Source: an uncultured Bacillales bacterium (lineage in GTDB: Bacteria; Bacillota_I; Bacilli_A; RFN20; CAG-826). From it: DNA of 64,000 nt. Where the stretch lies: positions 4,600 through 68,599 of the forward strand of contig CAMJAG010000002.1 of NCBI GenBank assembly GCA_946403545.1, read 5' to 3'. The translations under genes were made by a program, and so were the position numbers. The notes beneath the pieces are model-generated. The model saw nothing but the letters and a program-made list of their open reading frames with translations. It searched no databases and was not told the DNA's origin. The first letter of the stretch is position 1; each line of letters starts with the position of its first letter. This document shows positions 1-64,000 of this stretch, one piece after another.

Positions 1-522
1 AATGTTACTATTTTTGTATCTTGCAAATAACTTAGAAAGCCACTTAGCGTAGTTTTCTGAGTTAAGCGAAATCTCTAAATGATAGTTACTAGTTTCAGGC
101 GAATTAACTGATCCTGCAGCTAGAAAAGCACCTGCTAAATAGCCTGAAATAGTATCATCGTTTCTAACGATATTTTTAGAGATTTTGCCTTCTAAAAATG
201 ACACTTCTAAGTCTTCTAAAATAGTATCACTTGCTTCATCAATTTCTATTGAATAAACAGTGTGTTTACTAAGGTTATTCTTAGTGGTCATTTTTAGTTT
301 TGCGTGAGCATCATATATCTCATTTATAGTGGTATATAAAAACTTAGAGATTTTAGCGTTTTCACTCTTAAGAGTGAGTCTAGTAGCTTTATTTCTAATA
401 ACTAAAGATCCGTTAATACGAATATAAGCTGCTAAAAGGGCTCTAAGGCGTTCTAAAGAAGTATACTCGTTTTGAGTAAGTTCTTCTTTTACCTGAGATG
501 TAAATGAGAATTCTTTTTTCAT
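1..522 (-). CDS. whiA: WhiA-family DNA-binding regulator, N-terminal ~174 codons (gene runs off the window start)
   Basis: Absent from the ORF track because it is open at the window edge. The minus-strand ATG at 520-522 overlaps the trxB stop (TAATG). I translated the frame by hand and it is open down to base 1: MKKEFSFTSQVKEELTQNEY...RINGSLVIRN...GYLAGAFLAAGSVNSPETSNYHLEISLNSENY. The GAFLAGGSVN-PETS-YHLEI block is the conserved WhiA core as I recall it from Bacillus YvcL. Confidence 0.88.
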   Translation of the reverse strand, partial: MKKEFSFTSQVKEELTQNEYTSLERLRALLAAYIRINGSLVIRNKATRLTLKSENAKISKFLYTTINEIYDAHAKLKMTTKNNLSKHTVYSIEIDEASDTILEDLEVSFLEGKISKNIVRNDDTISGYLAGAFLAAGSVNSPETSNYHLEISLNSENYAKWLSKLFARYKNSNI

Positions 523-1448
523 TATTCTCCTCTTAAAGCCTTAATTATATTAGTAGCGGCAATTCTTCCATCAGTTTCCGCTAAAAAGATTTGTCTAACT
601 TCTCTATTTAAGATGTCTCCGCCTGCGTATAAACCTTTACAGGTAGTTTCTTTTGTTTTTGTTTGTTCAATTGTGCCCCATTCATTTAAGACACCTGGGA
701 TTTTAACGAATTGGGTATTTGGGATTTGTCCCACAAGTGGGAAGAAACCTTCTACTTTGAGTGTCATTTCTTCTTCTGTTTCTCTATTTTTGATAACTAA
801 TCCTTCTACTTTATCTTCCCCTACTATCTTAACTGGGACATATGGAGTAAGGATTGTAGTGTTATCCATTGCTTTTAGTTCATCAACAAGGTGAGTTAAA
901 CCTCTGAATTCATTTCTTCTATGAACAATAGTGACATGACTACAAATATGAGCAAGATAAATTGCTTCTTTCAAAGCAGAGTTGCCTCCACCCACTACTA
1001 CGATGTCTTTTCCTTTAAAGAAATGACCATCACAGATAGCGCAATATGAAATACCATGACCTAAAAGTTCGTCTTCTTTTTCTAAGCCTAGTTTTCTTTC
1101 TTTAGTGCCACTAGCGAGGAGCACTGTTTTAGATTTTAAAACTGTGCCATCTTTAAGTTCGACATTAAATAAATCGTCCTCTTTAGTAAGGGATACTACT
1201 TCTTTATTGATAAAAGGCGCTTTTAGTGCCATTAAACGTTCAGCAAATTTCATTGCTAAATCTGGTCCAGGAATTTGGAATTCGTGTGGATAATTATCTA
1301 CTCTAGGAGCGATATTAACTTTTCCACCTGGGATATAGCTTTCAATCACAGCGAAATCAATACCTGCCTCTTTAAGTTTGCAAGCACAGCCAACACCACA
1401 AGGGCCTGAGCCAATGATGAGAGTTTCATAAATGTGATTATTTTCCAT
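522..1448 (-). CDS. trxB: thioredoxin-disulfide reductase
   Basis: 308 aa. N-terminal FAD motif GSGPCG, redox-active CAICDG, second dinucleotide motif VVGGGNSALKEA. Length is typical of low-Mr TrxR. Confidence 0.9.
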   Translation of the reverse strand: MENNHIYETLIIGSGPCGVGCACKLKEAGIDFAVIESYIPGGKVNIAPRVDNYPHEFQIPGPDLAMKFAERLMALKAPFINKEVVSLTKEDDLFNVELKDGTVLKSKTVLLASGTKERKLGLEKEDELLGHGISYCAICDGHFFKGKDIVVVGGGNSALKEAIYLAHICSHVTIVHRRNEFRGLTHLVDELKAMDNTTILTPYVPVKIVGEDKVEGLVIKNRETEEEMTLKVEGFFPLVGQIPNTQFVKIPGVLNEWGTIEQTKTKETTCKGLYAGGDILNREVRQIFLAETDGRIAATNIIKALRGE

Positions 1449-2085
1449 TTAAGATAAAATCCTCCAATTCCTTATAAGATTTAACAAATTTTACAGGTTT
1501 GACATCATCTTTAAACTTTCTAGGTCCCCATGAGACAATAACACAATCAATTCCTGCGTTTCTTGCAGTGTAGAAATCTGCGTTATTATCTCCAATGTAG
1601 AGACATTCTTGTTTACTAGAATTAGTTTGTTCAATGATTTTTAAACAACCTTCTGGATTAGGTTTACCTATTTTTACAAAATCAGGACACATAAGGATAG
1701 AGAAAAGATCATCATACTTAAGTGTTTTTAAGATTTTGCTAGTAAACCTAACAATTCTATTAGTGTTGATAGTAAGGGTATATCCCTTTTGTTTTAAAGA
1801 CTCTAATGTAATTTTAGCGTCTTTATATTCCACAAGTTCAGTTTCTATTAATTTATCAGTAATCTCTCTAAATGTTTTAGCGCAGATATCCACCATTTCT
1901 TCAGGATAATCGTTTCTAAGATTATCTTCTAAAGGTGGTCCTGAATAATAATAGAGTTCTTCCTTGCTTCTTCTAACATTAGGAGTAATCGCATCATATA
2001 ACGCTAAAAACGTATTAGCGATTAACTCATCAGTGTTCACCACTGTTCCATCAAGGTCAAAAATAAGTGTCTTATATTTGCTCAT
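1438..2085 (-). CDS. HAD-superfamily phosphatase (PpaX / phosphoglycolate phosphatase-like)
   Basis: 215 aa. HAD motif I FDLDGT, motif IV GDNNAD. Its position after lgt mirrors Bacillus lgt-ppaX synteny. It overlaps both neighbours (11 nt and 14 nt). Confidence 0.75.
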   Translation of the reverse strand: MSKYKTLIFDLDGTVVNTDELIANTFLALYDAITPNVRRSKEELYYYSGPPLEDNLRNDYPEEMVDICAKTFREITDKLIETELVEYKDAKITLESLKQKGYTLTINTNRIVRFTSKILKTLKYDDLFSILMCPDFVKIGKPNPEGCLKIIEQTNSSKQECLYIGDNNADFYTARNAGIDCVIVSWGPRKFKDDVKPVKFVKSYKELEDFILNGK

Positions 2086-3649
2086 TATTTGCCTTTTCTT
2101 TCATATATTTTTGTGCGGTAATCATATCGAATATAGCAATAGCTAAGAAAATACCAACACAAGCACCCATAGAAATTAACATAATTCCAATTAAAGAAGG
2201 TGAGTATGTTAAGTCCGCTGTCAAAGTGGATTGGTCAACTAATAAGATACCAACTACCACTAAAGCGACAATAACGACTGCAAAAGCAATCGCAGAAATA
2301 AGTGATTTTTTATATGTTTTATTATTAATTCTTTGTGGTTGACCTTTTTTCTTACGAATAATGTAGCGAACTACATGGTTTCCTAAAATTAATAAGCAAC
2401 CCAAAGCTACATAGAAAATAGACCATCCCCAGCTCCAATAGCCATCACTACCCATGTTGTAGTTAGAATCTCTAAGAGGTTCAAGAATCATTCTAATTAA
2501 TCCATACCAAATGAGATAGCCAAAACCAACATCAGCGATTTCAGTATATTTTCTAAGTTTGATACCAAATACATGCGCTAATAAAGCGTAACCGAATAAG
2601 TTAAGTACTGCTTCTATGAAGAATAATGGTAAAAATACATTTCCTTCACTAGCCTGTGTAACAGCTCCAGTAGCACTTGAATAGTGAATGTTATTAAAGA
2701 TTATTCTTGGTAACCAAGTAAAATATGTTTCACTAACTTCACCACCATGGACTTCTAAGTTAAAGAAGTTACCAAATCTACCAATAGCTTGTGCAATTAA
2801 AATGGTAGGTAAAACAATATCAATTGCTAACCAAATACTATATTTCTTCTTCATAAAGACGAACCATAATACACCAGCAGCAATACCACCGATAGCACCA
2901 CCTAAAATAGTGATACCACCATTCCAGATCTTAAACATATCCCAAGAGAATTGACCACCGAATTCTTTATTAAAGTTACCAATAACATAAGCAATTCTCG
3001 CGCCAATAATACCTGCAGGGAATGCAATTAAGAATGTAGATTCAAATATGTTTTTATCTCCATATTCAAGTTTCATCTTATGGTTACAAAGTACATATAC
3101 AAATAATGCACCACCTAAAATACATAAAGCATAGAAGGTAATAGTTAAATTAAATCCACCAGAAATTTCCATTCCTGGAATAGTAAAACCTTCTTTGATA
3201 GAAATCTTGTTTACTAATGGATAAGTCCAATAATCAGCATATCCATTTGTACATACAAAGAATGAAAGCACAAATAAGACAAAGGCAATCATCATGACTC
3301 TAAAAAGCCATTTATTTAATTTTTCAGGTACATTTTTGCGGTAATAATGCACCATAAATAAGTTAGTAGCGCTGAATAAGCTAGCCGCAAAAATAGCACC
3401 ACCCAAAATTGCTTGAAGACCTTCATACCATTTTGGGGTGATTTCCGCAAAGCGATAGATGAAGATTAACATGCCTACAAATGCTACTACAAAACCAAGA
3501 AGTAACATTACTTCATGTTTTAAATAAGTATGGAAATCCACTGTTTCTTGTGGATTTTTAATTAATTGAACGCTTTTAACAATACTAAAAACATATATTC
3601 CTAATGCTGCTAGAGCAAATATGATAAGTAGAATTAGTCCTAATAACAT
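2072..3649 (-). CDS. lgt: prolipoprotein diacylglyceryl transferase with extra N- and C-terminal membrane domains
   Basis: 525 aa. The canonical Lgt core spans about residues 160-445 and includes GRFGNFFNLEVHG, the Lgt signature G-R-x-G-N-F-x-N-x-E. About 155 aa (4 hydrophobic helices) precede the core and about 80 aa (2 helices) follow it. Confidence 0.85.
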   Translation of the reverse strand: MLLGLILLIIFALAALGIYVFSIVKSVQLIKNPQETVDFHTYLKHEVMLLLGFVVAFVGMLIFIYRFAEITPKWYEGLQAILGGAIFAASLFSATNLFMVHYYRKNVPEKLNKWLFRVMMIAFVLFVLSFFVCTNGYADYWTYPLVNKISIKEGFTIPGMEISGGFNLTITFYALCILGGALFVYVLCNHKMKLEYGDKNIFESTFLIAFPAGIIGARIAYVIGNFNKEFGGQFSWDMFKIWNGGITILGGAIGGIAAGVLWFVFMKKKYSIWLAIDIVLPTILIAQAIGRFGNFFNLEVHGGEVSETYFTWLPRIIFNNIHYSSATGAVTQASEGNVFLPLFFIEAVLNLFGYALLAHVFGIKLRKYTEIADVGFGYLIWYGLIRMILEPLRDSNYNMGSDGYWSWGWSIFYVALGCLLILGNHVVRYIIRKKKGQPQRINNKTYKKSLISAIAFAVVIVALVVVGILLVDQSTLTADLTYSPSLIGIMLISMGACVGIFLAIAIFDMITAQKYMKEKANNEQI

Positions 3650-3654
3650 AATAA

Positions 3655-6492
3655 TTACCTGTATTGTCCTTTCTTAAGGCTGGCTTTTAAGAATTCGCCA
3701 GTAAATGATTTAGGGTTGTTAGCAATTTCTTCTGGTGTGCCAGTAGCCACAACAGTGCCACCACCATCTCCACCATTAGGACCTAAATCAATGATGTAAT
3801 CTGCTACCTTAATAACATCTAAGTTATGTTCGATAACTAAAACTGTGTCTCCATGATCCACAATTCTCTCTAAAACTTTTAATAGTCTAGATACATCGTC
3901 TGTATGTAAACCTGTGGTAGGTTCATCTAAAATATAGATTGTTTTACCAGTAGGTTTCTTTTGTAAATATAAGCCAAGTTTAATTCTTTGAGCTTCACCA
4001 CCGGATAATGTAGTAGCGGCTTGGCCAAGTTTAATATATCCAAGTCCAATATCCATTAAGATTTGGAGTTTTTTCTTTAAAGAAGGTCTATTTTCAAAGA
4101 AGTTAAGTGCTTCTTCGATAGTCATTTCAAGAACGTCATAGATGTTTTTGCCTTTATAAGTGACTTGTAAAGTTTCTTCGTTATAACGTTTACCATGACA
4201 TGCATCACATTTAACGTAAACGTCTGGTAAGAAGTTCATAGGAATACGAACTACACCATCACCCCAACAAGTTTCACATCTACCACCAGGGACATTAAAG
4301 GAGAATCTACCTTTATCATATCCTCTAGCTTTTGCTTCAATTGTAGATGCAAAGATATCTCTAATATCATCAAAAATCTTAACGTATGTAGCAGGATTAC
4401 TTCTTGGAGTTCTACCAATTGGTTCTTGAGTAACGTTAATTACTTTATCGATGTTTTCAACACCAGTGATTTCTTTTGCTAAAACTTCAATATCTTCGTC
4501 TTTATTCACTTTTGCTTTAATGAACGGATATAAAGTTTGGTTAACTAATGAGGATTTGCCACTGCCAGAAACACCAGTAACTGCAACAAAGCAACCTAAT
4601 GGGATTTTTACATTAATATTCTTTAAGTTATTTTGGTATGCACCTTTAACTTCTATGAATTTTCCATTTCCTTTACGTCTTTCGTTAGGAATTGAAATAT
4701 ATTTTTTACCTGATAAGTATTGTCCAGTGATACTTTCGTCCACTTTTGCTACTTCTTCTGGAGATCCGCTTGCAACAATATAGCCACCGTGAACACCAGC
4801 ACCAGGACCAACATCTACTACATAGTCAGCGTTTCTAATAGTTTCTTCATCGTGTTCAACCACTACTAAAGTATTGCCTAAGTCACGCATCTCTTTCATA
4901 GTATTGATTAATTTTTGGCTATCTCTTGGGTGTAAACCAATGCTTGGTTCATCCATAACATATAAAACACCGGTTAATTTTGAACCGATTTGAGTAGCTA
5001 ATCTAATTCTTTGTGATTCACCACCAGAAAGAGTCATAGCCATACGAGATAGACTTAAGTATTCGAGACCAACATTGCATAAGAAAGACAATCTATTGTG
5101 AATTTCTTTTAAGACTAAATCCGCAATATCGTTTTGGTTTTTAGTTAATTTTGAAGGTAAATCTAAGATCCATTTATCTAAATCTTTGATTTGTAAGCAA
5201 GTAACTTCGTAGATGTTTTTCCCATCAATCTTAACTGAAAGAGCTTCTTTAGATAATCTAGCACCATTGCAAGTTGTACAAACTGTATCTTTCATGAAAG
5301 AACCATAATAGTCTCTCATCATATCACTTGTAGTGTCGTTATAAAGTCTTTCAAGTTTAGTTTTAATACCTTCAATAATTCCTTCTCTATTAATTGTGTT
5401 ACCAGAAGAGGATTTTAAAGTGTATTTATGGTATGTTGTGGAACCATTTAATGCGATATTCTTTTCTTCCGCCGTTAATTCGTTCCATGGAACATCCATT
5501 CTAATCTTTTCAAATTGGCAAAGATTCTTGAATTCTTGCCATTCAAGATTAGTGCCACCAACTTGGTGCGCTAAATATTTAATACATCCTTGGTTAATGC
5601 TTAAAGTTGGATCTGGAACTAAGAGTTTCACATCTACTTCTCTTTTAATGCCTAAACCTTTACAATCCGGGCAATATCCACTTGGAGAGTTAAATGAGAA
5701 TAATCTTGGTTCAACTTTTGGGACAGAGAATCCACATTTTGGACATGTATGTTTATCACTAACGAGTTTTTCTTCTCCATCACAAAGGATGATTAATAAA
5801 CCATGTGACCAGTCAATCGCGGTTTCAATAGATTCGAAAACACGAGTTCTTGCATCAGGTTTAACGATAATTCTATCTACAACAATATCAATTGAATGCT
5901 TTTTGTTTTTGTCTAAGTCTTTAACTTCATCGATTAAAACAGATTCACCATCCACTCTTAAACGAGTAAAACCTTGAAGTCTAATCTTATCGATAACATC
6001 TTTTTGTGTACCTTTTTCAGCATAAACAACAGGGGAAAGGAGTTGAACTTTGCTTCCTTCTGGATATCCCATAACGATATCAGTCATTTGAGACACGGAG
6101 AAAGAAATAATTGGTTCATTATGATTTGGACAATATGGAATACCAATTCTTCCATAAAGCAATCTTAAGTAATCGTATATTTCAGTAACTGTTCCGACAG
6201 TACTCCTTGGGTTATGTGAAACGCTCTTTTGGTCAATAGCGATACTTGGAGATAATCCATCAATACTATCAACATCTGGTTTATCGTAGTTACCAAGGAA
6301 TTGTCTTGCATAGCTAGATAATGATTCCATATATCTTCTTTGGCCTTCTGCAAAGATAGTGTCAAAAGCTAGAGTAGATTTACCACTACCAGATAATCCT
6401 GTAAACACAGTTAAAGAATCTTTTGGAATGCTGACATCAACATTCTTCAAGTTATTCTCTCTAGCGCCTTTAACAATAATTTTCTTTTCCAT
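3655..6492 (-). CDS. uvrA: excinuclease ABC subunit A
   Basis: Two ABC modules (GLSGSGKST and GVSGSGKSS Walker A; two LSGGE signatures) and zinc-finger Cys clusters. The track ORF extends to 6540. I place the start at ATG 6490-6492 (MEKKIIVKGARENNLKN), the usual UvrA N-terminus. Confidence 0.93.
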   Translation of the reverse strand: MEKKIIVKGARENNLKNVDVSIPKDSLTVFTGLSGSGKSTLAFDTIFAEGQRRYMESLSSYARQFLGNYDKPDVDSIDGLSPSIAIDQKSVSHNPRSTVGTVTEIYDYLRLLYGRIGIPYCPNHNEPIISFSVSQMTDIVMGYPEGSKVQLLSPVVYAEKGTQKDVIDKIRLQGFTRLRVDGESVLIDEVKDLDKNKKHSIDIVVDRIIVKPDARTRVFESIETAIDWSHGLLIILCDGEEKLVSDKHTCPKCGFSVPKVEPRLFSFNSPSGYCPDCKGLGIKREVDVKLLVPDPTLSINQGCIKYLAHQVGGTNLEWQEFKNLCQFEKIRMDVPWNELTAEEKNIALNGSTTYHKYTLKSSSGNTINREGIIEGIKTKLERLYNDTTSDMMRDYYGSFMKDTVCTTCNGARLSKEALSVKIDGKNIYEVTCLQIKDLDKWILDLPSKLTKNQNDIADLVLKEIHNRLSFLCNVGLEYLSLSRMAMTLSGGESQRIRLATQIGSKLTGVLYVMDEPSIGLHPRDSQKLINTMKEMRDLGNTLVVVEHDEETIRNADYVVDVGPGAGVHGGYIVASGSPEEVAKVDESITGQYLSGKKYISIPNERRKGNGKFIEVKGAYQNNLKNINVKIPLGCFVAVTGVSGSGKSSLVNQTLYPFIKAKVNKDEDIEVLAKEITGVENIDKVINVTQEPIGRTPRSNPATYVKIFDDIRDIFASTIEAKARGYDKGRFSFNVPGGRCETCWGDGVVRIPMNFLPDVYVKCDACHGKRYNEETLQVTYKGKNIYDVLEMTIEEALNFFENRPSLKKKLQILMDIGLGYIKLGQAATTLSGGEAQRIKLGLYLQKKPTGKTIYILDEPTTGLHTDDVSRLLKVLERIVDHGDTVLVIEHNLDVIKVADYIIDLGPNGGDGGGTVVATGTPEEIANNPKSFTGEFLKASLKKGQYR

Positions 6493-6580
6493 CTTTGATA
6501 ATTTTATCAAAAATTTAATAAATGGTATATGAAAACACATTATAAGTGTATTTTTATTAAATGCACTTAACCTCTAATAT

Positions 6581-6608
6581 ACAAAAAGAACCCCAATTTA
6601 ATGGGGTT
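6581..6608 (-). terminator. Rho-independent terminator after the P-loop kinase gene
   Basis: Minus-strand RNA folds as AACCCCA-(6 nt loop)-UGGGGUU (6589-6608) followed by CUUUUUGU. Confidence 0.6.
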
Positions 6609-6617
6609 TTGCAATGG

Positions 6618-7118
6618 TTATTTTAAAATTTGTTCAATTATTGGAGTAAGGTCATGTTTATCCACGATATAGATGTTATCGAAGAACTCTTTCTCTCTAT
6701 CTCCAATATCTTCAAAGTTATCAATTAGTTTTTCTAAAGCATCACTTGGAATTGGATATTTTCTGTCTAGATTTTGTTCCATAACAGTAATCTTGTCTAA
6801 TTTGAAGACTACTAAGTCCACTTCATTAAAACTCTTTTTAAGAGGTAATACTTTATCCACTCTAAATTCGGTCTTTGCATTTGTGCTATCCAAGACCACT
6901 ATTCCTTGTTTATCTAGAGAATATACTTTAGCGAGCTTGTAATACATATCCCATACTAATTTCTCATTAGATAAATTAGTTTGGCTACCACCTATTTGAG
7001 CGCGTAAGTTATCACTAGAGACAATATATAAATGACTCTTCCTTCTTTCTTTTAATAGAAGAGAGATATAACTTTTACCACTTCCAGGAACCCCAGATAA
7101 TACAATTAACTTATTCAT
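6618..7118 (-). CDS. P-loop kinase, AAA_33 / polynucleotide-kinase-like
   Basis: Walker A GVPGSGKSY near the N-terminus, then the D-x-x-R and DSTN pattern typical of small AAA_33 kinases. Start placed at ATG 7116-7118 (MNKLIVLSG) rather than the track start at 7136. Confidence 0.6.
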   Translation of the reverse strand: MNKLIVLSGVPGSGKSYISLLLKERRKSHLYIVSSDNLRAQIGGSQTNLSNEKLVWDMYYKLAKVYSLDKQGIVVLDSTNAKTEFRVDKVLPLKKSFNEVDLVVFKLDKITVMEQNLDRKYPIPSDALEKLIDNFEDIGDREKEFFDNIYIVDKHDLTPIIEQILK

Positions 7119-7150
7119 GTATATAAATAATACCACTTATTATAAATAAG

Positions 7151-7181
7151 ACAAAAGAAAAACACGGCACTCGGCCGTGTT
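7151..7181 (-). terminator. Rho-independent terminator after the 128 aa gene
   Basis: Inverted repeat AACACGGC / GCCGTGTT (7161-7181) with a 5 nt loop, followed on the minus strand by UUUCUUUUGU. Confidence 0.7.
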
Positions 7182-7195
7182 TGTTGAGACTTGAA

Positions 7196-7582
7196 TTATT
7201 TTATTAATTCGCTTGCCTTTTTAGAAACGTCATCGCCGTTTCTAGCACATTCAAATAAGATCTTTACATCGTCTTCATTTAATAGTCCAAGTTTATTTAC
7301 TTTTGCTGTTGCTTTTTTGACATCTTTCTTAACGACTTTAAGAAGTGATTCGTTTTCTTTACGAACAGCAATTTTACGTTTAACAGCATTTAACATTGTG
7401 CTTGGAACATAAGCGGAAACAATCTTGCTTCCTTCTCTCCATTGACGATAGTTATATGTGTGACCTGAAATATGCTTTACAGAAATGTAACCACTAGGCA
7501 AAACTGCGATTGTTTTCTCTATTTGAACGTATTCGTTAACTAATTCAACAAGAGCTTCAACTTCTCTCAAATTTTTGTTCAT
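7196..7582 (-). CDS. hypothetical 128 aa soluble protein
   Basis: Clean ORF with its own terminator, charged and helical, no motif I recognise. AGGAGAA lies upstream of the ATG. Confidence 0.5.
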   Translation of the reverse strand: MNKNLREVEALVELVNEYVQIEKTIAVLPSGYISVKHISGHTYNYRQWREGSKIVSAYVPSTMLNAVKRKIAVRKENESLLKVVKKDVKKATAKVNKLGLLNEDDVKILFECARNGDDVSKKASELIK

Positions 7583-7659
7583 AGTTATATTCTCCTTTAA
7601 CCTACCGAATATATCATAAAGATATTTATTTTAATATTCAATATCTTTTGAAATTTTCT

Positions 7660-7693
7660 TAAAAATAAGGTGTCAGTTTTAGTAACTGGCACC
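7660..7693 (-). terminator. terminator after nifJ
   Basis: 10 bp inverted repeat at 7669-7693 (GGTGCCAGTT / AACTGACACC on the minus strand, one A-C mismatch), followed by UUAUUUUU. Confidence 0.5.
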
Positions 7694-7725
7694 CCACTTT
7701 TATTACACTTTTTCGCTAATTTAGA

Positions 7726-10700
7726 TTATAAACCGAATTTTTTGATTCTTGCTAATCTAGCTTTTGCGCATTCTTCAGACTTTGTTAAGAGTTCTTCAGC
7801 GTGTGCTGGGTTAACTCTTGGAAGTTGAGAGAATCTTGTTTCTGTCATGACGAAGTCTCTGAATTTGCTGAAGTCTGGATCTTTCATATCCAATGTAAGA
7901 GCTGGCTTACCTTCAGCTTCATTTCTTGGATCATAACGGAAGATTGGGAAGTAACCACATTCGACTGCTAATCTTTCTTGTCTCATTGAGTTAGCAAGAC
8001 CGCCCTTAATACCATGGTTAGCACATGGAGCGTAACAGATAACTAATGATGGACCATCATAGCTTTCAGCTTCTTTGAGAGCTTTAATAGCTGCTAATGG
8101 GTTAGCGCCTAATGAGATTTGTGCAACGTAAACGTTACCATATGTCATAGCGATTAATGCTAAGTTCTTCTTTGCAGTTGTTTTACCACTAGCTGTGAAT
8201 TTAGCGATAGAACCTGTTTGTGAGGATTTAGAAGATTGACCACCTGTGTTGGAGTAAACTTCTGTATCGAGTAATAAGATGTTGACGTCTTCTTCGTTAG
8301 CGATAACGTGATCTAAGCCGCCATAGCCAATATCATAGCCCCATCCGTCACCACCGACAATCCATACGGACTTATCAGCGAGGTCGCGTTCGTAAGCTAA
8401 TACTGCTTTAACATCTTCATTCTTACTTGCTTTGACAAGAGCAGCTAATTCAGGAGCAATTGTTCTCATAGCAGCTCTGTTCTTAATATTAGCGAAGTAT
8501 TCATCAATCTTAGCTTGTAATTCTGGTTCGCAAGCATCTTTTGCAGCGCTTAAGATTTCAATAATTGCTTTAATCTTAGCGTTTGTTGCAACTCTCATAC
8601 CATAACCGAATTCTGCGTTATCTTCGAATAAGGAGTTAGCCCAAGCAATGCCTTGGCCTTCTTTATCTGTGCAGAATGGAGTTAATGGAGTAGAACCAGA
8701 GTAAATTGAGGAACATCCAGTAGCGTTTGCTACTAACATGTCTTTACCGAATAATTGAGATACAAGTCTGTAGTATGGAGTTTCACCACAACCAGCACAT
8801 GCACCACTTACTTCCATGTATGGCATTAAGAAGCCAACACCTTTAACTGTATTTTGAACAGCAGCTGGAAGTCTGTCTGCTTTATATGTAACGTGTTTGA
8901 ATAAGTAGTTAGCAGCTTCTTCTTGTGGGAATTGAGATTTAGCTTCAACCATTTCAAGAGCGTTTTTACCAGCTTTATTAGCTGTACATTCGCTAACACA
9001 TAATCCACAACCGACACAGTTTCTTGGAGAAACTTGGATACGGTATTTAAGACCTGCTAAGCCTGGGCCCATTGCGTTAAGGACATCGTCTTTAACTAAT
9101 TCTGGAGCAGCTTCGTATTCTTTTTCATCCATTAAGATTGGTCTTAATGTTGCGTGAGGACATACGAATGCACATTGGTTACATTGGATACATGCATCTT
9201 TGTGCCATAATGGGACTCTATCAGCGATAGAACGTTTTTCATTGAATGTAATATCATTTCTCATTGTTCCATCGAGTAATTCGAATTCCATGAATTTGCT
9301 GACTGGGAGGTCATCACCACCGAGGTTGCCCATAACAGCGACATAACTATCGAAGTAGTCATCACCTGTTAATTTAGCTTCAACTTTTGGTGAGAGTTTA
9401 GCCCATTCAGGATCAACTTTAATTTCTCTAAGGCCTTCTGTACCAGCATCAATTGCTTTCCAGTTCATTTCAACAACGTCTTGGCCTTTCTTTGCGTATG
9501 ATTTTTCAGCAAATTTCTTCATCCAGTGGTTTGCATCTTCATAAGGCATAATGTCTTGGTTGAGATAGAAGAAGCTAGCTTGGAGAATAGTATTTGTGTG
9601 TCTACCCATACCGATTTCACCAGCAATTTTGTTAGCATCGATTACATAGAATTTAGCTTTCTTAGTTGCTAATTGATATTTAACACGGTTTGGCATAGAT
9701 GCTACTAAGTCAGCATCGTTTAAGTCTGTGTTGAGTAAGAATGTACCACCGACTTTTAAGTTCTTAATCATATCGAACTTGTATAAGTAAGAATCGAGTG
9801 AGCAAGAAACGAAGTCAGCGTTTTGTACGTAATATGTTGAGTGAATTGGGGATTTACCAAATCTTAAGTGAGATCTTGTAACACCACCAGCTTTTCTGGA
9901 GTCATATGCGAAGTAAGCTTGTGCATATTGTCCTGTAGCATCACCAATGATTTTAATAGAGGATTTGTTAGCGGAAACTGTACCATCAGAGCCTAAACCA
10001 TAGAATAAGCAAGATGTGTAATCTCCTTTAACGTGGTAGTCATTATCAACTGGGATGGATAAGTGTGTAACATCATCGTTGATAGAGACTGTGAAGTGAT
10101 TCCATCTCTTTTCAGCGTTCATGAAGTCATAAACTGCTTTCATGTCTTTTGGTTGAGTATCTTTTGATGATAAACCATATCTACCACCTAAGACTTCAAG
10201 GTTAAGACCTGCTTCTTTAATGACGGAAACAACATCTTCGTATAATGGTTCGCCAGCAGCGCCTGCTTCTTTAGTTCTATCTAAGACAACAACTTTCTTT
10301 GCGGACTTTGGTAAAACTTCGAGTAAGTGTTTGCCAGAGAATGGACGGTATAAGTGAACTTTGATTAAGCCGACTTTTTCGCCCTTTGCTGTTAAGTCAT
10401 CGATAACTTCTGTAATAGTTTCTGTGACAGAACCCATTGCAACGATAACTCTATCAGCATCTTTAGCACCATAGTATGTAAATGGAGCGTAATTTCTACC
10501 AGTTAATCTAGAAGCTTCTTTGAAGTATTTGCATGCAACTTCGATAACTTCATCGACTTTCTTGTTTTGTGCTTCTCTACCTTGGAAATAAACGTCGTCG
10601 TTTTCAGCACCACCACGTGTTACTGGGTGAGTGTGTGGGTTTAAAGCTCTTGCTCTAAATTCTTCGACTTTTTCCATTGGTAAGAGTTTCTTCCATTCAG

Positions 10701-11274
10701 CGTCATCAACGAATTCAACATTTTGAATTTCGTGGGATGTTCTAAATCCATCGAAGAAATGACATACTGGATAACTTGCATCAATTGCTACTAAGTGAGC
10801 AACACTTGTTAAATCAGCGATTTCTTGAACACTGTGGGAGCAAATCATAGCGATACCAGTTTGTCTAATTGCGTAGATATCTTGGTGATCACCGAAGATT
10901 GATAAACTTCTTGTTGCTAAGCTACGTGCAGAAACGTGTAAGACTGCAGGAAGAAGTTCACCGACCCATTTATAAATGTTAGGAATCATGAGTAATAAGC
11001 CTTGTGAAGCTGTGTATGTAGCTGCTAAGCCACCAGCTTGTAAGACACCGTGAACTGTACCAGAAGCACCAGCTTCAGATTGCATTTCACTAACTTTTAC
11101 TACACTTCCAAAGAAATTCTTTCTGTTTTGTGAGGCATAAACATCGATATTCTCCGCCATTGGGGATGATGGAGTAATAGGATAGATACCAGCCACTTCA
11201 ATAAAATTATAAGATTCAATAGCTGCAGCAGTATTTCCATCAACTGAGAGCATTGTTTTCTTAATTTCAGGCAT
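7726..11274 (-). CDS. nifJ: pyruvate:ferredoxin (flavodoxin) oxidoreductase, single-polypeptide form
   Basis: 1182 aa. Two 4Fe-4S ferredoxin motifs (CIQCNQCAFVCP, CVGCGLCVSEC) and TPP-binding GGDGWGYDIGYGG. Length and domain order match the fused PFOR. RBS AAGGAGGA lies upstream. Confidence 0.93.
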   Translation of the reverse strand: MPEIKKTMLSVDGNTAAAIESYNFIEVAGIYPITPSSPMAENIDVYASQNRKNFFGSVVKVSEMQSEAGASGTVHGVLQAGGLAATYTASQGLLLMIPNIYKWVGELLPAVLHVSARSLATRSLSIFGDHQDIYAIRQTGIAMICSHSVQEIADLTSVAHLVAIDASYPVCHFFDGFRTSHEIQNVEFVDDAEWKKLLPMEKVEEFRARALNPHTHPVTRGGAENDDVYFQGREAQNKKVDEVIEVACKYFKEASRLTGRNYAPFTYYGAKDADRVIVAMGSVTETITEVIDDLTAKGEKVGLIKVHLYRPFSGKHLLEVLPKSAKKVVVLDRTKEAGAAGEPLYEDVVSVIKEAGLNLEVLGGRYGLSSKDTQPKDMKAVYDFMNAEKRWNHFTVSINDDVTHLSIPVDNDYHVKGDYTSCLFYGLGSDGTVSANKSSIKIIGDATGQYAQAYFAYDSRKAGGVTRSHLRFGKSPIHSTYYVQNADFVSCSLDSYLYKFDMIKNLKVGGTFLLNTDLNDADLVASMPNRVKYQLATKKAKFYVIDANKIAGEIGMGRHTNTILQASFFYLNQDIMPYEDANHWMKKFAEKSYAKKGQDVVEMNWKAIDAGTEGLREIKVDPEWAKLSPKVEAKLTGDDYFDSYVAVMGNLGGDDLPVSKFMEFELLDGTMRNDITFNEKRSIADRVPLWHKDACIQCNQCAFVCPHATLRPILMDEKEYEAAPELVKDDVLNAMGPGLAGLKYRIQVSPRNCVGCGLCVSECTANKAGKNALEMVEAKSQFPQEEAANYLFKHVTYKADRLPAAVQNTVKGVGFLMPYMEVSGACAGCGETPYYRLVSQLFGKDMLVANATGCSSIYSGSTPLTPFCTDKEGQGIAWANSLFEDNAEFGYGMRVATNAKIKAIIEILSAAKDACEPELQAKIDEYFANIKNRAAMRTIAPELAALVKASKNEDVKAVLAYERDLADKSVWIVGGDGWGYDIGYGGLDHVIANEEDVNILLLDTEVYSNTGGQSSKSSQTGSIAKFTASGKTTAKKNLALIAMTYGNVYVAQISLGANPLAAIKALKEAESYDGPSLVICYAPCANHGIKGGLANSMRQERLAVECGYFPIFRYDPRNEAEGKPALTLDMKDPDFSKFRDFVMTETRFSQLPRVNPAHAEELLTKSEECAKARLARIKKFGL

Positions 11275-11302
11275 ATTTTTTCCTCCTTAAAATACCACAA
11301 TA

Positions 11303-11331
11303 AATATACACGCGTGTATGTATAAATACAA
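11303..11331 (-). promoter_or_regulatory. candidate sigma70 promoter of nifJ overlapped by a 14 bp perfect palindrome
   Basis: Minus strand reads TTGTAT (11326-11331), 17 nt spacer, TATATT (11303-11308). The palindrome ATACACGCGTGTAT (11306-11319) covers the -10 element and the spacer. Confidence 0.5.
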
Positions 11332-11368
11332 GGTTAAAAATCATTTTCTAAATACAGATAAATTTGCT

Positions 11369-11398
11369 AAAAAGAAAAGGTTCGAATTTAATTCGACC
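11369..11398 (-). terminator. terminator after the 146 aa gene
   Basis: Hairpin GGUCGAAUU...AAUUCGAACC (11379-11398, one bulge) starts right after the stop codon and is followed by UUUUCUUUUU. Confidence 0.6.
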
Positions 11399-11839
11399 CT
11401 ATTTCTTCTTTTTTCTCTCTTGTTGCTCTTCGACGATTAATTTCTTAAGTGTCTTTAAATCGTTATCTGTAAGAGTCATGTATTTATCTAACATGCCACC
11501 GATGGTCATCTTTTGATAGATGAAGTCACCAATGCCATCATATTTAGTGAAATCTTGTTTTCTAATAGCAGTTTGGACTAAGTGTGGTTTCTTTTCCTTA
11601 GCCTTTGCTTTTTCTTCCTCTATATCTTCTATATATTTCTTAATTTGAGGAACTAATTCCAAAAGATTGTATTCATAATCCATGTTTACCATTGGATCAA
11701 AAAAAGAAAGTGTTTCATTAATAACTTCAGGATAGATTCCTACCTCTTTACTTAACCTGTCAGCAGTAACGTATTTTTTCTTAATTTTACCCATTGCTGA
11801 CAAGTATTTTTTTAATACAGAAATACTTGGTTGTTTCAT
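11399..11839 (-). CDS. small putative DNA-binding protein; the N-terminus resembles the Rex N-terminal winged helix but there is no Rossmann domain
   Basis: 146 aa. By eye, residues ~5-70 (VLKKYLSAMGKIKKKYVTADRLSKEVGIYPEVINETLSFFD...DYEYNLLELVPQIKKYI) follow the Rex N-domain pattern (LYYRFL..RVSSAELS..V...IRRDFSYFG..GYGYNV..L). The C-terminus is a Lys/Glu-rich helix. Confidence 0.4.
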   Translation of the reverse strand: MKQPSISVLKKYLSAMGKIKKKYVTADRLSKEVGIYPEVINETLSFFDPMVNMDYEYNLLELVPQIKKYIEDIEEEKAKAKEKKPHLVQTAIRKQDFTKYDGIGDFIYQKMTIGGMLDKYMTLTDNDLKTLKKLIVEEQQERKKKK

Positions 11840-11859
11840 ACTATTTCCTCTTTACATAA

Positions 11860-11888
11860 ATTATAAATAAAAAAGTGGGTATTTCCAA
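11860..11888 (-). promoter_or_regulatory. candidate promoter of the 146 aa gene, embedded in the tRNA terminator
   Basis: Minus strand reads TTGGAA (11883-11888), 17 nt spacer, TATAAT (11860-11865). RBS AGAGGA lies before the ATG at 11839. Confidence 0.4.
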
Positions 11889-11893
11889 CCCAC
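11866..11893 (-). terminator. terminator after tRNA-Lys
   Basis: Minus-strand GUGGGU-(7 nt loop)-ACCCAC followed by UUUUUU. Confidence 0.55.
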
Positions 11894-11906
11894 ATTTTCA
11901 TCAAAA

Positions 11907-11982
11907 TGGTACCCCCTTAGGGACTCGAACCCTAGACCCACTGATTAAGAGTCAGTTGCTCTACCAACTGAGCTAAGGGGAT
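11907..11982 (-). tRNA. tRNA-Lys (anticodon CUU), 76 nt with encoded CCA
   Basis: Folded by hand: acceptor ATCCCCT/AGGGGGT, D arm GCTC-AGTTGGTA-GAGC, anticodon arm ACTGA-CTCTTAA-TCAGT, T arm TAGGG-TTCGAGT-CCCTA, discriminator A, then CCA. Position 1:72 is A:U and 2:71 is U:G. Confidence 0.9.
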
Positions 11983-12035
11983 ATGTTTGCTTGATTATTC
12001 TAATACATACAAGTCAATCAAGCAAGATTTAATTT

Positions 12036-12064
12036 CAAAGAAAAAGGGCTACAAATGTAGCCCC
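12036..12064 (-). terminator. terminator ending the 10-gene surface operon
   Basis: Minus-strand GGGCUACA-UU-UGUAGCCC (12046-12063) followed by UUUUUCUUUG. Confidence 0.75.
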
Positions 12065-12094
12065 TTATTTTAGTTTGAAACTAAATTCGTATTA

Positions 12095-15034
12095 CTATGC
12101 TTTTTTCCAAAGAGTTGTAGGAGTTTGGTTAGCGTTTCCGTAACATGCAAATCTTGGAGAGCCAGCATTGTATGATAATCTTCTAGCAGAATCTTTGACG
12201 TTTAAGATTGTTGGAACAGTACCTTCGAAGGAAATTGTCCAAGAAGCATTGTCATCGACACTTGCTTGTGTTTGTAAAGAGTTACCAGACTTCCAAGTGA
12301 GGTAAGTACCATCAGGAAGCTTTAATGCGAATGTATTTGCTTTAGAACCAGCAACAACTTCGATTAAGTATTTAGATGCATCTGGAGTAGCACCTGTGTA
12401 ATCATCAGCAATACCATATTTTGTGTTTGTTGTAGAAATACCACCGAATTGTTTCTTAACTGTAGCTGTTTCAGCAGCAAGAATGATCTTATCGCCAACA
12501 GCGATAGATGATGCTTTAGAAAGGCTTGTAGCAGTACCTTGAGCAACTGTAATTGTACATGTAGCTTCTAAGTTTCCTAATTTAGCCTTAACTGTAGCTG
12601 TAGAACCAACAACTGCATCACCAGCAACTGTAACTAAACCAGCATCAACTGTAACTTTGTTATTGCCTTCAACAGACCAAACGATTTCATCAGAGAATGC
12701 TTCAGCTGGTGTGAAGATAACATTAAGTTGTAATGTATCGTTTTGTTTAACTGTTGCAGATGTCTTATCTAATGCGATACCAGTAACTACTGGTGCTTCG
12801 TATGCTAAGACTGTTGGGTTTAATAATTGATATGCACTAGATGCGACTGTGCTTAAATCTGTTGCGTTAGATTTGTATGCGCTGACAAAACCAGCGACTT
12901 GAACTGTATAACCTTTTTTGAGCTTGCTTACTGCATCATTGTATGTAGCTTCTGATGGATAGCTCTTGTGTAAGTAAACAGTCATTTCTTTGCCTTCAGC
13001 AACTTTTACTTTGTAAGTAACGTTATCAGTTTTATAAGTATGTTTTGCTGGAGCTTGGCTAACGATACCAGAAACAACAGCATATCTACCTTGATCTTTA
13101 GCTGCTAATTTATCAACGTTATTTTCATTGATAATTAAAGCATTAGGTTGTGTTAAATCTGCATCTGCAACGATTTCTTGAGTTGTTGGAGTAACTTGTT
13201 TACCACCATTGAAGTTGCTTACGCTACCTTTAACGTGGATAATGCTACCCATTTGAACGTTTGCTAATGGAGAACCATAGATGTACATACCACTATCACC
13301 ATCAGCGATCCAGTAACCTTTAGTTGTACCGTTTTCATAACCACCAATGTAGTAGCCATATGTATCGACTTTAGTACCATAGATACCATCATCTAAGTCT
13401 TTTAATGTTTGTTGTCTAACAGTAACTTTACATTCAGCTGCTGCATTACCTGCTCTAGCTGTAATGACTGCGTTACCATTACCTTTAGGTGTAACAACAC
13501 CGTTTTCAACTGTTGCAACAGCTTCATTTGATGAAGACCATTCAACTGTTTCACCACATGGTTTGTCAGCTTTTCTAGCTGTTCTTGTAGCTGTTAATTC
13601 AAGTGTAACGCCTTCGACGTTAACGAGTTCAGCTGTCTTTTGGCTTAATTCGACTTTAACACATGGGTTATTATCGACTTGAATGAATGTGTATACAGGG
13701 AATAAAAGTCCTTCGACTTTTGCTTGAATGCAGACATAACCATTGCTGACACCAGTAACTTCACCTGTATCTTCGTCAACTGTAGCGATTGATTCATCTA
13801 ATGAATACCACTTTACAGCAGCCTCAGCTGCGCCTGCTGGAAGAAAATTTGCGATTAATTGTAATTTATTTCCTGGAGCGACAACTAAGTCACCTGTTTC
13901 AGATGTAATTGTTGCGCTTGTAGGAGCACTTTGATATTGTCTTGTAACTGTCATCTTTAAATATTTAGATGAGGAGTTACCACCAACCATGTAACCTTCG
14001 ACGTTAGAATATTTACCTTCTGTGTTGTCGACTTGACATGCATCTGTAGATGTAATGTTGATTTTACCTGAACATTCACTTGTATCGCCTTCAAGTGTCA
14101 TCATTGCGTCTTTACCAGTACCACCAGCACCTTTAACTTGTTCAATCTTAATTGGTTTGATTGATGTGTACTTTGTGGAACCATTAGTGCCGTTTGCTTT
14201 AGCTTCTGTGTAATAGCTAGCAAAATCAGCAGCTTTAAATTCTTTAAATGATTGAGTTTTGAATGTTCTGTTGATGACGTTTAATTGATCTGGGTATAAA
14301 GAGTTTTGCTTATCTGCTGTTGAAACAGGAGCGATACCTTCTAAAACGCCATAGTAGTTTGTGAATTTGACACTAACTTGGACAGAATCACCAACTTTAG
14401 CTTTTAAGTTGGATTTTTGACCATAAACGACTAATGGACAAATCTCTTCACCATCGTCGATAAGGATAGTTCCGTCATATGTTGCATCACTACTTGCCTT
14501 AGAAACAGGAATAGCGACGACTTTACCAGCGATTGTGTAAGTTGTTTCTGTCTTTGCAGAAGCATTACCTGCACTGCCGTTGAATGGAGCTTCTTTAATT
14601 GCTGCTTCAAATGCTTCTTTAATGCCTAAGACACTACTCTTTGCAATGTTGAGTTCGAGTTCAGCAACGACTTCATTGTTAACTTTAGCAACGACTGTAG
14701 CTTTACCTTCCTTCTTACATTCAACTGTAGTTGCATCTTTGAATTCTAAATATTCAGCATCTGCAGCGGATTTTAAAGCGAATGTAGCTTCACCGGAATA
14801 TGGGTTACCATTTTTGTTTAAAACAAATGTAACTCTTTCACCGACTTTTGCATCGCCAGACATTGCGATAGCATATTCGCTTACAATTGGACCTGGACCT
14901 GGTTGAGAACCACTGTCAGGTTCGGATGTATTGCTATTGTTTGCTGATGGGTTGTTTTGTGTACAACCAGTTAAAACAGGAGCGGCAATAGCAAATGTGA
15001 CAAATAATGTCGAAAAGATTTTCTTGAATTTCAT
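12095..15034 (-). CDS. large surface lipoprotein with Big_2-type Ig-like repeats and OB-fold-like modules; no catalytic motif seen
   Basis: Lipobox VLTGC, then a Ser/Asn/Pro linker. Several Big_2-like segments (e.g. ATVDEDTGEVTGVSNGYVCIQAKV, VATVENGVVTPKGNGNAVITARAGN, VTVDAGLVTVAGDAVVGSTATVKAKLG). Two OB-like modules of the type found N-terminal in extracellular nucleases (YTIAGKVVAI...VGDSVQVSVKFTNYYG and KGYWIADGDSGMYIYG...GSIIHVKGSVSNFNGGKQV). AGGAGG sits 6 nt before ATG 15034; the track start at 15040 is a TTG. Confidence 0.7.
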   Translation of the reverse strand: MKFKKIFSTLFVTFAIAAPVLTGCTQNNPSANNSNTSEPDSGSQPGPGPIVSEYAIAMSGDAKVGERVTFVLNKNGNPYSGEATFALKSAADAEYLEFKDATTVECKKEGKATVVAKVNNEVVAELELNIAKSSVLGIKEAFEAAIKEAPFNGSAGNASAKTETTYTIAGKVVAIPVSKASSDATYDGTILIDDGEEICPLVVYGQKSNLKAKVGDSVQVSVKFTNYYGVLEGIAPVSTADKQNSLYPDQLNVINRTFKTQSFKEFKAADFASYYTEAKANGTNGSTKYTSIKPIKIEQVKGAGGTGKDAMMTLEGDTSECSGKINITSTDACQVDNTEGKYSNVEGYMVGGNSSSKYLKMTVTRQYQSAPTSATITSETGDLVVAPGNKLQLIANFLPAGAAEAAVKWYSLDESIATVDEDTGEVTGVSNGYVCIQAKVEGLLFPVYTFIQVDNNPCVKVELSQKTAELVNVEGVTLELTATRTARKADKPCGETVEWSSSNEAVATVENGVVTPKGNGNAVITARAGNAAAECKVTVRQQTLKDLDDGIYGTKVDTYGYYIGGYENGTTKGYWIADGDSGMYIYGSPLANVQMGSIIHVKGSVSNFNGGKQVTPTTQEIVADADLTQPNALIINENNVDKLAAKDQGRYAVVSGIVSQAPAKHTYKTDNVTYKVKVAEGKEMTVYLHKSYPSEATYNDAVSKLKKGYTVQVAGFVSAYKSNATDLSTVASSAYQLLNPTVLAYEAPVVTGIALDKTSATVKQNDTLQLNVIFTPAEAFSDEIVWSVEGNNKVTVDAGLVTVAGDAVVGSTATVKAKLGNLEATCTITVAQGTATSLSKASSIAVGDKIILAAETATVKKQFGGISTTNTKYGIADDYTGATPDASKYLIEVVAGSKANTFALKLPDGTYLTWKSGNSLQTQASVDDNASWTISFEGTVPTILNVKDSARRLSYNAGSPRFACYGNANQTPTTLWKKA

Positions 15035-15056
15035 AACCAACCTCCTTCTTATGAAA

Positions 15057-15479
15057 TTACTTTTTGTCAGCCATGTTATCTTTGAGTTTAGCTATGGCTG
15101 AAATCTCTTTTTTATAAGCAATTCTATATTTTAAGTTAGTGAGAACTTGGACTAGCCCGAGGGTTAACAAAGTTACTCCACCAACTGCGCAGGCAATGCA
15201 AATCCAGAATTGCAAGGATAAGACATCTATACCTGCTGGTTTATTCATCTTCCTAGTGAAAGAAAGAATAAAGAATAAAACTGAGACCGCTAAACAAATG
15301 CCACCTAAAACGACTAAGCATAAACCATTGTCTTGGTTATCTAGTGTTTTAACGATGGATTGATGGTCTTTTCTGCTCTTATTAGTAAGCTCATCGTATG
15401 GTAAAGACCCCAATTCTTCTTCAGAAATAATTGGGTTTTCTTGAATTACGGATAATTTTTGAGTCTTTACTTCTTCCAT
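15057..15479 (-). CDS. small membrane protein with two TM helices
   Basis: 140 aa with an acidic N-terminus and two hydrophobic helices. It is packed 1 nt from the upstream gene and 22 nt from the start of the downstream lipoprotein gene. Confidence 0.55.
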   Translation of the reverse strand: MEEVKTQKLSVIQENPIISEEELGSLPYDELTNKSRKDHQSIVKTLDNQDNGLCLVVLGGICLAVSVLFFILSFTRKMNKPAGIDVLSLQFWICIACAVGGVTLLTLGLVQVLTNLKYRIAYKKEISAIAKLKDNMADKK

Positions 15480-15480
15480 A

Positions 15481-17544
15481 TTAATCAGCTAATTCGGATA
15501 ATGTGATGTCTGTGCCAGAGCAGATTTTAGCACTCATCTTCTTTTTACCACTAGTTGATTCATAACCAGTGGAAATAACGACTGTGTTAGTCATTTTCTT
15601 ACGTTTTGCAGTAACTTGAATTGTGTAAGCCTTATTTGGATTACTTTCATCAAGGTTAGCGTATTCAGCGCCTTTTTCGTTGAAGTAGTAAGATCCACCA
15701 GTGAAGAACTTATAGCTACGGCATGTGTTAATACCATATGTAACTAAGATTTCTTGGTCAACTGTGAATCTAATAACGCTTGAAGAATATCTTAATCCTG
15801 CGTTTTTGCTACCACCATAGCTAGCTGGATCATCATTCATTGTTTTACAATTGTCTGTTCCAAAACCAGCGTAGAAGATAGGAGCGTTAGATGTATTGTA
15901 GAAAGGATAAGCATCATTGTACTTATTGATTTCTTCAGAACCACCTTCGCCGATTTCTTCTGGTTGATTGTTATAGCTACTTGTGAATGGATAGCAGAAT
16001 ACATCATCAGTAATCTTTACTAAGACTTGTGGATAGTGTTTGCTATTAAATTGAGCACCTGTCACTTCAATAGGTCTAATTTCGTGACCACGAGAAATGA
16101 TTGTTGTGTCTCTATTTGGGTTTGGATTTAATGTGTGGTATGAAATACCTTGCATTTGATAACATCCACCATAACTTGAAATTGCGCCAATAACTTGGAC
16201 ATAGTCGCCAGTTTTAATTGGAGTTTCAGAATATGTGAAGACGTATAATCCATATGGATCGCTAGCTGCTAAATCAGCTGCGGAGTAAGATGGCTTATCT
16301 TGAATATAGAAAGATGTACCAACCTTACGTGTAACGTAACCTTTAACTTTGTATAAAGATTTTTTATTACAATAAATTGAATCTGGATAGTATTTTAAGT
16401 CAGCGTCATCATGTGTACCACTTGTGTAAAGACGGGACATTGATAATTCATCGACTTCTACTTTTTCATAATCAAAGTAGTTGTCATCTTCTTTATCAGA
16501 GTAAATGTGACGTTTATTTGCTTTTGCAGATAAGTTTGCTTTATCGAAATATCTATAGAAATAGTCACCTGTATCTTCTGGAGAACCGACACCGAATGAG
16601 AATCCTTGATAGACCATTTCAAGATTTAAGCATCTGAAATCGTTTTTTGTTGGGTTATCAACTGTTGCATACCAAACATAAGCTAAGCTTCTTTGGTTAC
16701 CATCAGCAGTTGCATAGTATGTACCTTGTTCACTAGAACCTAATTTGAGATCTTCTAATGTCATTTTATCACCATTTAAGCTAGCGGATTGACCAACAAG
16801 GATTAAGCTTGTAACGCCTGCGTATGTAGGAGTTACGTCTAAATATTTAAGTAAGGAGGAATCGCCTGAGTAAATGTATTTTGAATAGTAAGATGCAGTT
16901 AAGCCCCACTTTTCAATTTCACTTGTAGATTCAGGTGTATCAATACCTAAATAACGAATTTTAATTGTGTAACCTAAGTTTTTAGCTTCAACGTGTGTTG
17001 TATCGCCATCAACATAGTTTACGAAAGCATCGGAATCAACTTTTTGTCCTTTGTTATATTTTTTAGGAGCATTAGCTTGTTCGATACCACATCTACGGAA
17101 GTCGAGATTTTCTTTCTTATCAGTAGATGGTTTTGATGGATTCATAACTTCGTTAAAGACAGCATCAGAAATGTTGAGTTTGAATTTTTCAACAAAATCA
17201 ACACCTGGATCAACATCATAACTTGCCTTTAATTTGTTAGTTCCAGAAGTAATTTTTGTGGAATAAATTGCGGAACCATCTTCGTTTTTCTTAACGAGTT
17301 CACAATCTACACCATTATTAGTAACACTACCAATGAAGAAGTCTTCACTAGGTGTAACTGTAAATGTTAATGTATCGCCTGGTTTAACAGCGTTTGCTTC
17401 AGCGGAGAAATTAGATAATCTACCATAAATTGATGTAGTAGTTGTATCTAAATAGGATGTCTCAACTTTTTTAGTTTGTTGACAACCTGCTAAAGCGAAT
17501 CCTGCAATAACAAGGCCAATAACGTATTTGAAATTCTTTTTCAT
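15481..17544 (-). CDS. surface lipoprotein with a staphylococcal (micrococcal) nuclease-like domain and OB-fold-like modules
   Basis: Lipobox LAGC. SNase core: VDGDTTHV...IRYLGIDTPE...(insert)...NQRSLAYVWY...LNLEMVYQGFS, corresponding to the GDT / R-L-x-x-x-DTPE / R-x-L-A-Y elements of thermonuclease. A downstream OB-like segment reads YKVKGYVTRKVGTSFYIQD...GDYVQVIGAISSYGG. Confidence 0.8.
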   Translation of the reverse strand: MKKNFKYVIGLVIAGFALAGCQQTKKVETSYLDTTTTSIYGRLSNFSAEANAVKPGDTLTFTVTPSEDFFIGSVTNNGVDCELVKKNEDGSAIYSTKITSGTNKLKASYDVDPGVDFVEKFKLNISDAVFNEVMNPSKPSTDKKENLDFRRCGIEQANAPKKYNKGQKVDSDAFVNYVDGDTTHVEAKNLGYTIKIRYLGIDTPESTSEIEKWGLTASYYSKYIYSGDSSLLKYLDVTPTYAGVTSLILVGQSASLNGDKMTLEDLKLGSSEQGTYYATADGNQRSLAYVWYATVDNPTKNDFRCLNLEMVYQGFSFGVGSPEDTGDYFYRYFDKANLSAKANKRHIYSDKEDDNYFDYEKVEVDELSMSRLYTSGTHDDADLKYYPDSIYCNKKSLYKVKGYVTRKVGTSFYIQDKPSYSAADLAASDPYGLYVFTYSETPIKTGDYVQVIGAISSYGGCYQMQGISYHTLNPNPNRDTTIISRGHEIRPIEVTGAQFNSKHYPQVLVKITDDVFCYPFTSSYNNQPEEIGEGGSEEINKYNDAYPFYNTSNAPIFYAGFGTDNCKTMNDDPASYGGSKNAGLRYSSSVIRFTVDQEILVTYGINTCRSYKFFTGGSYYFNEKGAEYANLDESNPNKAYTIQVTAKRKKMTNTVVISTGYESTSGKKKMSAKICSGTDITLSELAD

Positions 17545-17563
17545 ACTTTATAAATCCTTATTA

Positions 17564-19075
17564 TTATGCAGCGGACTTGCATTGGTTGAATGCATATGTG
17601 AATGCATCATCAATAGAACGGTTTTCAAGATATGTGTACTTGATTAAGCTACCAATTTGAGTTCTAGCTGTACCAGATCCAACAAATGTTGGAGATGTGT
17701 AATAGTAGTCTTTTAATGTGGATGTAATTGATGGAATAGCGTATTTTAAGCCTTCATCTTTTAATGCGATCCAGCTCTTGTAGTTTGCTGTATCGTAACA
17801 AGAGATTCTAATTGGGTCATATGAGTTTTCAAGTGCTAATGCTGTGTTATTTTCTGTATCAGCAAGCATCTTATAGAATAACCATGCTCCCTTGTGAATG
17901 TAGTCATCATCGTTATTGAAGAAACAAATGGATGGACCTTGTTGGATATATTTTGGAGTTTCTCCATAGTATGGAACAGGTGCTAAATCGACTTGGAAGT
18001 TACTTGAAATGTTATAGCTAGAACCACCAGTAGAACCGATAGTCATAACGAGTTTTGCTTCACCAAAGTAATCGTTAGTGTATTTTGTACCACCTAAGCT
18101 ACCTTTAGTGACCATAACTTTATCTTTAACGTTTTGTAAAACGTCACCGACAAATGCTTTAGCATCGGCATTAACGAATGCGAAGTGTTGTTTTGGATCA
18201 CTTCTACTTGCATCATCGTTGACTGTATAAGGGATGCCTCTTTGTGCAAATTGAGTAATGAACATATTTGCATCAGAGTCATAACCGATTGGATAGAATT
18301 CACCAGCAACTTGGTTATCGCTTCTATCTTTAATGATTTTTTTACCAAGAGCAATCATGTCATCCCATTTTGTTGGAACTGTGTATGTATAACCTTGATG
18401 GCCAACAACATATTCTTTTAATGCAGCTAAATCTGTATCATATGTTGCGCTCTTTTCTCTTGTTTTACCTTCAACTTTTGCAACTAAACCAGCAAAAGTA
18501 GAATCGTTTGCGAATTTTACTTTATTTTGTTCATTTAAGCCATCCATATATGCACGGTTATAGTACATAACTTCAGTTGATTTATACATAGGCATGGACC
18601 AAACACCATCAAATTGATATTGGTTACCTTCAGCATAATATCCAGGAACAAAGTCAGCGATTTCGCTATCTTTGTAACCGAAGTTTGGATCTTTAAGGAA
18701 GTTGTCTAATCTTAACAATGAAGAATCTGCTAAATCTTTTGAAATGTATTCAGCAAAGCTGTCTGGATAGCCCATTGCTAATGCTGGAACTTCACCAGAA
18801 GATAATTTTGTTTTAGCAGCAGAATGTAAACCATCATAGTCACCAGCTAAGTGAACGAGGTTCATTTTGTATTTGCCTGCATATAAAGCATCAAATTTGT
18901 CTGCGACCTTTCTAAGTTCATCAGTTTTAGCATGACCTAAGCAGTGCCAGAAAGTGATTTCAACTTCTTTTGCAGGATCGTCAGTTGGTAGATTTCTATC
19001 GACATCGACAGTTCCACCACATGCTGTTAATGTTAACAATGCACTAGCAGCAATCAATAATAATTTTTTACGCAT
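17564..19075 (-). CDS. ABC transporter substrate-binding lipoprotein (family 1 / CUT1-like)
   Basis: 503 aa, lipobox LTACGG. Size, position next to MalF/G-like permeases and overall pattern fit a sugar-type SBP. Substrate unknown. Confidence 0.75.
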   Translation of the reverse strand: MRKKLLLIAASALLTLTACGGTVDVDRNLPTDDPAKEVEITFWHCLGHAKTDELRKVADKFDALYAGKYKMNLVHLAGDYDGLHSAAKTKLSSGEVPALAMGYPDSFAEYISKDLADSSLLRLDNFLKDPNFGYKDSEIADFVPGYYAEGNQYQFDGVWSMPMYKSTEVMYYNRAYMDGLNEQNKVKFANDSTFAGLVAKVEGKTREKSATYDTDLAALKEYVVGHQGYTYTVPTKWDDMIALGKKIIKDRSDNQVAGEFYPIGYDSDANMFITQFAQRGIPYTVNDDASRSDPKQHFAFVNADAKAFVGDVLQNVKDKVMVTKGSLGGTKYTNDYFGEAKLVMTIGSTGGSSYNISSNFQVDLAPVPYYGETPKYIQQGPSICFFNNDDDYIHKGAWLFYKMLADTENNTALALENSYDPIRISCYDTANYKSWIALKDEGLKYAIPSITSTLKDYYYTSPTFVGSGTARTQIGSLIKYTYLENRSIDDAFTYAFNQCKSAA

Positions 19076-19086
19076 AAAGATTCCTC

Positions 19087-20040
19087 CTAACCCTTAATGC
19101 CAGCACGGCCGACACCGCGCATGATGTATTTTCTGAAAAATACGAACAATAGTAATAATGGAACGGTAACGATAACAGTAGCAGCCATTTGTGCACCATA
19201 ATCGTCAACGTTATCTGCAACAGAGAATGTTTCTCTTAAGCCGTTTGTGATTAAGTAGACGTTCTTATTACCTGTTGCGATTAAGTTTGGCCACACGTAT
19301 GAGTTCCATGCGCCCATTAACTTAAGAATAAAGATAGTAGTTAAAGTTGGCATTGCTAAAGGTACCATAACTTGCCATAAGAATGACCAGTCTGATTTAC
19401 CATCAACTTTAGCTGCTAAGTATAATTCGTTAGGGATTTGCTTGAAGTTTTGTCTTAAAAGGTAGATGTAGAAGACACTCACCATGAAAGGCAAAATCAT
19501 CGCAGCAAAGTTACCAACGTAATTATTCATTTGAGTGAATCCAAGTCTTGAAACGGAAATGTAGTTAGAAATAACCATCATTTCACCAGGAATCATCATT
19601 GTGCCTAATAAAATTGTAAATACTAGGTCTTTGCCTTTGAAATTAAGTCTAGCGAATGCGAAAGCCGCTAGAATTGTTGTAACTAAAGTACCAATTGTAC
19701 TTAAGATACCAACTAATAATGTGTTTCTTAATAATGTTACGAAATCAAGTCTTGTTAAAGCTTCGCCATAGTTTGCCCAACGAATTGTCATTGGGAAGAA
19801 TGTTGGAACTAAACGTTTGATTTCTGCACCAGTTTTTAAGGATGTAATAATCATCCAATAGAATGGGAAGACGATGAGAACTCCCATTACTGTTAAGAAT
19901 GCATAGATAATAACCAAAGAGATGATATGAACAATCTTATCAATTCTTTGTTTAGTCTCTACTGATTGATTGCCACCGCGTAGTACTAAGACCATATCAG
20001 ATGTGTCGGCAGCGTATTTAAATGTTTCGTTGCTTTTCAT
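19087..20040 (-). CDS. ABC transporter permease (MalG/UgpE-like)
   Basis: 317 aa, about 6 TM helices, EAA-type loop AAKVDGKSDWSFLWQVMVPLAMP. Confidence 0.85.
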   Translation of the reverse strand: MKSNETFKYAADTSDMVLVLRGGNQSVETKQRIDKIVHIISLVIIYAFLTVMGVLIVFPFYWMIITSLKTGAEIKRLVPTFFPMTIRWANYGEALTRLDFVTLLRNTLLVGILSTIGTLVTTILAAFAFARLNFKGKDLVFTILLGTMMIPGEMMVISNYISVSRLGFTQMNNYVGNFAAMILPFMVSVFYIYLLRQNFKQIPNELYLAAKVDGKSDWSFLWQVMVPLAMPTLTTIFILKLMGAWNSYVWPNLIATGNKNVYLITNGLRETFSVADNVDDYGAQMAATVIVTVPLLLLFVFFRKYIMRGVGRAGIKG

Positions 20041-20041
20041 A

Positions 20042-20992
20042 CTAATAGTGAACCCTCTTCTTACTTACTTTATTTTGTACAACCGTGAATATCATAATAA
20101 TGATAAACAGGAAGATTGACGCAGCGGATGCGTATTGGACTTTATTCTTTGCAACTTGGTCGTAAATAAAGAAGACCATGGTTTGCATTGAAGTTGGACC
20201 TGTGTTGATATCAAATGAACCACCACCAGCGCCGAATAAACCAATAACTGAGTTGTATTCTTTAAATGCACCGATGAATGATGTAATCATCATGTATAAA
20301 ATTTGTGGAGATAATAATGGAATTGTAATCTTCCATGCAGTTTTAATTTTGCCAGTGCTATCGATTTGAGCAGCTTCGTAGTATTGTTTATCAATATTTT
20401 GTAAACCACCTAAGAAAATCAAAATCTTGTATGGTAATGAATGCCATACAATGTAGAAACAAATTGCGAATAATGCTCTAGGATAAGCAACTGTTGCACC
20501 TGTAATTGGAGATGGAGTAATCCAAGTTAAGTTTGGACTTCTCAAAATGGAGTTGATAATACCATAGTCGGAAGAGAAGATAACTGAGAAAACCATACCA
20601 ATAGCGATTGCGTTAGTAACATAAGGCATGAAGAAGACTGTTTGGAAGAACTTCTTTAATGGTTTAATGCTATTTAATGCAATTGCGATTACAAGTGAAA
20701 GAATGATAGAACATGGAACAGTAATAATTGTGAGAACCAATGTGTTTGGTAATGCAGTTTTCATAACCAATTCAAACATTGAACCAGCACCACCACCAAG
20801 GCTGCCCCATGGTGTTAAGACAGATGCGTAGTTATCTAGTGTGAAACCAGAGAACTTACCTGTCATGTAGTTATAGTCTTTTAAGAATGAGACGAAGAAA
20901 GTGTTGATAATAGGGAAAAATGTAAACACCGATAACAATATGATTACCGGAGCTAAATATAACCAACCTTTCCAATTGTTCTTGCTTTCCAT
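20042..20992 (-). CDS. ABC transporter permease (MalF/UgpA-like)
   Basis: 316 aa, about 6 TM helices, EAA-type loop EAAQIDSTGKIKTAWKITIPLLSP. Confidence 0.85.
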   Translation of the reverse strand: MESKNNWKGWLYLAPVIILLSVFTFFPIINTFFVSFLKDYNYMTGKFSGFTLDNYASVLTPWGSLGGGAGSMFELVMKTALPNTLVLTIITVPCSIILSLVIAIALNSIKPLKKFFQTVFFMPYVTNAIAIGMVFSVIFSSDYGIINSILRSPNLTWITPSPITGATVAYPRALFAICFYIVWHSLPYKILIFLGGLQNIDKQYYEAAQIDSTGKIKTAWKITIPLLSPQILYMMITSFIGAFKEYNSVIGLFGAGGGSFDINTGPTSMQTMVFFIYDQVAKNKVQYASAASIFLFIIIMIFTVVQNKVSKKRVHY

Positions 20993-20994
20993 AA

Positions 20995-22476
20995 TTACTT
21001 AGTTCTAATGCGTTCTTCAGTTTGACCGTCGAATACGAAGATCTTTTGTGGTTTTATGCCAACTTTAGCTTCGCCAATGTTGACTTTGATAAGGGAATCG
21101 ATAATAACTTTTGCTTCAGCACCAACTAAATTAGGGTTTGTGCAAACAAGAGATAAATCTCTACCCATTGTAACGATTTGATTGACATTGAGTGTTAAAA
21201 CTCTGTCTTTTGCAGGAACATCTTCACCACATAAGAAACCTTCAGGTCTAATTGCAGCGAAAACTTTATATCCATCTTCGTAGTTAGCGAATGCTGGATC
21301 TGCAAAAATCTTTTCATTTCCGATATATAATGCACCCTTCTTGAGAGTAGCGGAGAATACATTGATTGGAGGTGTACCTAAGAATTTAGCAACGAATAAG
21401 TTTGCAGGATCGTTATAAACGTCTTGTGGATTACCACGTTGCATTTGAACACCGAGTTTCATAACGACGATATCGTCACAGATTGACATAGCTTCTTCTT
21501 GGTCGTGAGTAACGAAAATCGTTGTAATTCCTGTTTCTTTTTGGATTCTTCTAATTTCTTCACGTGTTTGTAAACGCAAACGAGCATCCAAGTTAGAAAG
21601 AGGTTCGTCGAGTAATAAAACTCTTGGTTTCTTAACCAAAGCACGAGCGATAGCGACACGTTGTTGTTGGCCACCGGACAATTCGCTTGGTTTTCTTAAT
21701 AAATATTCATCAATTTGAACTAAACGAGATGTTTCTTGGACTAAAGCGTCGATTTCATCTTTGTTGAGTTTGCGTTTGACAGGAATAGTATTTCCTTCAG
21801 CATTATGAATATAGAATTTTTCATCAACGCTGAAACCTTTCTTTTCTAAACCTGCGATGATAGCTTCATTTTCAGCAGTTAAATCTCTAACAGCGAGATC
21901 TCTTGCTTCATGTAATGTAGTTTCATCGTCGACATATTTGTATAAAATCTTAAAGATTTTTTCAGCAATTGAAGTAACGATATGATATTTGAAGACTAAC
22001 TTTCTAGCAGTCATGTCTTTAGAATATTTGTCTTTGAATGAGCTTGTACGAATAATATGTGTAATATCGTCTAAGTCATTTTCAAGTAAATTGATTACTA
22101 AAGTATTGTCTTCAACTTTCTTTGCTTTTTTATTTGTGACAACGTTTAAGTTTGTTAATGGGAACTTAACGTTATCGTAAACAGTCATATGAGGATATAA
22201 AGCATAGTTTTGGAAAACTAAACCGATTTCTCTCTTTTCTGGAGTTAAATGTGTAACGTCATCATCACCGAACCAGATTTCACCATCAGTAGGTGCTTTT
22301 AATCCAGCAATCATGTAAAGAGTGGTTGACTTACCACAACCAGAAGGACCTAAAAGACCAATAAGCTTTCCACTTTCAATATCCAAGTTTAAATCGGAAA
22401 CCGCAGTAGAATCAGGAATATTCTTCTTTGGATTTCCAGGGAAAACCTTAGTCAAATTTTTTAATTTGATTTCCAT
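20995..22476 (-). CDS. ABC transporter ATPase (MalK/UgpC/MsmK-like) with a ~125 aa insertion in the helical subdomain
   Basis: Walker [11 protein letters not shown]-loop [13 protein letters not shown], signature [14 protein letters not shown], Walker [13 protein letters not shown]-loop FVTHDQ and a C-terminal MalK-type regulatory domain. About 160 residues separate the Q-loop from the signature, versus roughly 35-40 in canonical MalK. Confidence 0.88.
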
Positions 22477-22542
22477 ATGTTTGCCTCCGCAAAATTATTA
22501 TAAATTACCAGAAGTCTTTTTCATAGAAAAATATATAATATT

Positions 22543-23511
22543 TTATTTAATAATGAAATCTTTATTTTCTATGCTAACCTTTTCAAGATTGCTCTTACTA
22601 AATTGTCTTTCACCTTCGTCCAAATAAATATGTTGGTTAGAAGTATCTACAAAGTAATCATTGAAAATGTAATTAGTTAATGATTGGTTTGTTTTAGTTA
22701 AAAACATCATTCCAATTGAGATAAAACTTGGAATTAAAAATGCCACGACATTGAGATAAACAAACACTAATAAATTGAATAAAGTTCTTAGAATGAATGT
22801 GAGTTTTTTAGGAGTTAGAGCATGGATATCTAGCAAACCAATTTTGCTTAATTTCATGCCGATAGTTGATCTTCCTCTCTTAAAGAGAGTTAGTGGCAAT
22901 AAGAGGTAATATATAAGGTAGAAAAATGTTGCAGAAGAGATGATTTCCACCATTACTTTCCAGAAGTCAAAGCGGGTTAAATCAAAATACTTAGAATTGT
23001 AAAATAAATAACCTAAAGAATGATCATCGATTTCTGTCTTATAAAAATCTAAAAGATAAGCTGGTTGGACTTCATTCTCCACTACTTGGCCTTCTTTTTC
23101 TATGAAAAGATGTACTCCTTCTGTTGTTGCTTTAAGCTTTCTTTCAGAATATTCAGTTAGGTGTTTTGTGTCCGTAAAGAAATCTGGATTAGCGTAAAAT
23201 TCATCGATACAAGTGACTAAGAACTCCTTCTTTTCTTGAATTGATGTGAACTCGTTTGAATCATCTATATATTTAGTTACAACTTTGTTGTCCTTATATA
23301 ATTTTGATTCATTTCGAAGTGTTATTAACTGATTCTCTTTTGACTTGTACCAGCCTGAATTATTTACAATTGAGTTAATAACTGTGAAGAAAATAAGAGA
23401 AGTTAAAAGCCAAATAGATATGTCAAAAAAGTGCGACAAAACGCGTTTAGATAAAGGAGCTTTATCATAGACTACTTCTATCTTTTTTGATTCGTTATTC
23501 TGGCTTTCCAT
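22543..23511 (-). CDS. RDD-family-like membrane protein with a large extracytoplasmic insert
   Basis: 322 aa. TM1 (FFDISIWLLTSLIFFTVI), a ~150 aa hydrophilic region, then an RDD-like segment KRGRSTIGMKLSKIGLL plus TM helices. The C-terminus (TKTNQSLTNYIFNDYFVDT) is homologous to that of the upstream paralog. Confidence 0.55.
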   Translation of the reverse strand: MESQNNESKKIEVVYDKAPLSKRVLSHFFDISIWLLTSLIFFTVINSIVNNSGWYKSKENQLITLRNESKLYKDNKVVTKYIDDSNEFTSIQEKKEFLVTCIDEFYANPDFFTDTKHLTEYSERKLKATTEGVHLFIEKEGQVVENEVQPAYLLDFYKTEIDDHSLGYLFYNSKYFDLTRFDFWKVMVEIISSATFFYLIYYLLLPLTLFKRGRSTIGMKLSKIGLLDIHALTPKKLTFILRTLFNLLVFVYLNVVAFLIPSFISIGMMFLTKTNQSLTNYIFNDYFVDTSNQHIYLDEGERQFSKSNLEKVSIENKDFIIK

Positions 23512-24823
23512 CTTCTTTAGGTGTTTCGTTATTTAATAATCTTTCGCCATCCACTACTGCGGTTTCAAAGTCTCTTGTATCTTTAACAACCATATTTGAA
23601 ATTAAGAGTGCTAGCGTTTGATTTTTCTTAGTAATAATTAAAATTATTATACTTGCAACAAGTAGGACTAATGAGAATATTTCAAATGTAAAGAAATTCA
23701 GTGGTCCCACTAGTGGCAGATTTAAAACTCCAATATATCCTGTGAAGAACAATGCTATAGCCATACTTGCCAAATAGACAAAGTAATTCACCACATGATA
23801 AAGAATAATATTAACAGGCTTAGGTGTCATTTCATCATTTCTTGCTAAAGCAAGATTCAATGTCTTTTGACATAAAGTAATGTATGATCCAGACATTGCT
23901 CTACCGATGAATAATACAGCGATATAGCCTACTGTATAAGCGATAATATATGCGACAAAACCAACCATCGCTAAAGCGTGATATGCAGAATAGAATTCTT
24001 TTTCAAATCCCTTATAAGTAACAGAATACTTTTCAACTTCATCAATACCCGTTTGAATACCATTCTTGTAGCAAGTTACAAGGTCAGTATACAAAGTATT
24101 AGCAGTCTCATTAGTAGCATCAGAATAAACAAGTTTATTTATAAGCGCTTGTGTGTTTTCTTTGTTTAAAACAGCGTAAATAGGGAGAGTATCCTTATAA
24201 GTTTGATATTCCTCTACATCTTCTTTAACAAAGTTATCTTTGAATCCTTCTTTAGAAGTATATCCAAATTTATTTTCATATGTACCTATAACTATGTTTT
24301 TAATATTTTCAGGGTTTTTTTCGATAGGTTTAATATCACGCCCATATGTAAAATCATTCAAGTTTTCTAAGTGATAAACAGCCCAGAAATATACGACATT
24401 ATTTAATGAATGTTTATCGTATTCATTTATGAATGTTTCTTCTACACTAACTTTGTGAGTTGTATCATAAGTAGAATCTTCTTTTTCTACTGGATACGCT
24501 ATGTCATAGACATATGCACTAGTTTTAACTAAAGAAACAACATAGTTTTTAGCATCCACCGCTACTTCTCTAGTCATTTGAGTTTCAGTATCATAATGCA
24601 TTAAGTGAGTTCTATTAATAAACTTCTTTGCATCTACTGTAACTGTGTTATACTTTTCAACGTTTTGAGTGGATACAGGTAATTTAGAACCACCTAAAAG
24701 AGTTAAATAGAATATTAATAAAGAGGATATAAAAACCAGACCAAAATCTAAAGCCATTGAAATAAAGACTCTAGTTTTCTTAGCAATTACATTGTTTTTA
24801 TATTTACTTACTGTCTCAATCAT
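23495..24823 (-). CDS. RDD-family-like membrane protein, longer paralog
   Basis: 442 aa with the same architecture: TM1, a ~250 aa hydrophilic insert, then a TM bundle. C-terminal TKKNQTLALLISNMVVKDT aligns with the 322 aa protein. It overlaps its neighbours by 17 nt and 1 nt. Confidence 0.5.
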   Translation of the reverse strand: MIETVSKYKNNVIAKKTRVFISMALDFGLVFISSLLIFYLTLLGGSKLPVSTQNVEKYNTVTVDAKKFINRTHLMHYDTETQMTREVAVDAKNYVVSLVKTSAYVYDIAYPVEKEDSTYDTTHKVSVEETFINEYDKHSLNNVVYFWAVYHLENLNDFTYGRDIKPIEKNPENIKNIVIGTYENKFGYTSKEGFKDNFVKEDVEEYQTYKDTLPIYAVLNKENTQALINKLVYSDATNETANTLYTDLVTCYKNGIQTGIDEVEKYSVTYKGFEKEFYSAYHALAMVGFVAYIIAYTVGYIAVLFIGRAMSGSYITLCQKTLNLALARNDEMTPKPVNIILYHVVNYFVYLASMAIALFFTGYIGVLNLPLVGPLNFFTFEIFSLVLLVASIIILIITKKNQTLALLISNMVVKDTRDFETAVVDGERLLNNETPKEDGKPE

Positions 24824-26964
24824 TAGATATCAATTGCCTCGTTACTTTGTAAAAATCTAATTAACGCTAATTTAGCGGTGTAATCATCGTATTGTATATA
24901 AGATGTGTATTGACTAGAGTTGCTAGTCTTACCAGCGATATATGAAATTGTAACACAATTTGTGTATCCATCAGTATATATAGGTTCACATAACTCCCAA
25001 GAAGGGTTACTTGAACTTCTAATCCTGCTTACATTTCGAGAATTACATTTCTCTAGACATAATGGATTATCAAACGGAGTAGTTTTAATCAAATCTCGAT
25101 AAGTAAAATCACCTTGAGGAATATAATCCACTCTTACTCCACCAGTATTATGAGATGCAATATAAACTGTTTTATTATCAAACAAATCAGGATTGTCATT
25201 AACAAACCATACCATCGCTTGGCAAATTACTAAAGTAAATTGATTTTTGCTATAACCTTGATCAAATGTTCTTAACACTGAATCTGGGTCTGCAAGGAAT
25301 TCATCTTTATATTTTTCTACTAAATCAGTGATTTCTTTATCTTCAGTTCTGCAATTGTTAACTGCATTAAGAACTTCTACTGTTCCAGTAGCACTATAGG
25401 AAATACCATCTTCACTTGTTAATTCAAATGTCATATGACCAATATTTTCACCATTACAACCAGTTTCCATATATGGAACTTCATTGCAATATCCTTGCTT
25501 TTTGTAGTGGTCATGCGCAAACATCATGCCATCAACATATCTAGCACCAGTTTGTGTATCAATTTGAGTTAAATCATAGTAGCTTGTGCCATATCCATCA
25601 TCACCATTATTAAGCCCTTCATCATGACCAACAGAAAGAATTAGATCACAGTTATAGGACAATCTAAGGGTTCTAGAATACTCTTTAATATAATTAAATG
25701 GTGAAGGGAAATAAAAATCACTACCATATTGAGCATCAATACTACTACCCATATCCGCTCTTGCATAACCAACAATACCAATTTTAAGACCATCTCTTTC
25801 AATAACGGTAAATGGTTCTAACCAATCAGGACGAGTAGTTTTATCGTTAGCGTAGAATGTATTACAAGAAAGTAATGGGAAATCCATCATTTCTTGGTTA
25901 GATATAATCTTGTCTTCACCCCAGTCAAATTCATGGTTACCTAATGTCATTGCATCAAAACCAATGATGTTCATAGCATCTACCATAATATGGCCACGTG
26001 TATCATTACTTTCAACCCCACCTTGGAACATATCTCCACCAGAAAGAATGATAGCATTTTCATCTTCATCTGCTTTCTTATCTTTAAGATAAGATGAGAT
26101 ATAAGCCATACCAGCTTCACCATCATCAGTGTTTCTAATAAATGATCCATGTGTGTCGTTTACATAGTAAACATTAATTGTTTTATCATTTCCGGTTTGT
26201 CCACCAGAATTCTTTTCAACTTTAATGTCAAAACTAATTGAAGCGTAACCCTCTACTCTAACTTCAACAGGAATTGTTCCTGAATACTTTAAAATATCAC
26301 CATCTTTAATTGAAAGAGTGTACGCTAAATCAGTTTTGCCTTTATTATCTCCTACTGAAAGACCAGTAGAATCAAATGCATCTCCTACTTTATAAGTGGT
26401 TTTATTAGGAAGATGATTAATGACTAATTCAAGATCCTTTTCTACCACTACTTTAAATGATGTAGCGGAATATCCTTCTTTTGTAACATTAATTGTCTTT
26501 TCACCAATAGAAGTAAATGCATCGCCAACTCTGTAAGAGAGATTATAATCTTTAACTTCTTCTCCACCATCACTAGTGATGATTAGTCCATCAACAGTGA
26601 AGTATTCGCCTAATTTATATGTTGTTTTGTTAGGCATTTGTGCTACTTTGAGCACTGGCATCTTTTTAATTTCAATCTTAAAAGAAGCAGGTTTATAGTC
26701 TTCTTTCGTAAGTTCAACTTTTCTAATTCCTTCTTTTTTAAGAATTGTGCCTCTAGAAATAGAACAATCATAGTCTTCTACTTCCACACCATCTTTATCT
26801 ACAACCACTAAACCATCAGTGGAAAACATTTCGTTTACGTTATATACGACTTTATCTGGTTGTTTGTTAATAATTAAAGTATTCGAAAAACGAGTGTTAT
26901 TACATCCAGATAAAGGAAGTAATATTGAGATTATTAAACATTTAAAAAATTGTTTAATCTTCAT
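24823..26964 (-). CDS. surface lipoprotein: three Big_3-like repeats fused to a 5'-nucleotidase / metallophosphoesterase (UshA family)
   Basis: Lipobox LPLSGC. Three ~75 aa repeats (PDKVVYNVNEMFSTDGLVV, PNKTTYKLGEYFTVDGLII, PNKTTYKVGDAFDSTGLSV). Metallophosphatase motifs VNDTHGS, GGDMFQGG and GNHEFDWG, and a C-terminal 5'-nucleotidase substrate-binding-like region (YRDLIKTTPFDNPL). Confidence 0.82.
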   Translation of the reverse strand: MKIKQFFKCLIISILLPLSGCNNTRFSNTLIINKQPDKVVYNVNEMFSTDGLVVVDKDGVEVEDYDCSISRGTILKKEGIRKVELTKEDYKPASFKIEIKKMPVLKVAQMPNKTTYKLGEYFTVDGLIITSDGGEEVKDYNLSYRVGDAFTSIGEKTINVTKEGYSATSFKVVVEKDLELVINHLPNKTTYKVGDAFDSTGLSVGDNKGKTDLAYTLSIKDGDILKYSGTIPVEVRVEGYASISFDIKVEKNSGGQTGNDKTINVYYVNDTHGSFIRNTDDGEAGMAYISSYLKDKKADEDENAIILSGGDMFQGGVESNDTRGHIMVDAMNIIGFDAMTLGNHEFDWGEDKIISNQEMMDFPLLSCNTFYANDKTTRPDWLEPFTVIERDGLKIGIVGYARADMGSSIDAQYGSDFYFPSPFNYIKEYSRTLRLSYNCDLILSVGHDEGLNNGDDGYGTSYYDLTQIDTQTGARYVDGMMFAHDHYKKQGYCNEVPYMETGCNGENIGHMTFELTSEDGISYSATGTVEVLNAVNNCRTEDKEITDLVEKYKDEFLADPDSVLRTFDQGYSKNQFTLVICQAMVWFVNDNPDLFDNKTVYIASHNTGGVRVDYIPQGDFTYRDLIKTTPFDNPLCLEKCNSRNVSRIRSSSNPSWELCEPIYTDGYTNCVTISYIAGKTSNSSQYTSYIQYDDYTAKLALIRFLQSNEAIDI

Positions 26965-26987
26965 AGTAAAAGTATTTTACAAGAAAA

Positions 26988-27026
26988 GAATAAAAAAATA
27001 AAGGACTACGCTTTCGAGTAGTCCTT
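26988..27026 (-). terminator. strong terminator after tuf
   Basis: Perfect 9 bp stem AAGGACUAC / GUAGUCCUU (27001-27026) with an 8 nt loop, followed on the minus strand by UAUUUUUUUAUU. Confidence 0.8.
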
Positions 27027-27053
27027 ATATTTTGAATTAATCTCTTAACAAAA

Positions 27054-28238
27054 TTATTTGAGAATTTCGTTAACTGTACCAGCACCAACTGTACGGCCAC
27101 CTTCACGGATGGAGAATTTTGTACCTTTTTCCATAGCGATTGGGTGAATGAGTTCAACTGTTAATTCAACGTTATCACCAGGCATAACCATGTCAACACC
27201 TGCAGGAAGTGTAATGACACCAGTGACGTCTGTTGTACGGAAGTAGAATTGTGGTCTGTAGTTGCTTAAGAAAGCTGTATGACGGCCACCTTCTGCTGCT
27301 GTTAAAACGTAAACTGAACCTTTGAAGAGTTTGTGTGGAGTAACTGTTCCAGGTTTTGCTAAGACTTGACCACGTTGGACTTGGTCACGGTTGATACCTC
27401 TTAAGAGGACACCAACGTTGTCACCAGATGTGACGTAATCACATGTCTTACGGAATGATTCAAGACCTGTAATAACAGATGTTTGAGTATCACGGATACC
27501 AACGATTTCGACGTTGTCACCTAATTTAGCTGTACCACGTTCGACACGGCCTGTAACGACTGTACCACGACCAGAAATTGTCATAACGTCTTCGATAGCT
27601 AATAAGAATGGTTTGTCTGTTTCTCTAGCTGGAGCTGGGATGTAAGAATCACATGCATCCATGAGTTCGAGAATGTGTTGTTGTTCAGCTGGGTCACCAT
27701 CAAGAGCTTTTCTTGCGGAACCACGGATAACTGGGACTTCGTCACCAGGGAAACCATAGCTGTTTAATAAGTCACGAACATCCATTTCGACTAAGTCTAA
27801 TAATTCTGGATCATCGACTAAGTCTGTTTTGTTGATAAAGACAACAATGTATGGAACACCAACTTGACGAGCAAGAAGGATGTGTTCACGTGTTTGTGGC
27901 ATAACGCCGTCTGTACCTGCAACAACGAGGATAGCACCATCCATTTGTGCAGCACCAGTAATCATGTTCTTAACATAGTCAGCGTGGCCTGGGCAGTCAA
28001 CGTGAGCATAGTGTCTTTTAGCAGTTTGATATTCAATGTGTGCAGTATTAATTGTAATACCACGAGCTTTTTCTTCAGGTGCTGAGTCGATTTGGTCATA
28101 AGCTGTAGCGACTGCGCCACCTTGTTTAGCTAAGACAGATGTAATAGCAGCAGTTAATGTTGTTTTACCGTGGTCGACGTGACCGATTGTACCAATATTA
28201 ACGTGTTCTTTGGATCTGTCAAATTGTTGTTTTGCCAT
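27054..28238 (-). CDS. tuf: elongation factor Tu
   Basis: 394 aa with [18 protein letters not shown] and NKTD motifs. Unmistakable EF-Tu. Confidence 0.98.
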
Positions 28239-28288
28239 ATAATTGAAATCTCCTTTCGATCGTATAATGCAAACTTTGCAACGAAATC

Positions 28289-28317
28289 ATAATATAGCAT
28301 TTAATTTTAATGTGCAA
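28289..28317 (-). promoter_or_regulatory. candidate internal promoter for tuf
   Basis: Minus strand reads TTGCAC (28312-28317), 17 nt spacer, TATTAT (28289-28294) in the fusA-tuf spacer. Confidence 0.4.
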
Positions 28318-28343
28318 CACCTATTTCATAGGTATTACTTCGA

Positions 28344-30425
28344 TTATTTGCCGGTGTTAACTCCAGCTTTCTTAAGAATTTCATCTTGAATGAATCTTGG
28401 TGTTTCGCCATATCTATCGAATTGCATGACGTAGTTACCACGACCTTGAGTCATACTTCTTAAGTCAGTAACATAGCCGAACATTTCACTAAGTGGAACT
28501 TCAGCTTCAATAATTTTTGCATTAGCTCTTTGAGATTCGCCTGTAACTTGACCTCTTCTACGAGCGATATCACCAACGACATCACCATAGTATTGATCAG
28601 GAACTGTAACTTCAATTTTCATGATTGGTTCAAGAATAACTGGTTTACATTTCTTAGCAGCTTCTTTTAAAGCCATGCTTGCTGCGATCTTGTATGCAGC
28701 TTCAGAGGAGTCAACATCGTGATAGCTACCATCGAATAATGTAGCTTTCACATCCACTACTGGGAATCCAGCAATCATACCTCTGCCTAATGCATCGACT
28801 AAGCCATCTTGAGTTGGTTTAATGTATTCTCTTGGAACACTACCACCGACGACAGCGTCGACGAATTCGAATCCCTTGCCTTCGTTTGGTTCGAATTTGA
28901 TCCAAACGTGACCGTATTGACCACGACCACCGGATTGTTTGATGTACTTACCTTCGCAGTCGCCTGCTTCTTTAATTGTTTCTCTGTATTCGACTTGTGG
29001 AGCACCAACGTTAACTTGAACGTTAAATTCTCTTCTCATACGGTCAACAATAATGTCGAGGTGGAGTTCACCAACACCAGCGATAAGTGTTTGGCCTGTT
29101 TCAGCGTTTGTTCTAACGCGGAATGTAGGGTCTTCTTCTGCTAACTTTTGAAGAGCAATATTCATCTTTTCTTGGTCAGCTTTTGTTTTAGGTTCAACTG
29201 CTTCTTCAATAACAGGAGCAGGGAATTCCATTTTTTCAAGAACGACTTCATTCTTTTCATCACATAATGTATCGCCTGTGATAGTTTGTTTTAAACCAAC
29301 GACAGCACCGATATCACCAGCGTGTAATTCTTCAACTTCTTGACGGTGGTTAGAGTGCATTAAGACAACACGTCCAATTCTTTCTTTAACACCTTTTGTG
29401 GAGTTGATGACATAGGAGCCACTCTTTAATACACCAGAGTAAACTCTGACGTATGCTAATCTACCAATGAATGGGTCAGTAGCAATCTTGAATGCTAATG
29501 CTGCTAATGGAGCGGAGTCATCTGGTGTACAAGTGACATCGTTACCATTTTCATCAGTACCTTTAGCAGGTGGAATATCTAATGGACTTGGGAGGTAGTC
29601 AACGACACCATCAAGTAACATTTGGATATTCTTATTCTTGTAAGCGGAACCGCAGAAGACTGGGTGGAATTCACCAGTTAAAACTGCTTTACGAATACAA
29701 GCTTTTGTTTGTTCAATTGTTGGTTCTTGACCTTCAAGGACCATCATTAAGATTTCTTCATCGAAATTGGATAAAGCTTCGAATAATTTTTCTCTTAATT
29801 CTAAGACTTTAGCCTTGTATTCTTCTGGAATTTCGATTTCTTGTGGATCATCATGAACATCACTTGTGTAAACATAAGCTTTTTGTTCAATGATATCGAT
29901 ACAACCTTTAAGTGTTGATTCAATGCCGATTGGGTATTGAACTGCAGCTGCATTAGCACCTAAACGTTCATGTAAAGAACGAACACACATTTCAAAGTCA
30001 GCACCGATAGCATCTAACTTGTTAACGAAGACAATTCTAGGGACACCGTATTTGCTACCTTGTCTCCAAACTGTTTCTGTTTGTGGTTCGACACCGTTTT
30101 TACCATCAAGAACTGTAACAGCACCATCAAGAACACGTAATGAACGTTCAACTTCAACTGTGAAGTCGACGTGTCCAGGAGTGTCGATGATGTTGATTCT
30201 ATTACCTTTCCAGCATGCTGTTGTAGCAGCGGAAGTAATTGTAATACCTCTTTCTTGTTCTTGAGCCATCCAGTCCATAGTAGCGCTACCTTCGTGAGTT
30301 TCGCCAATCTTATGGATTTTTCCGGTGAAGTATAAGATACGTTCAGTAGTAGTTGTTTTACCAGCATCAATGTGAGCCATGATGCCGATATTTCGTGTAT
30401 GAGCTAAGTCAAATTCACGTGCCAT
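28344..30425 (-). CDS. fusA: elongation factor G
   Basis: 693 aa with [12 protein letters not shown] and DTPGHVDF. Conserved position between rpsG and tuf. Confidence 0.98.
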
Positions 30426-30443
30426 TTCAACAACCCTCCTGAA

Positions 30444-30911
30444 TTACCAACGATAATGTGCGTAAGCTTTGTTAGCTTCAGCCATCTTGTGAGTGTCTTC
30501 TCTCTTCTTGACAGAAGCACCTGTACCGTTAGCAGCATCGATAATTTCGTTTGTTAAACGATCTTCCATTGTTTTTTCATTTCTTAATCTTGAGTAGTTA
30601 ACTAACCATCTAAGGCCAAGTGTAACTTTTCTTTCAGGAGAAACTTCTGTTGGAACTTGGAAGTTTGCACCACCGATACGGCGCATTTTTAATTCAACTT
30701 CTGGCATGATGTTGTTTAATGCTGTTGCAAAAACATCCATTGCAGGTTTGCCAGTTTTTTCTTCGATCTTCTTGAATGCTGTATAAAGGATCTTTTGAGA
30801 TGTACCTTTTTTACCATCAAGCATGATCTTATTAATTAAACGTGTAACCAATTTTGAATTATAAATTGGATCTGGTAACACGTCACGTTTTGTAGCATTT
30901 CCTTTACGCAT
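30444..30911 (-). CDS. rpsG: 30S ribosomal protein S7
   Basis: 155 aa, [27 protein letters not shown]..., C-terminal AHYRW. Confidence 0.97.
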
Positions 30912-30929
30912 AGTTACTAATCCTCCTTA

Positions 30930-31349
30930 TTAATTGCTTGATTTTGGTTTCTTTGTTCCGTATAAAGAACGTCCTTGACGACGTGCTTCAATACCGGCAC
31001 AGTCTAGTGTTCCACGTACGATATGATATCTAACACCAGGTAAGTCTTTAACACGGCCGCCACGAATGATGACAGTACTGTGTTCTTGTAAGTTGTGTCC
31101 TTCACCACCGATGTATGCAGTAACTTCATATCCATTAGATAATCTAACACGAGCGTACTTTCTTAAAGCTGAGTTAGGTTTCTTAGGAGTCATAGTACCG
31201 ACACGGGTGCAGACACCACGTTTTTGTGCAGCTGGTTGACTTGTCTCTTTTTTCTTTAAAGAGTTCCATCTTTGTCCAAGAGCAGGTGCTTTGGATTTCC
31301 AAGATTTATTTTGTCTACCTTGACGCACTAATTGGTTAATGGTTGGCAT
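30930..31349 (-). CDS. rpsL: 30S ribosomal protein S12
   Basis: Start placed at ATG 31347-31349 ([12 protein letters not shown]). It contains the [10 protein letters not shown] motif. RBS AAAGGAG lies upstream. Confidence 0.97.
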
Positions 31350-31464
31350 ATATAATGCTCCTTTCACTCATAGTTCAGTTTGTGCATTTTCCACAGTACC
31401 GGGTGTATCACTATTCCTTCTTTAAAAAAGTGACCTATAGGTCTGTGTTTGGCACACGCTTAAT

Positions 31465-31493
31465 AATATAGAGAAAAAATAAACACATTGCAA
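31465..31493 (-). promoter_or_regulatory. candidate promoter of the rpsL-rpsG-fusA-tuf operon
   Basis: Minus strand reads TTGCAA (31488-31493), 17 nt spacer, TATATT (31465-31470). This leaves a ~105 nt leader before rpsL. Confidence 0.55.
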
Positions 31494-31563
31494 TAGAAAA
31501 ATTATATTTTTTTCTTTCACATATCCAGGTGTGTCAAAATATAGTGAAAATCCCACTACTATT

Positions 31564-31596
31564 GAAAGAAAAAAGAAGCCATAATTAGTGGCTTCT
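31564..31596 (-). terminator. terminator after acpP
   Basis: Stem AGAAGCC / GGCUUCU (31574-31596) with a 9 nt loop, then UUUUUCUUUC on the minus strand. Confidence 0.7.
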
Positions 31597-31617
31597 CTTT
31601 CACCTATAATTTTTCTA

Positions 31618-31842
31618 TTATTTCTTGTTTGCTTCAATATATTTAATAACATCACCTACTGTAGCAAAGTTGATTGCATCGTTAAATTCAACGCCGAATT
31701 CATCTTCAATTGCCATAGCAAGCATCATAATACCTAAACTATCAAAATGTAGATCTTCAAATAATCTAGTTTCCTCTGTAACACCTTCAGTATTAACTTC
31801 AGGCATAACACCACTAATAAGCTGTTTTAATTTCTCTAACAT
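31618..31842 (-). CDS. acpP: acyl carrier protein
   Basis: 74 aa, acidic, with the phosphopantetheine attachment motif DSLG (LHFDSLGIMML). Confidence 0.85.
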   Translation of the reverse strand: MLEKLKQLISGVMPEVNTEGVTEETRLFEDLHFDSLGIMMLAMAIEDEFGVEFNDAINFATVGDVIKYIEANKK

Positions 31843-31859
31843 ACATGCGTTCCTCTTTA

Positions 31860-32831
31860 TTATTTATTATAAATAGATATTCCTTCGTGATAGTTTAACA
31901 ACATTCTTGATAGATTAACAAATGTCTTTTCATTAGAGTTACCTCTAGCTTTAACAATTGTCTTTCTAGCACCTAATACGAACGCTCCTCCTAAAGAGGA
32001 AATGTCATATTTGGACATTAAGTATTGCACTACTTCCATGAATTCAGGTCTATTATTCTTTTTAGAATATTTAACTATATCTGTAATAAGGTTTTTAGCC
32101 ATACCTTCGGTATTCTTTAAGACTTGGTTACCTGCAAAGCCATCACATACTAATACATCACAATCACCACTTAAGGATTTATTACCTTCAATATTACCTA
32201 CAAAGTTTAAAGAAGTATCTGCTTCTAAGATTGGATAAGTTTCTTTAACTAATTTATTACCTTTAGTTTTTTCTGCTCCATTAGAGAGTAATCCAACCTT
32301 TGGAGAATCTATCTTATAGAGTTTCTTCATAAAATCACTACCTAACTTAGCGAATTCATGAAGTTGATAGCTATCTACATCAATAGTAGCACCAGTATCT
32401 ACGATACAAGTAAATGCATCTTTAGCGTTAGGTAAGATAGCAGCCATACATGGTCTAGTTCTTTGTTCATTCATTAAGAATCTAACTGAACCTACTAGGA
32501 TAGCACCACTGTTACCAGCGGTAATCATGCCAATGTATTTGTCGCTTGATCCTACTAACTTCATAGCTTGCACTAAACTTGCTTGTGGTTTTGTCATAAT
32601 ACCAGTCATAGGATTTTCAAAGTTTGTAATAGTTTCATTAGCGTCCACGATTTCCACTCTTGACATATCTGAACCTAATTCTTTTAATTTAGATTCGATT
32701 AAATCTTTTGGTCCAACTAGAGCGAAACTTAGACTAGGTAGCTCCGCTAATGCTTTAGAAATACTTGAAACAACCATTTCAGGCCCTTCGTCAGCGCCTA
32801 AACAATCAATAACAATAATTTTATCAGTCAT
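31860..32831 (-). CDS. plsX: phosphate acyltransferase PlsX
   Basis: 323 aa. Family pattern IVIDCLGADEGPE ... MITAGNSGA ... DGFAGNQVLK. Confidence 0.9.
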   Translation of the reverse strand: MTDKIIVIDCLGADEGPEMVVSSISKALAELPSLSFALVGPKDLIESKLKELGSDMSRVEIVDANETITNFENPMTGIMTKPQASLVQAMKLVGSSDKYIGMITAGNSGAILVGSVRFLMNEQRTRPCMAAILPNAKDAFTCIVDTGATIDVDSYQLHEFAKLGSDFMKKLYKIDSPKVGLLSNGAEKTKGNKLVKETYPILEADTSLNFVGNIEGNKSLSGDCDVLVCDGFAGNQVLKNTEGMAKNLITDIVKYSKKNNRPEFMEVVQYLMSKYDISSLGGAFVLGARKTIVKARGNSNEKTFVNLSRMLLNYHEGISIYNK

Positions 32832-32857
32832 ATATAATATGCCCTCTCAGCAAATGT

Positions 32858-32886
32858 ATTTTATCACATATTTATTTAAGGGTTAA
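32858..32886 (-). promoter_or_regulatory. candidate promoter of plsX-acpP with an extended -10
   Basis: Minus strand reads TTAACC (32881-32886), 17 nt spacer, TG-A-TAAAAT (-10 at 32858-32863). Confidence 0.45.
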
Positions 32887-32888
32887 GA

Positions 32889-32912
32889 AAAGACCTCCAT
32901 TAGGAGGCCTTA
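32889..32912 (-). terminator. terminator after the GH3 gene at 32925
   Basis: Minus-strand AGGCCUCC-UAAU-GGAGGUCU followed by UUUCUU. Confidence 0.7.
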
Positions 32913-32924
32913 TCTAAATTGATA

Positions 32925-35900
32925 TTAAGCAGTCTTTTTCTTTTTAAGAAGTAATAGGACTACCAATACTGCTGCAGCGATAATTACGACACCACCAGCA
33001 CTTAATCCAATAATTAAACCTGCAGGAACTGCATGTGCAGCTGGAGTTAATAATTTGGAGTTAGAAATATTGCTTGTGATAAATAATTCGAAGCTATTAC
33101 CAACAGTGACTGTTGAACCATCATCAAGTTCTAGTTCCGCTAAAACTCTAACGAATTGGTTACATTCAACTTCAGAAACACCTTTAATTGTATCTCCATC
33201 AAGTTCTAATCCTGCTGGAAGAGGTGTATATTCATCGATTCTATATGTAACGTTTGTGATAGCTTTGCCATTATAGTCTTCATCCATTTCAATTTGGATG
33301 TTAACTTCATCGCCTAATTTACCTGTATAGACATTATCAACTACGCCTTCGAAATACATATCAGCTTGTGGAGTGACTGTATTCTTTGTCATAGCACCAC
33401 ATCTTAATACCATGTAGAGAGTTTCCTTAACAGACTTTCTAACTGCGTACCAGAATGAATATGTAGGAACTTTTTCACCACCACTAGTGAATACTGGGCA
33501 ATGTTGAGCGCTATCCCAGCTAACTTTTAAGTAATCTGCGAAGCTAGATGAGTCTAATTGGTTATTACAACCTGCTAATAAACGGTTGTGGATGTTTTCA
33601 TAACAGTTGAAGTTAACTGAAGAGTTACCATGGTGAGTCATATCGGAGATGATAGAACCTGTGAAGCCCCATTCTTCTCTTAATACTTCAGTTAATAATG
33701 GATAGCTTGCTGCTGTTTCCATTAAACCTAAACGGTTATATGAGGACATGATACCAGTTGCTTTACCTTCTTGAACTGCCATTTGGAATGGTTTTAAGTA
33801 GCATTCACGTAACGCTTGTTCCGTTAAGAATGTAGATGTACCTTCTCTGTTTTTCTCTTGATCGTTAACAGCGAAGTGTTTGAAGTAACAATAGACACCT
33901 TTTTCAGTAGCACCACTTACGACTCTGCCACAAATACGGCCAGAGAGGAATGGATCTGCTGAATAATATTCGAAGTTACGTCCACCGAATGGAGAACGGT
34001 GTAAGTTACATGCTGGGCCAGCCCAACCGAATGTACCTGATAAGTGAGATTCGATACCGACCATTTCGCCTTGTTCGTGTGCTAATTCAACATTATATGT
34101 AGCAGCGACGATTGGAGCACCAACCCACCAAATTGTTTGGAATTGAGAAGGACCGTCAGATGAACCTGTGCCTGGTTTACCAGCACGAGAGATTTCTGGG
34201 TTTTGGTTATTACCACCTAAGCAGAATGGAATCATTTCTGCCCAAGTCATTTGGTTCATGAATTCTTCCCATTTTTCATCTTCATAATCTAAACCAACTA
34301 ATTCGTTGAATTTAATTGAATTTGCTGCAGAAGTTGTTGTTTCTGCTTGTGTCCAACCAAGAGCAGCGATATCTTCAGCAGTTTTATGAGCTGCTTCTGG
34401 GATATATTCTGTATTATGGTCTAATTCAATGTCGTCCATCTTGAATTCGTGGCAATAGTATTCTTGAACTCTACTTCCATCTTTTAAAGTACGTTCTTCT
34501 ACTGTTGGAGAATTAGGGAATGTGCCTTCCATATCACCACGTGACATTTGTTCGAAGCCAATGTCTTCTTCTTGAGGCATTGAAGAATAGAAATCATTAC
34601 CTGAGAATCTATTTTCAACTTTATTTCCAGTAACACGGTCGTTTTCAAATTTTAAACCATTGTTACCGACTTTGAATTTAACTTTATCAAAGACTTCGTG
34701 AGCGTTCTTATTACAAGATAATTCATAATTACCTTTATCTAATTCATAGCCTTTGAAGCCATTGTTATTCTTGTCTGCAAAGTCATAGTTAGCGACATCT
34801 GCTAAGTAGAAGCTTAATTCTAATTCTTGAGAATCGCCTGGTTCTAATACATCAGTCTTATCAAAAGCACATAAAACTTCATATGCTTTTTCAATGCCTC
34901 CTTCGTAATATGGTGCTTTCCAATATAATTGAACAACATCTTTACCAGCGACATCGCCTGTATTAGTGACTTTAACTCTAACTTTGAGTTGTTCTTTAGT
35001 GTCGTTTAATGTTTTATTTGCTTTACTTGCTGCGACGATTTTTTGAGAGAAGCTTGTGTAACTTAGGCCATAACCAAATGGATAAATAACACCACCTTCA
35101 CCTGCATACCATTCGTCTGCTGCTGCTTGGTTTTTCTTAGCAGTTTCTGCATAACGAGTTTCGTAATAGCGGTAATCGAAGTAAATGCCTTCTTCATAAC
35201 TAACGTATGATGATGGTTTAACACCATTAAGACCTGCTTCTGGTACACCATATTCATCAACTGTGTAAGTTGCTTTCTTTAATGTACCTGGGGATCTAAC
35301 TGGAGTTCCATCAGGATTATACATTGTATCTGCTGCATGATAGCCAGTTAATGTATCTCCATTATAGATAGGATTATTTTGAGCGTTTTCTGAGAAGTTC
35401 TTGAAAGTTGGATCTTTTGTGAAATCTCTTGCCCAAGTATCAACTGTATGACCAGATGGGTTAACTTCACCTGTTAAAATCTTACCAACAGCGTTAACGC
35501 CAACAGCACCAGGAGTGCCAATCCAGAGGATACCTTTAACTTGGTCATCGTTTTCGAATTGATCAACTTGGAAAATATTACCAGAGTTAATTAAAACAAT
35601 AATGTTATCAAAATGTTCTTTAACAAAGTTGAATAAATCTTCTTCGTTTTTAGAAAGTTGAAGTGCATGTCTATCACTTACTGGATCTGCTGGAGTAGCA
35701 GAAATGTTAGTTCCATTTGCATTTGGAGCAAAGTCTCTTGCGTCACATGGTTTAACGTCACAACCTTCACTACCTTCACGAGATAAAACGATAATAGCAG
35801 CGTCGTTATATTGGTCAACTGATGCTAAAACAGTTTCTGGATAGATGGATAAAGGAGTTTCGCCAATTTGAACTTGAGAAATACCTTTCCAGCTTGAGTT

Positions 35901-36314
35901 ACCATTTGTTCTACCAATACCGGATTTGTTATTGTCCTTATAGAAGTTTGTAAGTGCACTGTTAAGAGTAAAACCAACGTTTGTTAATGATTTTTGTAAA
36001 TCAACAGCAGTTTCACCGTTAACTCTACCAGAACCTGAACCACCACCACCATAAACAAGGTTAGTTGAACTCTTACCGAAAACAGAGATGTATTGAGCGC
36101 CATCCATTGGTAAATAGCCATCTTTGTTCTTTAGGAGAGTAAAACCTTCTTCACAGATGCGGTTGTTTAATTCTGAACCCGCTTTAATGTAGGCAGTTCT
36201 GTTTGAGTATTTCGCAATGTATTCAGCGTTAGCAGCCATTGGATCTGCTGAACGAGATACTGAAATAGCCATACCTGCAACAAAAAGCGGAACTAAAAAT
36301 AGTTTTTTATTCAT
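32925..36314 (-). CDS. glycoside hydrolase family 3 enzyme with permuted domain order, N-terminal signal peptide and C-terminal TM anchor
   Basis: Start placed at ATG 36312-36314 (MNKKLFLVPLFVAGMAISV). Domain order is GH3 C-type alpha/beta sandwich (EEGFTLLKNKDGYLPM...ISVFG), then Fn3-like (VKVTNTGDVAGKDVVQLYWKAPY), then the GH3 catalytic barrel (NLHRSPFGGRNFEYYSADPFL, KHFAVNDQE, nucleophile region GFTGSIISDM). The C-terminus is GG-hydrophobic-KKKKTA. Confidence 0.85.
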   Translation of the reverse strand: MNKKLFLVPLFVAGMAISVSRSADPMAANAEYIAKYSNRTAYIKAGSELNNRICEEGFTLLKNKDGYLPMDGAQYISVFGKSSTNLVYGGGGSGSGRVNGETAVDLQKSLTNVGFTLNSALTNFYKDNNKSGIGRTNGNSSWKGISQVQIGETPLSIYPETVLASVDQYNDAAIIVLSREGSEGCDVKPCDARDFAPNANGTNISATPADPVSDRHALQLSKNEEDLFNFVKEHFDNIIVLINSGNIFQVDQFENDDQVKGILWIGTPGAVGVNAVGKILTGEVNPSGHTVDTWARDFTKDPTFKNFSENAQNNPIYNGDTLTGYHAADTMYNPDGTPVRSPGTLKKATYTVDEYGVPEAGLNGVKPSSYVSYEEGIYFDYRYYETRYAETAKKNQAAADEWYAGEGGVIYPFGYGLSYTSFSQKIVAASKANKTLNDTKEQLKVRVKVTNTGDVAGKDVVQLYWKAPYYEGGIEKAYEVLCAFDKTDVLEPGDSQELELSFYLADVANYDFADKNNNGFKGYELDKGNYELSCNKNAHEVFDKVKFKVGNNGLKFENDRVTGNKVENRFSGNDFYSSMPQEEDIGFEQMSRGDMEGTFPNSPTVEERTLKDGSRVQEYYCHEFKMDDIELDHNTEYIPEAAHKTAEDIAALGWTQAETTTSAANSIKFNELVGLDYEDEKWEEFMNQMTWAEMIPFCLGGNNQNPEISRAGKPGTGSSDGPSQFQTIWWVGAPIVAATYNVELAHEQGEMVGIESHLSGTFGWAGPACNLHRSPFGGRNFEYYSADPFLSGRICGRVVSGATEKGVYCYFKHFAVNDQEKNREGTSTFLTEQALRECYLKPFQMAVQEGKATGIMSSYNRLGLMETAASYPLLTEVLREEWGFTGSIISDMTHHGNSSVNFNCYENIHNRLLAGCNNQLDSSSFADYLKVSWDSAQHCPVFTSGGEKVPTYSFWYAVRKSVKETLYMVLRCGAMTKNTVTPQADMYFEGVVDNVYTGKLGDEVNIQIEMDEDYNGKAITNVTYRIDEYTPLPAGLELDGDTIKGVSEVECNQFVRVLAELELDDGSTVTVGNSFELFITSNISNSKLLTPAAHAVPAGLIIGLSAGGVVIIAAAVLVVLLLLKKKKTA
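33964..34002. repeat. 39 nt stretch identical to 41805-41843 (paralog-internal repeat)
   Basis: TAATATTCGAAGTTACGTCCACCGAATGGAGAACGGTGT occurs in both GH3 paralogs, by direct comparison of the two lines. A second near-identical block lies at about 35882-35929 versus 43741-43788 (one mismatch). Confidence 0.8.
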
Positions 36315-36392
36315 ATTTTTCCCCTTTGCAATCAAATTGCATATGAAATGCTTTCTCATTCTTTTTGAATTGAAAAAACACTTAACATATTT

Positions 36393-36433
36393 ATTCTATA
36401 TATTTTGGTTTCCATTATCAATTAATTGATAAT
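36393..36433 (-). promoter_or_regulatory. candidate promoter of the GH3 gene at 32925-36314, plus a 20 bp perfect palindrome
   Basis: Minus strand reads TTGATA (36416-36421), 17 nt spacer, TAGAAT (36393-36398). The palindrome ATTATCAATTAATTGATAAT (36414-36433) covers the -35 element. Confidence 0.45.
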
Positions 36434-36489
36434 AAAAAACAAAAGAAAAAAGCCAGGGGTTAACCCTAGCTTTTATAGTTATTTATTGC

Positions 36490-39429
36490 TTATTCAGCAG
36501 CAGGTTCTTCTGCTTTTTTACCTTTTGATAATAAAGCAGTTGTGACTGCAGCAGCACCCCAAGCAACTAATGCAACACCAAGACCGATACTAGCAACAGT
36601 AAGAGCGACTTCCCAGTTAGCTGGTTTATAACCCTTAATGTTAGCAGCCATAATATTAGAGTTAGCGACACAATAGCAAATTCTATGTGCAGCTTGTCTT
36701 AATAAGTTAGCGTCTGTTGGATCATTTGCAGATACATAAGGTGTGCCATGGATGTTAGATGTTTGAAGTTTTTGGGCATCAAGAGAGACTAAGTTAAGGT
36801 CTCCACCTGCGTATAACATTTGTTTACTATCCATATAGAAGTCTGTATGGAAGTCACAAATAACTGAACCTACGAATCCCCATTCTTTTCTTAAGACTGT
36901 TGTAACTAAACGATAGCTACCACCAGCCCATTCTGTACCGATTCTGTTGAAGGAAGTCATTAAACCACGAGATTTACCCTCTTTAACAGCGAATTCGAAT
37001 GGTTTTAAGTATAATTCACGCATTGCTTGTTCATCTAACCAAGTAGCAATACCTTTATCAGATCTATTTGTTTCTTGGTCGTTAACTGCAAAGTGTTTAA
37101 CGTTAGCATAGACACCTTTAGTTTGGACAGCTTTGATAACTTCTGCAGCGAATTTACCATTAACGAATGGATCTTCGGAGTAGTATTCAGTATTACGTCC
37201 AGAGAATGGTGAACGGTGTAAGTTGACGCCTGGAGCATACCAACCTGGGTAGCCAAGACCATCACCACGTTCGTTACCAATAAGTGCTTCTTCACCAATA
37301 GCGATACCTTGTTTTTCAGCAAGTTTAACGTTATAGGTTTGAGCAACTAAACATTCAGAGCAGTAGTAACAGCAACCATAAACTGCTGGTTTAGCACCTG
37401 GTAATAAGTTACCTAAGAAGCTAACTAATCCTGTAGGACCATCAGCAGATGTTGTAGCTGGAACTAAGACTTCACCTTCTCTTTGAATGAATGTTGTGGA
37501 GTAACAACCTTCATTGAAGAGTTTTAAGTAGTCAGAGAATGTCATTTGATTGAGGAATGTTTCCCAATCAGCGTTATCGTATTTTTTACCAACTAAATCT
37601 TTTAATCTAACTGTGATTTCTTTAACGCCCATTGTTGGAAGTGTGTCATATGTTTCATCGTTAGTTGTTTCGTAAGATTTAAGTTTTGCTAAGAATTCAG
37701 AAGTAATTTTACGATCTGCGTCAGTGATCATGTGAGGGAATGTACCTTCAAAGTCACTACGAGACATACTTTCTTTCATGTTATTTGTTACATCATCGAA
37801 TAATGTTGTAACTTCATAACCTGTTTCAGAATCTTTATCGTAAAGGATTTCTGCTGGTAAGTTCTTTGTGAAGGTATCAAAATCAGTATGAGCATCTGTT
37901 GCTGCATGGAAGACATAGTCTCCAGCATCAAGTTCATAAGTCTTCTTACCATTTCCGTTAGCATCATGTGAGTCGAAGCTAGCGAAATCATATGGATCAA
38001 CAGAAATTGTGACTGTTTCGTGTTCGTTTTTAGCTAAAGATTTAGTTTTAGCAAAACCAACAAGAACTTTATCAGCTTTTTCAATCTTACCATTTGTGTA
38101 TGGAGTTGTTACATAAAGTTGAACAACTTGTTTACCTGCAACATTACCAGTGTTAGTAACTTTAATTTCGACGTCAAACTTTTCACCTTTTGCAATATTT
38201 GCAGCTAAATCAGCTTTGTTTGTAATTTCTTGAGTGAAAGAAGTATAGCTCATGCCAAAGCCGAATGGGAACATAACGTGTTTGTTATACCATTCATCAG
38301 CAGCAGCTTGGCCACTTGCTTTCTTAATTTCTGCATAGCGTGTTTCGTAATAACGATAACCCATGTAGATGTTTTCTTCGTATTCGACGAAGTGGTAGTC
38401 AGTTTCTTTGCCACGAGCGTTGTAGTATAAGTCACCGACATCCATGTTACCACCGAAGTTTTGCCATGTTGGGTCAGTCTTATAATCTGTGTAGACAGTA
38501 TCAACTGTGTGACCAGATGGGTTAACTTCACCACTTAAGATTCTACCTAAAGCCATGATACCATTTCCACCTGGAGAACCGATGTTAATGCAAGCATCAA
38601 TCTTGCTGTTGTAAGCAGGATCGCTTGTAAGTTTTAAGAAACCTGTATCAATGTAGTTAGAACCGTTAAGTAAGATAATAACGTGTTCGAATTTGTTAGA
38701 ATCACAAATTGCTTTTAATAAAGCTCTCTCTGCATCGTCTAATTCAAGATAGTGACGAGTTGGATTGAGTGTTTCTTCTCTTGGTAAGTCCCAGTTTTCA
38801 CCAGCAATACGGCTGATAACGACTAATGCAGCATCACCATATTGGTCATATGTATCTTTAATGTCGCTTGTGTATTTATCTTGTGGAGTTTCACCTGTAG
38901 ATAAGGATTTAACACCACCATTTTCCATTTTTGGGTTAGCTGGACGGCCATTACCGGATTTTTTGTTATCTTTGTAGAATTCTTCAAGTTTCTTATTGTA
39001 TGAGAAACCTGCATCTTCTAGAGATTCAAAGATTGTTTTAGGATCAGATTCGCCAGGAGCAGCGGAACCAGAACCACCACAAACAATATTGACTGAGTTT
39101 TTACCAAAGACGGAAACTTTAGCGCCTTTCTTTAATGGAAGAGCGTTGTTTTCGTTTTTAAGAAGGATCATGCCTTCTTCACATATTTGTTCTGTAACTT
39201 TGTTACCATTTTCAGTTGCTTCTTTTTTGTTTTGAGCTTCTCTTTCGAATTTGATACCTGTATCAGTTTCGTCAAAGATTGGCTTTGGTTTATCGTTTAA
39301 AACTTCACTAATAATTGTTTTTGCTGTTGTTCTAGCAACAATATTAGCAGCGATGATAACACCAATTAAAACTACTGTCGAAGCGCCCCAAATGATAACG
39401 CGTTTTTTAAGTAAGTTTTTAAAATTCAT
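36490..39429 (-). CDS. glycoside hydrolase family 3 enzyme with permuted domain order and TM helices at both termini
   Basis: 979 aa with the same order: sandwich (EEGMILLKNENNALPL...VSVFG), Fn3-like (IKVTNTGNVAGKQVVQLYV), barrel (NLHRSPFSGRNTEYYSEDPFV, KHFAVNDQE, GFVGSVICDF). N-terminal signal-anchor and a C-terminal hydrophobic helix followed by KGKKAEEPAAE. Confidence 0.85.
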   Translation of the reverse strand: MNFKNLLKKRVIIWGASTVVLIGVIIAANIVARTTAKTIISEVLNDKPKPIFDETDTGIKFEREAQNKKEATENGNKVTEQICEEGMILLKNENNALPLKKGAKVSVFGKNSVNIVCGGSGSAAPGESDPKTIFESLEDAGFSYNKKLEEFYKDNKKSGNGRPANPKMENGGVKSLSTGETPQDKYTSDIKDTYDQYGDAALVVISRIAGENWDLPREETLNPTRHYLELDDAERALLKAICDSNKFEHVIILLNGSNYIDTGFLKLTSDPAYNSKIDACINIGSPGGNGIMALGRILSGEVNPSGHTVDTVYTDYKTDPTWQNFGGNMDVGDLYYNARGKETDYHFVEYEENIYMGYRYYETRYAEIKKASGQAAADEWYNKHVMFPFGFGMSYTSFTQEITNKADLAANIAKGEKFDVEIKVTNTGNVAGKQVVQLYVTTPYTNGKIEKADKVLVGFAKTKSLAKNEHETVTISVDPYDFASFDSHDANGNGKKTYELDAGDYVFHAATDAHTDFDTFTKNLPAEILYDKDSETGYEVTTLFDDVTNNMKESMSRSDFEGTFPHMITDADRKITSEFLAKLKSYETTNDETYDTLPTMGVKEITVRLKDLVGKKYDNADWETFLNQMTFSDYLKLFNEGCYSTTFIQREGEVLVPATTSADGPTGLVSFLGNLLPGAKPAVYGCCYYCSECLVAQTYNVKLAEKQGIAIGEEALIGNERGDGLGYPGWYAPGVNLHRSPFSGRNTEYYSEDPFVNGKFAAEVIKAVQTKGVYANVKHFAVNDQETNRSDKGIATWLDEQAMRELYLKPFEFAVKEGKSRGLMTSFNRIGTEWAGGSYRLVTTVLRKEWGFVGSVICDFHTDFYMDSKQMLYAGGDLNLVSLDAQKLQTSNIHGTPYVSANDPTDANLLRQAAHRICYCVANSNIMAANIKGYKPANWEVALTVASIGLGVALVAWGAAAVTTALLSKGKKAEEPAAE

Positions 39430-39442
39430 TGTAATTCACCTA

Positions 39443-40576
39443 TTAGTCAGCAATGAGATTAACTTGGTTCATTTTGTTCCATGTAATTGTGCTAGAAGAA
39501 TATAACTTAATGCAGTCAACACATGGTGCTGTAGAACCGACTGTACCAAAGATTGTATCGTTGTTGTTAACTTTCATTTGGATCTTGTTTGGACCAGCAT
39601 TTAATGAAACGTTTGCGCTAATTTCGAAATCTTGGCAAGGAATGAATGATTTAGAGACGACGTTATGGATTGTAATGTCGTTATATTGAAGTGCTGTGTC
39701 ATTAACTAAAATTTGGAATTGTTGGCTAGAGAAAGTGAATAAAACTTCTGTTTGTTCGCCTAAAACTCTATCGTGACCATATTCACCAGTTAAACGAGCG
39801 AATAATTGAACGTTAGTTGCAGCAGCACTACTTTCGATTTCCCATGTTAATGTATCGCCTTCAACGTACATATAGTGAATGAATGCACCATGAGTAGCGT
39901 CGTAGTGTTTTCTTTCTTTAATTGGATAATCATCAGCTGTTTTGCCTGCTGGTAATGGATTTGGAATATCTTCTTCGAAGTAGTATACATCTGCTTCTGG
40001 ATCATCTAAATCAAGAGAACCATCTTCTGTTTCGTAGTAATCAAAACCTTCGATAGTTGTACATTGATATTCATCATGGTTATCAATAAAGACTAAGCCT
40101 TTACCTTTTTGACCACCGGAATATGTGGAACCTGGCATTTTTGTACCAGCAACACCACCAAATGCTAATAAGTCTGGACAAACTTCAGCTTCTAAGAATT
40201 GAGCGTTTAAGTTAGCGTCGACATAGCAAGGAACGAGTTCGACATCACCCATAACTTTGTTTAAAGCAGCGTTATCGAAGTCCCAAATTTGACCACCATT
40301 TTTGTTGTTTTTCCAGCCAAGGAATTTCTTTCCTGCAGGAGCTGTTGGATCTGCTGGTTTTGTTAATGGGCTGTAAGCTTCAACTTTAGTAACGTCACCA
40401 CCATTGATTTGAACATTGTATTCTGGAAGTGGGATTACTTCATAGCTTTCATCTACAAAACTTCTTGGTGTTCTTGATTTTGCTTGGCTATTATCTCCGC
40501 CACAAGCTGCTAATGCAAGAGCTGTGAGAGAAACAGCTAAAAGAGTGAATTTTGATTTTTTCATGTTAATAATCAT
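39443..40576 (-). CDS. lipoprotein with an InlB B-repeat (Listeria-Bacteroides repeat)-like segment and a CBM6/35-like beta-sandwich
   Basis: Lipobox LAACGG. GKKFLGWKNNKNGGQIWDFD...VELVPCY fits the B-repeat. A downstream region (LEAEVCP...GDTLTWEIESSAAATNVQLFARL...LNAGPNKIQMKVNN...CVDCIKLY) looks like a carbohydrate-binding module. A start at 40576 or 40564 is possible. Only 13 nt separate it from the downstream GH3 gene. Confidence 0.6.
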   Translation of the reverse strand: MIINMKKSKFTLLAVSLTALALAACGGDNSQAKSRTPRSFVDESYEVIPLPEYNVQINGGDVTKVEAYSPLTKPADPTAPAGKKFLGWKNNKNGGQIWDFDNAALNKVMGDVELVPCYVDANLNAQFLEAEVCPDLLAFGGVAGTKMPGSTYSGGQKGKGLVFIDNHDEYQCTTIEGFDYYETEDGSLDLDDPEADVYYFEEDIPNPLPAGKTADDYPIKERKHYDATHGAFIHYMYVEGDTLTWEIESSAAATNVQLFARLTGEYGHDRVLGEQTEVLFTFSSQQFQILVNDTALQYNDITIHNVVSKSFIPCQDFEISANVSLNAGPNKIQMKVNNNDTIFGTVGSTAPCVDCIKLYSSSTITWNKMNQVNLIAD

Positions 40577-40627
40577 TATTCAGTGAACCCTAGTATATTT
40601 ACTGAATAAATTCTCCTTTCTAGGGTT
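40576..40627 (-). promoter_or_regulatory. structured 5' leader: two interleaved inverted repeats flanking the only Shine-Dalgarno sequence
   Basis: On minus-strand RNA: AACCCUAG (40627-40620), AAAGGAGAAU (SD), UUAUUCAGU (40609-40601), 7 nt, CUAGGGUU (40593-40586), 1 nt, ACUGAAUAA (40584-40576). The last A of that arm is the A of AUG 40576. Confidence 0.45.
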
Positions 40628-40726
40628 TATCTATGAACTAGTTTTCATAATCGATATGATATAGAAAACTTTGTTTCCAATATTATAATGCATATACGCA
40701 CATATTACACGCACAAATATGCAATC

Positions 40727-40758
40727 AAACTGCTAGGCCGAGTTTGACCTAGCAGTTT
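40727..40758 (-). terminator. terminator-like hairpin after the GH3 gene at 40787
   Basis: Perfect 11 bp inverted repeat AAACTGCTAGG / CCTAGCAGTTT with a 10 nt loop. The downstream U-tract is weak (GAUUGCAUAUUUG). Confidence 0.45.
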
Positions 40759-40786
40759 GGATTTAAATTGTATTAATTATTGCTAA

Positions 40787-43700
40787 TTAAGCAGTCTTTT
40801 TCTTTTTGAGAAGAAGTACGACTACGACTGCTGCTGCAGCGATAATGAGAACGCCACCACCGACAGAGCAACCAATAACTAATGGAGCATTAATGCTACC
40901 ACCTGTTAAACCACCTTCGTTACGAACTGGTTCAACATTGAATGCAAACTTGAATGCAATAGCTTGTTGTTTGCCTGCTGCATCTTCGTATTTACCGATA
41001 ACATCGATTCTGTATAAACCGATATTTTTGAATTTACCAGATAAAGTTGTACCATCGAATGAAACACCATTTGGTAATTCAACACGGTAGTTGAGTTCGT
41101 ATTCCATTTCGTAGTCTAAGTAGTTATCTGGGAGGTAGTCTTCGACGTTGACACTGAATGATTTACCAACTTTGACATCGATAACTTCATCAGCAACTGC
41201 CATTGTGACACCTTGTGCTTGTTTTGTACAGTTAGCGAACATATACATATTTTCTTTGTATGTTCTTCTAATTGCATTCCACCATGTGTAAGATGGGACT
41301 TTTTCACCATTGTATGTGAATGCTGGGCAACCTTGTGCGGAATCCCAATCCATCTTTTGAGCGTTCTTTGTTTGGTTAGAGAAACCACCGGAGTCGAGTT
41401 GTAAGCTACAACCTGCAATATTTCTATTACAGACACATTCGTAGCATTGGAAGTCAACGGAACTGTTACCAGAGTGAGTCATATCAGATAAGACAGCACC
41501 TTTGAAGCCCCATTCTTCTCTTAAAACGGATGTTAATAAGTAGTAGTTAGCAGCTGTTTCCATTAAACCACAACGGTTGTAGGAACCCATGACGCCTGTA
41601 GATTTACCTTCTTCAAAGACCATTTGGAAGGATTTTAAGTAAATTTCACGTAATGCTTGTTCGTTAACGAATGAGATACCAGATTCTCTGTTCTTTTCTT
41701 GATCGTTAACTGCGAAGTGTTTGAAGTAAGCGTAGACACCTCTGTCTGTAGCTGTACCGACAACGATAGCAGCCATTCTACCCATTAAGAATGGATCAGC
41801 AGAGTAATATTCGAAGTTACGTCCACCGAATGGAGAACGGTGTGTGTTAACAGCTGGACCCCACCAACCACATTTACCAGTTAATTGAGATTCAACACCA
41901 ACACATTCGCCTTCTAATCTAGCTAATTCTGGAGAGAATGTAGCAGCAACGATTGGAGAAGAGACCCACCACATAATATTGAATTGTTGAGGACCATCAC
42001 CTTCGCTAGCGCCTTCTTTACCAATGTTAGATAAACCTGGGTTAGACATTCTGTTACCTTCAACATAGTTCATCATTTCTGCATATGTTGCTTCGTTAAC
42101 AAAGTCTTCCCATTTCTCATCGTCCCAATCTAAACCTTTCATGTCGTTTAATTGGATACGATCTGCTTTAGCTTTAGTTGAGCTTGCTTGTGTCCAACCT
42201 TCAGCATCTTCAGCTGTTCTTGTAGCTTCTTCAGGAATGTAATCGTAATTGTGTTCAACATCGACATCAGCGATATTGAATTTGTATGTTAAGAATTCTT
42301 CGTAACGGCTTCCTTCTTTAACTTTTCTAGATTCTTCATCTGGAGTTGTTGGGAATGTTTCAGCGAAATTAGCACGGCTCATTTGTGTGAATTCGATATC
42401 GTTTTCACCTGGCATTGAGCTGTAGAAACCATTGTCTGTGAAGTGGTTTTCAACTTTATGACCTGTGAATCTGTCGTTTTCATATTTGATGCCTTTGCTT
42501 TGAACTTTGACATCAACATGATCAAATTCTTCATGAGCGTTCTTGTTAATTGTAATTTGATAGTTACCACCATCGAGTTCGTAACCTTTGAATCCATTGT
42601 TGTTAGCATCACTGAAGTCATAGTTAGCGACATCTTGTAAGTGGAATTTGAGGTGAACGACTTGTGTTTCGCCTGGTTCGAGAAGTTTTGTCTTATCGAA
42701 TGCACATAATACACGGTCAGCTTTTTCAATGCCACCTGCTGTATATGGAGCTCTCCAATAAACTTGGACTGCATCTCTACCAGCGACTTCACCTGTATTT
42801 GTAACTTCAACTGCGAGTTCGATAACATCGTTCTTTGCAGTTAATGTTTTACTCTTAGCAGGATTAATTCTTAAGAGTTTTTGTGAGAATGTTGTATAGC
42901 TTAATCCGAAACCGAATGGGCGAACAACACCTGTTTCACCGTTGTACCATTCATCAGCAGCTTCTTGGTTTTCTTTAGCCATATCAGCATACTTTGTTTC
43001 ATAGTAACGGTAGTCAACATAGATACCTTCTTCATAGCTGACATAAGCAGCTGGTTTAACACCATTGATACCACCTTTGACAACTTTGTGTTCTTGGTCA
43101 TCCCATCTTGGTGAAGCGTGGTTCTTATAGTCTTTATCAGTACCATAGGAGAGCATTGGTTCACCATCTTTAGTGAACATTGTATCTGCAGCGTGGAAAC
43201 CTTTTAAATTACCATCTGCGTCATAGTATGGGTTATTTTGAGCGTTATCAGAGAAGTTCTTGAATGTTGGATCTTGTGTGAAATCACGTGCCCATGTATC
43301 AACTGTATGACCAGATGGGTTGACATCACCACTTAAGATTCTACCAACAGCGTAGGAACCGACATCACCTGGGTTACCAATCCAGAGAATACCAGCAACC
43401 TTTGGATCTTTCATTAATTCATCGATTTCAAAGATGTTGGAGGAGTTGATAACAAAGACAACGTGGTCGAAGCTTTCTTTAATCATTTCGAATAAAGCTT
43501 CTTCGTTATCGGATAATTCAAGAGCGTGTTTAGCACTGACTGGAGATGTTGGACAGAATGATTTGTTTGTGCCGTTTGCGTTTGGAGCAAAGTCACGAGC
43601 GTCACATGACTTGACGTCACAACCTTCAGAACCTTCACGTGCGATGACTTGAATAGCTAAATCGTTAAAGTTTGCGAATGTTGCTTTCAATGTGTCATCG

Positions 43701-44176
43701 TATTGAGACATTGGAGTTTCACCGATTTGAACTTGGGAAATACCTTTCCAGCTTGAGTTACCGTTTGTTCTACCAATACCGGATTTGTCGTCATTCTTGT
43801 AGAAATCTTGTAATGAGGAGTTGATTTCAAATCCTGCTTGTTTGAGGCCATTATTGAGGTCTTGGCCTCTGTCATTATCAACGTTATCTCTACCTGAACC
43901 AGAACCAGCACCACCTCTTGCTAACTTTGTACTTGCTTTGCCAAAGACAGAGATTTTGGAACCTTTTGCTAATGGTAATGTTCCATCGTTCTTTAATAAG
44001 ACGAAACCTTCATCAGCCATACGACCGTTAACATCTTTACCATGAGTGATGTAAGCGTTTCTGTTTGAGTATTCGCCAACGTAGTAACCTCTTGTTAATT
44101 TGATTTCTTCGTTAGGCATCGCTAAAGGTAAAGCCATACCGGCAAGAAAAAGTGGAATTAATAATTTTTTCTTCAT
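40787..44176 (-). CDS. glycoside hydrolase family 3 enzyme with permuted domain order, signal peptide and C-terminal TM anchor
   Basis: 1129 aa, close paralog of the 32925 gene (e.g. identical SGIGRTNGNSSWKGISQVQIGETP). Sandwich (DEGFVLLKNDGTLPL), Fn3-like (VEVTNTGEVAGRDAVQVYWRAPY), barrel (NTHRSPFGGRNFEYYSADPFL, KHFAVNDQE, GFKGAVLSDM). The C-terminus is GGG-hydrophobic-KKKKTA. Confidence 0.85.
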   Translation of the reverse strand: MKKKLLIPLFLAGMALPLAMPNEEIKLTRGYYVGEYSNRNAYITHGKDVNGRMADEGFVLLKNDGTLPLAKGSKISVFGKASTKLARGGAGSGSGRDNVDNDRGQDLNNGLKQAGFEINSSLQDFYKNDDKSGIGRTNGNSSWKGISQVQIGETPMSQYDDTLKATFANFNDLAIQVIAREGSEGCDVKSCDARDFAPNANGTNKSFCPTSPVSAKHALELSDNEEALFEMIKESFDHVVFVINSSNIFEIDELMKDPKVAGILWIGNPGDVGSYAVGRILSGDVNPSGHTVDTWARDFTQDPTFKNFSDNAQNNPYYDADGNLKGFHAADTMFTKDGEPMLSYGTDKDYKNHASPRWDDQEHKVVKGGINGVKPAAYVSYEEGIYVDYRYYETKYADMAKENQEAADEWYNGETGVVRPFGFGLSYTTFSQKLLRINPAKSKTLTAKNDVIELAVEVTNTGEVAGRDAVQVYWRAPYTAGGIEKADRVLCAFDKTKLLEPGETQVVHLKFHLQDVANYDFSDANNNGFKGYELDGGNYQITINKNAHEEFDHVDVKVQSKGIKYENDRFTGHKVENHFTDNGFYSSMPGENDIEFTQMSRANFAETFPTTPDEESRKVKEGSRYEEFLTYKFNIADVDVEHNYDYIPEEATRTAEDAEGWTQASSTKAKADRIQLNDMKGLDWDDEKWEDFVNEATYAEMMNYVEGNRMSNPGLSNIGKEGASEGDGPQQFNIMWWVSSPIVAATFSPELARLEGECVGVESQLTGKCGWWGPAVNTHRSPFGGRNFEYYSADPFLMGRMAAIVVGTATDRGVYAYFKHFAVNDQEKNRESGISFVNEQALREIYLKSFQMVFEEGKSTGVMGSYNRCGLMETAANYYLLTSVLREEWGFKGAVLSDMTHSGNSSVDFQCYECVCNRNIAGCSLQLDSGGFSNQTKNAQKMDWDSAQGCPAFTYNGEKVPSYTWWNAIRRTYKENMYMFANCTKQAQGVTMAVADEVIDVKVGKSFSVNVEDYLPDNYLDYEMEYELNYRVELPNGVSFDGTTLSGKFKNIGLYRIDVIGKYEDAAGKQQAIAFKFAFNVEPVRNEGGLTGGSINAPLVIGCSVGGGVLIIAAAAVVVVLLLKKKKTA
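41805..41843. repeat. 39 nt stretch identical to 33964-34002
   Basis: See the partner entry. It encodes the conserved RSPFGGRNFEYYS region on the minus strand. Confidence 0.8.
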
Positions 44177-44502
44177 ATTTTTTTCCTTTCACTTTAGTTT
44201 GCATTTTCCAGTTTCCTATAAACATAGAAAACCGAATTAAAGGAAACTTTAGTTTGATACAAATCTAAGTTACCTAAAATGCATTCGTGACTTCAATATA
44301 TATTGAGTGCGTTTAATTCTATATGACAAAGATTTCGAAATAATTAGACAATTTTTAGATAATTTCTAGACACTAATTTCTAATTAGAGTAAAAAGTGTA
44401 TATAGTTAATAACATAGTTATTAAAGTATATCAAATTTAATAAATAAATTAGATATTCTTGCTAATCATTTTGAAAATAAATAATTTACTATTTTTAGTA
44501 AA

Positions 44503-44531
44503 CAAAAAAGATAGGCCAGTGTTGACCTATC
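44503..44531 (-). terminator. terminator after rpoC
   Basis: Hairpin GAUAGG...CCUAUC (44510-44531) followed on the minus strand by UUUUUUGUUU. Confidence 0.55.
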
Positions 44532-44552
44532 TAATTTTTAAGGTTTAGTTAA

Positions 44553-47500
44553 TTAGTCTTCTAAACCTGCGATCTTTTCATGAATCTTTTGGAGATTCTT
44601 TTCGTGTTCCTCAACGTAACGATTGCTTACTTCTTTCATAGTTGACTCAACTGTGAAATCTTTGATAGCTTCATCGTTCTTTTCTTCGGAAAGTAATCCA
44701 CGACCAGCAGGAATTAAGTGACCAGTAATGACATTTTCTTTTAAGCCATGTAAGTAGTCAGTCTTACCCTTAATTGCAGCGTCAGTAAGGACTCTTGTAG
44801 TTTCTTGGAAGGAAGCTGCTGATAAGAATGAATCAGTTTCAAGAGCACTCTTAGTGATACCTAAGATAAGAGGTGAGAAGACAGCTGGGTGTTTGCCAGA
44901 AAGGATTGCATCTCTGTTCTTTGCAGTGAATGTATTAACATTGACGCGTGTACCAGAGAGCATATCTGTATCACCACCATCGATGACGAATACTTTTCTA
45001 AGCATTTGTCTAACGATAACTTCAATGTGCTTATCGGAAATGGAGATTGATTGAGAAGAGTAAACTTTTTGAACTTCTTTTAAGATGTAGTTCTCAACTG
45101 CAGTAACATCTGCAACTTCGAGAAGTTTCTTAGGAGAAATAGCACCTTCTGTGATCTTTCCACCATTTTTGACTGTATCGCCCTTCTTGACTCTTAAACG
45201 TACACCATAGTTTGTTGTGTATGTTTTTTCTTCAAGTTCGTTTTTAACAGTAACTTGGTAACAACCACCTTTTTCTTCAATTTTTGTGACTGTACCAGTA
45301 ATTTCAGAAATCAAGGATTCGCCCTTAGGAGTACGAGCTTCGAAAAGTTCTTGAACACGAGGGAGACCTTGAGTAATATCGCTACCAGCAACACCACCAG
45401 TATGGAATGTTCTCATAGTTAATTGAGTACCAGGTTCACCAATTGATTGAGCTGCCATAATACCAACAGCTTCACCAACTTCAACCTTACGGCCTGTAGC
45501 TAAGTTACGTCCATAACAGTGGACACAGACACCATCTTTAGTTTCACATCCGAATAAGCTTCTGATTGTAACTTTCTTGATGCCAGCGTCTTTAATTGCT
45601 TTTGCTTGATCTTCATCAATCATTGTGTTGCCTTTAACGATGACTTCACCAGTTTCTGGGTTAACAACATCGTTAAGTGCGTATCTACCGATTAATCTAT
45701 CTTCGAGTTTAACGATGACAGCGTTTTGAGCGCTATCGATAAGTTCGCTAACTTCAAAGCCATGGTCAGTACCACAGTCTTCTTCTCTAACGATAACGTC
45801 TTGAGAAACGTCGACTAATCTTCTTGTTAAGTAACCTGAGTCAGCAGTCTTAAGAGCAGTATCAGCACCACCCTTACGAGCACCATGGGTTGCAATAAAG
45901 AATTCAGAAACGGACATACCTTCACGGAAACAGTTCTTAACTGGGAGTTCGATAGTTCCACCAGATGTAGAACCCATCAAGCCTCTCATACCTGATAATT
46001 GAAGGATGTTAGATGCGTTACCACGAGCACCGGAGTTAGACATCATGTAGATTGGGTTACGAATGTTTTGTTCGAATTGAGCTTGAAGTTTCTTTTGAAC
46101 TTCGTCTTTAACTCTTTCCCAAACTGCAACAACTTGTTTATGTCTTTCATTATTAGTTAATAAACCTAATTGATATAAAGCTTGTAATTCAGCGACATCT
46201 TGGTCACCTTTCTTAAGAATTTCTTCTTTACCTTTAACAATTGGGATATCACTTAATGAGACAGTTAAGCCTGCCACTGTTGAATAGTGGAAGCCTTGGT
46301 CTTTAATCTTATCCAAAACAGCGGATGTTTTTGGATTACCTTGACGATCATAACGTTGGAAAACTTCGTTAATGATCTTTCCTAAATCTTTCTTACCGAA
46401 AGGTTTTAAAATCTTACGGGATTCATATAATTCAGGAATATTACTACCTCTTGGAGCAAAGAATGGAGCAATAGCGCTATCTTTACCTGCTAAGGAATCG
46501 TTGGAGACTTCGTTTAAGTATGGGAAGTCGCTTGGGAAGATTAAGTTGAAGATAATCTTGCCGACAGAAGTTAATAAGTAACTCTTATTTTCTTCTTCAG
46601 TGAAATCTTTCTTAAGAAGTGCACTACCGACGATAGCGATTCTGTTATGTAAGTGGATTTGATGTGTTTGGTAGGCTCTTAAAACATCATCAACACTCTT
46701 GAATACTTTGCCTTCGCTTGCTGCGTAGAGTTCGTATTTTTCTGCTTCTTCAAAGTCGTTTCTTGCTTTATATTCTTCAGCACGATCTAAGAAGTTTTGT
46801 TTTGTTTCTTCAGTTGTAAGGTAGTAGTTACCAATAACCATGTCTTGAGATGGAGTAACGATTGGCTTACCATCTTTAGGACCTAAAATGTTATTGCTTG
46901 CGAGCATTAAGTGAAGTGCTTCTTCTTGAGCAGATTTACTTAATGGTACGTGAACAGCCATTTGGTCACCATCGAAGTCAGCGTTAAATCCAGTACAGAC
47001 TAATGGGTGTAAACGGATAGCTCTTCCATCAACTAAGATTGGTTGGAAAGCTTGAATACCAAGTCTATGAAGTGTTGGAGCACGGTTCAATAAGACTGGG
47101 TGTTTGCTGATGATTTCTTCAACGATATCAAAGACTTCATCTTCGTATCTATCGATAATCTTATCAGCTTGCTTGTGCGCGTTCGCTTTACCTCTTTTAA
47201 GAAGTTCGCACGCGATAAATGGACGTAATAATTGAATAGCCATTTCTCTTGGTAAACCACATTGATACATTTTTAAGAATGGACCAACAGCAATAACGGA
47301 ACGACCAGAGTAGTCGACACGTTTACCAAGTAAGTTTTGTCTGAAACGACCTTGTTTACCTTTAAGTGCACTGCTTAAGGACTTAAGGGCACGACCACCA
47401 GGACCTTGGACTGGTTTATTTCTTCTGCCGTTATCAATTAAAGCGTCAACAGCTTCTTGAAGCATACGTTTTTCGTTCATCAAGATAACTTGAGGAGAAT

Positions 47501-48470
47501 TCATGTCAATTAACTTCTTTAAACGGTTATTACGGGAGATAACTCTACGATATAAGTCGTTTAGGTCGGAGGTAGCAAATCTACCACCATCGAGTTGTAA
47601 CATTGGTCTTAAATCTGGTGGAATGACTGGAATGACATCCAAGATCATCCATTCAGGCCTATTGTCAGAGTTACGGAATGCTTCAATAACTTCTAATCTC
47701 TTAGTAAGTTTTTGACGAGATGTGGATTTTGTTTCCTTCATCTTCTTATTGATTTCCGCGGCTTCTTTATCTAAGTCGACTTCTTGTAAAAGTCTCTTAA
47801 TCGCAGCGGCACCTTCAGAGAATTCCGCACCTGTATATTTGTTAATGAATCTAGCGACGGTTTGGAAGTCGAAGACTTCACCATGGTTTTCCATTCTGGC
47901 GATTAATTCTTCACTTCTGGCCCAATCATCGCTGCCTTCTTGTAAACCCCATTCCGCAGCGTTTTGTTGAATTTCTTTAACGACTGGGATAAAGACTTCA
48001 CGACCGTTTCTTTCGTTGATGAATTCACGGTATGTGAGGACTGAGGATTTACCTGGATTTAAACAGATATGAGCGGCGTAGTATGTGACTTCTTCTAAGT
48101 GTTTTGGAGAAACATCTAAGATTAAGCCAATACGGCTTGGGATACCTTTTAAATACCAAATGTGTGAACATGGGCTAGCAAGTTCAATGTGACCCATTCT
48201 TTCTCTTCTAACTTCTTTAGAAGTGACTTCAACGCCACACTTTTCACAAACGACACCGGCAAATCTAATTTTCTTATATTTACCACAGTGACATTCATAG
48301 TCTTTGCTAGGTCCAAAGATCTTTTCGCAGTATAAACCTTGCATTTCTGGTTTTTGACTACGATAGTTGATGGTTTCTGGTTTTAATACTTCACCATGAC
48401 TCCAGCTACGGATGGCTTCAGGGGAGGCTAAACCGACTTTAATCGCTGCTAATCTTTTAACATCAAACAT
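44553..48470 (-). CDS. rpoC: DNA-directed RNA polymerase subunit beta'
   Basis: 1305 aa. Zinc-binding [20 protein letters not shown] and catalytic [20 protein letters not shown] lies upstream. Confidence 0.98.
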
Positions 48471-48484
48471 AATCTTTTATCCTC

Positions 48485-51400
48485 CTATTCTCCGAACACG
48501 TCATCCGCTGAGCGGCTTGACATACCAACGGCTTCTTCATCAACAACGGAATCGCTACTACTACCATCACCGATAAGATTACGGATGTTAGAGTTGATTC
48601 TTCTTTCTTCCTTCTCGGCTTCTTTAGCAAGAGCGTCCATATCGATGGCGTTACCTTCTTGGTCAAGAAGAGTGACGTTCATGGATAAGGCTTGTAATTC
48701 TTTAACTAAAACCTTGAAGGCTTCTGGAATGCCTGGTTTTGGTAATGGTTGATCTTTAATGATCGCTTCGTAGGTCTTTCTTCTACCGACGCGGTCATCG
48801 GATTTAATGGTGATGATTTCTTGTAAGACGTGGGCGGCGCCATAGGCTTCAAGAGCCCAGACTTCCATTTCACCAAATCTTTGACCACCATTTTGTGCTT
48901 TACCACCTAAAGGTTGTTGTGTGACTAAGCTATATGGACCTGTTGCACGAGCGTGTAACTTATCATCGACCATGTGGACAAGTTTAATCATGTACATACA
49001 GCCGACTGTAATTCTTTCGTCAAATCTTTCACCAGTAGTTCCATCATATAAGACAGTTTTACCATCTGGATCCATTTGAGCCTTTTTCATCATGTCTAAG
49101 ATTTCTTCGTTTGTAATACCATCAAAGACAGGGGTTGCAATCTTGTAGCCTAATTTCTTAAGAGCGTAGCCTAAGTGGACTTCAAGAATTTGACCGATGT
49201 TCATACGAGATGGAACGCCTAATGGGTTTAACATGATGTCAACAGGTGTTCCGTCAGGTAAGAATGGCATATCGCATTCTGGGAGAATACGAGAGATAAC
49301 ACCTTTGTTACCGTGACGACCAGACATCTTGTCACCTTCAGAAATCTTTCTCTTTTGAACGATGTAGACTCTGACAACTTCGTTGACTCCTGGTGGGAGT
49401 TCAACATCTTTATTTTTACCTTCACGTTTGAAAATCTTAACATCGAGGACAATACCTGCACCACCATGAGGAACACGGAGAGATGCATCTTTACCTTCGT
49501 TAGATTTTTCACCGAAGATAGCCATTAATAATTTTTCTTCAGGAGATGGTTCGCTTAAACCCTTAGGAGTGACTTTACCAACGAGGATATCGCCTTCTTT
49601 AACTTCACTACCAGGGATAATGATACCTCTATCGTCTAAGAATGCTTTTGCGCTTTCTGCAACGTTAGGAATATCTCTTGTGATTTCTTCATCGCCTAAT
49701 TTTGGAATGCTTCTACATTCAAGTTCATATTTTTCAATATGGATTGATGTATAAACATCATCTTTAACTAATCTTTCAGACATGATAACAGCGTCTTCGT
49801 AGTTGTAACCATTCCATGTCATGAATGCGATTGTAACGTTTTGACCAAGTGCAAGGTCACCCTTTTGCATAGCAGGACCATCTGCGATGATTTGACCTTT
49901 CTTAATCTTATCTCCAACTTTAACGATGGAAACTTGATTAATACATGTACCTTGGTTACTTCTTTCAAATTTTTGAAGTTGGTACACTCTTGGTTCTTGT
50001 TGACCTTTTTCAAGAATTTCAATGTTTCTTGAATCAGTATATGTAACAACACCATCTTCTGCTGCGACAACTGCTAAACCAGAGTCACGAGCGATTTGGT
50101 GTTCAAGACCTGTTCCGACAAATGGAGCGTGTGGTCTTAAAAGTGGTAAAGCTTGACGTTGCATGTTAGAACCCATCAAAGCACGCATTGTATCGTCGTT
50201 TTCGAGGAATGGAATACATCCAGCAGCGATACTAACGATTTGTTTAGGGCTAACGTCGACATAGTCGACTTCGTTACGATCAGCCATAATGTTTTCGCCT
50301 TTATATCTAGCGACAACTTGTTCATCTAAAATTTCACCATCTGGAGAAAGGTTAATGTTTGCTTCAGCAATGACATAATCCCATTCTTCATCAGCAGAAA
50401 GATAAACAGAATCTTCAGCTTTATTTAAGACGCGGCATGTTGCTTTATCGACTTTACGGTATGGAGTTTCTATAAATCCATATTTATTAATTTTCGCGTA
50501 TGAAGCGAGGTTGTTAATCAAACCAATGTTTTGACCTTCAGGTGTTTCAATAGGACAGATTCTGCCATAGTGAGAAACGTGAACGTCACGAACTTCTGTA
50601 GATGCTCTATCACGAGTTAAACCACCAGGACCTAAAGCAGATAATCTACGTTTATTAGTTAATTCTGCTAATGGGTTAGTTTGATCCATGAATTGAGAAA
50701 GTTGAGAACTTGCAAAGAATTCACGAATACTTGCGGAAAGTGGTCTTGGGTTAATTAAAGCCTTTGGCTTAACATTTCCTAAATCGGAAATAGACATCTT
50801 TTGTTGAACTGTTTTGACCATTTTTGCTAAACCAACACGGAATTGGTTTTGAATGAGTTCACCGACACAACGGATTCTTCTGTTACCTAAGTGGTCAATA
50901 TCATCAGTTCCACCGAAACCATCCATAACATTTAAGAAATAGGAGAAGCAAGCAAAGATATCGGAAATAGTGACATGTTGACATGTGCTATTTAAGTTTG
51001 TACCGATAACATAGCAAACTTTCTTTTCTCTATCGTTGTTATAGACTTTAACTCTGTTAACGACACCATCAGTATCAAGTTTTTCGTTAACATTAATCTT
51101 TAACATATGAGCGCCGTTTTCAAAGAAGTTTTCATCGCGTAATGCATCAACATCTTCCGCTGTTAATGTATAGCCTTTCTTGAAACGGAGTTCACCATCA
51201 ACAGAAGTTAAGTTTTCTGCAAGTGTTTGTCCAATTAAACGGTTGTAGATACCTAATTTCTTGATGTATTTGAATCTACCAGCACGGCCGAGGTCATAAC
51301 GGTGTTCATCAAAGAATTTTTGGAACAAGAAGTTATTTAAACCTTCAGTTGTGATAGGTTCACCTGGTTTCATCTTCTTGAAGATTTCAAGTAATGCGTT

Positions 51401-52105
51401 ATATGTGTTGTTAATTTTGCTATCTTCGTCTTTAGCAATTGTGTTTTCTAAAGCTTCAGATTTGCCAAACAAGTCAGTAATGTCAGAAGAGTTTTCTAAA
51501 CCTAACGCTCTTAAAAGGATTGTAGCGTTAAGTTTTCTTTGACGGTCAATACGGACACTTAAAATGTCTTTTGCACCACTTTCAAATTGTAACCAAGCAC
51601 CACGGCCAGGCATTAAGTCTGCGCCATAAGTGACCTTGCCACTCTTTGGATCAGTGAATGCTGACATGTAAGCTCCTGGGGAACGAACAAGTTGAGAAAC
51701 GATAACTCTTTCAGCACCATTGACAATGAATGTGCCAGATTTTGTCATAAGTGGGAATTCACCCATGTAAACTTCAGACTCTTGAATTTCACCAGTCTCC
51801 TTGTGATTGAGTCTTAACATGATATAAATTGGCACGCTATAAGTAAGATCTTGGGCTTTGCAATCTAAGAAACTATGTTTAGGTTCACCGAAACGAACAC
51901 TAACGTAGTCGATTGATAAAGTTCCAGTATAGTTAACGATTGGGAAACTTTCTCTGAAAACTTCATCTAAACCCTTATCTTTGAATTCTTGGTAAGATTT
52001 AGTTTGGATTTCAACAAGATTTGGTAAAGGAAGTTCACCAGAAATTTTGCTGTAATCATAACGATCGTTATTTAACTTTTTGAGTTTAGTAATATCTCTT
52101 ATCAT
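48485..52105 (-). CDS. rpoB: DNA-directed RNA polymerase subunit beta
   Basis: 1206 aa with conserved blocks ([25 protein letters not shown]). The C-terminus is an acidic Ser-rich tail. Confidence 0.98.
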
Positions 52106-52122
52106 TTGAATGGCTCCTTATT

Positions 52123-52731
52123 CTAATTTTGTTTTGCTCTTGTAGCCTTATACACGTAATAACCTTTATCTTTTTTAAGTAGTTCGACATTGCCAAACAA
52201 ACTCTCAATATATTTGCTAGCACTAGGTCCACCTTGGTTCTTACGGATGACAACATACAATGAGCCGCCATCAATTAAGCGTTGTAAACTACCTTCATAC
52301 ATCGCCCAGGTTACCTTTTTCCCTGCGCGAATTGGAGGATTCACAACAATTGAATCATATGGTCCTTCTATATTTTCGAAGATGTCACTTTGAAGGCAAG
52401 TGACTCTTTGGCTTAATCCAAGCAACTTGGCGTTCTCTTCGCATAATGCGAGGGCGCGCTTATTTATATCCGCGAGGGTTACCCTCACGTCCTTATTAAA
52501 CATGGCAATAGTTAAGCCGATAGTGCCATATCCACATCCTAAATCTAGGATTTTTCCGGTGAGATTGAGGGGTAGTAATACCTTCAAAAAGGCTAAACTA
52601 CCCTCATCTACACGGCTTTTTGAAAACACTCCGTTATCAGTTTTTAAGGTGATTTTACGGTCATAAATTTCGAAGCTTATCTCTCTAATTTTTGACGCAC
52701 TTTGAGGATCAGAATCGTAATAATGTGCCAT
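52123..52731 (-). CDS. class I SAM-dependent methyltransferase (RsmC/YbxB-like)
   Basis: 202 aa. SAM motif ILDLGCGYGTIG and NPPIRAG motif. Its position between rplL and rpoB matches Bacillus ybxB. Confidence 0.8.
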   Translation of the reverse strand: MAHYYDSDPQSASKIREISFEIYDRKITLKTDNGVFSKSRVDEGSLAFLKVLLPLNLTGKILDLGCGYGTIGLTIAMFNKDVRVTLADINKRALALCEENAKLLGLSQRVTCLQSDIFENIEGPYDSIVVNPPIRAGKKVTWAMYEGSLQRLIDGGSLYVVIRKNQGGPSASKYIESLFGNVELLKKDKGYYVYKATRAKQN

Positions 52732-52773
52732 ATTACCCCCTAATAACAGAGTTTAAATTTGATATAAGTTAAA

Positions 52774-53148
52774 TTATTTAACTTCGACTTCAGCGCCAGC
52801 AGCTTCAAGAGCTTTCTTGTGTTCTTCAGCTTCGACTTGTGAAATGTGTTCTTTAACAGCGACAGGAGCGCCATCGACTAATTTCTTAGCTTCCATTAAG
52901 CCTAAACCTGTGATAGCTTGAACAGCTTTGATAACACCAACTTTGGATGCACCACAGCTCTTTAAGATTAAAGAAACTTCAACTGGACCAGCAGCGACTT
53001 CTTCTTCAGCTGGTGCTGCAGCAGCAGCGACAGGAGCAGCAGCAGTGACACCGAATTCAGCTTCGACTGCTTTTACTAAATCATTTAATTCCATTACTGT
53101 CATTTCTTTTAATGCAGCAATGATTTCTTCGTTTGTTAATTTTGCCAT
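52774..53148 (-). CDS. rplL: 50S ribosomal protein L7/L12
   Basis: 124 aa with an Ala-rich hinge and C-terminal [14 protein letters not shown]. Confidence 0.97.
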
Positions 53149-53172
53149 TTTAAATATCCTCCTAAATTGGCG

Positions 53173-53661
53173 TTATTTTGCGTCCGCAACAGCTTGAACT
53201 GCGCAAGCAAAGGAGCGGACTGGTGCTTGTAAGCACGATAAGAACATGGAAATAAGACCATCTTTGCCTGGAAGTTTGGAAACTTCGACAACTTTAGCAG
53301 CGTCAACAGGTTTACCTTCGACGATACCGCCTTTGATGACTAAGACGTCTTTGAATCTTTTTGCATATTTTGCAATAACTTTAGCACCAGCACTAACATC
53401 TTCAGAGAAGATAATAGCGTTAGGACCAGTTAATTGATCTTTAACATCAGCTAAGCCTAATTCGTCCATAGCACGTTCGACAAGAGAATTCTTGTAAACG
53501 CATAATTCAGAACCATCTTTAGCTAAAGCTCTACGGATTTCTTGTAATTGTGCAACAGTTAATCCACGGTATTCAGCGATAACCAATGTTTGGCTAGCTT
53601 TGTACTTTTCAACGATCTCTTTAACAACGTTTTGCTTTGCTTCTAAGACTTGTTGATTCAT
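53173..53661 (-). CDS. rplJ: 50S ribosomal protein L10
   Basis: 162 aa. Conserved position and pattern (EYRGLTVAQLQEIRRAL). Confidence 0.95.
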   Translation of the reverse strand: MNQQVLEAKQNVVKEIVEKYKASQTLVIAEYRGLTVAQLQEIRRALAKDGSELCVYKNSLVERAMDELGLADVKDQLTGPNAIIFSEDVSAGAKVIAKYAKRFKDVLVIKGGIVEGKPVDAAKVVEVSKLPGKDGLISMFLSCLQAPVRSFACAVQAVADAK

Positions 53662-53795
53662 ATTCTTGACCTCCTTTTTTCAAAAATTGTTTTGGAAGGC
53701 TCCAATATACAGTGGGTATATAATAATACGCCTCGGTAACATTATTAAGGCTACTTCGCCCGTTACTGTCTTTGGTATATTGTGTCTCGAATTAA
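53662..53795 (-). ncRNA. putative L10 (rplJ) ribosomal-protein leader
   Basis: 134 nt spacer between rplA and rplJ that is clearly more GC-rich than other spacers. The minus strand reads CCAAAGACAGUAACGGGCGAAGUAGCCUUAAUAAUGUUACCGAGGCG, with complementary GUAAC / GUUAC arms. Firmicutes commonly carry an L10(L12)4-binding leader here. Confidence 0.5.
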
Positions 53796-54479
53796 TTAAC
53801 GACCATCAAATGTGAATGGAATTGCTGGACCCATGGTCGTATGGATGACAGCGTTCTTGACATAGACGCCTTTGACAGCAGCTGGTTTTGCTTTAACAAT
53901 AGCAGCTGTTAATGCTTTTAAGTTTTCAGCGATCTTGTCTGCATCGAAGCTTACCTTAGCGACAGAAACGTGCATGTTTGCTTCTTTGTCGACACGGTAT
54001 TCGACTTTACCTGCTTTGATTTCCTTAATTGCTTTAGCAATATCAGGATTGACTGTACCTGTTTTTGGGTTTGGCATTAATCCTTTTGGACCAAGGATAC
54101 GTGCAACTTTACCAATCATACCCATCATGTTAGGTGTAGCTACGATAACATCGAAATCAAACCAGTTTTCGTGTTGGATTTTATCAATCATTTCAGCACC
54201 GCCAGCGAAATCCGCACCAGCGTTCTTAGCGTCTTCAACTTTATCAGTGATTGCTAAGACTTTTTTAGTCTTACCATTACCATTTGGGAGAATTAATGTA
54301 CCTCTGACTTGTTGATCAGCTTGTTTTGGGTCGACATTGAGTTTGAATGAAGCATCAACAGTTGCGTCAAATTTGACTGTAGATGTTTCTTTGACTAAAG
54401 CACAAGCTTCGTCGATTGAGTAAACTTTACCAGCTTCTACTTTTTCAGCAGCTGCTTTGTATTTCTTACCTCTGAACAT
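53796..54479 (-). CDS. rplA: 50S ribosomal protein L1
   Basis: 227 aa. Family pattern (DPKQADQQVRGTLILPNGNGKT, GPKGLMPNPKTGTV). Confidence 0.97.
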   Translation of the reverse strand: MFRGKKYKAAAEKVEAGKVYSIDEACALVKETSTVKFDATVDASFKLNVDPKQADQQVRGTLILPNGNGKTKKVLAITDKVEDAKNAGADFAGGAEMIDKIQHENWFDFDVIVATPNMMGMIGKVARILGPKGLMPNPKTGTVNPDIAKAIKEIKAGKVEYRVDKEANMHVSVAKVSFDADKIAENLKALTAAIVKAKPAAVKGVYVKNAVIHTTMGPAIPFTFDGR

Positions 54480-54490
54480 AGCTCTTCTCC

Positions 54491-54901
54491 TTAGTCATCT
54501 ACGACAACGCCCATATTGTTAGCGCTGCCTTCTACGACTCTCATAGCTGCCTCAATGTCATTGCAGTTTAAGTCAGGCATTTTGTACTCAGCAATTTGTC
54601 TGAGTTGTGCTCTAGAGATGTGTCCGACGACACCTTTTCTACCAGTAGCGTTGCCTTTTTGAATACCAGCTGCTTTTAAGATTAAACCTGCAACTGGAGA
54701 GGTTTTGATGACAAAATCACAAGATTTGTCTTCATAAGCTGTGATAATGACTGGAACGATTTCACCACGTCTATCAGCTGTCTTAGCATTGAAGTCCGTA
54801 CAGAACTTAGCCATGTTAACACCAGCAGAAGCGAGCTTTGGTCCTGGTTTTGCTTCACCGCCAGGAAGTTCCATCTTCACGACTTTTGCGATTTTTTTCA
54901 C
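54491..54901 (-). CDS. rplK: 50S ribosomal protein L11 (GTG start)
   Basis: 136 aa with L11 pattern (PGGEAKPGPKLASAGVNMAKFCTDFNAKT). The start codon at 54899-54901 is GTG, with AGGAGG 8 nt upstream. Confidence 0.95.
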   Translation of the reverse strand: MKKIAKVVKMELPGGEAKPGPKLASAGVNMAKFCTDFNAKTADRRGEIVPVIITAYEDKSCDFVIKTSPVAGLILKAAGIQKGNATGRKGVVGHISRAQLRQIAEYKMPDLNCNDIEAAMRVVEGSANNMGVVVDD

Positions 54902-55051
54902 GTGACTTTCCTCCTTTAGTTTAGATTTGTCCGTGCCGTGGTCTGAGCAACCGTTACTCTACCACAGGACATACACGCGTATATTACGCTCTCCCAAGCG
55001 CAAAAGGCGACATGCTTACATATAATATCAAATACGTGTGTATAAATGCAA
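54902..55051 (-). promoter_or_regulatory. candidate rplK-rplA promoter plus a structured GC-rich leader
   Basis: Minus strand reads TTGCAT (55046-55051), 18 nt spacer, TG-A-TATTAT (-10 at 55022-55027). The leader contains an extended imperfect hairpin GUCCUGUGGUAGAG...CUCAGACCACGGCACGGAC (~54930-54971), a possible L1 autoregulatory site. Confidence 0.4.
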
Positions 55052-55180
55052 GCACATTTTAAAATTAATAAAAAATGTTCCCACATTCTTATGCATATGC
55101 TATAATTCAAATTGTAAACAATTTGCTAAATATTTGTTTTTCTTTGCAAATTAAGTGTATAATATCGAGAGCAAGAAACT

Positions 55181-56599
55181 ATGGGCACAAAAAACAAGAA
55201 AGGGATAAATCCTTACGTACTCGTTATTCTATCGTTCCTAGTTGTAATCTTAATTGGTTCAATCCTTTTGATTATGCCTTGGACACAGAAAAGTGGGCAA
55301 TGGGCTTCATATATTGACGCTTTAGTAGCATCATTTTCTGCTACTTGTGTGACTGGTATTACTGCTTATCGAAACGGTGTTGCAGATACCCTTACTTTTG
55401 GTGGTCAAATCGTATTACTTGTGATGATCCAAATTGGTGGTCTCGGATTTATTACGATTTTAACCTTCATTATTACTATATTCAAACAAAGACTTGAGTT
55501 TAGAGATAGATACTTCATTTCTCAAATGGTCAACTCCACTAATTTTGCGGATGTTGTCATGTTCGTGAGAAAAATCATTTTAATCTCATTTATCTGTGAA
55601 TTAGTGGGTACTTTGCTGTATTTCCCTGCTTTTTATCAGGTATTTATGGGTCATGGTGGTAATGTTGGAGATGTTTTATGGTATTCAATTTTCCACTCAA
55701 TTTCATCATTTAATAATGCTGGATTCGATCTCATGCATGGTACATTATCATATATTAGAGAAGGTAATGAACTTTTATCCCACTTATCAAATGGAATGTA
55801 CATCTATTTCTGCTCAGTTGCAATGGGCTTAATCATCCTTGGTGGCATCTCATTCTTAGTCATTATCGATATCTTCAATTTCAAGAAGAAGCCAAGCCAA
55901 TGGAGATCATTTACAAAAGCAGTTTTAATTACTACTGCAATCTTATTAGTTTCAGGCGCACTGCTCATCTTCTTAACAGATGGATTTAAAGGCGCGAATA
56001 GAATTACTCCATTCCAAGCTATATTCCAATCTGTTACTTGTAGAACTGCTGGATTCTCAACATATTCACAAGACAATTTATCTATTGCAGGTAAAGCTAT
56101 TTCTTGTTTCTTAATGATGATTGGTGGTTCACCACTTTCTACAGCTGGTGGTATTAAGACTACAACTTTATTCATGATTACTTTAGCAAGCTTATCGTAT
56201 TTCAGAGGAAATAAAGTTAGCGCATTTAAGCGTTCTTTCTCCACTACTATGATTGTTAAAGCGTTAGTCTTATTAATCCTTGCAATCGGTGTTCTTTTGA
56301 TTTCTTACTTAGTAATTGTTACAATTGGACTTGACCCACAATACAAGATGGAAGACACTGGTGTGGTCTCATCATTTAATGAAGCAGTGATATTTGATGT
56401 ATTCTCTTGCTTTGGTACTGTTGGTCTATCAATTGGTATTGAATCGTATTTACCAGTTGCAACAAAAATTATATTCTGTTTATTAATGTTCCTAGGTAGA
56501 TTAGGACCTATTACATTCTTCCAAATTTTCCAAAACAGTATGGATAAGGAAGACTTAAAACATTACAAATTAGTCGAAGAAGATATTCTTATCGGATAA
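55181..56599 (+). CDS. ktrB: Trk/Ktr-type potassium transporter membrane subunit
   Basis: 472 aa, multi-TM, with repeated pore-loop motifs (IQIGGLGF, MMIGGSPLSTAGGIKT). A perfect TATAAT lies at 55158-55163 upstream. Confidence 0.88.
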   Translation: MGTKNKKGINPYVLVILSFLVVILIGSILLIMPWTQKSGQWASYIDALVASFSATCVTGITAYRNGVADTLTFGGQIVLLVMIQIGGLGFITILTFIITIFKQRLEFRDRYFISQMVNSTNFADVVMFVRKIILISFICELVGTLLYFPAFYQVFMGHGGNVGDVLWYSIFHSISSFNNAGFDLMHGTLSYIREGNELLSHLSNGMYIYFCSVAMGLIILGGISFLVIIDIFNFKKKPSQWRSFTKAVLITTAILLVSGALLIFLTDGFKGANRITPFQAIFQSVTCRTAGFSTYSQDNLSIAGKAISCFLMMIGGSPLSTAGGIKTTTLFMITLASLSYFRGNKVSAFKRSFSTTMIVKALVLLILAIGVLLISYLVIVTIGLDPQYKMEDTGVVSSFNEAVIFDVFSCFGTVGLSIGIESYLPVATKIIFCLLMFLGRLGPITFFQIFQNSMDKEDLKHYKLVEEDILIG

Positions 56600-56612
56600 G
56601 GAGAAGATATTT

Positions 56613-57314
56613 ATGACAAAAAAATCATTCGCAGTTATCGGTTTAGGACAATTCGGTACCGCTATCGTTGAAGAGCTTGTCAAAAATGGTATGGACGTTG
56701 TTGCTATTGACTCTAGTGAAGAAGCAGTTAGCAAAATTGCTCCAATCTTACCAACAGCATTCATCGCTGACTGTACAAATGAAGTTGCTTTAAAAGAATT
56801 AGGCATCAAAGATGTTGATGTTGCTATCGTCGCTTTCGGTGATAACAAGGAAGCAAGTGTTTTAACAACTGTTTTGCTTAGAGAATTGGGCGTTAAAACT
56901 ATTATCGTTCGTGTTGATGATCCATTCTATGTCCAAATTATGAAGAAACTTGGTGCTAACGAAGTTATTACTCCTCAAAAAGCAGCAGGTATTGCTTTAG
57001 CAAACAGAATTGGTAATGATGACGTTAAAGACTTCTACAGACTAGATAAAAACTATTCTATCGTCTCTTTCGCAATCAATAGCGCTTTCATTCCTACAAA
57101 GCTTAAGGATTTCCAATCCAAAGCTAATTATGGTGTTAACATCGTTTTAGTTATTAGAAACGAACAATCATTCGTCCCTGGTGGTAATGATACATTACTC
57201 CCTAACGATACACTCTTCGTTGTTGGTACAACTAAAGACATTAATAACTTCCGTGAAGCAATTAATGGTGAAAAGAAAAAGTCCAAAGCAAAGAAGAAAG
57301 ACGTTTCAAAATAA
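56613..57314 (+). CDS. ktrA: Trk/Ktr potassium uptake regulatory subunit (RCK N and C domains)
   Basis: 233 aa. Rossmann motif VIGLGQFGTAIVEEL and an RCK_C-like C-terminus. RBS AAGGAGAAG lies upstream. Confidence 0.88.
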   Translation: MTKKSFAVIGLGQFGTAIVEELVKNGMDVVAIDSSEEAVSKIAPILPTAFIADCTNEVALKELGIKDVDVAIVAFGDNKEASVLTTVLLRELGVKTIIVRVDDPFYVQIMKKLGANEVITPQKAAGIALANRIGNDDVKDFYRLDKNYSIVSFAINSAFIPTKLKDFQSKANYGVNIVLVIRNEQSFVPGGNDTLLPNDTLFVVGTTKDINNFREAINGEKKKSKAKKKDVSK

Positions 57315-57340
57315 TCGTTAAAACTCAATTAAGTTAAACA

Positions 57341-57366
57341 AAAAAGCCACCAAATCGGTGGCTTTT
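57341..57366. terminator. bidirectional terminator between ktrA and nusG
   Basis: AAAAAGCCACC-AAATC-GGTGGCTTTTT, with A and T runs on both sides. Confidence 0.8.
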
Positions 57367-57383
57367 TCAGTTCTAATTTTTGA

Positions 57384-57980
57384 TTAGATTCTTTCGATTT
57401 CAGAGAAGTCAACTTCAACTTTAGTGCTTCTACCAAAGAAGACTGTTTCAACTTCAACAATACCTGTTTCTTTGTTGATAGAAACGATATTACCTTCTGT
57501 TCCTTCAAGTGGACCGTGAATAACTTTGACGAGATCGCCAATGTTGTAACGATCGTACATGCTTTCATCAATCATGCCCATTCTCTTCAAGACTGGTTCA
57601 ATTTGTTCTCTTGGAACAGGGAATGGTTTTGTACCTTTACCAGAAGATCCGACGAAACCTGTAACGCCTGGAGTGTTACGAACAATATACCAAGCATATT
57701 CAGTCATAATCATTTCTACGAAAACATAACCTGGATATAAGTTTTTCTTTCTTGTCTTACCTGTAGGTACACCATCTTTTAAAACTGGTACATCTTGTTC
57801 AGCGACAATAATACGGAAGATTAACTTACCTAAGTCATAAGTTTCAACACGTCTTGCTAAGTTATCAGCGACTTTTCTTTCATGTGTAGAATATGTGTTA
57901 ACAACGTACCAAGCTTTATCACCAGCAGGTTCTTCAGCTGTGTCGTTAGCAGGTGCTACAACTTTTTCTTCATCAACCAT
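57384..57980 (-). CDS. nusG: transcription termination/antitermination factor NusG
   Basis: 198 aa. NGN domain (WYVVNTYSTHERKV) and KOW motif (GDLVKVIHGPLEGTEGNI). Confidence 0.95.
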   Translation of the reverse strand: MVDEEKVVAPANDTAEEPAGDKAWYVVNTYSTHERKVADNLARRVETYDLGKLIFRIIVAEQDVPVLKDGVPTGKTRKKNLYPGYVFVEMIMTEYAWYIVRNTPGVTGFVGSSGKGTKPFPVPREQIEPVLKRMGMIDESMYDRYNIGDLVKVIHGPLEGTEGNIVSINKETGIVEVETVFFGRSTKVEVDFSEIERI

Positions 57981-57994
57981 GTTTCTCTTCCTCC

Positions 57995-58192
57995 TTATTT
58001 CACACTAGAAAATGCATCTTTTAAGATGTCAATTAACTTCTTACCAGCAGCATCTTCACCGAATAATAATAATCCAGTGATAGCAGCGATTAATACAACA
58101 ACAATAATTGCTGGAATTAATTCTTCTTTCTTAGGCCAGCGAATTCTTTTACCTTCTTTAACAACGCCAGCGGCAAATCTTCTTAGTCCCAT
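57995..58192 (-). CDS. secE: preprotein translocase subunit SecE
   Basis: 65 aa with a single TM helix, KEGKRIRWPKKEEL motif and conserved position before nusG. Confidence 0.85.
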   Translation of the reverse strand: MGLRRFAAGVVKEGKRIRWPKKEELIPAIIVVVLIAAITGLLLFGEDAAGKKLIDILKDAFSSVK

Positions 58193-58207
58193 ATTTTTAG
58201 CGACCTC

Positions 58208-58354
58208 CTATTTGCTAATTTTGTGGTTTGTCATCTTACCACAATGCTTACAAAACTTTTTGAGAGTCAAGGCTTTACCCTTGTCTTTGTTTATCGATGT
58301 GGTGTAGTTTCTGGAGAGGCACTCTTCGCAAATTAAAAGAACTTTTTCTCTCAT
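58208..58354 (-). CDS. rpmG: 50S ribosomal protein L33
   Basis: Absent from the ORF track because it is under 60 aa. My translation is MREKVLLICEECLSRNYTTSINKDKGKALTLKKFCKHCGKMTNHKISK (48 aa), with the CxxC...CxxC zinc ribbon and the canonical position before secE. Confidence 0.9.
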   Translation of the reverse strand: MREKVLLICEECLSRNYTTSINKDKGKALTLKKFCKHCGKMTNHKISK

Positions 58355-58425
58355 TTTCTAACCCCCGATATCTTAAGTTTCCTCATAAAGTCTATATCAA
58401 ACCAAATTTAATGTAAACAATAAAT

Positions 58426-58617
58426 TTATACAATTGGGTTATTCTTGCTAGTCAACGCAACAATTACGATAACACAAGCAATCATAAAAACTATCAATGT
58501 CGAGAGTACGATTACTCCAGCGACTGGGAAATGAACTTTTTCATCTTCTGCAGGTAATTGCTCACCTTCAGGTAGATCTTCTAAACGTGGTTTACTTGTT
58601 TCAATCATTTTATTCAC
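58426..58617 (-). CDS. small single-pass membrane protein
   Basis: 63 aa with an acidic N-terminus and one TM helix. Its start overlaps the end of the upstream FolT-like gene by 8 nt. Confidence 0.4.
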   Translation of the reverse strand: MNKMIETSKPRLEDLPEGEQLPAEDEKVHFPVAGVIVLSTLIVFMIACVIVIVALTSKNNPIV

Positions 58618-59380
58618 CTCTACTTATATTCTCATATGAGAAATACTTTTTACAAACATTAAATAATATCGATAACACAATTGTTGAAATTGTGACATTG
58701 AAAAACATCACTATTGCTTGGCATATAACAATTACTGGGTATAAATCCATTCCGAAAGCCAAACCTTTCATTAATGAACCGAATCCTACGAGCACAAATA
58801 CATCAAGCAAGAATGCACACAATGATATTTGATATGCGTTATATCCAAGTGGAATTGAGGCCTTTTTATCGTAGAAAATGATGAAAATCATCAATCCTAC
58901 AAATAACAAGCCAAGGATTATTGGAGCAACAATTTTAATCCACAAATCTAACACATTTCTTGTTACCAAAAACCATGTTCCGCCACCAAGCAGTGCTGTG
59001 AACAAAATTGCTTCAATGCAAATAATTGCGGTTTTGCTTTTAATTAATTTGACTAGTTGGAAAACAAAATATCCGCAGAAACCAAGCAAAGTATAAATTG
59101 CTGTGACTTGTGGGAAGAAAGCTTTACCGCTCATATCAAATACAAAGTATCCGAGTAAGTCACTTCCTGCTCCAACAGCAGCGCCAAAGAAAGGCCCAAG
59201 AAGCACACTTGAAAAGACAATGAGCGCTGGTCCACCAAAAGAAATTCTCATCCAAGGTGAGATTGATAAATAGTTAACAGCGAGGACCTTTTGAAGAATC
59301 GCTGCTAAGGCAATAAATAGACCTGTTAAACATATTTTGTGTAACAGTGTTAGGTTTGTTTTTAATTTGAAAAGTGTCAT
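58610..59380 (-). CDS. ECF-transporter S-component-like membrane protein (folate-family candidate)
   Basis: 256 aa, about 6-7 TM helices. The N-terminal region (ISFGGPALIVFSSVLLGPFFGAAVGAGSDLLGY) resembles S components of the folate/ECF type. It overlaps folC by 4 nt. It is longer than typical S components. Confidence 0.45.
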   Translation of the reverse strand: MTLFKLKTNLTLLHKICLTGLFIALAAILQKVLAVNYLSISPWMRISFGGPALIVFSSVLLGPFFGAAVGAGSDLLGYFVFDMSGKAFFPQVTAIYTLLGFCGYFVFQLVKLIKSKTAIICIEAILFTALLGGGTWFLVTRNVLDLWIKIVAPIILGLLFVGLMIFIIFYDKKASIPLGYNAYQISLCAFLLDVFVLVGFGSLMKGLAFGMDLYPVIVICQAIVMFFNVTISTIVLSILFNVCKKYFSYENISRGE

Positions 59381-60606
59381 TTAAGTTCACCTGATGTAAA
59401 TAGACCTTTAACATATGCTGCAAAAGCTAAAGAGCCAGTCACAACAATGAGGTCAGTAGGATAATTTTCTTCACAATATTTAATTGCGTCTTTAACATTA
59501 TCCATGAATTTATAATCTTCAGAGAAAAGGAAGTAATCTTCTAATCCTCTAGCTCTAGGATGATCAAAAGTTGTAAGAATCAATTCGTCCGCTAATTCAC
59601 CAATAACAGCGAGCATTCCTTGTAAGTTTTTATCAGTAAAACATGCAAAAATAACCCTTACATTTCTGCCATTTGTGATACTTTCAACGGCAGTTTTGAG
59701 ATTTCTCATGCCTTCTGGGTTATGTCCACCATCAATTAAGATAGTTGGGTTTTCTTTAACAAAGTCCATTCTGCAAGGCATATTAACATCAGCTAAACCA
59801 CTAGCGACAACCTCATTAGTAATTGGGAATCTTTCCTTGAGAACATCCACCGCTTCAACTGCTATACAAGCATCAACAACACTATAGTAAGCGAGCGATT
59901 TGATATGTAGTCCTTTATAGGTTAAATATGAGAAATCGTATCCGTTAGGTGTTAAAGCTAGATTTCCTGGGTCAACGACTTGATGAATCTTAGAATTATT
60001 TTCAATAGAAACTTGGCTTATAACCTTAGTTGCATCTTCAGGAATTCTTCCAATAACAACTGGTACTTCTTCCTTAATAATTCCAGCTTTATGATAAGCG
60101 ATTTCAGAAACGCTTCTTCCTAGATAAGAAGTGTGTTCCATAGAGACACTTGTAATAATGGATAAGATTGGATCAAAAATGTTAGTAGCATCGAGTTCGC
60201 CACCCATACCGCATTCGATTACAGCAACATCACATTTTTGATCTTTGAAGTAATTGAAAGCAACATAAGTTTGAAGTTCGAAAGCGCTTAAATCATACTT
60301 TTTAACAAGTTTTTCTACATCTTTGATGTATTTATAAGCATCTTCATCAGAAATTGGTTCACCATTAATGGTAATCATTTCATTCCATTTAAATAAGAAT
60401 GGAGAGGTATATAAACCAACCTTTAATCCTAATTTTCTATAAATAGAAGCAATGTAATTAGATGTGCTTCCTTTACCATTAGTACCAGCAACATGAATAG
60501 CAGGCACATCAAAAGAGAATTTCTCATGTTTTAAGAAACTTTTAAAGTTATCGATTTGATAATCGCCTCTTCTAAGTTCATCAAAATATTTATTAAAGTC
60601 CATCAT
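59377..60606 (-). CDS. folC: folylpolyglutamate synthase / dihydrofolate synthase
   Basis: 409 aa. Mur-ligase P-loop HVAGTNGKGST and overall FolC pattern. Confidence 0.88.
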   Translation of the reverse strand: MMDFNKYFDELRRGDYQIDNFKSFLKHEKFSFDVPAIHVAGTNGKGSTSNYIASIYRKLGLKVGLYTSPFLFKWNEMITINGEPISDEDAYKYIKDVEKLVKKYDLSAFELQTYVAFNYFKDQKCDVAVIECGMGGELDATNIFDPILSIITSVSMEHTSYLGRSVSEIAYHKAGIIKEEVPVVIGRIPEDATKVISQVSIENNSKIHQVVDPGNLALTPNGYDFSYLTYKGLHIKSLAYYSVVDACIAVEAVDVLKERFPITNEVVASGLADVNMPCRMDFVKENPTILIDGGHNPEGMRNLKTAVESITNGRNVRVIFACFTDKNLQGMLAVIGELADELILTTFDHPRARGLEDYFLFSEDYKFMDNVKDAIKYCEENYPTDLIVVTGSLAFAAYVKGLFTSGELK

Positions 60607-60608
60607 AA

Positions 60609-61061
60609 TTAATAATTCTTTTTCTCTCTTTCGATATCTCTATTCTTAATAGTTTCACGTTTGTCGTATAATTTCTTACCTTTTGCTAAAGCAATTTCTA
60701 ATTTTGCTCTACCTTTTTTAAAGTAAATTTTAGTAGGGACAATTGTGAATCCACCACGTTTAACTTTATCTAAGTACCAACGTATCTCTTTCTTGTGAAG
60801 TAAGAGCTTTCTATTTCTCAGTGGGTCATGGTTAAAGATGTTTCCTTGATCATAAGGATTAATATGCATGTTAATTACTTCCATTTCTTCTCCTCTACAG
60901 ACTACATAAGAGTCCACTAAGGAAGCACCATGGACACGTAAAGATTTAATTTCCGTGCCTAAAAGAGCGATTCCACATTCAAGGAAGTCGCTTAGAAAGT
61001 AATTAAACGAGGCTTTTTTATTAACCGCTATGATCTTAATTCCTACTGTTTCTTTTGCCAT
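60609..61061 (-). CDS. smpB: SsrA-binding protein
   Basis: 150 aa with typical SmpB blocks GTEIKSLR, LLLHKKEI and KGKKLYDKRE. Confidence 0.95.
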   Translation of the reverse strand: MAKETVGIKIIAVNKKASFNYFLSDFLECGIALLGTEIKSLRVHGASLVDSYVVCRGEEMEVINMHINPYDQGNIFNHDPLRNRKLLLHKKEIRWYLDKVKRGGFTIVPTKIYFKKGRAKLEIALAKGKKLYDKRETIKNRDIEREKKNY

Positions 61062-61150
61062 AGTGGATTAATTATATATTGATAGCATTTAAATGTCTAA
61101 TGCGTATTATACGCGTGGACATAATTTCGTAAAAAGAATACAATAAAGCC

Positions 61151-61876
61151 ATGGACAAATATGAAACATTAAAAGACATACTTAATCATGCAAGACAAAT
61201 CGTAGTGTTTACCGGAGCAGGTATCTCTGTTCCTAGTGGAATACCTGATTTTAGAAGTGCTGATGGTATTTACAATCAAATAACTAACTTAAAAGCTAGT
61301 CCTGAAGAAATTATCTCTCATTCTTTCTATGAGTCTCATCCTGAAGAATTCTTTGAATTCTACAAGGAGAAAATGTGCTATCCAAAGGCTGAACCAAATA
61401 TAGCACATAAGTATTTTGCTAATCTTGAAAAGAAAGGTAAAAATGTAATTGTTGTTACTCAAAATATCGATGGCTTACATCAAAAAGCTGGTAGCAATAT
61501 GGTTTATGAACTTCATGGCAATGTTCATAGAAACTATTGTGAAAACTGTGGTAGATATTTTGGCCTAGATTATGTTTTAAATTCCAAAGGAGTTCCTCAT
61601 TGTGATAAATGTGGAGCCACAGTAAAACCAGATGTAGTTTTATATGAAGAATCATTAAACGAAGATACAATTCAAAGAAGTATCTCTGCTATCATGACTT
61701 GCGATGTCTTAGTGGTTATAGGAACATCTCTTTCTGTTTACCCTGCTGCTGGATTTGTTCGTTACTTCAGAGGTGAGTATATTATTCTCATTAATAAACA
61801 ACCTACACCATACGATAATCAAGCAGACCTATTATTCAACGAAGACGTTGTAGAAGTGATTAAAAAGATACAATGA
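61151..61876 (+). CDS. cobB: NAD-dependent protein deacylase (sirtuin, Sir2 family)
   Basis: 241 aa with GAGISVPSGIPDFRS, QNIDGLH, catalytic HG, and zinc Cys pairs CENCG / CDKCG. Confidence 0.88.
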   Translation: MDKYETLKDILNHARQIVVFTGAGISVPSGIPDFRSADGIYNQITNLKASPEEIISHSFYESHPEEFFEFYKEKMCYPKAEPNIAHKYFANLEKKGKNVIVVTQNIDGLHQKAGSNMVYELHGNVHRNYCENCGRYFGLDYVLNSKGVPHCDKCGATVKPDVVLYEESLNEDTIQRSISAIMTCDVLVVIGTSLSVYPAAGFVRYFRGEYIILINKQPTPYDNQADLLFNEDVVEVIKKIQ

Positions 61877-62523
61877 AATACGTATTATTTGATTTAGATG
61901 GCACTATCATCGACACATTAGAAGGACTAAAATGCGCGGTAAATTACGCTTTAAGTCAGTATAGCTACCCTTTAAGAACATTAAACGAAATAAGATTGTT
62001 TATCGGAAACGGAGTCCAAAAATTATTGGAAAGAAGTTTTCCTGATGGAACAAGCAAAGAAGATCTAGAAAATGCATTTAACCTATTTAAAGATTATTAC
62101 GAAAAGCATTTTATAGACCAATCTACACCTTATAAAGGTATGTTTGAAATGCTAACTAGATTAAAAGAAAAATACACATTAGCAGTCGTTTCAAACAAGA
62201 ATGACCCGTTTGCAAAAGAGCTTGTTGAACACTATTACCCAAAGATATTTACAGTTATCCAAGGAACATATAACGACAAACCTAAGAAACCAGATCCATA
62301 TATAGTAAATAAATGTTTAGAACAATTGGGCGCTAAAAAGGAAGAATGTCTCTTTGTTGGAGATACTCCAGTAGATGTTCAAACCGCTATTAATTCTTCT
62401 CTAAGAAGAGTTGTGGTTACTTACGGATTCAGGAGTAAAGAAGAATTAATAAAAAGTGTACCAAACGAAGATTTCGTTGATACGATTGAAGAACTTGAGA
62501 AAAAAATAATGCTGACTCTTTAA
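61873..62523 (+). CDS. HAD-superfamily phosphatase (phosphoglycolate phosphatase-like)
   Basis: 216 aa with FDLDGT, SNK and GDTPVD motifs. ATGA overlap with the sirtuin gene. Confidence 0.75.
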   Translation: MKYVLFDLDGTIIDTLEGLKCAVNYALSQYSYPLRTLNEIRLFIGNGVQKLLERSFPDGTSKEDLENAFNLFKDYYEKHFIDQSTPYKGMFEMLTRLKEKYTLAVVSNKNDPFAKELVEHYYPKIFTVIQGTYNDKPKKPDPYIVNKCLEQLGAKKEECLFVGDTPVDVQTAINSSLRRVVVTYGFRSKEELIKSVPNEDFVDTIEELEKKIMLTL

Positions 62524-62531
62524 GAATCAGC
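62511..62531. terminator. weak bidirectional hairpin between convergent genes
   Basis: GCTGACTC-TTTAA-GAATCAGC with one mismatch, followed by ATTTTCTTT. It overlaps the HAD stop codon. Confidence 0.3.
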
Positions 62532-62538
62532 ATTTTCT

Positions 62539-63045
62539 TTAAACTTTTTTAGCTCTTTCGTTTAAGAACTCTTTTATTTTATCTCGATCAACATTATATA
62601 CAATTGCGCTTTCATCAAGAATGACGTTTGAAGCGTAAGTCAACATATCTAAATCAACAGGTCCTAATCTAATTTCTCTATTTTCTTCATCCATTTGTTC
62701 ATAGAAGAACAATTGAATTGCTAAGTAAGCGAATTCTTTAATATCACCAGAAGCTAGTTTTCTCTTATAACCATCTCTTCTTTGTTTGGTGTTACTATTG
62801 AAATCCTTTTTTATTGTCTTTGCGTAAGCTAAAAGTTCATCGGCTTCTTTTTCGCTCATTAAGTGTCTAATGATAGCGTTTGCTCTATCTTTTGGAACAT
62901 AGATTGTTTCACCACTACCACGTTTTACTTTCACGAGAAAATATTCATTATCGCCCATAACTTTGGTGTCAACAATAGTTGCTAAACCTTCGCGACAATG
63001 CATCACGAGGTCGTTCAACTTGAAATCTGTATCATTTATGCTCAT
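62539..63045 (-). CDS. CarD/CdnL-family RNA-polymerase-interacting domain protein
   Basis: FKLNDLVMHCREGLATIVD...EYFLVKV...ETIYVPKDRANAIIRHLMSEKEADELL fits the CarD_CdnL_TRCF N-domain. The track start at 63087 is a GTG. I prefer ATG 63043-63045, but the start is uncertain. Confidence 0.5.
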   Translation of the reverse strand: MSINDTDFKLNDLVMHCREGLATIVDTKVMGDNEYFLVKVKRGSGETIYVPKDRANAIIRHLMSEKEADELLAYAKTIKKDFNSNTKQRRDGYKRKLASGDIKEFAYLAIQLFFYEQMDEENREIRLGPVDLDMLTYASNVILDESAIVYNVDRDKIKEFLNERAKKV

Positions 63046-63259
63046 GACAATATTATGCCACTTTTTGTTAATTTTGACAAAACTCACAACTTTTTAGTCT
63101 TACAAAAATCTAACAATAATCAATAAACGAGATGCTTTCATATCAAAATTACCAGTTTTAAATTTATTCAAACTAGTTCAAAAAATTATAAACAAATTCT
63201 TTTAAGTATTTGTTAATAAATTGCCATTACTGTTTTACAATATTATTAAGAGGTAGCAG

Positions 63260-64000
63260 ATGAACATCAACGGTTACATCAAGAAATACGGAAACAAAAC
63301 ATTTAAGGAAATGCCATTCAATAGCATCGATTCTTTAATATTGTGTCAACTCTGCTACATGAACCTTGAAAAATGTGGTCCTACAATTGATGAGATTAAC
63401 AAACATCCAGTCAAAATTAAGAACTTGTTAATCAAGGATGTTAAACATTTCTACTCAAGCACTGTTACTCCAAATCCAATGAAAGTGATGGTTGGATTAT
63501 TAATTAAGTCCAAAAGATTTGGAAATATATACTTTGGATACAGTCAAAATCATTTCGATGAGAAAAATGTAGTTCAATTCTTTGCTACTTCTTTCTTCTT
63601 GCCAGATGGAAATATCTACATTGCTTATAGAGGCACTGATACGACGCTTTTGGGTTGGAAAGAAGACTTCCTAATTACATATATGGATGAGATTGTCTCT
63701 CAAAAGATGGCGGTTGAATACGCGAAAAGGATTATGGATTCTTTCCCAAAACCTGTTTATCTTGGCGGTCATAGTAAAGGCGGAAACCTTGCAATGTACA
63801 CTCTTTTAAAGATTGGCGAACAATATGAAGACAGGGTTTTAAAAGTGTTTTCATACGATGGACCAGGATTTAGATGCGGTAAAAGAGGTTTTAACTCCTA
63901 CAGTAGAGTTGCCGATAAATTTGACAAATATATTACTCAAAACGATTTAATTGGAATGGTCTACATTATGGTAGATACCACTAAAATTGTTAAATCAAAT
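63260..64000 (+). CDS. DUF2974 (Mbeg1-like) alpha/beta-hydrolase-fold protein, N-terminal part (runs off the window end)
   Basis: Absent from the ORF track because it is open at the window edge. ATG at 63260 with RBS AAGAGG. The translation MNINGYIKKYGNKTFKEMPFNSIDSLILCQLCYMNLE ... YIAYRGTDTTLLGWKEDF ... LGGHSKGGNLA (GxSxG elbow) matches my memory of DUF2974. Confidence 0.6.
   Translation, partial: MNINGYIKKYGNKTFKEMPFNSIDSLILCQLCYMNLEKCGPTIDEINKHPVKIKNLLIKDVKHFYSSTVTPNPMKVMVGLLIKSKRFGNIYFGYSQNHFDEKNVVQFFATSFFLPDGNIYIAYRGTDTTLLGWKEDFLITYMDEIVSQKMAVEYAKRIMDSFPKPVYLGGHSKGGNLAMYTLLKIGEQYEDRVLKVFSYDGPGFRCGKRGFNSYSRVADKFDKYITQNDLIGMVYIMVDTTKIVKSN

Follow-up and report, generated by a model that had tools for sequence, protein, structure and literature searches.

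A conserved gene cluster joining a surface nuclease to a CUT1-type ABC importer in gut Bacilli and Clostridia, with a probable role in scavenging extracellular nucleic acid

Introduction

CUT1 systems are typically sugar importers. In the window, the stretch of 64,000 nucleotides analysed here, the genes of such an importer lie together with a gene for a lipoprotein nuclease and with genes for further lipoproteins and membrane proteins, raising the question of what the importer carries and how its work is connected to that of the nuclease. An earlier note had proposed a novel system, a single ten-gene operon whose products bind nucleic acid, cut it, dephosphorylate it and import it. Here we find that the nuclease and the importer belong to one conserved unit, and we estimate at roughly 0.6 the probability that the locus is a cell-surface system scavenging extracellular nucleic acid.

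Results

The ten minus-strand genes claimed before, here denoted A to J, all appear at the stated positions in a mechanical ORF list, and the domain assignments made for all products are upheld by Pfam and NCBIfam searches. The junctions are as tight as had been noted, neighbouring genes overlapping by 1 or 17 nt or standing 1–19 nt apart, the only exception being a 66-nt gap between C and D (22477..22542). The cluster is bracketed by terminator-like hairpins on the same strand. The hairpin after tuf (27001..27026) lies 36 nt upstream of the A start codon, and an intrinsic terminator-like hairpin at 12043..12066, formerly placed at 12036-12064, closes the cluster. The C/D gap carries a promoter-like site, ATGAAA-16-TATAAT, at 22524-22497, and a good Shine-Dalgarno sequence, GGAGG; relatives have a near-consensus promoter, TTTACA-17-TATAAT, in the equivalent gap. 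Judged by these motifs, the gap probably holds an internal promoter for D-J, and A-B-C are situated upstream of it, directly after tuf. Because the internal promoter before D is conserved, transcription as a single ten-gene operon is doubtful and not established.

Gene H (15481..17544, minus strand like all genes below) encodes a lipoprotein nuclease of 687 aa. An Ig-like domain (residues 30-111) is followed by an SNase domain with an insert (~150-345) and then by five strands forming an OB-like unit (397-465); the C-terminal domain (480-687) is rich in beta structure. The AF2 model (pLDDT 89.9) displays a complete SNase fold. Its top 50 Foldseek matches are all SNase structures (target TM-score 0.78-0.83, E ~3e-7), headed by staphylococcal nuclease (target TM-score 0.81), and the Pfam SNase model is matched with 25.0 bits (cutoff 21). 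On alignment, all six catalytic or Ca-binding positions are present: D181, R197, D202, T203, E205 and R285 correspond to SNase D21, R35, D40, T41, E43 and R87. They are invariant among 31 homologues, except for D202 (D in 27, N in 4). H is a member of the SNase family with an intact fold and intact catalytic residues.

Lipoboxes (LSGC, LTAC, LAGC and LTGC) were read from the translations of the four lipoproteins A, G, H and J. Gene J (12095..15040, 981 aa; TTG start, with an ATG two codons in) encodes three Big_2 domains (2e-25) and a weak tRNA_anti-codon OB match of 28.3 bits (cutoff 27). Scans of J segments gave weak OB matches, sub-threshold per domain, and domain searches found no catalytic domain. 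Among the proteins at the J position in 23 loci, 22 have Big_2 and 6 have OB, and clostridial counterparts carry aBig_2 plus OB matches of up to 43.7 bits. J is a positionally conserved, fast-evolving member of the cluster. Evidence for OB folds within the window's own H and J is weak.

Gene A (24823..26964, 713 aa) encodes a UshA-type 5'-nucleotidase. Metallophos (30 bits, cutoff 21.5) and 5_nucleotid_C (24.8 bits, cutoff 23.6) are both matched, as are UshA (1.4e-36) and Big_3; the metallophosphatase motifs DTHG270, GDMFQG310, GNHE342 and HDH484 are intact, and repeat alignment places three Ig-like repeats of ~72 aa at residues 30-250. A is an accessory, optional member of the cluster, found in 10 of the 31 loci whose flanks are long enough; its gene sometimes lies downstream, and in one case on the opposite strand. 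In some relatives an Endonuclease_1 gene adjoins the 5'-nucleotidase gene.

Genes D to G provide the parts of a CUT1-type importer, that is, a MalK/UgpC ATPase, two BPD_transp_1 permeases and a cluster-encoded binding protein. D (20995..22476, 493 aa) is a UgpC/MalK-type ABC ATPase (NCBIfam UgpC 2.7e-100 in two stretches, MalK 1.2e-79). Profile coverage reaches its C-terminus, including the C-terminal regulatory domain, and OB_MalK appears among the precomputed matches of homologues. An insertion of ~120 aa (residues ~115-235) is defined by comparison with a clostridial orthologue that shows 60-62% identity on either side of it. E (20042..20992, 316 aa) is a UgpA/MalF-like permease (Pfam BPD_transp_1 2e-16, NCBIfam UgpA 2.4e-20), F (19087..20040, 317 aa) is a UgpE/MalG-like permease (BPD_transp_1 4e-17, UgpE 6e-29), and G (17564..19075, 503 aa) is a CUT1-type binding lipoprotein (SBP_bac_8 1.4e-16). 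The importer does not classify as the Ugp G3P transporter itself, as the scores fall below the NCBIfam equivalog cutoffs for UgpB (45.9 vs 411), UgpA (73.5 vs 335) and UgpE (101.6 vs 297); likewise, D scores below the subfamily cutoff for UgpC (335.9 bits, cutoff 432). Since the Ugp-model scores are far below the curated cutoffs, G forms a separate subfamily. G and 17 of 30 relatives weakly match the model of the P68 lipoprotein of mycoplasmas, with 6.5e-10 for G and 1e-17 for the best relative (cutoff 200 bits).

The order of the cluster recurs in 77 distinct loci, with protein identity down to 25-30%, and is therefore not a product of chance. The RF39-like form is that of 55 distinct loci, in uncultured Bacilli of gut and rumen; there, D-E-F-G-H is found in 38/38 loci, C in 36/38, B in 35/38, I in 49/54 and a J-type protein in 37/42. 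The other 22 distinct loci have a Clostridia form consisting of one RDD protein, the importer, the nuclease and an Ig/OB protein. In these, the single RDD-like gene lies 36-111 nt upstream of D-E-F-G-H (18/18 loci), a large ORF follows H (17/17 loci) and I is absent. The importer and nuclease genes are adjacent throughout the 77 loci of both classes, with junctions of 8-23 nt. A search anchored on the RDD protein instead of the nuclease led to the same neighbourhood in a simpler form, in three distinct contexts (four loci shown). The co-occurrence of these genes, on which the earlier proposal depended, is thus borne out, supporting the view that the cluster is a coherent conserved unit of an intact SNase lipoprotein, OB/Ig surface proteins and a CUT1 importer.

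Three products, B, C and I, are membrane proteins. C (22543..23511, 322 aa) belongs to the RDD family (Pfam RDD 29.5 bits, cutoff 24.1), and Arg and Asp residues beside its TM segments are conserved. Its loop domain of ~140 aa is mostly helical, and its AF2 model (pLDDT 78.9) has no match among PDB folds. The family of C is narrow (535 representatives), with R23, D30, R212, R214, D285 and D289 invariant; in the clostridial RDD relatives the invariant residues are R13, D20, D214 and D223. B (23495..24823, 442 aa) is RDD-like but finds no match in Pfam; TM prediction gives a loop of ~240 aa between TM1 and a C-terminal TM core. B and C are full-length paralogues (hhalign 99.8%, E 1.6e-27). I (15057..15479, 140 aa) has two TM segments, 53-71 and 84-102, between an acidic N-terminal tail and a basic C-terminal one, and gives no meaningful Pfam match; His39 and a short loop are conserved in its family alignment, and relatives carry an N-terminal zinc ribbon. 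In three loci (L016, L020 and L042) the B-C pair is found 3' of J, not before D, and in L016 and L042 the displaced pair directly precedes a second, paralogous ABC set.

Discussion

The closest known system is the nuclease-ABC operon of mycoplasmas, of which the present cluster is an enlarged relative. The parallel, drawn in the earlier note, is documented (PMC3585158, PMC4045577). The mycoplasma operon, described as a 'putative nucleotide transporter', encodes a P80/P81/MslA lipoprotein, an SNase lipoprotein (mhp379, MAG_5040, MG186, MPN133 or MBOVPG45_0310), a Ugp-like ATPase and two permeases (PMC3585158, PMC4045577, PMC9740415). It is co-transcribed in M. agalactiae, and its nucleases are active on DNA and RNA (PMC3585158, PMC4045577, PMC12115388, PMC9740415); the adjoining lipoprotein MslA is cited in PMC4045577 as binding ss and dsDNA. 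The core idea is therefore less novel than the earlier note implied. The idea of binding a polynucleotide, cutting it and importing the products is already the published model for the mycoplasma operon (PMC3585158, PMC4045577, PMC9740415), whereas for the expanded set, with the RDD pair, the 2-TM protein and the large Ig/OB lipoprotein, we found no description in the literature. What seems new is the tight link of the RDD, 2-TM and OB/Ig proteins to the importer, and its spread beyond mycoplasmas.

Both systems have a surface SNase lipoprotein adjacent to and co-directional with a CUT1/Ugp-like importer and an SBP-like lipoprotein, and in both the ATPase is unusually long. They differ in gene order, which here is ATPase, permeases, SBP and nuclease, and in mycoplasmas lipoprotein, nuclease, ATPase and permeases. 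The nuclease has 590-760 aa here, with Ig-like, OB-like and C-terminal domains, as opposed to 250-390 aa in mycoplasmas, and the RDD, 2-TM and Ig/OB proteins present here are not described for the mycoplasma operon. Here the system is carried by uncultured Bacilli and Clostridia of gut and rumen, there by animal-pathogenic mycoplasmas.

In Bacillus subtilis, the wall-anchored (LPXTG) protein YhcR bears OB, SNase and UshA-type 5'-nucleotidase modules on the cell surface in one chain. The same three types of surface module are found in A, H and J, and the earlier view that they are split over lipoproteins is confirmed by the lipoboxes and the Pfam matches, which place OB, SNase and 5'-nucleotidase on separate chains. 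A YhcR-type single-polypeptide, sortase-anchored nuclease is thereby ruled out, leaving a YhcR-like function at most. Moreover, the modules of the cluster are tied to an importer, with the 5'-nucleotidase optional, whereas YhcR has no importer link. Another comparison is with the Izemoplasma Xianfuyuplasma coldseepsis, a wall-less relative of Bacilli that grows on extracellular DNA and has a locus likewise combining thermonuclease, other nucleases, phosphohydrolases and ABC transporters; as described, that locus encodes EddB, a DNase/RNase endonuclease and phosphate transporters, with RDD, 2-TM and Ig/OB proteins unmentioned (PMC8397711).

Taking these parallels together with the conserved gene set, we favor a function in nucleic-acid scavenging. 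DNA or RNA would be held at the membrane by the lipid-anchored Ig-like/OB modules of J and by the OB unit of H, and the SNase domain of H would cut it to mono-, di- or short oligonucleotides. G would pass on a phosphate-ester product, to be taken in through E and F with D powering import; B, C and I would probably act as accessory subunits in the membrane, organising or regulating the assembly of importer and nuclease. Where A is present, it could open a side route to nucleosides and phosphate. Of the bind-cut-dephosphorylate-import route put forward in the earlier note, the linkage of nuclease and importer holds, but dephosphorylation does not hold as a general step; it is optional because A, found in a third or so of the loci with enough flank, is a variable member. 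The phosphates left by staphylococcal nuclease are 3'-phosphates, and a 5'-nucleotidase of the UshA type would not be expected to accept them; a chain of cutting and then dephosphorylating is therefore chemically uncertain.

How far the membrane proteins take part is a matter of lower confidence. We propose only tentatively, at well under even odds, that the RDD subfamily, together with I in Bacilli, comprises dedicated subunits of a nuclease-coupled ABC importer of nucleotides or short oligonucleotides. RDD proteins encoded beside a larger membrane complex that they partner are known from Mam1B in the Mce1 importer operon of M. tuberculosis (bioRxiv 10.1101/2025.03.26.645568) and from SppI, which works with SppA in B. 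subtilis (PMC7568657). Mce is likewise an ABC-type importer, but the partner machines are unrelated, and B and C differ from Mam1B and SppI in belonging to a narrow subfamily, whose large loop domain matches no solved structure. It is rather unlikely that B, C and I work in the membrane independently of the importer, with the RDD proteins transporting, for instance, cations or protons, whether to supply the nuclease with Ca2+ or a suitable pH or for something unrelated to it; the charged residues that B and C keep invariant in the membrane or close to it would suit such a role. For one RDD protein, Na+(Li+,K+)/H+ antiport has been reported (PMC5996927), and the position of B-C after J in three loci would also agree with independence. 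However, the displaced pair stays in the cluster and in two of these loci precedes the second ABC set, and the clostridial RDD gene keeps its short distance to the ATPase gene in 18 of 18 loci. If the proposal of dedicated subunits is true, this would be the first CUT1-type importer with a substrate derived from nucleic acid, found widely among abundant Bacillota of gut and rumen that have reduced genomes, and the first defined role for the B/C-type RDD subfamily.

To our knowledge, the CUT1 binding proteins characterised so far have sugars, polyols or glycerol phosphate as ligands. An importer of the Ugp kind, for G3P, glycerophosphodiesters or another sugar phosphate, with nucleic acid not being its substrate and the SNase lipoprotein splitting phosphodiesters in general at the surface to acquire phosphate or carbon, would fit the best named matches of D, E, F and G (UgpC, UgpA, UgpE and UgpB), the UgpB model being matched by all 30 G-family members and the nearest PDB sequence to G being a G3P-binding protein (E 7e-6). 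In addition, the M. pneumoniae homologue is annotated UgpCAE and drawn as a G3P transporter (PMC3178575). We nevertheless consider this improbable: the shortfall against the curated Ugp cutoffs is large, the conserved neighbours are the nuclease and OB/Ig proteins and not GlpQ-type glycerophosphodiesterases, and the mycoplasma counterpart lipoprotein is, according to the citation in PMC4045577, DNA-binding.

For the mycoplasma nuclease-ABC operons, a role in nucleotide salvage has been proposed for two decades. With the enlarged form in Bacilli and the simpler form in Clostridia, more proteins become available for ligand and structural studies, and the strict adjacency of RDD and importer genes in two bacterial classes offers a concrete, testable context for the large RDD family. 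The results also suggest that the scavenging of extracellular DNA or RNA is common among these gut lineages.

Very improbable is an oligosaccharide importer that shares only ecological co-regulation with a separate nuclease and OB/Ig set (clearing eDNA in biofilm or mucus, for instance). For it speak the usual CUT1 preference for sugars, weak matches between members of the G family and models of carbohydrate and chitobiose binding proteins, and three GH3 genes elsewhere in the window; against it stand the close importer-nuclease junctions in two classes and the gene tables examined for other loci, which show no glycoside hydrolase within the cluster or right next to it. Service of the ABC part to the window's GH3 enzymes is unlikely, because importer and nuclease keep together across dozens of loci and no GH3 gene is listed nearby in the same tables. 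In locus L003, a GH130 gene lies ~3.4 kb past the cluster.

Conservation of the cluster in Bacilli and Clostridia

Ten minus-strand genes (here denoted A to J) run from window position 26964 to 12095, and they are best seen as a widespread, enlarged version of the nuclease-ABC operon of mycoplasmas, to which we liken them by its published descriptions. What is new is the host range and the gene content: RDD-family proteins are strictly associated with the cluster in two bacterial classes, an Ig/OB surface protein keeps its position, and there is the 2-TM protein. The functions given to the cluster proteins are throughout those that we infer.

The ORF list reproduced the gene coordinates of the earlier note, and Pfam and NCBIfam matches agree with its domain list. 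A (713 aa) is a 5'-nucleotidase lipoprotein with Metallophos, 5_nucleotid_C and Big_3 domains, B (442 aa) is a membrane protein without a Pfam match and C (322 aa) matches RDD. D (493 aa) is a UgpC/MalK-like ATPase whose match is split into two stretches, E and F (316 and 317 aa) are UgpA/UgpE-like permeases, and G (503 aa) is a substrate-binding protein (SBP) matching SBP_bac_8. H (687 aa) carries an SNase domain, I (140 aa) has two TM segments and no match, and J (981 aa) matches Big_2 in three domains and, marginally, the tRNA_anti-codon OB family. Lipoboxes were read from the protein sequences of A, G, H and J.

A scan of one genome per species, capped at the 80 best loci, yielded 79, none of them from a mycoplasma. 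ORFs were called in every locus and compared with the ten window proteins by BLASTP, then by family HMMs. At least 55 distinct loci have a form that we denote RF39-like, in uncultured gut and rumen Bacilli that we take to be the GTDB orders RF39/RFN20; their record titles include "Bacilli bacterium", "Mollicutes bacterium", Candidatus Enteromonas, Candidatus Onthovivens and Clostridium sp. CAG:568. Counting only RF39-like loci with enough flank, D, E, F and G are present in 38/38, C in 36/38 and B in 35/38, I in 49/54 and a J-type protein in 37/42. A is found in 10 of 31, sometimes downstream and once on the opposite strand.

At least 22 distinct loci of Clostridia have a simpler form, with an ATPase of normal length. 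In 18 of 18 loci a single RDD-like gene (252-320 aa), whose homology to B and C hhalign supports (98.6%), lies 36-111 nt upstream of D-E-F-G-H, and a large ORF follows H in 17/17. These post-H ORFs carry aBig_2, and in locus L070 an OB fold is significant as well (43.7 bits, E 2.7e-11). In the 22 Clostridia loci no I-type gene turned up. A search by the clostridial RDD protein alone gave three distant members in three distinct contexts, with the same neighbourhood (four loci shown). The conserved module therefore comprises one or two RDD proteins, the CUT1 importer with its SBP, the SNase lipoprotein and an Ig/OB surface protein; the Bacilli form adds the 2-TM protein, and the 5'-nucleotidase is an optional member. 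That the genes were juxtaposed by chance is ruled out by synteny.

Synteny is kept in the flanks of some loci (window 7726-11839 and 27054-30425; L003:1-1382; L005:14922-19062). In L003 (47% nuclease identity) the cluster likewise follows fusA-tuf, and in Ca. Enteromonas (L005) a ~145-aa ORF and a PFOR gene lie beyond the cluster, as in the window.

Transcription units

Adjacent genes of A-J overlap by 1 and 17 nt or are separated by 1-19 nt, apart from a single gap of 66 nt (22477-22542), and terminator-like hairpins flank the set (27026-27001, after tuf, and 12066-12043), with tRNA-Lys (11907-11982) beyond the latter. The 66-nt gap, which precedes D, holds a promoter-like site (window 22497-22524, minus strand) and a strong Shine-Dalgarno sequence. 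The near-consensus TTTACA-17-TATAAT is found in the C-D gaps of the close relatives L007, L009, L011, L012, L040, L041 and L061, so that D-J are probably transcribed from a promoter of their own. In Clostridia the gap before D is mostly short and lacks such a promoter. A starts 36 nt past the tuf terminator (window 26965-27026, minus strand), and no Shine-Dalgarno sequence can be recognised before it; expression of A may come from tuf read-through or from a promoter overlapping the terminator. The single ten-gene operon of the earlier note is therefore less likely than two overlapping transcription units, given the promoter-like site in the C-D gap, the promoters of the relatives and the start of A after the tuf terminator.

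An Rfam scan of the cluster detected no riboswitch or leader; elsewhere in the window, upstream of the rplJ region, positions 53672-53793 (minus strand) hold an L10 leader of the ordinary kind (RF00557, 48.2 bits; ribosomal protein L10). The GC content is 31% over A-B-C (window 22001-26000) versus 35-38% over D-J.

Nuclease H and the surface proteins A and J

In a profile of 31 homologues, H aligns with staphylococcal nuclease at its DGDT and R....DTPE motifs, H residues D181, R197, D202, T203, E205 and R285 corresponding to SNase D21, R35, D40, T41, E43 and R87. These Ca-binding and catalytic residues are invariant among the homologues save D202, where 27 sequences have D and 4 have N. SNase was reached only via this profile; a single-sequence PDB search with H returned nothing. 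The AlphaFold2 model of H is confident (pLDDT 89.9, pTM 0.81), and the best PDB matches of this predicted structure are SNase without exception (target TM-score ~0.81). The model also has an N-terminal Ig-like sandwich, a beta-rich C-terminal domain and a five-strand unit (397-465) that is putatively OB-like, judged by strand pattern and sub-threshold Pfam matches. Exact look-up of the window H protein found no database record; full-length homologues in metagenomes number in hundreds.

The metallophosphatase motifs of A are intact. Its three Ig-like repeats (residues 30-250) were seen only on direct alignment, and self-BLASTP of the N-terminal part showed no internal repeats. J keeps its position and diverges fast in sequence (17-25% identity); of the 23 proteins examined there, 22 have Big_2, 11 have Big-like and 6 have OB. 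A single-sequence PDB search with J gave Ig-domain matches only, and BLASTP of J against H and against itself showed no internal repeats.

RDD proteins B and C and the 2-TM protein I

Alignment by hhalign of the related-locus families demonstrated that B is a full-length paralogue of C (99.8%, E 1.6e-27), which rules out that the 442-aa B is unrelated to RDD. A C profile search of 1.84 billion representatives found only 535 relatives, nearly all full length; those that a source does name are called "RDD family protein". The model of C (pLDDT 78.9) has long membrane helices and, in the loop, a domain that is mostly helical, and a Foldseek search of it against PDB found no similar solved structure (best E 0.9). 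Hydropathy and charge suggest that its N-terminus is inside and its large acidic loop outside. In the I family a histidine and the short inter-TM loop are conserved, and the C tail is basic; Pfam returned only noise and zinc-ribbon matches. An N-terminal zinc ribbon, CxxC..CxxC, is present in many homologues (L003, L005, L016, L022, L049, L053 and others) and speaks for cytoplasmic tails; the window I protein lacks it.

B-C are located after J in L016, L020 and L042. L016 (15388-21124) and L042 (11038-18464) have a second RDD-pair-plus-ABC set, and there B-C stand directly before the ABC genes of this paralogous set. In one clade (L049:56-2199, L053:49-2149, L055:141-2180, L058, L063) an additional SBP-plus-2-TM pair lies upstream of B. 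Both arrangements link the RDD and 2-TM proteins with the importer parts and not with the nucleotidase. We also noticed an extra upstream set of permease, permease, SBP and OB-protein in L090 (3996-8734).

Our literature search found no paper on an RDD-importer link. RDD proteins are known to partner membrane complexes, as Mam1B does in the Mce system (bioRxiv 10.1101/2025.03.26.645568), the RDD protein SppI works with SppA (PMC7568657), and one RDD protein is reported to be a cation/proton antiporter (PMC5996927). For M. hominis grown on thymidine, down-regulation is reported both of the surface nuclease MHO_0730 and of an RDD family protein, WP_012855725.1 (PMC9301678). Their accession numbers lie far from each other, and the connection is no more than suggestive.

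The importer, its substrate and known systems

The mycoplasma operon encodes a Ugp-like ABC transporter together with two lipoproteins, P80/P81/MslA and an SNase protein, and its co-transcription is documented in M. agalactiae (PMC3585158). One paper names it a putative nucleotide transporter operon and cites MslA as reported to bind ss and dsDNA (PMC4045577), and reviews repeat a capture, cleavage and import model for mycoplasmas (PMC9740415, PMC12115388). The same ABC genes of M. pneumoniae are drawn as a glycerol-3-phosphate transporter (PMC3178575). An Izemoplasma in culture can grow on DNA, and one of its loci includes a thermonuclease and ABC transporters (PMC8397711). Our literature search gave no publication on the clusters of the RF39-like or clostridial loci. 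The earlier reading of A-J as a candidate nucleic-acid capture and uptake system is partly supported: the gene set and its conserved order agree with it, a single operon is doubtful, and the 5'-nucleotidase is optional.

G and its relatives form, as judged by sequence, a separate CUT1 subfamily. All 30 members tested match the UgpB model and 17 of the 30 the mycoplasma P68 lipoprotein, in every case far below cutoffs, and the PDB sequence nearest to G is a G3P-binding protein. A phosphate-ester ligand, for example a nucleotide or short oligonucleotide, would fit these matches and the neighbouring genes. Since A is optional, free nucleosides do not seem to be obligatory cargo. Staphylococcal nuclease products end in 3'-phosphates, and A may for this reason act on other substrates, one candidate being the products of Endonuclease_1. 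An Endonuclease_1 protein (PF04231, 499 aa) is encoded directly upstream of the 5'-nucleotidase gene in L001:1-578 and L002:1-578; none was seen among the window ORFs scanned.

D (window 20995-22476, minus strand) carries a ~120-aa insertion (residues ~115-235) that follows the Q-loop region and precedes the signature motif. It is absent from the clostridial orthologue, which is 60-62% identical to D on both sides. ATPases of RF39-like loci measure 481-632 aa, and the M. bovis counterpart is also long (2103 bp; PMC4045577).

That the importer serves GH3 genes is unlikely, with no GH3 gene listed nearby in the gene tables examined for other loci. The three GH3 paralogues of the window (979-1144 aa; 32925-36359, 36490-39429 and 40787-44176, all on the minus strand) have a permuted order, in which the GH3 C-terminal domain is followed by an Fn3-like domain and then by the GH3 N-terminal domain.
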